A stretch of 32,000 nt of DNA, taken from an uncultured Sphingomonadaceae bacterium. GTDB taxonomy: Bacteria > Pseudomonadota > Alphaproteobacteria > Sphingomonadales > Sphingomonadaceae. Where the stretch lies: NCBI GenBank assembly GCA_963540925.1, contig CAUTRN010000021.1, positions 72,827 through 104,826 on the forward strand. Reading direction: 5' to 3'. Made by a program: the position numbers and the translations under genes. Shown one piece after another: positions 1 through 32,000 of the stretch (the stretch's first letter is position 1; every line of letters starts with the position of its first letter). The notes beneath the pieces were generated by a model. That model was not told where the DNA came from. It worked only from the letters and a program-made list of their open reading frames with translations, and did not search any database.

Positions 1-329
1 TGAATCTTCTGGATATCGTCTGGAAGGGCGCGTTCACGCCTGAACTCGTCCGCCGCTATGCGAGAGAGTTGATCCGGCAGTTCACGGACGAAGGGTTCCG
101 CACGGGATATCTGCTCCGCATCGACATGAGCGAGAGCGCCACGCAGCCAAAGGAAGTCTTGCCCACCTTCGTCGAAGAACTGGGCAATTTCCCGAAGGCC
201 ACGCGCATCGCGATCATCACCCCCAGCGCCGTCGCTCGCCTGCAGGTGAGCCGGATCATGACCCAGCCCTATCTGCGGATCTTCTCGTCTGCGACCGAAA
301 GCAACCGCTGGCTGCTCGATGGGGCTTAG
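1..329 (+). CDS. hypothetical protein, 5'-truncated at window edge (possible STAS/SpoIIAA-like fold, weak)
   Basis: Frame 3 is open from nt 3 (NLLDIVWKGAFTPELVRRYARELIRQF...), continuous with the 69..329 track ORF, stop at 327-329. No diagnostic motif recognised. Confidence 0.5.
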   Translation, partial: NLLDIVWKGAFTPELVRRYARELIRQFTDEGFRTGYLLRIDMSESATQPKEVLPTFVEELGNFPKATRIAIITPSAVARLQVSRIMTQPYLRIFSSATESNRWLLDGA

Positions 330-389
330 CTTTTATCGGTTCCTACGCGTGGTGCGGTTCAGAGCAGCCATTGTGAGGAACAAGCCGAA

Positions 390-409
390 GCACTTCCCGC
401 GGGAAGTGC
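390..409. repeat. 20-bp perfect palindrome GCACTTCCCGCGGGAAGTGC (hairpin, possible terminator or protein site)
   Basis: Read directly; self-complementary over all 20 nt. Lies 60 nt after the stop of the first ORF; no T-tract. Confidence 0.6.
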
Positions 410-814
410 GCTGATCACATGGCTTAAGAAGATGGTGCCGCTTACAGGACCCTAATTCTCTCAGTAAGTAACTAACTTCAAATCACTTTACCTGACCTGC
501 GCCATCCATGGCCCCAATGTGGCCCCATAAAAAAACAGGACTCAAACCCGTTCCCAAACCCGAAATTCACGTCGCTTCACCGGTGATTCGAAAACTATCA
601 TTTGCAACAAAATCTTGTAAGTGTGTCGCGGCAGGAGATCCCAGAGCCCGTCCCACCACCCAGCGGATATGCGGCGCGTTGCCCACACTTCGTCAACAGC
701 GTACTTCCCTCACAAAACCTGTCTCGGATGCAATCTGCTCTGGCTTCGCAACCTATGTGGCGGCAGAAGCACCCCCTTCGTCAATTCTCCGACCCTCCAC
801 CGAAAGGAAACTCA

Positions 815-1090
815 ATGAACAGCGCCGATCTCGTCGAAAAGATCGCAACCGCCCATGATCTCACGAAGGCCGATGCAAAGAAGCTCGTCGATGCGGTGTT
901 CGGCTTGATCGCCGAGGCGGCAGCCAAGGGCGAGGAAATCTCGCTGCCGGGTTTCGGCAAATTCAAGGTTAAAGAAAGCGCCGCCCGCGAGGGCCGGAAC
1001 CCGTCGACCGGCGAAACCATCACGATCGCGGCCTCAAAGAAGCTCGGCTTCACGCCTGCCAAGGCTATCAAGGACAAGCTGAACGCCTGA
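815..1090 (+). CDS. hup: HU family nucleoid-associated DNA-binding protein
   Basis: 91 aa MNSADLVEKIATAHDLTKADAKKLVDAVFGLIAEAAAKGEEISLPGFGKFKVKESAAREGRNPSTGETITIAASKKLGFTPAKAIKDKLN is a canonical HU/IHF fold sequence (GFGxF, RxGRNPxTGE arm). AAAGGAAA lies upstream of the ATG at 815. The 602..1090 track ORF is an upstream over-extension. Confidence 0.93.
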   Translation: MNSADLVEKIATAHDLTKADAKKLVDAVFGLIAEAAAKGEEISLPGFGKFKVKESAAREGRNPSTGETITIAASKKLGFTPAKAIKDKLNA

Positions 1091-1102
1091 CCGTGCGTGT
1101 TC

Positions 1103-1140
1103 TGACCGGGCCGGCTCGCTCGGCCCGGTCAAATTTGATT
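1103..1140 (+). terminator. putative intrinsic terminator after hup (possibly bidirectional)
   Basis: TGACCGGGCCG (1103-1113) pairs perfectly with CGGCCCGGTCA (1121-1131), 7-nt loop, then AAATTTGATT. Lies between convergent genes. Confidence 0.5.
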
Positions 1141-1165
1141 GCCGCAAGGTACAGATCGCCCCCAT

Positions 1166-1336
1166 TCAGCTCGGTGACGCATCACTCCCGTTGAGCGCTG
1201 CCGATAACATCGCCGCCAGCGTCTCTTCAGCTCCGCCCCGCACCTTTGGATCTTTCGACATCAGATCCTGTCGCAGCCAGTCTGGGATAGCCCGAACTGC
1301 CTTGGCGATGATTTCATTCATATCTGGGGCCGTCAT
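1166..1336 (-). CDS. small hypothetical protein (56 aa), absent from the ORF track (below its size cutoff)
   Basis: Hand translation of the minus strand: MTAPDMNEIIAKAVRAIPDWLRQDLMSKDPKVRGGAEETLAAMLSAALNGSDASPS, preceded by GGAGGG 4 nt upstream of the ATG. Antisense to the 1191..1394 track ORF. Confidence 0.4.
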   Translation of the reverse strand: MTAPDMNEIIAKAVRAIPDWLRQDLMSKDPKVRGGAEETLAAMLSAALNGSDASPS

Positions 1337-1417
1337 CGCGCCCTCCTACCGGATCATCTCGGCAGCACAAGCCAGTACGCCACGCCATTGCTGATGCGTA
1401 GGCTTCGCCAATGCCTG

Positions 1418-1657
1418 TCAGCGCGGCCGTCGCAACGTTTCCATGAAGCTCTTCAAGCTGTCGATTAGCACCAGCCTTGACGCACCAAGCTTGACGGTCT
1501 CGATCTCATTATCGCGGATAAGCTCATAAATTCGCGTGCGACCGATCCCCGTCATTCTGACGGCTGTCGGAATCCGCACGGCGATGGGGGTGAGCACTTC
1601 CGAAGCCTCCCCCTTCTGCGGGAGCCGCTCCAAACTGGATCTGGTGTCAGTCTTCAT
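1418..1657 (-). CDS. AlpA/excisionase-family (MerR-like HTH_17) DNA-binding protein
   Basis: 79 aa from MKTDTRSS...; core IPTAVRMTGIGRTRIYELIRDNEIETVKLGASRLVLIDSLKSFM is typical of the AlpA/Xis HTH. Start overlaps the upstream gene's stop by 11 nt. The 148-aa track ORF is an over-extension into the upstream gene. Confidence 0.75.
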   Translation of the reverse strand: MKTDTRSSLERLPQKGEASEVLTPIAVRIPTAVRMTGIGRTRIYELIRDNEIETVKLGASRLVLIDSLKSFMETLRRPR

Positions 1658-2192
1658 CAGTCGTCCTCCTATTGAGCCGGTGGTGGAGTGAGGGATTCGC
1701 GTGGAAAATCGCGGGGCCGAAGCGCTGCCGGAGCTTATCGGCGACGCTTGCCGCATAGCCCCTGGCGCGTTTCGGTGAGGGGCTGTGATAGGCTCCGACT
1801 GCTGACCAGTAATTGCCGGTTGCGTGAAGCGCGGTGAGGAATATCCAGCGGGCGGCGCCGACATTGTAGCAGATGTCCGATGTCAGCCAGCGCCGGACAT
1901 CGGACGGCGCAGCCCCTGTCCTGTCGGCGAGCCGGGATACCCACCAACTGTTGATCTGCATGGGCCCGAGATCATGGCTGCCATTGCCGTTCAACACTTC
2001 GGCACCGGCCCATCCCCCCTCCTGGTCGCGGAGGCCCCACAAGGTAATCTCTAGCCAGGACCGGCCCTGAGCCGCGCCCCTGATGCATTTGGCGACCTGA
2101 GCTTCATGAGGGGCAGGCAGCGCCCCCGATACGGGCGAGGCGGAGAGCGCTGCCAGCAGGAGTCCTGACGGGATGCGGCGCGCGGGAGTCAC
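1647..2192 (-). CDS. lytic transglycosylase (SLT domain, VirB1-like), signal peptide
   Basis: N-terminal signal-like LLLAALSASPVSG; SLT motifs DQEGG ... GSHDLGPMQINSWW ... YNVGAARWIF ... AVGAYHS. GTG start in a GTGA overlap with the relaxase stop. Confidence 0.85.
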   Translation of the reverse strand: MTPARRIPSGLLLAALSASPVSGALPAPHEAQVAKCIRGAAQGRSWLEITLWGLRDQEGGWAGAEVLNGNGSHDLGPMQINSWWVSRLADRTGAAPSDVRRWLTSDICYNVGAARWIFLTALHATGNYWSAVGAYHSPSPKRARGYAASVADKLRQRFGPAIFHANPSLHHRLNRRTTDED

Positions 2193-5080
2193 CGGTCGAT
2201 CCCCGGAGCCACACGATCGCGACTGGCATCGTGGGCTGGGCCGCTATCGCGGTCGGCCCCGAGAACGCGCGCAAGGCGCTCAGCGATCTCGCGAGCGCCC
2301 TCCGCGAGCCGTGAGGCGGGCGTCGGATTCTTGCGTCGCGATCGCTTCTCCTTGCGAGCCTCACGGGCGAGCCGGGTTTCCTCTCGCCACCGGTCGAGCG
2401 CGGGGCCCTCACGCGACGGCCGGGCCGGCGGGTCCTTGGCCGACACCCTCCCCAGTCCTTCGAGCGCCGAGCTCTTCTCGCCGCTATTGCGATCGAGGCG
2501 GTCAGCCAGCTTGTCGACATCCTCGGTCCACAGCTTCACCCCGAAGCGCGCGCGGGTGATCGCGGTGTAATAGTTCCGTCCGTTGACCAATGGCGAGGCG
2601 ACCGGCGCCAGCACATAGACTCTGTCATAGGTCTTCGACTGGGCCGAATAGACGGTCTCGGCATAGCCATGGTCCCAGCTCTTGTGGACCGACAGGTCGA
2701 CCGTCTGCCGGCGCCGGCCGCGGTCCCAGCGGATCGTGGCGATGACGCCGTCGAGCGCCTCGACGGTGCCACGTTCGGCGTTCTTGAGATCGAGCGCCTT
2801 GGTCACCAGCCGCCACTGGATGCGGTCGCCGACCGCCAGATCGCGCTCCTCAGCCTTGAAGACGGTGACGCTGCGCACGCGGGTGGTGCGCGGGTCCCAG
2901 TGGCGCTCCCGACCGGTGGCGTCCTTCAGCCGGACTGCCTGTCGGCCATCGCCGACGCTTCCCAGGCCGGTGACCTTATAGTCGGTGTCGCGCAGGAGGC
3001 CCGCGGCCGGAAGGTCGCGGGCAAAGCGGACGATATGCTCTGCCCGGTAGAAGCGAGCGAAGCGCTTCTCCTCGTCGGTCATGCCCGCCGGCGCCAGAAT
3101 CTGCAGCCGGACCTCCTGGCCCCCCACCGTTCCCTCGCGCTGAAGCGCCTCGCGGACCTGGGCATTGACGATCAAACGGGTGGCATTTTCGAGCACGAGG
3201 ATGTTGGTGCCGGCTCGGTTCCCGGACTTGAGCCGGGTCCATTCGGCGACCAGCTCCTTGGCCAGCTCGGCCGCGGGGCTACCACTCACCACCCTGTCGA
3301 GATTGGCTAGCGATCCGCGATAATCGCCGGTCCGGGCTAGCGCGACCGCCGCCCTCATCGTCCGGGTCTCCTGGCGGACGGCCTGTGGCAGCTGGGCGGT
3401 CGGAAGGCCCAGCCGCTGGAGCAGCCAGAAGGCCTTGCCCTGCTCGATCGCGCCGGTCTGCTTGTCGTCGCCGAGGAAGATCAGCCGGGCACCCGACAGC
3501 CGGCTGATCTCGAGCAAGCGCTCGGCCTGGCGGTTGCCGAGCTGGCCGGCCTCGTCGAGGACGAGGACATGGTTCGCTTCGATGTCGCGCCCGCCGTTCG
3601 CTATCAGGCTTGCAACGGTACGCGCCTCTATCCCCGCCCCTTCGCCGAGATTGGCCGCGGCCGAGGAGGTCGGCGCGAGCGCCAGGAAGCGTCGGTCGGG
3701 ATCGGCGGCGGCGACCAGAGCCTTCACCAGAGTGGACTTGCCCGAGCCCGCGACGCCATCGACCCCGGCGAGCCGGTCGGTGCCGAGCGCGACCAGTCGC
3801 AGCGCATGCTCCTGGGCCGGGTTGAGGCCCGCCTCCACGAGCACCGCTGTAATCCGTTCGGCTGCAGCGATGGGGCAGGCATCGTCGATCGCGAGCGCGA
3901 GCTGCCAGGCGAATTTCAGCTCCAGCCGGGCGGTGCGCTTCGTGGTCCGGCCCCGGGTCAGGAGCAGGTCACCGGTCTGTTCGCGGGTGCGCAGCAGCTT
4001 GGTGCGCTGCTGATGATCGTCGGCAAGCGGCCGGATATCGTCGAGGCGGACCTCACCAACATGCGATGCCAGCCCCTGGCGGTAGATCAGTCCCAGATTG
4101 TTGACTGCCTCGCGGCCCTCGCTCTGGCGGATCCCGAATAGCAGGGCGCGCGCCGATACCCGCGGATCGGAGGCCAATAGCTGCTCGCCGCGCGCGGCCG
4201 CACCAGCCTGGACCCGGTCGAGGTCGGGGCGGTGTGCCTGCGACCGGGTGGTCCAGCGTTGGTGAAGCTCGTCGAGACCGACCTTCTCCTTGGGCCCGCG
4301 CGTCTCATAGAAGGATCGCCGCCGCGCGGCCTGGCCTTCAAGGCCATGTTCCCTGGCATGGGCGTCGATCTGCTCGGCACGCCGCGACATGTCGGCTGCC
4401 AGCGCCTGGGGGACACCGCTGATCTCGAACAGCCCGCTGCGCGGGTCCATCTCGATCGTGTAGCCGGCCTCGCGGACGAGATGGGCCAGCTCGTTGCGAT
4501 AGACTTGCCCTGCGGTCATCTGCTCGACGAACATCGCTCGCGTCTCGAGGCTCGCCATCGGCAGCCCCGCCTCGACATTGGTCATGTTGAGGACGACGAC
4601 ATGGGTGTGGAGGTGCGGATCGAGTTCGCGCGAGGCATGTTCGGTGAAGCGCGCCCAGAGCAGCCGCCCAGTCGTCTCATGGACGATCTCGCCGCTGTCG
4701 CGGCGGCGCAGCTCGGCATGCTCCTCGAGATAGTCGAGGGCGACCGACACGGCCTTCTCGTGCGCCGCGAGGATCCGCTCGTCGCCCATCACCAGCGCCA
4801 TGATCGACACTGATTTGGGCGCGTTGACCGCGAAGTCCCAGCCGGGATGATGCTGGACCGTGCCGTCCTCGCGGTGGCGTCCGAGCTGCTGGTCCCCGAC
4901 CTTGCCGGCGAGCAGTTGCTCGAACAGCTTGGGATCGACCTGGCCCTCGAGACCGAGCTCGTCGGCGATGTTCCCGCCCCACTCGGAGGGCTCGTCGCGC
5001 CCCTTCGTGTAATAGTCGCCGACGCTGTAATAGCGGGCGATGTTACCGGCCTTGCCGGTCAGGCGGCGGGGATGGATCAT
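2189..5080 (-). CDS. mobF: MOBF-family conjugative relaxase/helicase (TrwC/TraA-like)
   Basis: N-terminal tyrosine pairs ARYYSVGDYYTKG; His triad ASRELDPHLHTHVVVLN; central Walker A GVAGSGKST and Walker B VLVLDEAGQ of the RecD-like helicase; C-terminal YTAITRAR motif. Confidence 0.93.
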   Translation of the reverse strand: MIHPRRLTGKAGNIARYYSVGDYYTKGRDEPSEWGGNIADELGLEGQVDPKLFEQLLAGKVGDQQLGRHREDGTVQHHPGWDFAVNAPKSVSIMALVMGDERILAAHEKAVSVALDYLEEHAELRRRDSGEIVHETTGRLLWARFTEHASRELDPHLHTHVVVLNMTNVEAGLPMASLETRAMFVEQMTAGQVYRNELAHLVREAGYTIEMDPRSGLFEISGVPQALAADMSRRAEQIDAHAREHGLEGQAARRRSFYETRGPKEKVGLDELHQRWTTRSQAHRPDLDRVQAGAAARGEQLLASDPRVSARALLFGIRQSEGREAVNNLGLIYRQGLASHVGEVRLDDIRPLADDHQQRTKLLRTREQTGDLLLTRGRTTKRTARLELKFAWQLALAIDDACPIAAAERITAVLVEAGLNPAQEHALRLVALGTDRLAGVDGVAGSGKSTLVKALVAAADPDRRFLALAPTSSAAANLGEGAGIEARTVASLIANGGRDIEANHVLVLDEAGQLGNRQAERLLEISRLSGARLIFLGDDKQTGAIEQGKAFWLLQRLGLPTAQLPQAVRQETRTMRAAVALARTGDYRGSLANLDRVVSGSPAAELAKELVAEWTRLKSGNRAGTNILVLENATRLIVNAQVREALQREGTVGGQEVRLQILAPAGMTDEEKRFARFYRAEHIVRFARDLPAAGLLRDTDYKVTGLGSVGDGRQAVRLKDATGRERHWDPRTTRVRSVTVFKAEERDLAVGDRIQWRLVTKALDLKNAERGTVEALDGVIATIRWDRGRRRQTVDLSVHKSWDHGYAETVYSAQSKTYDRVYVLAPVASPLVNGRNYYTAITRARFGVKLWTEDVDKLADRLDRNSGEKSSALEGLGRVSAKDPPARPSREGPALDRWREETRLAREARKEKRSRRKNPTPASRLAEGAREIAERLARVLGADRDSGPAHDASRDRVAPGIDR

Positions 5081-7074
5081 GCCGGCCTCGCCGCGCCGCG
5101 ATCGCCATCGGGGCGGCCATGCTGACGCAGACCGAAGGCGCTGGGACTGAACAGCGGCAGCGGAGCCAGGCCTTTGGATTCCGCGACGGGATCGGCAGGC
5201 GTCTGCGGATCCGCTTTGGGGACGGGATCCCCCCTCCCCGCCACCCTATCCAAGGGCAGCTCGGGCGACGCTGGCTGGGGCGGCTTCCTGCGGCGTGCGG
5301 GCGGCGCGGAGGCCGGCGCCGGCGGCGGAGTTGGTGGTCCGCCTTCGCCGATCCGAACCGGTGGCGTGGTCCGTTCGACGAAGGCCGCCTGCGGCGACGG
5401 CACCTCGTTGAACCGGTCCTGGAAGCGCACCACCGGCAGGCTTCGGCCGAAGCGCAGATAGCCGGCGAGATTGGGAAGATTGGTGACCTCGGTGTGCATC
5501 ACCAGAGGTCGGGTCACCTGCATGCGCGACAGGTTCACGCCGTCACGCATGTCGTTCACGCCATAGGACATGCCCTCATTGGCCTCGACCTGCTCGACCT
5601 GGCCGAGATTCTCCGAGACATGCTTGGCGGTGGGGGTGTCGTTGGCCCTCAGCGCCACCCAGGTCGAGCAATAGCCGGTGATCGCGGCGGCATCCTGAAG
5701 GCCGTAGGTCGCCTCCAACTGCGGGTAGCTCTGATAGCCAAGGATGCCGCAGCCACCATATTTGCGGGCCCGGGCGAGGAAGTCGCTCAGCGACGGCAGC
5801 TTCTGGAGCGAGGGCAGCTCGTCGACCACCACATAGAGGCGCCGGGTGCGGTCGGGCGCCAGGCTCATGATCGCGCTGATCGCGATGTCGAGCCACACCG
5901 TGATCAGCGGCCTGAGCGACGGCAGCTGGTCGGCTTTGACCGTGATGAACAGCCAGCTGTCGTCGGCCTCGTGCGCCACCCAGTCTCGGATCGAAAGGCC
6001 ATCGCGGGTGTCGTCGAGATAGGAAAAGCTGCGCATGACCGAAGCGAGCTCGGCCTGGATGCCGGCCGAGGTCCGCTCCCCTTCCATGCTCACGAAGGCG
6101 GCGGCGTCGGTACCCTTGGCGAAGGCGGCGAGATCCTTGAGCGGGGAGCGCAACAGGGTGTCGAGTAGTACCGACACCAGCATTCGTTCCTGTCGCGCGA
6201 GTTTGCGCATGACCGCGACCAGGGTGCCGCGCGCCGCCTTCGCCCAGAAGGGATCGCCCGCCTTGTCGGGGATCGTCGACTCCGCGATCTGGTCGTAATG
6301 ATAATCGCGCGGGACATCGACCCAGGGCGACCAGAGGTCGGCGCGACCGTCGAGTGGGTTGAGCAAGATGTCGATGCCGGGCCGGTAGAACTTCTCCACG
6401 AAGGTGCCGGCGGTGTCGTAGACGATGGCCCTGCGGCCGGACCTTCGAATGCCGGCAAGCATCTTCACGATGATGTTGGTCTTGCCGGTTCCGGGTGCGC
6501 CGCAGATCAGGATATGCTCGGGTTCGAAGGCGTCGGGCACCGGCACGCCGCCGATCGAGAAGCTGCCCTTCTTCTGCCGCCACAGCGCCCGGCGAACCTG
6601 CCGCAGCGTGCCGAAATGAGCACCGCGCAGGAACTGGTTGGAGCCGAGCCCCCGTCCCGTCCGGGTGAAATACCACCAGGCCCAGCCGAGCATCAGGAGA
6701 GCGAAACCGCCTGCGAGCAGTGCCCCGCTGATGAGGTGCTTCTCGGCGACCGCGAGCGTCTTCTGGGCGACCCCGGATTCCATCAGGTCATGCGCCGAGG
6801 TCCAATATTGGCGACCGTCCGGCCCCTTGAACAGGACGGGCACCGGCGCTCCCGGAATGTCCGAAGAGAAGGAGGCCTGAATCAGCTTGGCGAGGACGAA
6901 GCGCTGATAGTCGCTGAGCTTTTCTAGGACATACCAGCAGGTGCCGCCGATCCAGATCACCAGCCCTGCGAGCAGGGTCTGGAAGAAGACCTGGGTGGTC
7001 ATCCGGACATTGTGGACGATGGCCTGCCCGCCCCGGGTCCAGGAGCCGAGCGTGTCGTGGCGGAAGATGCTCAT
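5077..7074 (-). CDS. type IV coupling protein (TraD/TrwB-like T4CP)
   Basis: Two N-terminal TM segments; Walker A ILICGAPGTGKTN; Walker B LYVVVDELPSL; Pro-rich C-terminal tail. ATGA overlaps with both neighbouring genes. Confidence 0.9.
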   Translation of the reverse strand: MSIFRHDTLGSWTRGGQAIVHNVRMTTQVFFQTLLAGLVIWIGGTCWYVLEKLSDYQRFVLAKLIQASFSSDIPGAPVPVLFKGPDGRQYWTSAHDLMESGVAQKTLAVAEKHLISGALLAGGFALLMLGWAWWYFTRTGRGLGSNQFLRGAHFGTLRQVRRALWRQKKGSFSIGGVPVPDAFEPEHILICGAPGTGKTNIIVKMLAGIRRSGRRAIVYDTAGTFVEKFYRPGIDILLNPLDGRADLWSPWVDVPRDYHYDQIAESTIPDKAGDPFWAKAARGTLVAVMRKLARQERMLVSVLLDTLLRSPLKDLAAFAKGTDAAAFVSMEGERTSAGIQAELASVMRSFSYLDDTRDGLSIRDWVAHEADDSWLFITVKADQLPSLRPLITVWLDIAISAIMSLAPDRTRRLYVVVDELPSLQKLPSLSDFLARARKYGGCGILGYQSYPQLEATYGLQDAAAITGYCSTWVALRANDTPTAKHVSENLGQVEQVEANEGMSYGVNDMRDGVNLSRMQVTRPLVMHTEVTNLPNLAGYLRFGRSLPVVRFQDRFNEVPSPQAAFVERTTPPVRIGEGGPPTPPPAPASAPPARRRKPPQPASPELPLDRVAGRGDPVPKADPQTPADPVAESKGLAPLPLFSPSAFGLRQHGRPDGDRGAARPA

Positions 7075-7418
7075 CGCCCCGCCTCCTGGCCCGTCGCGAG
7101 GCCGGTTTCGTCGACCGCCTGCGGGCTGGCCGCCGCCGCCATCAGTCCCCGGTGGCGGAGCATGTCGAGACCGTGCGCGGTCCCCCGGCGCAGGGTGTCG
7201 GGATGGCGATCGGCGAGCTCGGTCGCGATCAGCGCATAGACCTCGATGATGAGCGCGAGGATCTCGTCATGGGCGGTGTAGATATAGGTCCCGCCTGGGG
7301 CCGCGGCGTCTTCGAGGAGCGGGCGGACGAGGTCGGAGATGGACAGGCCCGCGCCGAGGGCACGCTGCTCGAGGCGCTCGTGAAGGCCATCGTCGATGCG
7401 GATATACAGCTTCGCCAC
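7071..7418 (-). CDS. ribbon-helix-helix relaxosome accessory protein (TrwA-like role inferred)
   Basis: VAKLYIRIDDGLHERLEQRALGAGLSISDLVRPLLE is a beta-strand plus two-helix RHH pattern. GTG at 7418 lies 6 nt after AAGGAGA. ATG at 7502 is an alternative upstream start. ATGA overlap with the T4CP start. Confidence 0.6.
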   Translation of the reverse strand: MAKLYIRIDDGLHERLEQRALGAGLSISDLVRPLLEDAAAPGGTYIYTAHDEILALIIEVYALIATELADRHPDTLRRGTAHGLDMLRHRGLMAAAASPQAVDETGLATGQEAGR

Positions 7419-7544
7419 CGAAGTCTCCTTGAGGGAGTTCGGCGCGGTCGAACCGTGATGAAGCGGTCCATTTATAGCCCATTTGAGAGCTGGCGTCACC
7501 ACCGGACACTGGCCTCAAGCGACGGTCCGAAGGCTGTCCGGGAT

Positions 7545-7793
7545 GAAGACATGTCTTCCGCAGGTGGAGGACATGTCTTCCATGGAAAGCCGGTTCTGGA
7601 TCAGCGACTTGCGTGATTTCCCGCGCCTGCACCCGATCATGGACGGCGTCAGAGAGATGACATGTCCTCTAAAATTAAGGTGGTTAGGCCGTTGTAAAAA
7701 CGTCCTTTCTTCTGCAGCACCCGTGCGTACGGTGCATTACAAATTACGCCTTTCAGGCGTGCGTCGACACCATTGCATGACCAAAGGTCATGC
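7545..7793. promoter_or_regulatory. candidate oriT / relaxosome binding region
   Basis: Three copies of a GACATGTC-core site: GAAGACATGTCTTCC at 7545-7559; GAGGACATGTCTTCC at 7567-7581; inverted copy GATGACATGTCCTCT at 7656-7670. Hairpins GCACC-N9-GGTGC (7717-7735), ACGCC-TTTCA-GGCGT (7746-7760), GCATGACC-AAA-GGTCATGC (7775-7793). Sits directly upstream of the RHH-T4CP-relaxase operon. Confidence 0.45.
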
Positions 7794-7996
7794 GCTCAGA
7801 ACCGCTCCAGAAGGCGCGGCAAATGACTGAATCGATTGAGGGATTCTGAGAGACCTCAACGGTTCCGATCGGTGGAAGCGAGGTCGTTTGCACCGTCCGA
7901 AGAAGCCCTGCCCGTAAGTTCCCCGTGTGTCCTCGGGAACATCCTCGGGACGCCGCCTATCCGGCCCTCATCGGGCCGTATTCGTGGAGCGACGCC

Positions 7997-9253
7997 ATGC
8001 GCAGCGCCAATCGTTTCGACCTTGCCGACTTCGACATTTCCGCCATCGATCCCCCCGCCAACGGGGAGCATCTGTTCCGAGACAGCGTGGCCATGGGGCT
8101 TGCGCTTCGCATACGGGCGTCGGGCGCCCGGACGTGGATCCTCTTCGGTCGCGAGCACCGCAGGACCGCCCGCGAAACTCTCGGCGAAGCCGGATCAATC
8201 CCCTTGGCGACCGCCCGCCGGATGGCGGTGGTGAAGCTCGCGCCCGTGCCAGACTGCCCCGCCACCGCCCCTCTATACAAGCCCAGCGCGACAGTCGCCG
8301 AGGTCTTCGTCGGCTTCCTCGCGCATGGGGCGAAAGGCCGATGGAAATCGAAGTCCGCAGTGAACACCGAGAGTATCGGCCGGCTCTACCTCCTCCCGAC
8401 GCTCGGCCATCGCAAGGTCGCCGAGATCAGCCCGGAAGAAGTCGCGCGCTGGTATCTCGCGGTCTCCGCCGGCCGCAAGGCCGGCCGGAATTACCTGACG
8501 GTCCTGTCCCAGCTCATGGCCTATGCCGAGGACCATGGGCTGAGGCCCAGCGGTTCAAATCCGTGCCGAGGGCTGCGCAAGAAGCAGACCGTCCAGCGCG
8601 GCGCCTATCTCCCGGATGCGACCATCAAGCGGCTCTGGCGGGCGCTCGATCAATTCCAAACGGTAATGCCCACCGTCTGCGACGCGGTCCGCCTCCTGCT
8701 GCTGACGGGGGCCCGGAAGAGCGAAGTCCTCGGCCTGACATGGGACCGGATCATCGGCCCGCGTGCGGTGCTCGATGACTCGAAGACCGGCCCGCAAACG
8801 CTCTGGCTGAACGCCCCGGCCCGTGCCCTGATCGAGGCTCGTCGCCAGCAGGCCAACGGCCCCTTCCTGTTTCCCGCAAAGTCGGGCGAAGGCCCGCTCA
8901 AGGATATCTACGCACCGTGGCTAAGGATCGTGAAGGCGGCGGGCCTGGCCCGGCTTCGCATCCACGACCTGCGCCACCATTATGCGTCGACCGCGGTGTC
9001 GAACGGGATCGACCTGCGCCTCATCGGGCAGTTGCTCGGCCATGCCGATATCGAAAGTACCCTGTGCTACGCGCACCTCGCCACTGGCGCGCTGGTCAAG
9101 TCGGCCAGCCGTGTCTCGGACATCATCGACCGGTCGACCGGCGCCGCCCACATAGCCATGCCGCTTCCCAAGCGCAGGGCATCGCGGGTCCGGCCAAAGG
9201 TGTCGGCCTGGAAGGCGGTCGCGATCCGGAACGGGGAGAGCCAGCATGCCTAA
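7997..9253 (+). CDS. tyrosine-type site-specific integrase (P4-like, DUF4102 arm-binding N-terminus)
   Basis: N-terminal LFRDSVAMGLALRIRASGARTWILF; catalytic LLLLTGARKSEVLGLTW (R), HDLRHHYAS (HxxR), LLGHADIESTLCYAHL (H..Y). Start chosen at ATG 7997; the track ORF begins at 7925. Confidence 0.85.
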   Translation: MRSANRFDLADFDISAIDPPANGEHLFRDSVAMGLALRIRASGARTWILFGREHRRTARETLGEAGSIPLATARRMAVVKLAPVPDCPATAPLYKPSATVAEVFVGFLAHGAKGRWKSKSAVNTESIGRLYLLPTLGHRKVAEISPEEVARWYLAVSAGRKAGRNYLTVLSQLMAYAEDHGLRPSGSNPCRGLRKKQTVQRGAYLPDATIKRLWRALDQFQTVMPTVCDAVRLLLLTGARKSEVLGLTWDRIIGPRAVLDDSKTGPQTLWLNAPARALIEARRQQANGPFLFPAKSGEGPLKDIYAPWLRIVKAAGLARLRIHDLRHHYASTAVSNGIDLRLIGQLLGHADIESTLCYAHLATGALVKSASRVSDIIDRSTGAAHIAMPLPKRRASRVRPKVSAWKAVAIRNGESQHA

Positions 9254-10421
9254 CATGCTCGTCTCGTTGACCCGGACGATATGCGACCGGGCGCGCCCGG
9301 AAGAGCGCGAATATGTCATCCGCGATATCCGCCAGCCGGGGCTGGGACTGCGCGTCCAACCAAGCGGCCTGCGCAGTTGGGTGGTGCGCCATCAGGTGCA
9401 GGGCCGCCATGTGCGCCAGCACATCGGCGGCTATCCCGAGGTCGACGTGAAGCAGGCGCGACAGGCGGCGAACGCGGTCCTCGCCGGCGGCATGCAGCCC
9501 CAGACCATCGCGCCAACCGCGCCGCTGTTCGAGACCTATCAGGTCGAGCATGAGACCGCCTGGGCGAGCCGGTTCAAGCCCGAAGGGCTTCGAACCTATC
9601 GCGCCTATGTCCAGTTGCAGTTGCTCCCCGCCTTCGCCGGAAAGAGGCTCGACGCGATCACCCGGCCCGACGTGGTGTCATGGTTCGAACGCTACAGCGC
9701 TACCAAGCCCGGCGGCGCCAATCGGGCGCTCGACATCTTGCGCCAGATGCTGCGGATCGCGCAGACATGGGGGCATCTCCCCAAGGACTGGATCAACCCC
9801 GCGGTCGGTATTCGGCAGAACCGGCGCAAGGTCGTCGGGACCTTCCTCACCCATGACCAGATGGCGCGCCTCGGCGCGGTGCTGGAACGGCGGATGGCGG
9901 AGGGATGCCAGTCGTCGGCGGTGCTCCACTTCCTCATGCTCACGGGACTTCGCGTGGGCGAGGCAATCGCGCTCGAATGGCGCGATGCGCGGCCCGATCG
10001 ACTATGCCTGCGGGACAGCAAGACCGGCCCGCGCGAGGTTCCGATCGGGCGACCGGTGCAGAAGCTGATCAGCGCCCGCCGTGCCGCCTATCGCTACCGA
10101 TACCACCGCGAGGACAGGATATTCCCGCTGCCCGAAGGCAACCGGTGCAGCTTCGTCCAGACGGTCTGGTACAAGGCCCGGGCAGAGGCAGAGCTTCCCC
10201 CGACACTGCGCATCCACGACCTGCGCCACAGCTTCGCCAGTCACTCGGTGATGTCGGGCGAGACGCTGTTCGCGACGATGCGCCTGATGGGCCATCGCCG
10301 CCCGCAGACGACGGCGCGCTACGCCCATCTGGCGGAGGAAAACCTGCTACAAACCGCCGAAACGATCGGGGCGCTGATCCTGCAGCAGATCGGCCAGCCG
10401 GCCAGACACCTTGTCACTTGA
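9246..10421 (+). CDS. tyrosine-type site-specific integrase, second tandem copy (DUF4102 type)
   Basis: EYVIRDIRQPGLGLRVQPSGLRSWVV; LMLTGLRVGEAIALEW, HDLRHSFASH, LMGHRRPQTTARYAHL. Start ATGCCTAA overlaps the stop of the first integrase by 8 nt. Confidence 0.85.
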   Translation: MPNMLVSLTRTICDRARPEEREYVIRDIRQPGLGLRVQPSGLRSWVVRHQVQGRHVRQHIGGYPEVDVKQARQAANAVLAGGMQPQTIAPTAPLFETYQVEHETAWASRFKPEGLRTYRAYVQLQLLPAFAGKRLDAITRPDVVSWFERYSATKPGGANRALDILRQMLRIAQTWGHLPKDWINPAVGIRQNRRKVVGTFLTHDQMARLGAVLERRMAEGCQSSAVLHFLMLTGLRVGEAIALEWRDARPDRLCLRDSKTGPREVPIGRPVQKLISARRAAYRYRYHREDRIFPLPEGNRCSFVQTVWYKARAEAELPPTLRIHDLRHSFASHSVMSGETLFATMRLMGHRRPQTTARYAHLAEENLLQTAETIGALILQQIGQPARHLVT

Positions 10422-10452
10422 TCGGCCGCGCAGCGGCCGATTTTTCCGGCGG

Positions 10453-11379
10453 TCAGACCTTCGTGCTGGCCGCCGCCTCAAGCTCGGCGATGCGCTCCGA
10501 GCAGACGATATGGACGACGCGGCCGAGTTCCTCGACCTGCGTGCCCAGCCACGACAGCTCTTCCTCGCCGATCCGATAATGCTTCGAATAGCGCGCCTTC
10601 ACATAGGCGTCCTTGAGCTTCTCGAACATCGCCCGCTCGCGCTTGTTGCTCATCGGCCAGACATGGCGAAGCCGGGCATCGATCCGCTCGGCTTGCGTCC
10701 GCAGGAAGGCCAGATTGTGGACATGCGGCGTGTAGAAGGTGCTGACCAAAAGCACGGTATGATACAGCCGCTCGGTCGCCTGATGAAGGTCAAAGACAGC
10801 CTTTTTCAGCTTGCCGCGAGCTGCTGCATCTCGATAACCGTCAAAGAAATCGGAAGCGCTCGGAAGCCACTCCTCGAAATATTCCCGCGCCATCGCCAGC
10901 GCCTGAATCGGCGTCTTCGGCTTGGGCTGATGCAGTTCGCTGTCGTCGGCTTGATAGAGCGCGATCCCGTCCTTCGCGACATCCATGAAGAAGTAGCGGC
11001 CATGGGCGAGCCCGTCGTTCACCTCCTTCAGGGTGTGGACGATGAAGTTGACCGGCGTCCGCAGGGTCTCGGTCACGAGCAGCTCGCGGGTCAGCCGCTG
11101 GTCGGCCTTGGCCCAGTAATCGACCCGGTCGGTCAGTTCCTTCTGGTCGACGATGACGAGCAGGTCGAAGTCGGACTTGTAGCCCTTGGCGGTGTGCGGC
11201 TCGTCGACCCAGCCGCCGCGCGCGTGCGATCCGTAGAGGATGACCTTGAGGATGCGCCCGGCCTTGCGCTTGCCGGTCGCTTCGCCATGGGCGTCGGCGA
11301 ACTCCTCGAACAATATCTGGACGACGCGCTCCAATTCGCGCTGCTTGGCCGCCGGCAGATGATCGATATCGGTGCGCAT
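10453..11379 (-). CDS. fused nucleotidyltransferase (MNT-like) and HEPN-like domain protein
   Basis: N-terminal pol-beta NTase motifs ILYGSHARGGW ... KSDFDLLVIV. C-terminal all-helical half (ERLYHTVLLV ... KDAYVKARYSKHY) resembles a HEPN domain. Confidence 0.75.
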   Translation of the reverse strand: MRTDIDHLPAAKQRELERVVQILFEEFADAHGEATGKRKAGRILKVILYGSHARGGWVDEPHTAKGYKSDFDLLVIVDQKELTDRVDYWAKADQRLTRELLVTETLRTPVNFIVHTLKEVNDGLAHGRYFFMDVAKDGIALYQADDSELHQPKPKTPIQALAMAREYFEEWLPSASDFFDGYRDAAARGKLKKAVFDLHQATERLYHTVLLVSTFYTPHVHNLAFLRTQAERIDARLRHVWPMSNKRERAMFEKLKDAYVKARYSKHYRIGEEELSWLGTQVEELGRVVHIVCSERIAELEAAASTKV

Positions 11380-11462
11380 CTCCCCTTATCCTACCAAGAA
11401 GATTCCAGCGATGCACCGCCGATCGCGACGATGCATCGTGAAAATTGCCGCCAGATTGGCAC

Positions 11463-11678
11463 TTACCCGCCCTCCTCCCCCTCCCGCGATGCCGCCTCAA
11501 GATGCACCAGCGCGTCGGCCAGAGCCCGCTCGACCTCCGCGATCGTGAGCCCAAGCCTCTCCCCGATCGCCACATGGCCGAGCCCCTGCCCAGCGCTGAG
11601 CCGATAGACCGCGCGCAGACGGTCGGGCATCGACCGATAGGCTCGATCGAACCATGCAGGCAGCGGCGCGGCCGTCAT
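11463..11678 (-). CDS. small sigma-70 region-4-like HTH protein
   Basis: DRLRAVYRLSAGQGLGHVAIGERLGLTIAEVERALADALVHL matches ECF sigma region 4 with no region 2. ATG at 11678 forms an ATGA overlap with the ArdC stop. Confidence 0.6.
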   Translation of the reverse strand: MTAAPLPAWFDRAYRSMPDRLRAVYRLSAGQGLGHVAIGERLGLTIAEVERALADALVHLEAASREGEEGG

Positions 11679-12574
11679 GCCGCCGCCTGGCGCGCATCGC
11701 ACCGCACGTCGAGGCAGCGCAACAGCCAGTCCGCCGCCTCCCCCGCCGCCCGCGCAGCATCAAAGATGCTGCGGGCATCGCCCAGACCCCAGTCGCAACC
11801 GCCATCGCTGGCCTTGTCGCTCGGCACGATCCCCAATTCGGCACAGACGAACGCCTCCGCGATCTCGGCAACCAGCCCCTCCCGCCCTTCCTCCTTCCGC
11901 GCCATGCCACCCCGGTCGAGCCGATCGCGATGCCCGGTCCAGCGGGCCAATTGCCGGATCAACAGCCGGTACCAGTCGACCGGATCGGCACCGGCGCGCG
12001 GCTCGGGCATGAGGACGATATCCGCCGCCGGATCATAAGCGGCATGGTCGCCGATCCGCACATCGGCGCCGGTCGCGGCCATCAGCAGTTCGGCGCGCAG
12101 CCATGGCCGCACCGACCGACGATATTCGAGCGGATCGCGCAGGAAGCCGAGCGGTAGCGCCGCGCACTGCTCAATGTTGAAAACGGTCACCCGCCGAAAG
12201 CGCATGGCGTGGCCGCGCCCGCCCTCGTCGCCCAGGGGCAGTTCGCCCGCCCCGTCCCCCGTCGCCGCGATCGGCCGCAACAAGGCTACGCCTTCCGCGC
12301 CTCGGCGAACATGGCCACCCAGCTCGCGCGCCTGTGCGAAGGTCAGCCAGCGGTGCGTTCCATAGCCCTGCACGGCCAGCGCTTCCCACAGGATCAGGGC
12401 ATCAGGCCCGGTCCAGCGCTCGCCGGTGATGGCATCGCGCGGCAGGCCCGGCGCCGCCGCTCCATCCCAAGGCTGCGCCCATGGCAGACGCCCTGCCGCC
12501 AGTTCGACCATGATCCCGGCCATCACCCCGGCGCAGATGCCGGTTGCCGAAGCGGACGTCGCCACCGATGCCAT
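11675..12574 (-). CDS. ardC: ArdC-like antirestriction protein (ssDNA-binding N-domain plus metalloprotease-like C-domain)
   Basis: GRLPWAQPW N-terminal motif; FNIEQC; C-terminal EGLVAEIAEAFVCAELGI is typical of ArdC. Start chosen at MASV (12574) after GGAGTGGAGAAG; the track ORF starts at 12631. Confidence 0.8.
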   Translation of the reverse strand: MASVATSASATGICAGVMAGIMVELAAGRLPWAQPWDGAAAPGLPRDAITGERWTGPDALILWEALAVQGYGTHRWLTFAQARELGGHVRRGAEGVALLRPIAATGDGAGELPLGDEGGRGHAMRFRRVTVFNIEQCAALPLGFLRDPLEYRRSVRPWLRAELLMAATGADVRIGDHAAYDPAADIVLMPEPRAGADPVDWYRLLIRQLARWTGHRDRLDRGGMARKEEGREGLVAEIAEAFVCAELGIVPSDKASDGGCDWGLGDARSIFDAARAAGEAADWLLRCLDVRCDARQAAA

Positions 12575-13034
12575 CTTCTCCACTCCCTTCCAGAGCCGCA
12601 ACCGGCCCCGGAATGGCGGGGTGGGCGGCAAGGCGTGGACCGGCAGGCCCCGCGATCGAGGCGGGCGTCACCCGCAGGGCCGCAATGGAATGAAGGAGCA
12701 GGCCCGCCTGCTTGCCGCCCGCCGCGCCGGGCCTAGAGGGAGACGCCGCCCACCCCGCCGTGCCGGAGGCCGGACAACGACCTCAGCGCGCCCGAGCGCG
12801 ATGGCCGACCTCGGATCAGCGATCCGATAGCGTCAGCGATCGTCGCCCGGATGGGACGAGACCAGCGCAGCGCAGGCTCGATGGAGCGTAGCGGAACAGA
12901 GCGCGGCCGCGCCGCGGGACGCCCAAATCTTTCGCTGGTCCAAACAGGGATCGACCCGACAGCCGCGCGTTCAGCCAAGTCATTTCCCAAAGCCGATACG
13001 CGCCCTTATAAGCTTCCTCCGAAATGGAGAAAAT

Positions 13035-13463
13035 ATGTCCGACAATGTTCTGCTCGAACTGACCGCCGACATCGTCGCTGCGCACCTCTCGTCGAACACG
13101 GTCGCCGCAGGTGACGTCCCCACGATGATCAAGAGCGTGCATGCCGCGCTGGCGGGACTTGGAACGCCGCCGGTCGAAGAACCGGTGGAGCAACAGCCTG
13201 CCGTGTCGATCCGAGCCTCGATCAAGCCTGACTATATTGTCTGCCTGGAGGACGGCAAAAAGCTGAAGATGCTCAAGCGGCACCTGATGACACATTATCA
13301 GATGACCCCCGAGGATTATCGCGCGAAGTGGAAGCTTCCGGCCGACTATCCGATGGTCGCGCCCAATTATGCGGCGCAGCGCAAGGAGCTTGCGCTCAAG
13401 ATCGGGCTGGGCCGCAAGCCCGCGCCGGCGAAGGCACCTGCCAAGAGCCGCCCAAAGAAATAA
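13035..13463 (+). CDS. mucR: MucR/Ros family zinc-finger transcriptional regulator
   Basis: LTADIVAAHLSSN, SIKPDYIVCLEDGKKLKMLKRHLMTHYQMTPEDYRAKWKLPADYPMVAPNYAAQRKELA is the hallmark ROS/MucR sequence. Confidence 0.92.
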   Translation: MSDNVLLELTADIVAAHLSSNTVAAGDVPTMIKSVHAALAGLGTPPVEEPVEQQPAVSIRASIKPDYIVCLEDGKKLKMLKRHLMTHYQMTPEDYRAKWKLPADYPMVAPNYAAQRKELALKIGLGRKPAPAKAPAKSRPKK

Positions 13464-13578
13464 GATAGCCAGACGCCGGCCGTTCAGCCCACGGTTGGCA
13501 GGAAGCTCGCTGAGGAATGACCACGTACAGGGCGCTATTTGAGATGCCCCGCACGGATCACCGTGCGAGGCGTCCGAG

Positions 13579-13878
13579 TCAGCGGGACCAGATCAACCTG
13601 TGCTCACCTCCGTCACCCTGGATGAGGGTAGCGTAGATCGGAGCGGGAAAGGACGGGTCATCGAGTTTGAGACTGAGATATTCGGCGCCCGTTTCACGCG
13701 CCGCCTTTGTCCAGCCAGCGCCAAATTCGACGCCGCCAGCGCTGACGCGATGGTCGGGAGCCCGGTCGTGATCGCGTTCGGTCGGACGGATGGTAGCCTT
13801 GACGCGAAGGGTAAGAGTCCGAATCTCACCGGTGTATGTTCCGCTTTCGTCGCGGGTAAAAATGCCAATCTGAGCCAT
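13579..13878 (-). CDS. DUF736 domain protein
   Basis: MAQIGIFTRDESGTYTGEIRTLTLRVKATIRP ... GAGWTKAARETGAEYLSLKLDDPSFPAPIYATL matches the DUF736 pattern common on alphaproteobacterial ICEs and plasmids. Confidence 0.85.
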   Translation of the reverse strand: MAQIGIFTRDESGTYTGEIRTLTLRVKATIRPTERDHDRAPDHRVSAGGVEFGAGWTKAARETGAEYLSLKLDDPSFPAPIYATLIQGDGGEHRLIWSR

Positions 13879-14423
13879 GTCGAAGCTCCCTTGATCTTCG
13901 AAACCGCCCTATGCGGCCTCGATAGCGATCGACCGGCGCGAAACGGGCGTCTTGCACCTCCAAGGCCGCAGCGCAGCGGAGGACGGCAGAGCCGGGCATT
14001 TTGCTTCGCGAGGAAGCATGGCACATGCGGGGAAAAAGGCCGGTGGAGCCGTTGCGAGATGAGCCCGTACCGCGCCAGATCCGCGATGGGAGAGGCTGCG
14101 GGCGGTTTACGCGGAGCTGGGGCAGTTAATCAGATCGGTTCGGCATGCACATCAAGAGGTTCAAAGCTTTAGATTGGCAGGTGGGCGCGAAGACCGGACC
14201 GCGCTGAGGGCGCGCAGGTAGCTGCTCATCGAACTGGAATTGGCGGACGGCGAGCGATCCACATTTCGGTATCGCGATGGGGTAACTTCGAAAGCGGAAG
14301 ATTTGCCGTCATCAAACGGTCGCACGATTTCACGTTGATGCCGTGGCGCAATGTGATGGATTTCAATATCGGCAAGACGGTGTCCAGGATCATGCGGGCC
14401 AAAGGGCATTTTCTGGCAGTTCT

Positions 14424-14457
14424 GGCGGGTCGGGCGGGGCGGCGGGTCGGGCGGGGC
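14424..14457. repeat. perfect 17-bp tandem duplication GGCGGGTCGGGCGGGGC x2 (G-run rich)
   Basis: Read directly: 14424-14440 and 14441-14457 are identical. Lies about 190 nt upstream of the ATPase start. Confidence 0.95.
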
Positions 14458-14643
14458 CGGTGCTCAGATAGGCTCGACTGCAGTTCCTCGCCGTCGGCAT
14501 CGCGCGTGACGCGGCGAACAGATCGATGGCCGTCAAGACCATTTCGCAATAGTCATGTGCCGCGCTACACAGCGGGCACGGTACGATCATTTCTTCGTCA
14601 CGCCGGTCCCACAACTAGGATGTGGAGCACAAAGGGGGATGCA

Positions 14644-16203
14644 ATGCGGTTTGTGGTCAAGTTCCGCCAGGGTGAATCACCGACCACGAAACATTATCCC
14701 CATGCGGTCCTCGCACAGGATAATTGGGACGATTACGGCTACAAGACGACCTTCTACGTGAAGCTGCACCTCAGCTCGGACGAAGAGGTCGATCTTGGCA
14801 ACGTCAAAATTATCGAGGCGGCGCGGACCGGCGGCTATACTGAAATGCCCAAGAGTGCCTTTCAGCAACTGCCGGAGGGCTTCGGGTCGCTCGGCGCTGA
14901 ACTTGACTATTATGAAACGCTGCACCGCCTCGGCCGCGACATCTTCGCGCCCTTCCTAGAAGGGTTACGCGACGTCGCCTTCGACGACGAGGCCAAGGCG
15001 GCAGTCGAGGATTCGGAGGCCTATCGTGTCTCGCTGCTGCGGTTCGGTAACGCTGAACGCACCATATCCGATGCCGCCAAATTGCTGCGGGCGCGACGCC
15101 TGCCGATCAAGCGGCGTAGCGCCGGGTTCATCGTCAAGTTCAAGACCAAGGTCGCGCGCCGCGCGGCGTCGCTTCGCGCGGATTTCGATTTCCGCCGGGT
15201 TGGCCGTCTGCCAAACCGGATCATCGCGCTGATCGGCTATAATGGGACGGGCAAGACCCGGTTACTCTCTAACCTGGCGGTCGTCGCGAGCGGCTATGGC
15301 TATGACAGCAAGCAGGAGGCGCTGGAAAATGCCGCCGGGCGCTTCGTCGGCTCGCCGCCGCCATTCAAGACCGTCGTTGTGGTGTCGTACAGCGCCTTCG
15401 ACACCTTCGTGATCCCCGGACAGACGGCGGTCGAGAAACAGCGGCTCCAGGAAAGCGGTGAGCTCTTCGGCTATGTCTATTGCGGCCTGCGCGAACGGGC
15501 CGATGACGATGATGATGGCGAGCCCGCCTATCGCCTGCGAACGCCCGCCGAGATCAAGGAGGAGTTTCTGGCAGCGCTGCGGCGCGTCGTCGCAGCCGAC
15601 CGGCTTCCCGAGCTGATCGAAATCCTCACACCGCTGCTGCGCGATGCCTCGTTCCAGCGGATCGGCCTAACCCAGATTTTCGCCAACCGCGATGAGGATG
15701 ATGTCGCGGACCTGTTTCGCGACCTGAGCAGCGGCCACAAGGTCGTTCTAAAAATCTTGACCGAGCTGACCGCGCATATCGCGCGGTCGGGCCCGACCCT
15801 GGTACTGATTGACGAGCCCGAAACCCACCTTCATCCACCGCTCCTCGCCGCCTTTCTCAAGAGCGTGCGCCTCTGCCTAGAGACCTTTAACGGCTTTGCG
15901 ATAATCGCGACCCATTCTCCCGTCGTCTTGCAGGAGACGCCGGCGCGTTACGTCCGGGTGATGCGGCGGCAAGGCTCGGTAAACACGCTAGACGCCCCTA
16001 CAATCGAAACCTTCGCGGAGAATATCGGTGTCATCACGCAGGAGGTGTTCAACCTCAGCGATGGCGCCACCGACTGGCACGAAACCCTTGGATCGCTCGC
16101 CACCCAGAGCAGCCTCGAAGAGATCGAAGAGATGTTCGAGTCGAGGCTGGGCTTCGCCGCCCGCTCCTATGTGCTGAGCATTCAGGACGAGCGCGAGGAC
16201 TGA
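14644..16203 (+). CDS. ABC/AAA_15-21-type ATPase, Septu PtuA-like
   Basis: Walker A LIGYNGTGKTRLL, signature-like LSSGHKVVL, Walker B TLVLIDEPETHLHP, H-loop IIATHSP. About 200-aa N-terminal domain of unknown type (DNWDDYGYKTTFYVKL). Start at ATG 14644 after AAAGGGGGA; the track ORF from 14335 is probably an over-extension. Confidence 0.8.
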   Translation: MRFVVKFRQGESPTTKHYPHAVLAQDNWDDYGYKTTFYVKLHLSSDEEVDLGNVKIIEAARTGGYTEMPKSAFQQLPEGFGSLGAELDYYETLHRLGRDIFAPFLEGLRDVAFDDEAKAAVEDSEAYRVSLLRFGNAERTISDAAKLLRARRLPIKRRSAGFIVKFKTKVARRAASLRADFDFRRVGRLPNRIIALIGYNGTGKTRLLSNLAVVASGYGYDSKQEALENAAGRFVGSPPPFKTVVVVSYSAFDTFVIPGQTAVEKQRLQESGELFGYVYCGLRERADDDDDGEPAYRLRTPAEIKEEFLAALRRVVAADRLPELIEILTPLLRDASFQRIGLTQIFANRDEDDVADLFRDLSSGHKVVLKILTELTAHIARSGPTLVLIDEPETHLHPPLLAAFLKSVRLCLETFNGFAIIATHSPVVLQETPARYVRVMRRQGSVNTLDAPTIETFAENIGVITQEVFNLSDGATDWHETLGSLATQSSLEEIEEMFESRLGFAARSYVLSIQDERED

Positions 16204-16207
16204 TCCG

Positions 16208-17062
16208 ATGCGCATGATCCCGCTTCTCGCCGTCGACGCGACGGCCACATTCGACGCGATTGCCAAGGCGAAGCACCGGAAAACTCGCACCCACATGCGC
16301 GCTGCTCGGCCCGAGGTCATCGACGCCTATGACAGCTATGCGCAGGCCGCGCCCGAGGTCGCAGCGCTGGCCGCGCTCGACCTCACCAATGATCAGAAGA
16401 CCGCGATGCGACACGCCTTCACGGTTGAAACCGCGCCGATGCAGACCCTGCGCGGCGACCTGCTCGGCCGGCCGATCGTCTTTCGCTGTCCGTTCTGCGG
16501 GATCAGTGAATCCTCCACGCTCGATCATTATCTGCCCAAGGAGGATTATCCCGAGTTCGCGATCCTCCCGTTAAACCTGATCCCCAGCTGCGCTGTCTGC
16601 AACACGCTGAAACGCGATCGCATTCTCGTCGATGGCACCGACGTCCGCATGTTCCTGCACCCGTGTTACGACACGGTCCCGAACGAGGAATTTCTGTCCG
16701 TGCGCGCTCGGATCCAGGACGAGGCGCTCATCCTGTCCTACAGGATACGCCGCCCGGACGGCATGGCACAGCGCATCTTCCGTCACCTCCAGGCGCATTT
16801 CGACGTCCTCAACCTCGCCGACCGCTATCGCCGCATGGCGCTCGACCATCTGGGCGAATATTATCCGACGTTGAGGCGCACCTATGGCGAGGATGAGGAT
16901 GCCGGCCGCGTCGCCAATCTGCTGATCGAGGCGGCCTGCGATGCCGAGGAGGCCTCAGGGCCCAATTTCTGGCGCGCCAAGCTCTACCGAGCGCTAGCCG
17001 CGGACAATGCCTTCTGCGATGGCGGCTTCAGATTGGCGCAGCTGCAATATCGTCCCCTTTAG
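16208..17062 (+). CDS. HNH endonuclease, Septu PtuB-like
   Basis: FRCPFCGISESSTLDHYLPKEDYPEFAILPLNLIPSCAVCNTLKRDR carries the CxxC...DH...N...CxxCN HNH signature. Starts 4 nt after the ATPase stop. Confidence 0.8.
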   Translation: MRMIPLLAVDATATFDAIAKAKHRKTRTHMRAARPEVIDAYDSYAQAAPEVAALAALDLTNDQKTAMRHAFTVETAPMQTLRGDLLGRPIVFRCPFCGISESSTLDHYLPKEDYPEFAILPLNLIPSCAVCNTLKRDRILVDGTDVRMFLHPCYDTVPNEEFLSVRARIQDEALILSYRIRRPDGMAQRIFRHLQAHFDVLNLADRYRRMALDHLGEYYPTLRRTYGEDEDAGRVANLLIEAACDAEEASGPNFWRAKLYRALAADNAFCDGGFRLAQLQYRPL

Positions 17063-17097
17063 CGCATCGGGCGAGGCGTCGGACGAAGCCCATGCGG

Positions 17098-17301
17098 TCA
17101 GCGCACATTGCGCAGCGGTGCGTCGAGCCGCCTGCGGATCGTACGCCGGGCCCGCTCCAGATTGGCAAGGATCTGGCGGATGCGGCCCTGGGAAAGGCCG
17201 AACTCGCCCGCAAGCGCCTTGACCGGCGTGCCTGCGGCATGGGCCGTTTCGATCCGCAGATTGCGCGCCGCCTTCGACAAGATGTCCATCGATCCTCCCA
17301 T
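17098..17301 (-). CDS. small HTH protein (sigma-70 region 4.2-like)
   Basis: VKALAGEFGLSQGRIRQILANLERARRTIRRRL resembles the region 4.2 HTH. Lies 22 nt downstream of the helicase gene on the same strand; alternative start at 17289. Confidence 0.5.
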   Translation of the reverse strand: MGGSMDILSKAARNLRIETAHAAGTPVKALAGEFGLSQGRIRQILANLERARRTIRRRLDAPLRNVR

Positions 17302-17323
17302 GCCTATGATCCATCCGGCGGGT

Positions 17324-18691
17324 CTAGCCCGCGAGCTGCACGGGCGCCGACGGCGTCAGGCCGAAGACTGCCGGGTACACGCGCTCCGCTCGTGCCAGCG
17401 ACGCCATCAAGGTCAGATGCGCGCGCCAACCACGATACTCCGGGTCATCGTCGATGCCGAGCGAACGGTCGCCGACCGGCGCGAACTGCATCAGCTGATG
17501 ACCGATCCCCTGCCGTCCGAAAATCCAGCATCCGATCCGGTGCCGCGACAGCATCACGCACAGCCGGCCGGCATCAAGATGAAAGGCGGTGGCATCCGCG
17601 CGCCCCGACAGCGGATGATGGACGAACATGAACGGCCGCTCGATCCCCTGAAACCGGTTGGCTGTCTCAACGAACACCTCCGCCAGATCCGGGCCCAGTC
17701 GTTCGCGCACGGCGTTGACCTGGCTGACATGTGCGCAGACCACGCCGATCATGTCGGGCGTGATCCATTCAGAGACGCCGTCATCGTGCATCCATGCGCT
17801 GCGCCCGAGCAGCCGCCTGATCGACGCCACCAGTTCCTGCGCGATCTCCCCATCGGCTTCGCCAGTGATCTGCGCCGGAAGTTCGACCATGACGATCGAC
17901 GACCCCGAAGCGACGGCATCGAGCGCCGCATCAAAGGGCATGATACCGTCAACCTGGAAATGGAGCGAGCGGTTCTGGCTCATCGCTCGAAATGGCATCG
18001 CGGGGTAGAAGGCGGGCTGGACTAGCCCGACTGTGTCCGCATTAAGCCGGCGCGATACGGGCAGATCGAGCTGGAGGACCGTCGGATGGCGCTCGACCAA
18101 GGCGGCGGGACACGCGACCTGAGGCCCTGCCGGATTGCAGCGCCACCGCTCGATCTCACAATTGACGAACGGATCGATCTGGCCCGGGTCGCCGATCAGC
18201 ACATGGCGCGGCGCAAGGTTGGAGATCAGCTGGAAGCGATAGTCGGGGAGCTGGAACGCCTCATCGACGATCTGGACGTCGAAGCACGGATATTCGCTTC
18301 GGATCCAAGACCATTTCGCGGCATTGCCGATTGTGATCGAGGGGTGCTGCGGCAGGCTTGCGACATCGTGAACCACCACTAGGTTCGCGAGGCCGGCGAC
18401 ATTGGCGGGAAGGTTGATCGTCTTCTTGGCGAACAAATAGATCGGCAGGCCGGCTGCGTTCGCGGCCAGACGGCGGGTCAGATCAAAGGCCTGTTCGTTG
18501 GTCTGCGTGACAACCATGCAGCGCTGGCCGAGCATCGTAGCGCTCTGCAGGGCGACGCGCTGGGCGACACCGGTCTTCCCCGCACCCGGCGGCGAGCGCA
18601 ACACCAACGCAGGCTCGCCTTGCCACTGGCTAGCGAGAACCCGCTCGAGCGCGGCGTCGGCGACGGCCTGCGGATCGAAGGGCGCGGTCAT
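17324..18691 (-). CDS. SF1 helicase, Upf1/Dna2-like (AAA_11/AAA_12 type)
   Basis: Walker A RSPPGAGKTG; Walker B QIVDEAFQL; motif III LIGDPGQIDP; motif V TANRFQGIERPFMFV; motif VI LCVMLSRHR. ATGA overlap with the upstream gene. Confidence 0.85.
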   Translation of the reverse strand: MTAPFDPQAVADAALERVLASQWQGEPALVLRSPPGAGKTGVAQRVALQSATMLGQRCMVVTQTNEQAFDLTRRLAANAAGLPIYLFAKKTINLPANVAGLANLVVVHDVASLPQHPSITIGNAAKWSWIRSEYPCFDVQIVDEAFQLPDYRFQLISNLAPRHVLIGDPGQIDPFVNCEIERWRCNPAGPQVACPAALVERHPTVLQLDLPVSRRLNADTVGLVQPAFYPAMPFRAMSQNRSLHFQVDGIMPFDAALDAVASGSSIVMVELPAQITGEADGEIAQELVASIRRLLGRSAWMHDDGVSEWITPDMIGVVCAHVSQVNAVRERLGPDLAEVFVETANRFQGIERPFMFVHHPLSGRADATAFHLDAGRLCVMLSRHRIGCWIFGRQGIGHQLMQFAPVGDRSLGIDDDPEYRGWRAHLTLMASLARAERVYPAVFGLTPSAPVQLAG

Positions 18692-20130
18692 GTCAGGCTT
18701 TCCACGGCGGCGAGCAGGTTGGCGGGCATCGGGCGCACGACAGGTGCCGCAGCCGGCATCGTGTCGCCATGCGTCCAGGGCTCGAACGTGAGCCGCTTCG
18801 CCATCTGCCCCAGCTCATTGCCGATGCCGCGCCAATCGGGGGCAGCCGGGCCGAAGTCGAGCGTCACGCCGCTCGTCATCTTCTTTATCGTATTTTTGCC
18901 CGTACCGATCATGGCGTTGATCCAGGTGAACGGCCCCCGCCGCTCGACCGACTCGATCCGGATCGACATTTTCGGATCGTCCAGCGTCCACAGAACATCG
19001 CCAGCGCGCAGGTGGAGGCTGTCCTGGTGGCTGGTCAGTTCGAGATGATATTCGAACAGCCGTGGCCGAACCCGCTCCTCAGCGATGACCGCGATTTGCG
19101 CGCGCAGTACGCTGCCGTTGACGACGCCCTTTTCGCGCGCCGCCCGATCGTGCCGAAGCATCCCGGCCTCGAAGTTCGTGACCGCATGTTCGCGCGCAAC
19201 GATCTTCATCGCGGCGGCCTTAGGCTTGTCGTGATAAGGCAGAAAATGCCCTTCGTCCCGGCTCGCCATGAAGTTCTCGAATTCGTCTGCTTCCTGCTGC
19301 GCTAGGCCGTCGAGCGAAGGGTTGGCCTGCCACCTCGGCACCGTCAGCAAGGCGATCGCCCGCTGAGTATTGGCGTAAATTGGCCGAAGTATGCCTTCGA
19401 GTAGCTGCTGGATGCGCGATCGATGATAGGCGATCACCGCAGCTGGCTGACTTGCCTTGCGGGCCGCGTGAAAGTCCTCGATCGCGGGTTGCAGGGTGCT
19501 GCGATCGAAGCGCGGATCGGTCTTCACCCCCATGGGCTGCGCCTCGGCGGCGGCGACCGCAGCGAAGATATCGCGCCCCGCCGGCGGCTCGATCCAAGTG
19601 AGCACCGAGCCGAGATGCTCGTCCTCGGCTTCCTGCTGTCCGGTCGCATAATGCGCGCGCAGCGCGGCGGTTGCGCTGATCAGCGCCTGCTGGCCGGCGA
19701 CCGGCGACCGCTCACCGGCATAGGTCCACAGCGTACCGAGGCGCTGGATATCGGGTTCGTCGGTGAACCTAAGGCGATCGGCCAGCGTGTCGAGATGCCC
19801 CAACGCCCCCGCCGAAGCGACCCAGATTTGGGGGAAGGTCGCAGCCGCGCGGCATTCCGCAAAATAGGCCTCGAACTGCGGAAGGAGCCAGCGCAGAAGG
19901 TCATATTGCTCATTGCGGTCGCGAGGGTCGGCGACGGTGTTGATCTGCGGCGCTTCGCCGAACCGGCCAATCGCAGCGGCATGGACCGATGTGTCCTCCC
20001 CGGCCATTGCGAGCAGGGTCAGGATGCGCGCGTGCGGTTGCACTATCACTTGGCGCTGCGAGACGATCGGGACCGCCTGGCCGGTTTGCAACGCGCGCAC
20101 CCGCGCGACGACATGGACGAGGTCACCCAT
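18688..20130 (-). CDS. hypothetical protein (~480 aa), no recognisable domain
   Basis: Long ORF with GC-rich third codon positions. The ATG at 20130 gives an ATGGGTGA 8-nt overlap with the upstream stop; ATG at 20163 is the alternative. Confidence 0.75.
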   Translation of the reverse strand: MGDLVHVVARVRALQTGQAVPIVSQRQVIVQPHARILTLLAMAGEDTSVHAAAIGRFGEAPQINTVADPRDRNEQYDLLRWLLPQFEAYFAECRAAATFPQIWVASAGALGHLDTLADRLRFTDEPDIQRLGTLWTYAGERSPVAGQQALISATAALRAHYATGQQEAEDEHLGSVLTWIEPPAGRDIFAAVAAAEAQPMGVKTDPRFDRSTLQPAIEDFHAARKASQPAAVIAYHRSRIQQLLEGILRPIYANTQRAIALLTVPRWQANPSLDGLAQQEADEFENFMASRDEGHFLPYHDKPKAAAMKIVAREHAVTNFEAGMLRHDRAAREKGVVNGSVLRAQIAVIAEERVRPRLFEYHLELTSHQDSLHLRAGDVLWTLDDPKMSIRIESVERRGPFTWINAMIGTGKNTIKKMTSGVTLDFGPAAPDWRGIGNELGQMAKRLTFEPWTHGDTMPAAAPVVRPMPANLLAAVESLT

Positions 20131-21229
20131 GCGCGATCCGATCCAGCAGGGCCGAGGCGGCACGAAGCTCGCTGGCGAGGCTCGCTTCGGCGGGATTGTC
20201 AGGGGGGCGCCCCTTGCCGTCGAGAAGATCGATCACGCGAGCGATCGAGCCCGCAGCCGCGAGTTGTTCAGCCGCCTGGTCGCCCAGAATGATCGGCAAA
20301 CCCGCGCTGAGCGCTTGGGCACGGCAATGTTCCCAGAGCGCGCAATGCTCCTTGCACCCCGATCGGTAGTTGTTCGGCAGCTGATCGATGACGGCGCGGT
20401 CCGCGAAGCTCGCGTCGGCCGGCAGAAGCCGCTCGACATCGTCAAGGTCAGCGGGCGCTGCTGACAACGCCCGGGTCAGAGACGCCAGTTCAGACTCGGC
20501 TCGATTCCGCGGGAAGAGCCGGGGAATGAAGGACCCCGGCGCGCGCAAGACCATATCGACGCGATCGCCCGCGATCAGCGGATCGCCGTCTCGGCTGGCG
20601 ATATGCTGCCCTAGGGCGAGCGTTCCGACAGCTGCCTGGCGCAGCGCGGCGCGGATATCCGACTTGTCGGTCTTTCCGCCACGATCGGCGAAGGATTTAA
20701 TGACGCCGACCCGGTAAAAGGGGTCGTCATCGCTCGCGACGAGATAGTCGAGTTCAATCGGGTGGGTGACGCCGACCAGCATCAATGGCAGACGAGGGTT
20801 GAGGATCAGATTGGGCGCGAGCGGATCGCCGCGAAGCTTCAGGTCAATGAGCCGCTGCGTTTCAAGCACACGCTGATGCCGCGCAAAGCTGCTGTCGCCG
20901 GGCGCATGGTTCGCAACCGCCGAGATCTTGATTTCTAGCTGGGTCAGCAGATGCTTCTCGCGATAGGCCGTCAGCAGCGACGCCCCGCCATTGTCAAGCA
21001 GCCGGCGTTCATAGGCTTGGCTCAGCGTCATCGCGAAGGGCGACATGACATCGGGCTGCATCCCGAACACATGCTCAATGATCTCGGCTGGAGTCAGCCC
21101 GGCGATGACGATCGCGCGTAAACGCACGCACCCGGTATTGCGCGCCACGCTCTCGATGCCGCGCGCGCCGACCTCGACAGGCTTGATGCCGCCGCGAAGG
21201 CGGGCAAGGCGCGCATTCGCTGGGGTCAC
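20123..21229 (-). CDS. hypothetical protein, putative Cas4/RecB-like PD-(D/E)XK nuclease with 4-Cys cluster (inference)
   Basis: One N-terminal Cys (NTGCVRL) plus a C-terminal CKEHCALWEHC (C-x3-C-x5-C). Candidate core HPIELDYLV ... RVGVIKSF. GTG start in a GTGA overlap with the upstream gene. Confidence 0.7.
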   Translation of the reverse strand: MTPANARLARLRGGIKPVEVGARGIESVARNTGCVRLRAIVIAGLTPAEIIEHVFGMQPDVMSPFAMTLSQAYERRLLDNGGASLLTAYREKHLLTQLEIKISAVANHAPGDSSFARHQRVLETQRLIDLKLRGDPLAPNLILNPRLPLMLVGVTHPIELDYLVASDDDPFYRVGVIKSFADRGGKTDKSDIRAALRQAAVGTLALGQHIASRDGDPLIAGDRVDMVLRAPGSFIPRLFPRNRAESELASLTRALSAAPADLDDVERLLPADASFADRAVIDQLPNNYRSGCKEHCALWEHCRAQALSAGLPIILGDQAAEQLAAAGSIARVIDLLDGKGRPPDNPAEASLASELRAASALLDRIAHG

Positions 21230-22086
21230 CGGATAGCTCTCTCGGCAATCTCGGTATCGATCATGAGCGGCCGGCCCCAGAGCCTGAACGCCGTGCTGCT
21301 GTTGCCGAGCCTCGCCACGGCCTCGCGGCGTTCGGCGAGATCGGCCTCGTCCAGCAGCGCGAGTTCTCCTTGCGCGGCCTCGATCACGCGCTTCGGATCA
21401 ATCGGCTGGCCGGTGTCATTAGCGCCTGGAATGGAGCGGGCGAAGGCAAAGAGCAGGCGCTCGATATTCTTAGCCTCTACGGCACCCACCTCGCGCAGTT
21501 GCGCAAGACGGTTGGCGAGGCTGATCGCAACCCGCAGATTGTCGGTCCGCATACTACGCGATCCGACGATCCGGCGCTCCAAGCTCCAGGTCGAGCTCGT
21601 CAGCAATCGCGGGATAGCCGTCAGCTGGGCAGCACTGATCGCGGGCACGATCCAGGCTGGACGTGCCGCAAGATTGCGCCGAGCCGCATTCTCCTCATCG
21701 CGCTTCAAACTGGCGAAACGCGACGGAGACGGGCGGTCGCCGGTAAGTGCTGCGGTTAAATCGGCAATCAACGCCGGAACGGACGGGACGCCCAGATCGT
21801 CAAGCGCATCGAGCGCGACTTCGCGCAGCGGCTTGTTCGGCTTACGCGAACGCGGCGTTGCAATGTCCCGCGCTTCGAGCTCGCTGAACCGCAGCGCATC
21901 GGACAAGCGCTGATACTCGGCATGGAGCTCGGCGATCCTCGCCTGTGCGCGATCACGTCGCGCTTGGTCCCCGGATGCCAAAGACTTGGTGAGCTCGGCA
22001 TAAGCATCCTGCTGGCGCTTGGCATTGCGTGCGAGCTGGTCGGCAAGGGGAAGGGCACGGGACATACCCGCTGTATAGCGTTCCAC
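21226..22086 (-). CDS. hypothetical protein (286 aa), N-terminal coiled-coil-like region
   Basis: Charged helical N-terminus QQDAYAELTKSLASGDQARRDRAQARIAELHAEYQRLSDAL; no catalytic motif seen. GTG start at 22086, alternative ATG at 22065. Confidence 0.65.
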   Translation of the reverse strand: MERYTAGMSRALPLADQLARNAKRQQDAYAELTKSLASGDQARRDRAQARIAELHAEYQRLSDALRFSELEARDIATPRSRKPNKPLREVALDALDDLGVPSVPALIADLTAALTGDRPSPSRFASLKRDEENAARRNLAARPAWIVPAISAAQLTAIPRLLTSSTWSLERRIVGSRSMRTDNLRVAISLANRLAQLREVGAVEAKNIERLLFAFARSIPGANDTGQPIDPKRVIEAAQGELALLDEADLAERREAVARLGNSSTAFRLWGRPLMIDTEIAERAIR

Positions 22087-22189
22087 GCTTTTCCATGCAA
22101 TACCATGCTTATCCTAGCCAAGATGCAGCTAAGTAGCTGTTTTTGGAGAGATCTCGCCTGTCACATCGTGCATGGCGTGGAGACTGCGG

Positions 22190-23494
22190 TTACTTGGCGA
22201 AGCAGAGTACCGATTCGGTCGCCCCAGACGGGCGGTCATAGGACAGCCGGCCGCGATGGATGTCGGACATCGAGCGGAGGTGGAAATCCTTGCGCTGCTT
22301 AAGGTGCAAGCCGTGCGCAGCGCCAATCTCCGAGATGATCCTCGGCAGATCATTATGCAGTTCCTTATAATAGGAATCCTGCACGACCAAGATCGCGCGC
22401 CCACGCGGCTTGAGCGCACCGGCGAGACGCTCGATCGAGCGGTTCATCTTGTCATAATAGTCGAGATGGGTTCGGTAATAATATCCTCCGGATGCTTTCG
22501 ACGGATGGGCCTTCAGCTTCTCCAGAAAGGCAGCGCAGCTTTTGCCCCACGCCTGATCCACCTCAATCGTCTCGCTGGGCACCTGGGTCGTACCGATCAT
22601 CTGCTTGCCCAGCGCCCGCGCGCCACTGCTCAGCAGCGGCCCGAGCACTGCCAGTTCGATACGGGTCGCGGCGGTATAGTCGATCCGCGTGCAGTAAGGC
22701 GGCGACGTCAGCGCGAGATCTATGCTCTCGTTGTCGAGCGTCATTGTAGCCGTATCGGAAAGCAGGATTTTTGAATCGCCAATGCGCGGCGCATTGACGA
22801 GCAGCCGGTCCGCCACGCGCTTCAGCGCGAGCGCTGCCGACATGCCGCGCACATTGTCGCCGAACGACCGTGCGACAAGGATCTGTGCCGCAGCCACGCG
22901 CGCCTCGTCCTTCTTGGGCTGGCGCAACCATGTCGGGTTCGAGGACTGGAAGCGCACGACGAGTTTACGACAGGCGGCGAAGAGCGCGACATAGAGCGTC
23001 GCGGCGGTGCCCGAGATCTTGTCGAGGTGCACACCGTCAGGGGACTTGGTCATACTGCCGACGAGACTGCGGCGGATATTCTGTTCGATGCCACGGATAA
23101 AACTGGCCGTCGGCGGATCGAACCATCCAAGCAGTGCATCGTCGGGCAACAACCTCGGGGGCGTCGAATGCGCATGCGACAGGATCGTCGCGGCGAGCGG
23201 GCGGAGATGGTCCGCTTCGCTTGGCGGAAGAAGGCGGGCACGCGCTACGATGATCATTACCGGATTGAGGTCAATGCCGACCGCGTTCAGGCCCAGGGTG
23301 TTCGCCGTATAGGTGGTCGTGCCGCTGCCATTCCAAGGATCGAGAATAGTTGCGCCGCGCGGTAGCTTAGCGCTCTGCAGCAATTCGCGCGCGAACAACT
23401 CCGGAAACCCGGCATAATAAGGGAAAAAACCCTCCCAGCCGGTCTGCAAGCGCTTGTTTCGTTTCGGCGAGTTTATGCGGAATCTGGCTGCCAT
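22190..23494 (-). CDS. DNA methyltransferase (N6-adenine or N4-cytosine; motif order I then IV)
   Basis: SAM-binding motif ILDPWNGSGTT near the N-terminus. Catalytic LTSPPYCTRIDY about 200 aa later. C-terminal LKPRGRAILVVQDSYY is typical of N4/N6 MTases. Confidence 0.85.
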   Translation of the reverse strand: MAARFRINSPKRNKRLQTGWEGFFPYYAGFPELFARELLQSAKLPRGATILDPWNGSGTTTYTANTLGLNAVGIDLNPVMIIVARARLLPPSEADHLRPLAATILSHAHSTPPRLLPDDALLGWFDPPTASFIRGIEQNIRRSLVGSMTKSPDGVHLDKISGTAATLYVALFAACRKLVVRFQSSNPTWLRQPKKDEARVAAAQILVARSFGDNVRGMSAALALKRVADRLLVNAPRIGDSKILLSDTATMTLDNESIDLALTSPPYCTRIDYTAATRIELAVLGPLLSSGARALGKQMIGTTQVPSETIEVDQAWGKSCAAFLEKLKAHPSKASGGYYYRTHLDYYDKMNRSIERLAGALKPRGRAILVVQDSYYKELHNDLPRIISEIGAAHGLHLKQRKDFHLRSMSDIHRGRLSYDRPSGATESVLCFAK

Positions 23495-23539
23495 CTGGCA
23501 AGTTCTACTCCAAAGGCCGGTCGCATGGCGAGCCCATCG

Positions 23540-24133
23540 TCAGGCGAACCCGCGCTTGCGACGGACGGTAATGGCCAGACGCGTGATTTCGGCCGGCAAC
23601 ATGGCGGATTGCACCAGCGCGATCGGCGGCGGGCTCGACAGGGTCGAGAATGCTCGATCATAGATGGCGACGCAGCCGCCCGTCGTCAGCCGTGAATCAA
23701 AGAGGATGCCGTCGATATCGGGCATCTGGTCGTGGACTGCTTCGGAGAAGGCCTGGCCCTGGCCATGATCGCGCGCGCGACTGGCATCGGTGTGGATCCC
23801 CAACTCATAGGCGGCCGCCCCGGTTAGATCGAGCAATGCCAGCTCCCGACCAGAACTAATCGACGCGACGCAGAGCTGTTCCAGGTGTGGCCGATACAGG
23901 AAGCGACGCTCGCGGCCTTCGAACCGATCGCGGACGACCGCTTCGGCGAAGGCGGTAGAAAAGCTGTCCGCGGTATAGAGCACGCGAAAGATGCGGGACG
24001 GGCTTGAGAAGCGGCTCGACCCAAAACCTGCGTCGGTAGGGGTGGCGCGATGCTGGCTCGGCATGATACGGGGCCAGTCTGCAATCCTTGCGCGGACTAC
24101 CCGTTGGCCCAGATGGGACAGAACGATTTTCAC
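23540..24133 (-). CDS. RES domain toxin (ParT/MbcT-like)
   Basis: R-E-S signature residues in GSSRFSSP, TAFAEAVV and GILFDSRLTTG. GTG start in a GTGA overlap with the antitoxin stop. Confidence 0.85.
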   Translation of the reverse strand: MKIVLSHLGQRVVRARIADWPRIMPSQHRATPTDAGFGSSRFSSPSRIFRVLYTADSFSTAFAEAVVRDRFEGRERRFLYRPHLEQLCVASISSGRELALLDLTGAAAYELGIHTDASRARDHGQGQAFSEAVHDQMPDIDGILFDSRLTTGGCVAIYDRAFSTLSSPPPIALVQSAMLPAEITRLAITVRRKRGFA

Positions 24134-24750
24134 GCGTAGTCAAACGCCCCTTCCGCAGCACCCGTGACCGCCGCCACCTCACCATCGCGCAAGGCGTCGA
24201 TGGGCGGCTTGCCATGGGTCATCCGGTTCGGAGCGACGAGCCACTCCCAAAGCTCCTCGGCCGAGGGGAAGAAAGTCGCGACGACATCGAGGCCCGGCAC
24301 CGGGCGGCGGCGATCAAATTGCCGGACGGGATAGACATAGTTGCGCAGCCCCTTGCGCAGCGCGACAATCCTGTGCGCCTTGCGCCAATTATCCAGCGTG
24401 CCACGCGAAATGCTGAGGCGCTCTACCAGATCGCCCGCACCGAGCAGCTCGCTCTCGACCCAATCGGCGGAATCGTCCGCAACGGTGATCGCGTCGAGGA
24501 GCCTGCTCCCTTCGCCAGCCGACACAACCGGCCCGACGCCTCCACCTTGCAGAACCTTCTCGGGCTGGGCCGGGATGCGCGCTGGCGCCTGCCGCTTGTG
24601 CGTGCGAACGGATTTCGCGGCGGCTGGTATCGGCACCTTCAGCGCCGTGGCAAGGTCAAGGAGCCCCGCCAAGTCCATGCGCTCGACTTTGCTTTCGATC
24701 GCCTTTGCCAAAGCGAGCCTAGCCGGATGCGCTTGCTTCATAGAAGTCAT
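24130..24750 (-). CDS. Xre/ParS/MbcA-like antitoxin (C-terminal DUF2384) with internal MerR-like HTH
   Basis: C-terminus WLVAPNRMTHGKPPIDALRDGEVAAVTGAAEGAFDY is DUF2384-like. HTH region AGDLVERLSISRGTLDNWRKAHRIVALR. SD AAGGAAGGA upstream of the ATG. Confidence 0.8.
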   Translation of the reverse strand: MTSMKQAHPARLALAKAIESKVERMDLAGLLDLATALKVPIPAAAKSVRTHKRQAPARIPAQPEKVLQGGGVGPVVSAGEGSRLLDAITVADDSADWVESELLGAGDLVERLSISRGTLDNWRKAHRIVALRKGLRNYVYPVRQFDRRRPVPGLDVVATFFPSAEELWEWLVAPNRMTHGKPPIDALRDGEVAAVTGAAEGAFDYA

Positions 24751-24767
24751 ATCTTATCCTTCCTTAG

Positions 24768-24799
24768 GCAAAATAGGCAATTTATGCAAAATATGCAAT
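24768..24799. promoter_or_regulatory. candidate operator: 14-bp direct repeat, 18-bp period, upstream of the antitoxin gene
   Basis: GCAAAATAGGCAAT (24768-24781) and GCAAAATATGCAAT (24786-24799), one mismatch. AT-rich divergent intergenic region between the TA operon and the recombinase gene. Confidence 0.45.
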
Positions 24800-25057
24800 A
24801 GCCCGGTGGACAAGGAACAGTTCGTCGCCAATTGCTGCGCTCACAAGGTCGCTTTGCTGTCTTAGGGATCGAGCAAAGTCACGGAAGCGCCAAACCCGAA
24901 GCTCTACCCCCGCCTCCTTGGCCGGACGTTCGACCAGAATATTAAAATGCGGCGGGTTTCCCCGCATTTCACGTTTTCCATCGTCATGTCATTGGCCGCC
25001 CGACGCGGTCCCGGCGCGAGCCGCCGGCCGACACATAACGATGGATTTGTCGACAAG

Positions 25058-27037
25058 ATGCACTCGAACACCCGAACAAAATACCCCAACGCCGTTTCGA
25101 ATTGCCAGAAAGCCACCATATCGACCGACGCAGGGCCAAGGCGTCGCGGTCGTAAGCCACACCCAATCATCGAGCATCCAGCGGCGATCGCCGGCCCATG
25201 GATCGATCCCCCATCCTTCGAAGCCGCTCTGCGGCTTCACATGCATCGCCACCGAGATAGCTGCCATCATCTCGCCAAAGCGATAGCCCGCACGGGCGAG
25301 AGGATCGAGAACGCCACCCTCAACTCCTGGACGTGCGGCCGTCGGGTTCCGCGAAGCGTTAGGAGCATGGAAATCCTGTTACGGATCGAGCGGCGCTACC
25401 AGCTTCCCGAAGGCTATTTCAAAACGAAGCTCCCGCATCAGGGGCGCGCGTCAACGGGCCATCATCTCCCCGGCATCGCCGCATCTGAACGCCGCCGCAT
25501 TGCATGGCATCTTCCTGATGATTTCGACCAGCGCCCTCGCGCGGAACGCGATGCGATCGTCAAGTGGGTGCGGACAGTGGTAATCTCAGGAACTACCGAT
25601 TACCGCCGGTTCCAGGCTGAAGCGCTCAAACACCGTTATGCTGTCCGCTTTCCTGATCTGAAGCAGGCGTTTCCCGCAGACGAAGAACTGATCGTCGAGA
25701 GCGATCCCGACCTGACATCCGGTACGATAGCTGCGCCCCGCCGACTGGCCTCAGAGATGGCAAGCCTGGTCTCCTTCAAATCGACGACGCTTGCCGCCAT
25801 CGGTTACCAGCGGAATGGGGTCTGGAATGAGGAGACATCGGCGCAAAAGGTCGAACATCTTGGCCTGATGTTCGGAGCTCTCGCAGCCCAGCCCCGTGGG
25901 CCTATCGCCGGTTTCGGCGTACCGCTTGCCAAGCTTACTTTCGCAATCCTAGTCTTTCCCGCCGTCTGGGACTGGTATGTTCAGTGGCGCGAGCGTCGAC
26001 GCGGCTTCTACACCTCCTGGGAAGCAGAGATGCTGAGGCTTGGCTTGGCGCTGACGCGTCGCGGGACCGGATGGCTCCGACAGCACCCTGCCCTGGCCGA
26101 GCGTCTCCAACCGATCCCGCCGCTGGTTTCCGCGAGCGACATTTCGGAAGCGCAAGCGGACTGGTCTGCGGCCTGCGATCGATTTTACGACCATGGCATC
26201 AGTCGCGCGCGCGAAATCGACCGAGTTGCGCGGGTCCACCGCGATCCCTTCGAACCGATCTTGCCCATCCTCGAGGCCGACAGCCCAGTCGGGGAGTACA
26301 GACGGATTACCGATGAGATCATCCGGCTCATGCCCGATGCGAGATATTACCCTCGCGACGCCGCCGAAGCGACGCGCTCCCTGCTGATGCTACGCCTCGG
26401 CCTGCATCTTGGCCTTCGACAACGCAATTTGCGTGAGTTGATGCTTTGCTTTCCCGGAGCCCAACCGCGCACCGAACGCCAACTGGAAGCCCAAAGGCGC
26501 GGCGAAATACGGTGGAGTGAACGACATTCAGCGTGGGAGGTTCTGATACCCTCAGCGGCATTCAAAAACGCCAGTTCATCCTTCTTCTCGGGAAAGCCCT
26601 TTCGCCTCCTTCTGCCAGACCTCGGCGATCTCAATCGTTATATCAGCCATTATGTGCAGCATCACAGAAAAAGGCTTATCGGTCGTGCGCGTGACCCTGG
26701 CACCTTCTTTGTGAAGACAATAAAGGCCAACAGCCAGAGCGCTGCCTATGATCAGACCACCTTCTATGAGGCGTGGCGGCTGACGATCCAACGCTATGGG
26801 ATCTTCAATCCCTACACAGGCCGAGGCGCGATCAAGGGCCTGCTGCCCCATGGGCCACACAACGTGCGTGACGTCCTTGCGACGCACATCCTCAAACAGA
26901 CGGGTTCCTATGAGCAGGCGAGCTATGCCATCCAAGACACGCCGGATATGGTCGCCAAGCATTATGGGCGGTTCCTGCCCCAGGATAAGTCGGCGCTCGC
27001 CGCAGAAATCTTGAACAAGGTATGGAAAGCAGCCTGA
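25058..27037 (+). CDS. large atypical tyrosine recombinase (long N-terminal extension)
   Basis: C-terminal catalytic region LGLRQRNLREL (R), LLPHGPHNVRDVLATHIL (HxxR), MVAKHYGRF (Y). About 400 aa of uncharacterised N-terminal sequence with an HTH-like segment. Start uncertain: 24947, 25058 or later. Confidence 0.8.
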   Translation: MHSNTRTKYPNAVSNCQKATISTDAGPRRRGRKPHPIIEHPAAIAGPWIDPPSFEAALRLHMHRHRDSCHHLAKAIARTGERIENATLNSWTCGRRVPRSVRSMEILLRIERRYQLPEGYFKTKLPHQGRASTGHHLPGIAASERRRIAWHLPDDFDQRPRAERDAIVKWVRTVVISGTTDYRRFQAEALKHRYAVRFPDLKQAFPADEELIVESDPDLTSGTIAAPRRLASEMASLVSFKSTTLAAIGYQRNGVWNEETSAQKVEHLGLMFGALAAQPRGPIAGFGVPLAKLTFAILVFPAVWDWYVQWRERRRGFYTSWEAEMLRLGLALTRRGTGWLRQHPALAERLQPIPPLVSASDISEAQADWSAACDRFYDHGISRAREIDRVARVHRDPFEPILPILEADSPVGEYRRITDEIIRLMPDARYYPRDAAEATRSLLMLRLGLHLGLRQRNLRELMLCFPGAQPRTERQLEAQRRGEIRWSERHSAWEVLIPSAAFKNASSSFFSGKPFRLLLPDLGDLNRYISHYVQHHRKRLIGRARDPGTFFVKTIKANSQSAAYDQTTFYEAWRLTIQRYGIFNPYTGRGAIKGLLPHGPHNVRDVLATHILKQTGSYEQASYAIQDTPDMVAKHYGRFLPQDKSALAAEILNKVWKAA

Positions 27038-27108
27038 TAGAAGGGCTGCGCCTAGGAGATCATCAACCTCCCGATCGGGAAGAATGCTGCGTTAGCCGGC
27101 GCGATTTC

Positions 27109-27140
27109 GTGCCGATCTTCCCGAGCGGGAAGATCGGCAC
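27109..27140. repeat. 32-bp palindrome GTGCCGATCTTCCCG-AG-CGGGAAGATCGGCAC
   Basis: Read directly; 15-bp perfect arms. Lies 72 nt after the recombinase stop. Confidence 0.9.
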
Positions 27141-27188
27141 GAGAAGGATGGCTGAAGCCAGACCAAACGTCGCGTAGAGAATGGCTTG

Positions 27189-27225
27189 CTTGTACAGACA
27201 GAAACGCAAAATCTGTCTGTACAAG
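27189..27225. repeat. inverted repeat CTTGTACAGACAGA-N9-TCTGTCTGTACAAG
   Basis: Read directly; 14-bp perfect arms, 9-nt spacer. Confidence 0.9.
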
Positions 27226-27252
27226 GAGCCTCTCGCTCATAACTGATGCGGG

Positions 27253-27277
27253 CGTCAGCAGTTCATATCTGCTGACG
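27253..27277. repeat. inverted repeat CGTCAGCAG-TTCATAT-CTGCTGACG
   Basis: Read directly; 9-bp perfect arms, 7-nt loop. Confidence 0.85.
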
Positions 27278-27607
27278 GCAGTCACATTGCCGGTACAGGA
27301 CTGAAAGTGCTCTTCGCCAGCGCATTCCTGGGATCGCGGGTATGCGGCAGCGAGCAGCCTGAGCACCCTGCCCTCCTCAGCTGCCCAGGGCGTTCAGCTC
27401 CGCGGTTGAATCGAATAAGCTGTGATGCCTCGTCATTTTCCCTCGTCGATTGTCGAGCGGCGATCGTCATTGACGACATGGGTTTTACTTCAACGATAAC
27501 TCCATTTTGGATCGATCACTTCCAATCGTCCCGTTGACGCTCAGACTGATTCTCCTCCCTATGCCGCCGCTCGCAAACGGGGTTTGCGGGTTTAAGGGGG
27601 CCTTTCA

Positions 27608-28090
27608 ATGATGATAAAATGGGTTGCCGGGTTCGCTCTGGCGGTATCGGCTGTCGCCGCAACAGCGCAGCAGGCGGAAATCACACTTCCTCCGGACACA
27701 CTGGTGGAGGTCACACCTTCCGAGGAAATCACCTCGAAGGAAATGGAGGAAGGCACTACGCGGTCCTTCATGGTCGCACGCGATGTCGTGCAGCAGGGTG
27801 TCGTGGTCATCCCGCGCGGCGCGCCGGTAAAGGCCGAGGTCACGTGGCGGACCGGCAAAGGGATCGGCGGCAAGTCGGCCAAGTTCGAACTCACGTTCCG
27901 AACCGTGCGTGTCGGCGGCGCTGAGAAGCTTATTCGCGGTACCCATCGACAGGAAGGGCGCGGCAACACAGCTGGTGCCCTTCTTGGTTCAATGGTCATC
28001 ACTGGTCGATCGGCGACGATGTCGCCCGGCCAACTCGTCAATGTTTTCACGGTCGATCCGATCACCGCTCCCGCGGTGAAATCGAACTGA
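27608..28090 (+). CDS. secreted hypothetical protein
   Basis: Signal peptide MMIKWVAGFALAVSAVAATAQQA; AAGGGGG SD upstream; no known domain recognised. Confidence 0.7.
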   Translation: MMIKWVAGFALAVSAVAATAQQAEITLPPDTLVEVTPSEEITSKEMEEGTTRSFMVARDVVQQGVVVIPRGAPVKAEVTWRTGKGIGGKSAKFELTFRTVRVGGAEKLIRGTHRQEGRGNTAGALLGSMVITGRSATMSPGQLVNVFTVDPITAPAVKSN

Positions 28091-28153
28091 GCATCGTGCG
28101 CCCCGTTGCGAAACCTTGCAACGGGGCCGAATGCAGCTATGGGGAACTGCTCC

Positions 28154-28229
28154 GGGCGGTTAGCTCAGTTGGTAGAGCATCTCGTTTACACCGAGAGGGT
28201 CGGCGGTTCGAGCCCGTCACCGCCCACCA
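28154..28229 (+). tRNA. tRNA-Val (anticodon TAC)
   Basis: GGGCGGTTAGCTCAGTTGGTAGAGCATCTCGTTTACACCGAGAGGGTCGGCGGTTCGAGCCCGTCACCGCCCACCA. Acceptor GGGCGGT/ACCGCCC, D-loop AGCTCAGTTGGTAGAGC, anticodon loop TTTACAC, T-arm GGTTCGAGCC, encoded CCA. Confidence 0.95.
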
Positions 28230-28247
28230 TTTCCCTGCGAGGACATC

Positions 28248-29021
28248 ATGGCAGCCGGCATCCGCGCCGATCAGATGCTGGTGGATCGCGGCCTGGTCGA
28301 AAGCCGGTCGAAGGCCCAGGCGCTGATCCTTGCCGGCCTCATTTTCTCTGGCGAGAGGAAGATCGAGAAAGCGGGCCAGGCGCTGAAGGCCGACGCGCCG
28401 CTTGAGGTCCGCGGCCGCGACCATCCCTGGGTATCCCGTGGTGGCATCAAGCTCGCTCACGGGCTTGAGCATTTTGGCTGGGACGTGACTGGCGCGGTCG
28501 CGATCGACGTCGGCTCCTCGACCGGCGGCTTTACCGATGTCCTGCTCACCAAGGGGGCCACCAAGGTCTATGCGGTCGACTCCGGGACAAACCAACTGGC
28601 GTGGAAACTGCGCCAGGACGAACGGGTCATCGTCCTCGAGCAGACCAATGCCCGGCACCTGACCGCCGATCATATTCCCGAGACCGTCGATCTCATCGTC
28701 TGCGACGCGAGCTTCATCTCGCTCACCAAGGTTCTCGCCGCCCCCCTCGGCTTCGCCAAGCCGGGCGCCCGCCTCCTGGCGCTGATCAAGCCGCAATTCG
28801 AGGCTGGTCGCGAGGAAGTGGGCAAGGGTGGCGTCGTCAGGGATCCAGAAGTGCACCGCCGGGTTTGTGCAGAGGTCGCTGACTGGCTCGGAAGCCAAGG
28901 GTGGCACGTCGACGGGGTCACCGCGAGCCCAATCACGGGCCCCGAAGGCAATGTCGAGTTCCTCATCGCAGCGCTGAAGGGAGAGGCCAATGGCAACGGA
29001 AGCGCTGAAGGTGGTGAATAA
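28248..29021 (+). CDS. tlyA: TlyA family rRNA (cytidine-2'-O)-methyltransferase
   Basis: S4 domain RADQMLVDRGLVESRSKAQALI; FtsJ-type SAM motif AIDVGSSTGGFTDVLL; LIKPQFE; GPEGNVEFL. Confidence 0.9.
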   Translation: MAAGIRADQMLVDRGLVESRSKAQALILAGLIFSGERKIEKAGQALKADAPLEVRGRDHPWVSRGGIKLAHGLEHFGWDVTGAVAIDVGSSTGGFTDVLLTKGATKVYAVDSGTNQLAWKLRQDERVIVLEQTNARHLTADHIPETVDLIVCDASFISLTKVLAAPLGFAKPGARLLALIKPQFEAGREEVGKGGVVRDPEVHRRVCAEVADWLGSQGWHVDGVTASPITGPEGNVEFLIAALKGEANGNGSAEGGE

Positions 29022-29562
29022 GGGACCGGGGAGCGCACGACGGATTGTTCGCTGGTCGCTGATCACGGTTCCAGCCATTGTAATTCTTGGAATGATCTCG
29101 GGGCGCCTTGCCAATTCGGGCTATGGCAACCCGTGGTTCGATGGCCTCACGAAGCCAGCGATAATGCCGCCGGGCTGGGCCTTCCCGGTCGCCTGGACCC
29201 TGCTCTATGTGCTGATGGGGATCGCCCTCGCGATCATCCTCGCGCAGCCGGCGTCCAAGACCAGATCCATTGGCATCACCTTCTTCCTCATCCAACTCGC
29301 GCTCAATCTTGCCTGGTCGCCGGTTTTCTTTGCGATGCATCGGATCATGCTGGCGTTCGGTTTGATCCTGGCCATCCTGATCTGGGCTGCGGCAACGACT
29401 GTCACCTTCTGGAAAGTCCGCCCCGTCGCGGGCGCGCTTCTCCTACCTTATCTCGCTTGGTTAGCCTTTGCCGCCACGCTCAATTGGCAGATCCACCTGC
29501 TCAATCCCAACGGCGTGGTTGTCATTCCCCATAATGACGGTACGCGCATCGTCGTCCAGTAA
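28990..29562 (+). CDS. tspO: TspO/MBR tryptophan-rich sensory protein
   Basis: PWFDGLTKPAIMPPGWAFPVAWTLLYVLMG and five TM-like segments, LNLAWSPVFF. Start may lie downstream of 28990, since that start overlaps tlyA by 32 nt. Confidence 0.85.
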   Translation: MATEALKVVNKGPGSARRIVRWSLITVPAIVILGMISGRLANSGYGNPWFDGLTKPAIMPPGWAFPVAWTLLYVLMGIALAIILAQPASKTRSIGITFFLIQLALNLAWSPVFFAMHRIMLAFGLILAILIWAAATTVTFWKVRPVAGALLLPYLAWLAFAATLNWQIHLLNPNGVVVIPHNDGTRIVVQ

Positions 29563-29585
29563 ACGGCTTTGACAAGGGAATAGCC

Positions 29586-29831
29586 ATGCAGTCCGAGAAC
29601 CGCCTTTTCGACGACTTCGCCAAGTTCATGAATGGTGCGGCTGGTACGCTTGCCGGCGTCGGCCGCGAGGCTGAGGCGGGGTTCAAGGAGCGGATGCGCG
29701 AATGGGTCGGCGGCCTCGACATGGTCAGTCGTGATGAGTTCGAGGCGGTCAAGGCGATGGCGGCCGCGGCCCGCGATGAAGCCGATACCCTCAAGGCTCG
29801 ACTCGATGCGCTCGAGCAGGCGGCAAAATAG
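29586..29831 (+). CDS. ubiK: accessory factor UbiK (BMFP) family protein
   Basis: 81 aa: MQSENRLFDDFAKFMNGAAGTLAGVGREAE ... MVSRDEFEAVKAMAAAARDEADTLKARLDALE is a typical UbiK/BMFP coiled-coil pattern. Confidence 0.75.
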   Translation: MQSENRLFDDFAKFMNGAAGTLAGVGREAEAGFKERMREWVGGLDMVSRDEFEAVKAMAAAARDEADTLKARLDALEQAAK

Positions 29832-29838
29832 CCGTCCG

Positions 29839-31359
29839 CTAAAGCCGGAGCCGTTGTAGCACGGACCTGAGGCTGACGATGTCGGCCACGCGATAGGATT
29901 CGAAAGCCGGAGCATTCGCTGAAAAATGGACGGCACCACCCGGGGCTATGCGATCGGCGGGTAGCAGATAATAGCGCTCGGTATGGGCGCTGGTCGGACT
30001 CAGCAAACCCGCGAAGTAGCAGTCAGCGGCGATGTCTGGGTTTACCGACAGCTTCCAATAGCGTCGCGCACGGTTGCCGTGAAACCGCGAAATCGCGACG
30101 GCGAGTCTTATTGCCTTGTCGACTTCGAACAGGCCCATCGGTCCCAGTCTTCGCACATGGGCGCCAGCCGCCTTAAGGAGCCCCTCGACCTGGATGCAGA
30201 AAGCCCTGTTGCGATCGACGATCCAAGCAGGCCCAAAAGCCGGGCCACGATGGACCGGATGATAGCCTACCCGAGCGAAAGCCGCATGCAGGCTGCCGAA
30301 GCGCCGACGAACAGCCGTTGCAGAGGGCATGTCAGGTGCCTGATCGATCAGGCCAAGGGTCAGCCGTCCTTCCCGGGCGAGCAGCGCGCGCAACCCGCCC
30401 AGCAGTTGCTCCTCGCTGTAGATATACGACCGTCGTGTCTTTCGCGCTCGCTGGGCCTCTCGGAATACGCGTCGCGAGATGATCGGGGGAAAGGCGTTTT
30501 CCAGTCGCACCCAATCGGTTTCGGGGTTGGGTAGGTTTTTGCCCCCGAGTTTCTTCGATGTCCGGTTGAAGGTCACCAGACCCGTGTAGACCTCGCCGGT
30601 CAGAACCTCCTTCACCTGATATTGCGACCAGGGACGGCCATCGAGCGCGGGCACGCCGTCCGCATTGAGCCGTTGGGCGATCCGTCGGTCCGACAGGCCG
30701 CCGGTCGTGGACAGGCGGTAGATGCGCCGGACGATCGCCTGCTCCTCGGCAGGGCCCGGCACCAGGATGACCCGATCCTCTCGGATATTCTTATGCTCTC
30801 CGCGGTCGAGCAACATCTTCGGCGTGCCGCTGGCATCAATTAGCATCCGGCGCAAGCCAAAGCGAGCAGTTGCCCCCATCCGGAAACCGAGACGGGCTTG
30901 GTGGACCTGGGCGGTCCAGACCTTGCGCGACAGTTCCCGGCTATACTCGCCGGCCATGACGCGCTTGAGGCTCTTCATTATTGCCGAGGTGAGACTGCCG
31001 TCGTTCTCGAAGATCTCGCCGCAATAATGGACCGCGATCCCAGCCTTGCGGACGAGCCACTCATAATGAGCGCTTTCGTCGACATCCTGGAAGCGCCCCC
31101 AGCGGCTGATGTCGAGCACCAGCAGCGCCTCGAACGGTGCGGTACCGGACAGCACCATCGCCAGCAGGCGTTTCAGCTCATTACGGCCCTCAAGGGTCAA
31201 CCCGCTGCGGCCAGCGTCGGCGAAGGTCTCGACGATGCTGAACCCATGGGCGAGCGCATAAGTCGCGATAGCCGCCGTCTGGTGCGCGAGCGAGTAGCGC
31301 TGGTGATCGGTCGACATGCGCAGATATTGGGCGGCCCTGATTGGCTGGGTGGATGCCAT
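29839..31359 (-). CDS. large serine recombinase (resolvase/invertase N-domain plus recombinase domain)
   Basis: AAQYLRMSTDHQ (catalytic Ser), DAGRSG, LLVLDISRWGR, MAGEYSRELSRKV, then a long C-terminal extension. Confidence 0.9.
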   Translation of the reverse strand: MASTQPIRAAQYLRMSTDHQRYSLAHQTAAIATYALAHGFSIVETFADAGRSGLTLEGRNELKRLLAMVLSGTAPFEALLVLDISRWGRFQDVDESAHYEWLVRKAGIAVHYCGEIFENDGSLTSAIMKSLKRVMAGEYSRELSRKVWTAQVHQARLGFRMGATARFGLRRMLIDASGTPKMLLDRGEHKNIREDRVILVPGPAEEQAIVRRIYRLSTTGGLSDRRIAQRLNADGVPALDGRPWSQYQVKEVLTGEVYTGLVTFNRTSKKLGGKNLPNPETDWVRLENAFPPIISRRVFREAQRARKTRRSYIYSEEQLLGGLRALLAREGRLTLGLIDQAPDMPSATAVRRRFGSLHAAFARVGYHPVHRGPAFGPAWIVDRNRAFCIQVEGLLKAAGAHVRRLGPMGLFEVDKAIRLAVAISRFHGNRARRYWKLSVNPDIAADCYFAGLLSPTSAHTERYYLLPADRIAPGGAVHFSANAPAFESYRVADIVSLRSVLQRLRL

Positions 31360-31387
31360 GGCTTGTCTCCTCGGTGGTGAGGCGCTC

Positions 31388-31756
31388 TCAGGCGGCGAGT
31401 CCCAGCTCCTCTACCCTGGCGAGGATCATAGCCTTGGCGATGGCCGCAATGGTCTCGACCGACCAACTCCCGATCTTGGTCGCCGCACGCTTCACCGATC
31501 GCCAGACCTTGGGATCGCGGATGGCGTCGAGAAAATCATAGCCCTCCCAGGTCAGCCGGATGCAGACCCATGGTTGCGTCCCCGTTCGATCGGGGAAGTA
31601 CGTCTTGAGCAAGCCCTTCTCGACCAGAAGCCGAGCATGGAAATGGACCATCTCGTCATTATAGCCGGTGATCCTAGGCAGACATAAAATCTCACAGCGA
31701 TCGTCTGCTTCAACAGCTAGAAGGATCGCGCGAAGTAGATCCGAGTCGCGTCGCAT
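31388..31756 (-). CDS. DUF2513-like protein
   Basis: MRRDSDLLRAILLAVEADD ... HARLLVEKGLL ... LTWEGYDFLDAIRD follows the DUF2513 pattern. Confidence 0.65.
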   Translation of the reverse strand: MRRDSDLLRAILLAVEADDRCEILCLPRITGYNDEMVHFHARLLVEKGLLKTYFPDRTGTQPWVCIRLTWEGYDFLDAIRDPKVWRSVKRAATKIGSWSVETIAAIAKAMILARVEELGLAA

Positions 31757-31802
31757 CTGATCCAGATTTCACATATTATCCTACATTTACAGAGGATTTC
31801 CG

Positions 31803-32000
31803 GTGATCGACGATCGAGAGATCTGGGCCTGTGCATATCAGCTCGTTCGGCAGTATGGCGAGGGCGCGGCCTTCCACGCGGCGCTACGCGCCGACGAACT
31901 TCTCGAAGCGAGCGACTTCGAAGGCCAGCGAATCTGGCTGCGCATTCTGGATCGGATCGAAGCTCTGGAAGGCGTCCAGCCCACGTCCACCATCCATTGA
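31803..32000 (+). CDS. small hypothetical protein (65 aa)
   Basis: GTG start at 31803, stop TGA at 31998-32000. Divergent from the DUF2513 gene; no motif recognised. Confidence 0.45.
   Translation: MIDDREIWACAYQLVRQYGEGAAFHAALRADELLEASDFEGQRIWLRILDRIEALEGVQPTSTIH

Follow-up and report, generated by a model that had tools for sequence, protein, structure and literature searches.

An unnamed, mobile gene cluster encoding a predicted Dna2/Bad-type helicase-nuclease divided over three polypeptides, with an accessory DNA methyltransferase

The closest described counterpart of the locus studied here is Bad, a characterised bacterial DNA2-like helicase-nuclease from Geobacillus stearothermophilus (PMC7430649). 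In Geobacilli a methyltransferase (MTase) gene is always adjacent, and the authors proposed that Bad is a novel restriction enzyme that unwinds and degrades DNA (PMC7430649). Compared by description, in both loci a RecB-family nuclease of the iron-sulfur, "iron-staple" type goes with an SF1B 5'-3' helicase and an MTase neighbour. However, Bad is a single polypeptide, whereas in our locus the nuclease (C) and helicase (E) are separate, with a 480-aa protein (D) between them and another protein (B) in front. Cysteines are spaced CX3CX5C in C and CX2CX5C in Bad, and the MTases belong to different families (SPPY with motif I before motif IV here, type III Mod-like beside Bad). Eukaryotic Dna2 has the same order of parts as C-D-E (Fe-S RecB-like nuclease, barrel/stalk accessory region, and SF1B helicase) and is among the best solved-structure matches of C, D, and E each, but for C and D the similarity is weak and at the fold level only, and Dna2 is a single-chain, RPA-regulated replication and repair enzyme with no MTase partner.

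Other systems overlap only partially with this locus. AddAB, AdnAB, and RecBCD are multi-subunit helicase-nucleases for which degrading foreign linear DNA is a secondary role, and C shares its iron-staple nuclease domain with AddB and AdnA/B. However, their motors are SF1A (UvrD-like), plus RecD in RecBCD, with the nuclease part of the motor polypeptide; Chi, rather than methylation, regulates them, and they are housekeeping, chromosomal enzymes, whereas the module described here is mobile and patchily distributed. Type I, type III/ISP, DISARM, and BREX systems likewise have an MTase alongside a nuclease and a motor of the helicase families, and they too occur in defence islands and on mobile elements; the C-protein control of restriction-modification (R-M) systems resembles the small DNA-binding protein and operator repeats that we propose. 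Instead of an SF1B helicase, they use SF2 translocases or sliding switches as motors, profile searches found no HsdS/R, Res, DrmA/B, PglZ, or BrxC in the module, and the MTase is dispensable in many of its relatives, unlike in ATP-dependent R-M and R-M-like systems. Hachiman, Gabija, Nhi, and Mokosh pair a helicase with a nuclease (the helicases of Nhi and Mokosh being Upf1-like SF1 enzymes, as is E) and resemble the MTase-free C-D-E or B-C-D-E forms, but they use other nuclease families, have no D-like subunit, and show no profile-level membership. Cas4 shares with C the PD-(D/E)xK fold and four Fe-S cysteines; C is ~170 aa longer, lies in no CRISPR context, and is not matched by the Pfam Cas4/PDDEXK_1 models. 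Known associations of solo Cas4 with helicases involve UvrD or YprA helicases, not SF1B (PMC5704561).

We conclude that the B-C-D-E module is a mobile gene cluster, conserved and as yet without a name, with no homologs in PADLOC. An ORF check of the window (the whole 32,000-nucleotide stretch of Sphingomonadaceae DNA analysed) found six minus-strand ORFs where an earlier note had placed them, with the motifs and overlapping stop/start codons that it described. The features are as follows.

24763..24800, minus strand: putative Xre operator, four TTGCMTA repeats (read from sequence)
24130..24750, minus strand: Xre-family antitoxin, first gene of the Xre-RES-MTase operon (PF23125 Xre-MbcA-ParS_M, 3.6e-12)
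23540..24133, minus strand: RES-domain toxin (PF08808 RES, 9.2e-22)
22190..23494, minus strand: DNA MTase, 434 aa (PF01555, 3e-13)
22066..22118, minus strand: B-C-D-E promoter/operator, GCRTGG repeats (sequence and cross-locus alignment)
21226..22065, minus strand: B, 279 aa from ATG 22065, proposed DNA-binding controller or adaptor
20123..21229, minus strand: C, 368 aa, predicted Cas4/RecB-family PD-(D/E)xK nuclease (predicted fold and four Cys)
18688..20130, minus strand: D, 480 aa, signature subunit (confidently predicted fold, structurally unmatched)
17324..18691, minus strand: E, 455 aa, SF1B (Upf1/Dna2-like) helicase core (AAA_12, 1.1e-8, and intact motifs)
17098..17301, minus strand: F, 67 aa, small HTH ORF outside the conserved module (weak HTH matches)

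The B stop and C start share GTGA, the C/D junction shares ATGGGTGA, and the D/E junction shares ATGA. Between the MTase and B lie 103 nt with a GC content of 50.5% (versus 64% for the cluster). The longest D ORF extends to 20163, and the start at ATG 20130 agrees with homologs. For B, the 286-aa ORF described earlier is present, but its GTG at 22086 falls within a conserved operator repeat, so the start is most likely ATG 22065, giving 279 aa. The functional block reaches upstream through Xre-RES (to 24750) and excludes F, which begins 22 nt after E. F has weak HTH matches only (e.g., Sigma70_r4, 0.008), its homolog occurs in just one of the related loci compared, the nearest relative (L006), and no conserved gene lies 3' of E in other loci. 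Thus the proposed six-gene unit did not hold. The arrangement is best explained as two transcription units, Xre-RES-MTase and B-C-D-E, forming a discrete, horizontally mobile module.

C-D-E forms the invariant core, to which B and the MTase are accessory. C, D, and E are adjacent in all ~55 related loci, with stop and start codons that overlap or abut, which bears out the expectation that the cluster genes would co-occur across genomes. These loci range over Alpha-, Beta-, and Gammaproteobacteria, Acidobacteriota, and Actinomycetota (Streptomyces plasmids); gene order and overlaps are repeated across phyla in dozens of loci, which puts the arrangement far beyond chance. Flanking genes are otherwise not conserved.

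The identities first given to the components (DNA MTase, Cas4-like nuclease, and Upf1-like helicase) stand, that of C at the level of fold and cysteines and that of E as Upf1/Dna2-like. The model of C (pLDDT 87.3) is matched by Foldseek, with modest TM scores of 0.25-0.33, to RecE, Exo5, MGME1, the Cas4-family ACE1, Dna2, Cas4 SSO0001, AdnAB, and AddB. Its cysteines follow the iron-staple pattern (C34 ... C292-x3-C296-x5-C302), and all four, together with E159, D167, and K178, are invariant among 52 family sequences. Elsewhere in the family, one of two alternative motif-III positions is acidic; the window's C has V176 and Q198 there and is acidic at neither, so its nuclease may be weakened.

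Among the 329 close matches of D and 700 representatives of 50%-identity clusters (E<=1e-3), there is no named protein. The confident model (pLDDT 95.9, pTM 0.91) comprises an alpha/beta domain, a long helical bundle, and a beta-barrel, and retrieves nothing from PDB or BFVD at E<=1e-3; the best partial matches, to Sen1, SETX, and Dna2, are weak (E 0.01-0.2, TM below 0.2). One locus (P0332/L034) encodes a D::E fusion. As the earlier note had supposed, no named system was matched: B, C, and D, distant family members included, have no match in Pfam, PADLOC v2, NCBIfam, or PHROGs, nor does B in PDB. In E, the motifs GAGKT, DEAFQ, GDPGQ, QGxER, and SRHR are intact, and their residues are invariant across 11 diverse orthologs. 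Searched against solved structures, the E family profile ranks the Dna2 helicase domain first (2.4e-12), followed by IGHMBP2, Upf1, and Sen1; PADLOC matches to MkoA/MkoC and GajB are weak, below a useful threshold, and confined to helicase motifs. RNA is often the substrate of Upf1-like helicases, which counts against a DNA-degrading reading.

With about even confidence, we interpret the locus as an unnamed R-M-like defence module in which a split Dna2/Bad-like helicase-nuclease is directed away from host DNA by methylation. Most likely, C, D, and E would form one ATP-driven helicase-nuclease, a Dna2/Bad-type enzyme divided over three polypeptides, with E as the 5'-3' SF1B motor, C as the iron-staple RecB/Cas4-fold nuclease, and D as a scaffold or accessory subunit contacting E. 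The complex would load on DNA, unwind it, and degrade it. Because the module occurs on mobile elements among defence genes, the proposed target is phage, plasmid, or conjugative DNA. In the five-gene form, to which the window's locus belongs, the cognate MTase would mark host DNA and the complex would spare marked DNA, following R-M logic. We infer both the defence function and its gating by methylation.

In the MTase, motif I (LDPWNGSGTTT) lies N-terminal to motif IV (SPPYCTRIDY), and DPWNGSGTT and SPPY are invariant in seven orthologs, down to 35% identity. Besides PF01555, it matches PADLOC MTase_II (2.9e-19) and, over its full length, phrog_18146 (5e-22); SPPY suggests N4-cytosine methylation, or possibly N6-adenine. 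Over 24 loci, MTase and D identities correlate closely (Pearson 0.99, Spearman 0.94), and the co-divergence, like the linkage to B-C-D-E that had been proposed, holds to 35-37% MTase identity, where D is only 23-26% identical. The gene is present in 30/30 close-clade loci and in 9 of the 24 others. It is absent from the remaining 15, which have C-D-E or B-C-D-E without it (next to three of these, a check for any other MTase found none), so the family effector cannot generally need this methylation against self-attack, and the methylation-based discrimination first suggested cannot be obligate across the family. These 15 loci favour a rival that we consider rather unlikely: that C-D-E, alone or together with B, is a defence helicase-nuclease that works independently of methylation in the manner of Hachiman, Gabija, Nhi, or RecBCD, sensing free DNA ends, single-stranded DNA, or replication intermediates, with the MTase a later add-on, either an extra safeguard or a co-travelling gene. 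It is also consistent with the substrates of Dna2 and Bad, which are 5' flaps and ss-ds junctions rather than sequence motifs (PMC7430649), and with the fold relatives of C (Exo5, MGME1, RecE, and Cas4), which are end-dependent exonucleases. However, this rival does not sit well with the MTase being kept throughout the close clade, nor with its never being seen without B in the loci compared. Moreover, in three separate clades, including distant ones with unrelated flanks, B is immediately preceded by the same MTase family, a recurrence that would be difficult to account for if there were no functional link.

The setting bears on the defence component of the preferred R-M-like reading. On its ICE, which also carries ArdC, the window's module adjoins a Septu/PDC-M01 pair (PDC-M01A 5.5e-138, PtuA 1e-96, and PDC-M01B 7e-57), confirming the Septu-like neighbour reported earlier. 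Neighbours in other loci include Wadjet, type I HsdR, SIR2/HD, HEPN-DUF499, and integrases or P4-like elements, and are often defence genes, in agreement with the suggested defence-island setting. It is improbable, in our view, that the module instead serves non-immune DNA processing on mobile elements, for ICE or plasmid maintenance or transfer, acting in end resection, flap or replication-intermediate processing, or recombination, as do Dna2, AddAB, and AdnAB. The closest solved relatives are indeed repair and replication enzymes, the module is found on the ICE and on Streptomyces plasmids (once beside SbcCD), and one locus (L036) is set among housekeeping-like genes. Nevertheless, flanks are variable and distribution is patchy, genes of Septu, Wadjet, type I R-M, and SIR2/HEPN are repeatedly adjacent, a cognate MTase is present, and the flanks compared contain no conserved recombinase, annealing protein, or replication partner.

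B has 100 homologs, every one annotated as hypothetical; an N-terminal helical hairpin precedes a conserved C-terminal domain, and invariant residues include R88, R129, D130, S165, R172, E241, D249, and R253. Upstream of B lies a period-10 element, GCTAGG-N4-GCATGG-N4-GCATGG-N4-GCGTGG, that overlaps TTGCAT-N16-CTATAC, whose end is 7 nt from the B ATG. In the window's clade, 18 loci have the exact triple repeat ahead of B, as do L028/L029 (chance expectation within the window, 0.03), and the element aligns over 19 loci independently of MTase orientation. In 12/13 B-containing loci examined, Streptomyces included, the region upstream of B is enriched in degenerate TGGWA repeats, which are not found upstream of C in B-less loci. 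Since B is accompanied by this conserved repeat in its own promoter, it is probably the controller of the B-C-D-E operon, in a DNA-binding or adaptor role; by binding the GCRTGG repeats, it would set the timing and amount of B-C-D-E. Both the operator and the Dna2/Bad-type split of C-D-E had been overlooked at first reading.

In the window's clade, the gene arrangement places the MTase in a RES-Xre toxin-antitoxin (TA) operon, which would express and stabilise it. Xre and RES overlap by 4 nt, and the trio is kept together in 30/30 close-clade loci, inverting as a block relative to B-C-D-E. Just upstream of the Xre start, the four TTGCMTA repeats (~10-nt period), which L016-L022 also have in their divergent intergenic region, reading TAGGCA/TATGCA on the opposite strand, form a putative Xre operator. 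Two TA modules had been claimed nearby; RES-Xre is one (PF08808, PF23125), but for the second the sole candidate is a weak FitA-like RHH at 7071-7502. That the locus merely juxtaposes a TA-stabilised orphan MTase, shielding the ICE from recipients' restriction, and an independent B-C-D-E operon is highly improbable: the independent inversion of the Xre-RES-MTase trio, the conserved promoter/operator that B-C-D-E has to itself, and the frequency of orphan MTases on ICEs (this one having ArdC too) would suit it, but MTase-B-C-D-E adjacency is kept without RES-Xre and outside ICEs at 35-55% identity, MTase and D co-diverge (r = 0.99), and on Roseomonas plasmids this MTase family again precedes a nuclease effector. 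There, a 51%-identical MTase follows a TA pair and precedes the effector, as in the window, but that effector is DUF262 plus a HEPN nuclease.

We tentatively propose, as a possibility rather than a probability, that the window holds one form of an unrecognised and widespread class of prokaryotic immunity, the core of which would be a Dna2-like helicase-nuclease in three subunits (C, D, and E) arranged around a new-fold protein, D. Together with B and a cognate methyltransferase (MTase), this core would make up a new ATP-dependent type of R-M system whose action on unmodified DNA is unwinding and shredding, as opposed to cutting at sites. The six minus-strand open reading frames (ORFs) listed in the earlier note are all present:

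22190-23494, minus strand, MTase
21226-22065, minus strand, B, proposed controller
20123-21229, minus strand, C, Cas4/RecB-fold nuclease
18688-20130, minus strand, D, 480-aa subunit
17324-18691, minus strand, E, SF1B helicase
17098-17301, minus strand, F, small HTH ORF

The stop/start overlaps also proved to be as described (B/C, GTGA; C/D, ATGGGTGA; D/E, ATGA). The gap between MTase and B is 103 nt long (50.5% GC versus 64% in the cluster), and 22 nt separate the end of E from the start of F. The proposal of a single six-gene unit had to be given up, as the genes flanking the block vary between loci with no conservation and F, which yielded weak HTH matches only, has a homolog solely in the nearest relative. 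We therefore exclude F from the system; its candidacy as system regulator was dropped for the same lack of conservation.

D has 329 close homologs, and a profile search at E<=1e-3 returned 700 cluster representatives (clusters at 50% identity). Full-length members are nearly all about 460 to 510 aa long (fragments aside), and none is named; the 128 homologs of C and 100 of B are all annotated as hypothetical. Related loci (given L numbers below) were drawn from genomes, metagenomes, single contigs, and plasmids, and the window proteins were mapped onto them. Loci in which D has 60% identity or more to that of the window form a close clade, with members from Novosphingobium, Sphingopyxis, Caulobacter, Brevundimonas, Azospirillum, Methylocella, Mesorhizobium, Bradyrhizobium, Devosia, Roseovarius, and Paraburkholderia. 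Each of the 30 informative loci of this clade carries B-C-D-E together with an Xre-RES-MTase trio, in which a toxin-antitoxin (TA) pair lies directly upstream of the MTase (in the window, RES PF08808, 9.2e-22, and Xre PF23125, 3.6e-12, with a 4-nt overlap); it is the sole TA module verified of the two previously reported. In nine of the 30 (L016-L020, L022, L052, L053, and L056), the trio is inverted and divergent from B. Because the trio inverts as a block, the MTase is part of the TA operon and B-C-D-E is a separate transcription unit; the block inversion also indicates that the MTase is expressed together with the Xre-RES pair. In one metagenomic close-clade locus (L050, ~3200-5050), an insertion of about 1.9 kb separates MTase and B.

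Outside the close clade, the loci have these architectures:

MTase-B-C-D-E without RES-Xre, 9 loci
B-C-D-E, 10 loci
C-D-E only, 5 loci
MTase remnant, 1 locus (L027)

The nine MTase-B-C-D-E loci include two (L032 and L035) with a D just 23 to 26% identical to the window's, and two of the B-C-D-E loci lie on Streptomyces plasmids, where Wadjet adjoins one and SbcCD the other. Every mapped locus with an intact MTase also has B, and Pfam finds no MTase of another family beside three MTase-less loci (L005, L024, and L025). The remnant locus is decayed at 8268-10002, where half an MTase runs straight into C, with B deleted and C-D-E intact. Neither D nor the MTase has a match among 50,697 phage records.

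The predicted model of C (pLDDT 87.3) retrieves RecE, Exo5, MGME1, the Cas4-family ACE1, Dna2, Cas4 SSO0001, AdnAB, lambda exonuclease, and AddB from the PDB by Foldseek, with modest scores (E from 7e-4, TM 0.25-0.33). C resembles the Cas4 family in fold only and matches none of its sequence profiles (no Pfam match to Cas4 or PDDEXK_1 at E<=0.1); published associations of Cas4 with helicases involve UvrD or YprA helicases (PMC5704561). Invariant in 52 sequences are C34, C292-x3-C296-x5-C302, E159, D167, and K178. The cysteines are in a four-cysteine "iron-staple" arrangement, a putative Fe-S site, of the kind described for AddB, Dna2, Cas4, and Bad, the bacterial DNA2-like helicase-nuclease of Geobacillus stearothermophilus (PMC7430649). 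The catalytic motif is PD...ExK followed by RQ in most of the family and LD...VxK followed by RE, with a compensating E at 198, in the window's clade; this covariation of residues 160, 176, and 198 suggests that the catalytic acid has migrated. The window's own C, like those of L028 and L029, has V176 and Q198, so that neither position holds an acid and nuclease activity may be reduced; the window's C retains E159, D161, D167, and K178.

E matches AAA_12 (1.1e-8) and also AAA_11 in Pfam (ResIII, just 0.09) and has all SF1B motifs, invariant between orthologs. The best solved relative of its family profile is the Dna2 helicase domain (2.4e-12), followed by IGHMBP2, Upf1, and Sen1/SETX; a match to the NCBIfam "PLuB system helicase" (1.8e-14) lies far under the cut-off, and nothing on that system was found in the literature. 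D is of interest for a confidently predicted fold (pLDDT 95.9, pTM 0.91; N-terminal alpha/beta domain, long-helix bundle, and beta-barrel) without a structural relative, there being no Foldseek match in PDB or BFVD at E<=1e-3. Its best partial matches, with weak scores, are to Sen1, SETX, and Dna2, which are Upf1-like helicases carrying barrel-and-stalk accessory domains. Searches of PDB chains with C and D as single sequences and with B, C, and D as family profiles gave no match.

Dna2 is thus among the best solved-structure matches for each of C, D, and E, and the gene order (nuclease, D, helicase) is colinear with it. The module shares with Dna2 and Bad a four-cysteine RecB-family nuclease and an SF1B helicase with intact ATPase motifs. 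However, those enzymes are single polypeptides, whereas C and E are encoded here by separate genes with D between them, and the only fusion seen is D::E (a 909-aa protein, P0332, at 8001-10730 of L034, a P4-like element with neither B nor MTase, adjoining type I HsdR). We therefore place the module outside the single-chain family and consider it Dna2/Bad-like in its working. In the best-supported picture, C, D, and E would form one ATP-driven, split helicase-nuclease of this type, acting on foreign DNA by unwinding and degrading it; where all five genes are present, the cognate MTase would mark host DNA, and the level of expression would be set by B.

The view that the cluster fits no named system has stood up. 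B, C, and D have no match in Pfam, PADLOC v2, NCBIfam, or PHROGs, profile searches with distant family members were likewise empty, and a literature search found no named system of the same composition. PADLOC v2 gives generic matches only (MTase to mad2, 1.3e-7, and to HmaB, 1e-6; helicase motifs) and none of the signature proteins of BREX, DISARM, Druantia, MADS, or Hma (PglZ, BrxC, DrmA/B, DruE, Mad1-8, and HmaA/C), and the six proteins contain no HsdS or HsdR match as in type I R-M (Pfam, PADLOC, and NCBIfam). In type III R-M, Res unites an SF2 helicase-like motor and a PD-(D/E)xK nuclease in one protein and works with a Mod MTase; in contrast, E is SF1B, the nuclease is a separate protein, and the MTase matches MTase_II, not Mod. 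We rate the module as a putative R-M-like helicase-nuclease defence system, distinguished by the new-fold subunit D, three nested architectures, and a conserved operator.

The operator lies upstream of B (22066-22118, minus strand) and reads GCTAGG-N4-GCATGG-N4-GCATGG-N4-GCGTGG, with an exact 10-nt period. The GTG at 22086, formerly taken as the start of B, falls within a repeat, and the ATG at 22065 agrees with the start of most homologs. The GCRTGG repeats overlap a TTGCAT-N16-CTATAC element; as this promoter ends 7 nt short of the B ATG, the B mRNA would be near-leaderless. A simple promoter/terminator scan of the minus strand gave nothing useful, and a sigma-54 promoter was rejected as an explanation of the repeats for its unsuitable GG-to-GC spacing. 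The element is nearly invariant across 19 aligned loci, in either orientation of the MTase trio. Its exact triple repeat (chance expectation in the window, 0.03) precedes B in the close clade and also in L028 and L029, which are without Xre-RES. Of the 13 B-containing loci examined, 12 show an enrichment of degenerate TGGWA repeats upstream of B (the exception is L024), among them L032, L035, and the Streptomyces plasmids (TCTGGAA, three to four copies), and no repeats precede C in B-less loci. Because the element tracks B and not MTase or Xre, we infer that B probably binds the repeats and controls the operon as R-M controllers do.

B has an N-terminal helical hairpin, a conserved C-terminal region, and invariant residues R88, R129-D130, S165, R172, E241, D249, and R253; neither it nor any other member of its alignment could be assigned to a known family by profile searches. 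R-M controllers (C-proteins) are small Xre-type HTH proteins, encoded just upstream of and overlapping the nuclease gene, that bind repeats in their own promoters. B overlaps C, and its promoter has the periodic repeats described above, but B has 279 aa and no HTH profile was found in it. Four TTGCMTA repeats with a period of about 10 nt lie before the Xre start (24763-24800, minus strand) and occur also in intergenic regions of L016-L022; they are probably an Xre operator of the Xre-RES-MTase operon.

The earlier hypothesis of a methylation-discriminating nuclease-helicase defence is upheld in part. The MTase carries the motifs LDPWNGSGTTT and SPPYCTRIDY, invariant in every aligned ortholog, and matches N6_N4_Mtase (3e-13), PADLOC MTase_II (2.9e-19), and phrog_18146 over its full length (5e-22). 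Over 24 loci, its identity follows that of D (Pearson 0.99, Spearman 0.94). An ortholog 51% identical to the window's MTase occurs on Roseomonas plasmids; in L041 (Roseomonas mucosa plasmid NZ_CP025192.1, 6243-10096), it follows genes for an HTH regulator and a RelE/ParE toxin and precedes those for a HEPN-like nuclease and a DUF262 protein, the same layout as in the window (TA pair, MTase, effector) with a different effector. The deep co-divergence of MTase and operon and the Roseomonas layout favour a methylation link. Against an obligatory link, many relatives have no MTase, so that the C-D-E core must spare or tolerate self-DNA in some other way, for example by acting at ends or flaps only. 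This absence is also an argument for the main rival, that C-D-E works independently of methylation (e.g., by end- or flap-restricted action), which we regard as rather unlikely. We give considerably less credence to a role of the module in mobile-element DNA processing, since its flanks vary, its neighbours are often defence genes, and the MTase adjoins it across clades. The same three observations make a chance juxtaposition of a TA-stabilised orphan MTase and an unrelated B-C-D-E operon the least probable reading.

If the immune role of C-D-E is confirmed, an unnamed defence family with D in about 700 clusters (50% identity) from at least three phyla has been overlooked by present annotation tools, and MTase-paired bacterial Dna2-like helicase-nucleases can be tested as processively degrading restriction enzymes. 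To our knowledge, nobody has demonstrated a Bad-type "novel class of restriction enzyme." The phrase is a conjecture of the authors of the work on Bad (PMC7430649). The series C-D-E, B-C-D-E, and MTase-B-C-D-E would be a natural experiment in which epigenetic self-marking is added to a nuclease motor, and the B operator offers an entry point to regulation. In rhizobia, sphingomonads, and Burkholderiales, such modules on integrative conjugative elements (ICEs) may restrict the use of phage therapy, the delivery of plasmids, and genetic work on these bacteria.

The setting in the window is itself an ICE, with genes for a TrwC relaxase, a TrwB-type coupling protein, two tandem tyrosine integrases, ArdC, Ros/MucR, and DUF736. 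The two integrase genes (7925-10421; 442 and 391 aa) overlap at their ends, lie mid-ICE, and are followed by a 398-aa ORF without a family match. Two further features were noted:

24947-27037, plus strand, recombinase-like ORF of 696 aa near one ICE end, its C-terminus resembling a tyrosine recombinase
28154-28229, plus strand, tRNA-Val(TAC), adjoining the 696-aa ORF

The 696-aa ORF, for which Pfam and PADLOC give no match, is probably the ICE integrase. Beyond the tRNA lie chromosomal genes (TlyA-like FtsJ methyltransferase, BMFP, and TspO), and no att-like direct repeats of tRNA-Val were found within the window.

The neighbouring convergent pair (14335-17062; AAA_21 ATPase and HNH) is indeed of the Septu type, PDC-M01 (PDC-M01A, 5.5e-138; PtuA, 1e-96; PDC-M01B, 7e-57). 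At least eight loci (among them the window, L001, L028, L029, L042, L044, L073, and L074) have such a pair beside the module, in three different positions or orientations; the PtuA copies are mostly 24 to 34% identical (89% in the close relative L042). Island crowding alone may not account for this recurrent co-localisation. A 17-nt sequence (GGCGGGTCGGGCGGGGC) is perfectly duplicated in tandem at 14424-14457, ahead of the likely start of PtuA and within the extension that the longest ORF would give.

Follow-up and report, generated by a model that had tools for sequence, protein, structure and literature searches.

The 368-aa protein encoded at positions 20123..21229 on the minus strand of the window (the whole stretch of DNA analysed, 32,000 nucleotides), hereafter B368, is best explained as the putatively Fe-S-stapled subunit of a four-gene, Dna2-like module (A-B-C-D), with this particular copy probably being catalytically impaired or dead, a reading to which we give slightly better than even chances. 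The ORF was confirmed as real, with minus as its coding strand. Its GTG start shares 4 nt (GTGA) with the stop of the 286-aa gene upstream, its 3' end has 8 nt (ATGGGTGA) in common with the downstream gene as read from that gene's true ATG, and the peptide strings NTGCVRLRAIV, CKEHCALWEHC, HPIELDYLV (residues 156-164) and RVGVIKSF (residues 173-180) are all found in the product. The preliminary description of this locus had raised the possibility of a divergent or new nuclease family, and B368 is in fact unannotated: scans with Pfam, NCBIfam, PADLOC and PHROG are all without a match to it. In addition, B368 has no match to PF01930 or PF12705 above the gathering score, and searches of the PDB by sequence (phmmer and profile searches) return chance-level matches only, while a Pfam scan of 42 family members gave weak PDDEXK_1 matches for two of them (best E 0.0065). 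The B368 family, 407 clusters at 50% identity, is an unannotated branch of the Cas4/AddB/Dna2/EXO5-type PD-(D/E)XK nucleases; it is a sizeable family defined here, named by no curated library, and recognizable by a distinctive C-x3-C-x5-C signature.

The most prominent feature of the family is its cysteines. B368 contains exactly four, C34, C292, C296 and C302 (C-x257-C-x3-C-x5-C), with the codon of C34 at 21128..21130 and those of the C-terminal triad at 20324..20356, all on the minus strand. One lies N-terminal to the core and three lie C-terminal to it, the order found in Cas4/RecB-type Fe-S nucleases, with a variant spacing in B368, and this is the Cas4/AddB-like bracket that had been proposed from the sequence. 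Among 217 full-length family members, C34 is kept in 214 and the triad, like the complete set of four, in 213-214. Moreover, in a 42-sequence alignment reaching 22% identity, C34, C296 and C302 are invariant and C292 is conserved in at least 90%; C34 is invariant in alignments A1 and A2. Such conservation of the four cysteines among homologs, one of two points on which the proposal had been staked beforehand, is far beyond chance. The triad is spaced C-x3-C-x5-C in 207 of the 217 members and has the canonical Cas4 spacing, C-x2-C-x5-C, in five.

A one-plus-three cysteine bracket around a RecB-like core is the Fe-S arrangement of Cas4, AddB, Dna2 and EXO5. From sequence and fold we infer that the four cysteines of B368 staple the nuclease domain, most likely around an iron-sulfur cluster; they would then cluster in space, as would E159, D161 and K178 in an active site. 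A structural zinc ion in place of the cluster, or disulfides between the cysteines, is very unlikely in our judgement. Such a reading could draw on the prevailing x3/x5 spacing, which differs from the x2/x5 spacing of Cas4, AddB and Dna2, and on the metal itself being a prediction, but it has to contend with the known Fe-S use of this bracket, the five family members with x2/x5 spacing, a best structural match (EXO5) that is itself an Fe-S enzyme, and the four-Cys Fe-S module given for all Cas4 family members (PMC5704561).

The AlphaFold (AF2) model of B368 (pLDDT 86.7, pTM 0.79) contains a restriction-endonuclease-like core with the element order alpha-beta-beta-beta-alpha-beta. When the model was searched against the PDB with Foldseek, RecB-like nucleases made up 16 of the 17 best matches, with a DinG helicase at rank 3; the top matches included EXO5 (7lw7, E 1.6e-3, prob 1.0), RecE, AdnAB, Cas4 SSO0001 and MGME1, and lambda exonuclease, Cas4-Cas1-Cas2 and AddB followed lower. 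A search of BFVD returned 27 matches at E<=1e-3, of which the named ones are nearly all PD-(D/E)XK, RecB-like, RecE, DUF83 or MGME1 proteins. The RecB-type fold anticipated in the preliminary description, the other of the two points, is thus supported by matches mostly to RecB/Cas4/EXO5-type nucleases, at low TM-scores (0.17-0.45) to which the additional helical parts of B368 contribute. At the level of sequence profiles, hhalign of the family against 19 Cas4 sequences aligns D161 to the Cas4 D, E176-x-K178 to E-Y-K, Q198 to Q and the cysteine triad to CxxCx5C; with P 0.006-0.015 and a probability of 3-7%, the kinship with Cas4 seen in this way is weak. The same comparison with alphaproteobacterial AddB nuclease domains is not significant (P 0.2), and the AddB proteins of B368's own genome and of its relatives are poor comparators because they lack the C-terminal cysteine triad.

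These matches also indicate where B368 departs from known enzymes. Like Cas4 (SSO0001, PDB 4ic1; PF01930), it has a RecB-like PD-(D/E)XK fold with one N-terminal and three C-terminal cysteines, and the family consensus follows the Cas4 order of the D, ExK and Q motifs. In contrast to Cas4, B368 is ~150 aa longer, with an additional helical insert after C34 and a ~65-aa helical C-terminal tail, and it has an x3/x5 rather than x2/x5 triad, no Pfam match, no CRISPR-cas context and no ExK glutamate. No cas1/cas2 genes or CRISPR array, as expected around a CRISPR-associated Cas4, were met beside the gene, whose neighbours are a methyltransferase, A, C and a helicase, and PF01930 has no match in the whole of its own genome. 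The best structural matches, human EXO5 (7lw7) and the nuclease domains of AddB/AdnAB (E 1.6e-3 to 5e-3, prob 0.97-1.0), have an identity of only 8-17%, and AddB is fused to a helicase-like body. Single-stranded DNA ends are the substrate of EXO5 and of the Bacillus-type AddB nuclease domain, each of which bears a four-Cys Fe-S cluster.

The catalytic residues behave differently in the family as a whole and in the sub-clade of the window. Across the 138 diverged members of E176 type, conservation reaches 95% in only 3% of columns, the top columns being D161, Q198, K178, C292, C296, C34, C302, E74, S63 and E176, with D161 the most conserved of all; as read from this alignment, the conserved residues of the diverged bulk of the family are the canonical Cas4/RecB motif set. 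Across the 217 members, residue 176 is Glu in 132, Val in 72, Asp in 6, Thr in 5 and Ala in 2, its acid having been lost four times independently, while K178 is retained in 214. The window's sub-clade is one in which E176 is replaced by V, T or A. B368 itself has D161, the motif II Asp of the PD-(D/E)XK core (codon 20747..20749), V176-I177-K178 at the (D/E)xK position, with Val for the canonical Glu (20696..20704), and Q198 (CAG, 20636..20638) in the helix equivalent to QxxxY, where nearly all close relatives have E (all codons on the minus strand). It therefore lacks the Q198E change of its relatives, and a second clade (P0114-P0118) stably retains the same V176/Q198/D161 combination. Position 202 is G in B368 and Y in 24 of the 217 members, with Q198-x3-Y202 found in Streptomyces members. 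Hence the earlier suggestion of non-canonical core residues holds for B368, in which the glutamate is missing, but not for the family consensus, which has both the motif II Asp and the motif III (D/E)-x-K.

Moreover, constraint on the other acids has weakened in the 73-member clade of the window. The four cysteines and K178 are invariant there and E159 is conserved, whereas D161 is conserved at only 51% (entropy rank 300 of 368) and E74 at 89%; D161A/N variants are found in intact operons of isolates and MAGs. Catalysis by B368 is doubtful because E176 is replaced, D161 is relaxed in the clade and the Glu198 of its relatives is absent, and judged from these alignments B368 is probably impaired or inactive, although the continued conservation of K178 and E159 and the stable V176/Q198/D161 combination of the second clade are points against this. 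The preliminary description had also cast B368 as the effector of its cluster, a role that the change of E176 to V and the relaxed D161 make doubtful for this copy. Fold alone is thus insufficient to call B368 an active nuclease, which is a warning for annotation.

One may argue instead that B368 is a working nuclease with a non-canonical or rewired site, consisting of E159/D161 with K178 in B368 and of E159/E198 with K178 in its relatives, and that it is the cutting effector of a methyltransferase-guarded, helicase-driven restriction system. We regard this as possible but doubtful. Its fold and cysteine staple match those of active Cas4, EXO5 and AddB, K178 and E159 persist in the clade, the A-B-C-D genes hold no other recognizable nuclease (by Pfam, NCBIfam, PADLOC and PHROGs), and a methyltransferase adjoins the module. 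Furthermore, Glu198 is restricted to sequences with a non-acidic residue 176 (73 of 73) and arose in three of the four independent E176-loss lineages, never elsewhere, which looks like a compensatory relocation of the acid, so that the clade may be active. However, B368 has neither E176 nor E198, and the conservation of E198 within the clade is unremarkable because 37% of columns there are at least 95% conserved. Likewise, D161 is kept in five of six V176/Q198 sequences but ranks among the most variable fifth of the clade's columns, E74 is relaxed too, and alanine substitution of motif II or motif III residues kills activity in characterized Cas4, AddB and RecB enzymes. The repeated loss of the motif III glutamate, usually accompanied by Glu198, offers a natural experiment on how plastic the active sites of PD-(D/E)XK nucleases are, or on how pseudo-enzymes form among them.

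An impaired B368 would have precedents in the C-terminal domain of RecC and the TTV1 nucleocapsid protein, where a RecB/Cas4 fold is kept for a DNA channel or for DNA binding and not for catalysis. RecC is not known to have an Fe-S cluster; in contrast to these precedents, B368 retains all of its Fe-S cysteines and the lysine of motif III, and its inactivation is something that we infer. The TTV1 protein is cited as Cas4-like in PMC5704561.

B368 is the second gene of a compact set, all on the minus strand, whose members overlap by 4-8 nt. A286 (21226..22086), always directly upstream of B368, combines a coiled-coil N-terminus with an Arg-rich conserved C-terminal domain and has no family match in curated library scans. 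C480 (18688..20130), a conserved partner whose start is probably the 12th codon of a 491-aa ORF as judged from orthologue starts, begins with an alpha/beta domain, continues with a helical region and has a beta-barrel towards its C-terminus; in its AF2 model (pLDDT 81.5), long helices span residues 206-338 and the barrel spans 342-427. Foldseek places Sen1/SETX on top for C480 (E ~0.02, prob 1.0, ~150 columns) and Dna2 at rank 20, and on this modelled structure C480 may supply a stalk/beta-barrel accessory part. D455 (17324..18691) provides the SF1B (Upf1-like) helicase partner: it is a bare SF1B (Upf1/Dna2-like) helicase core with Pfam matches to AAA_12 (1e-8), AAA_19 and, weakly, AAA_11, its profile matches Aquarius and DNA2 in the PDB, and its Streptomyces orthologue matches AAA_11 at 3e-10.

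Taken together, A-B-C-D looks like a split Dna2-like machine. Like Dna2 (PDB 5eaw), the module combines an Fe-S RecB-like nuclease with an SF1B Upf1-like helicase, and the genes B (nuclease), C (possible stalk/barrel) and D (helicase) are collinear with the domains of Dna2. In contrast to the single chain of Dna2, the module comprises three separate polypeptides plus a fourth (A), and nuclease, C and helicase are separate overlapping genes in all loci examined, with no single-polypeptide version among them. It is also bacterial, carried on mobile elements and often accompanied by a methyltransferase, and the matches of C and D are statistically weak. In the mechanism that we favour, the D helicase would translocate on single-stranded DNA and deliver the strand to, or thread it through, the Fe-S nuclease domain, the adjacent methyltransferase would often mark self DNA in Proteobacteria, and the ancestral B would have been the cutting subunit. 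In the window's sub-clade, with the motif III glutamate replaced (V176 in B368) and the motif II aspartate apparently unconstrained, B368 is probably retained as an Fe-S DNA-binding or threading subunit rather than as the effector. The module could therefore serve as a convenient bacterial model for a Dna2-like machine in separate subunits, and it is a candidate for a new defence system carried by ICEs and plasmids.

The four genes travel together. Of 29 proteobacterial loci, 24 span the whole module, and A-B-C-D is kept in these; it also occurs on three Streptomyces plasmids and on distant metagenome contigs. It is nonetheless rare and patchy: one of 401 sampled genomes of the phylum carries it, a profile search of 400 of these genomes revealed no further B368 copies, none was found in the phage collection, and a metagenome pattern scan for the family yielded only three short contigs. 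Literature searches for a named system with the A-B-C-D gene set found none. Among the closest described arrangements are the Type III Res/Mod and UvrD-Cas4 systems, defence-island loci that likewise set a DNA methyltransferase beside a helicase and a nuclease of Cas4-like type; UvrD-Cas4 fusions adjoining Mod/Res have been described (PMC5704561). In contrast to these, the module has an SF1B helicase rather than an SF2 Res or UvrD helicase, its nuclease is separate, it adds the conserved A and C, and its methyltransferase is dispensable in some lineages. This methyltransferase (N6_N4_Mtase, 22190..23494, minus strand) is optional, though frequent: the window and most proteobacterial loci have it, but it is missing beside the module in the three Streptomyces plasmids and L069, which rules out an obligatory restriction-modification reading.

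Another reading, which we find rather unlikely, takes A-B-C-D to be no immune system but a DNA-end processing or recombination module serving the mobile element that carries it, for example through resection with SbcCD or maintenance of ICEs and plasmids. The module is indeed carried on ICEs and plasmids, the closest folds of B368 (EXO5, Dna2, AddB, RecE and MGME1) are those of repair and recombination enzymes, and SbcCD is divergently paired with the module, without a methyltransferase, in all three Streptomyces plasmids; these plasmids may be related, however, in which case the link to SbcCD may be a single event. The usual pairing with a DNA methyltransferase in Proteobacteria and the rare, patchy occurrence speak against such a role, as does the embedding of the module among defence genes in unrelated contexts. 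These neighbours include Septu-like PtuAB, AbiEii, GmrSD, HEPN, a Gabija-like OLD-TOPRIM with UvrD, Wadjet, a ResIII helicase with a weak restriction-endonuclease match, and TA toxins.

A more specific and speculative proposal, to which we give little weight, is that A-B-C-D is an undescribed defence system, a split Dna2-like helicase-nuclease, in which lineages with a toxin slot have shifted from cutting to sensing and toxin triggering. In the slot beside the module, the methyltransferase usually follows an exchangeable gene, which may be RES-Xre, PIN, Fic or a STAND-like ATPase, or be absent. V176 is found in RES and PIN loci, and the independent loss of the catalytic glutamate in these two toxin-slot lineages suggests a shift to sensing of invader DNA by the Fe-S domain. 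A strict rule by which gain of a toxin means loss of the catalytic acid is ruled out by the Fic locus (L026), which has E176. In the window, the slot is occupied by an Xre-type antitoxin and RES toxin pair (23540..24750, minus strand; Pfam RES 9e-22, Xre-MbcA-ParS_M), which is co-conserved with the methyltransferase in all 17 complete loci of the window's sub-clade, with the Xre-RES-methyltransferase block inverted in some of them.

B368 (B) is encoded on the minus strand by an ORF of 368 aa with a GTG start (20123-21229). Read on that strand, its start shares GTGA with the stop codon of the 286-aa gene upstream, and its last 8 nt overlap the beginning of the next gene, ATG included. All strings quoted in the preliminary description are found in the protein: C34 lies within NTGCVRLRAIV, C292, C296 and C302 lie within CKEHCALWEHC, and HPIELDYLV and RVGVIKSF are residues 156-164 and 173-180, respectively. 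These four cysteines are the only ones in B368. None of the Pfam, PADLOC, NCBIfam or PHROG models matches B368, and sequence searches of the PDB with it were empty. An AlphaFold2 model built on the family alignment is confident (pLDDT 86.7, pTM 0.79). It contains a helix holding E74 (64-79), strands at 146-151, 154-159/162-164 (D161) and 173-178 (position 176 and K178), a helix holding Q198 (189-212), and then strands at 223-229 and 236-243, with C34 preceding this region and the cysteine triad coming after it. The order of elements in the model is that of a PD-(D/E)XK core, so the predicted structure agrees with the restriction endonuclease-like fold proposed earlier from the sequence.

Structural comparisons with the model point in the same direction. 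In a Foldseek search of the PDB, RecB-like nucleases, among them human EXO5, RecE, AdnAB, Cas4 SSO0001 and MGME1, take 16 of the 17 best places, the sole exception being a DinG helicase at rank 3, and Lambda exonuclease, Cas4-Cas1-Cas2, AddB and RecB appear lower down; E-values are 1.6e-3 and weaker, with TM-scores of 0.17-0.45. BFVD gave 27 matches at E<=1e-3, and nearly all those with a name are PD-(D/E)XK, RecB-like, RecE, DUF83 or MGME1 proteins. Against 19 genome-derived Cas4 sequences, profile-profile comparison of the family gives weak statistics (P 0.006-0.015), but the alignment still pairs D161, E176-x-K178, Q198 and the cysteine triad with the Cas4 motifs. After the triad, residues ~310-368 (20123-20300, minus strand) form a conserved helical tail (LGDxAAExLAAAGSIxRA...) that to the eye looks like a helix-hairpin-helix DNA-binding motif but has no match in Pfam.

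Word-indexed searching with B368 yielded 128 clusters, every one labelled hypothetical, and when 1.84 billion representatives were searched exhaustively with HMMER, 407 clusters reached E<=1e-3. The family is rare: of 401 genomes sampled from the phylum, one contains it, and no copy turned up in the phage collection. The cysteines, whose conservation the preliminary description had left to be checked, are all invariant in a 30-sequence alignment with identity down to 48%, and are kept in 213-214 of 217 full-length members, with C-x3-C-x5-C spacing in 207 and the Cas4-type C-x2-C-x5-C in five. In a 42-sequence alignment that reaches down to 22% identity, C34, D161, C296 and C302 are invariant, with conservation of 90% or more at C292, E176, K178, Q198 and E74.

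The family falls into two groups, 138 members whose position 176 is acidic versus the window's own clade of 73. The former are so diverged that just 3% of columns reach 95% conservation, and the ten best are D161, Q198, K178, C292, C296, C34, C302, E74, S63 and E176, the pattern expected of an active Fe-S nuclease. Q198-x3-Y202 is also present in Streptomyces members. In the window's clade, position 176 is V, T or A, E198 is found in 71 of 73 members, E74 is down to 89%, and D161 is D in only 51% (otherwise A, N, P, G, L or S; entropy rank 300 of 368), with D161A and D161N variants occurring in isolates and MAGs within intact five-gene operons; the cysteines and K178 are still invariant. A FastTree phylogeny indicates four losses of the acid at 176, and E198 is restricted to sequences without it (73 of 73), having arisen in three of the four losing lineages. 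This pattern may reflect relaxation after catalysis was lost, or else a shift of the acidic residue off the strand and onto the helix. With D161, V176, K178 and Q198 (codon CAG), the window copy itself carries neither glutamate, a state shared only with P0013 and the P0114-P0118 clade. In characterised Cas4, AddB and RecB enzymes, alanine substitutions in motifs II and III abolish activity. Because both glutamates are missing, we consider it possible but rather doubtful that the window copy is an active nuclease.

B368 belongs to a minus-strand run within ICE cargo that starts with an Xre antitoxin and RES toxin (23540-24750) and an N6_N4_Mtase methyltransferase (MTase, 22190-23494), and continues with A (286 aa, 21226-22086), B, C (480 aa, 18688-20130) and D, an SF1B helicase (455 aa, 17324-18691). 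The run adjoins a Septu-like PtuA/PtuB pair on the plus strand (14335-17062; PADLOC PDC-M01A/B, E 5e-138 and 7e-57); distant PtuA/PtuB-like genes also lie beside the module in three loci of another clade (L001, L022, L023). A 67-aa ORF after the helicase (17098-17301, minus strand) has a counterpart only in the closest locus, L004 (73% over 44 aa), and thus is not part of the conserved module. Complete A-B-C-D is present in 24 of 29 proteobacterial loci fetched, the other five being contig ends or a broken copy, and is kept in further metagenome contigs; in a distant branch, at locus L063, A is upstream and C downstream of B. Three Streptomyces plasmids (L066, NZ_CP108489; L067, NZ_CP027023; L068, NZ_CP060826) also hold the module (HMM E 1e-37 to 1e-91). 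The MTase, usual beside the module in Proteobacteria, is not next to it in these plasmids or in L069. A divergent SbcCD pair adjoins the module in L066 and L068, with only fragments of such genes upstream in L067; since the plasmids may be related, this pairing may go back to one event. Next after the module in L066 and L067 comes a Wadjet-like operon (DUF3375/DUF4194/SMC-type ATPase).

The gene ahead of the MTase varies among RES-Xre, PIN with an HTH_17 protein, an AAA_16 STAND-like ATPase, Fic and none. This swappable slot is seen in the window (22190-24750, minus strand) and in L001, L002, L019, L022, L023, L026, L070 and L071; the HTH_17 gene beside PIN is divergent, and the AAA_16 ATPase is STAND/BrxC-like. 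Every one of the 17 complete loci in the window's clade has Xre-RES, also where Xre-RES-MTase is inverted as a block. The RES- and PIN-bearing lineages are the same two large lineages that lost E176, and the Fic locus retains it. Genes typical of defence also lie nearby: AbiEii, GmrSD, HEPN, a Gabija-like pair, and a ResIII helicase beside a weak restriction-endonuclease match.

The maximal ORF of C has 491 aa (18688-20163, minus strand), but the 8-nt overlap of B with its ATG argues for a product of about 480 aa, probably starting at the 12th codon (ATG at 20130); orthologues start at the same place and show the same overlap. In the C480 model (pLDDT 81.5), an N-terminal alpha/beta domain is followed by long helices and then a C-terminal beta-barrel. 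The top fold matches of this model are Sen1 and SETX, both Upf1-like helicases, with Dna2 at rank 20. The N-terminal domain (residues ~20-200; three strands, helix, strand, then helices) contains invariant E45, D46, D68, E87, H112, D114, D118, E140 and H172, and could provide the module with a second catalytic domain. D455 is a bare SF1B core (Pfam AAA_12, AAA_19, AAA_11) with profile matches to Aquarius and DNA2. Because B (putative Fe-S nuclease), C (possible stalk/barrel) and D (helicase) follow the domain order of Dna2, we propose a split Dna2-like helicase-nuclease, in which D would drive single-stranded DNA past B. B would be the cutting subunit in E176-type members, and possibly only an Fe-S DNA-binding part in the window's clade. 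RecC is a precedent for a nuclease-fold part kept in a non-cutting, DNA-binding role. The inactivated Cas4-like protein of TTV1 is another precedent for a non-cutting role (PMC5704561).

B368 shares its predicted fold and cysteine staple with Cas4, AddB, EXO5 and the Dna2 nuclease domain, but differs from them in cysteine spacing, in extra helical parts and in belonging to no sequence model; the window copy also has no motif III glutamate. It has no CRISPR context, and the window's own genome gave no match to PF01930. A literature search found no named system with the A-B-C-D gene set. In defence contexts, other Cas4-like nucleases are linked to helicases of the UvrD or YprA kind, and the SF1B arrangement seen here is not among the associations described there (PMC5704561). 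No C-terminal cysteine triad is present in AddB from the window's own genome (G000:C55, L037) or from its relatives (L030-L041), leaving B368 as the sole RecB-like domain found here with a four-cysteine staple.
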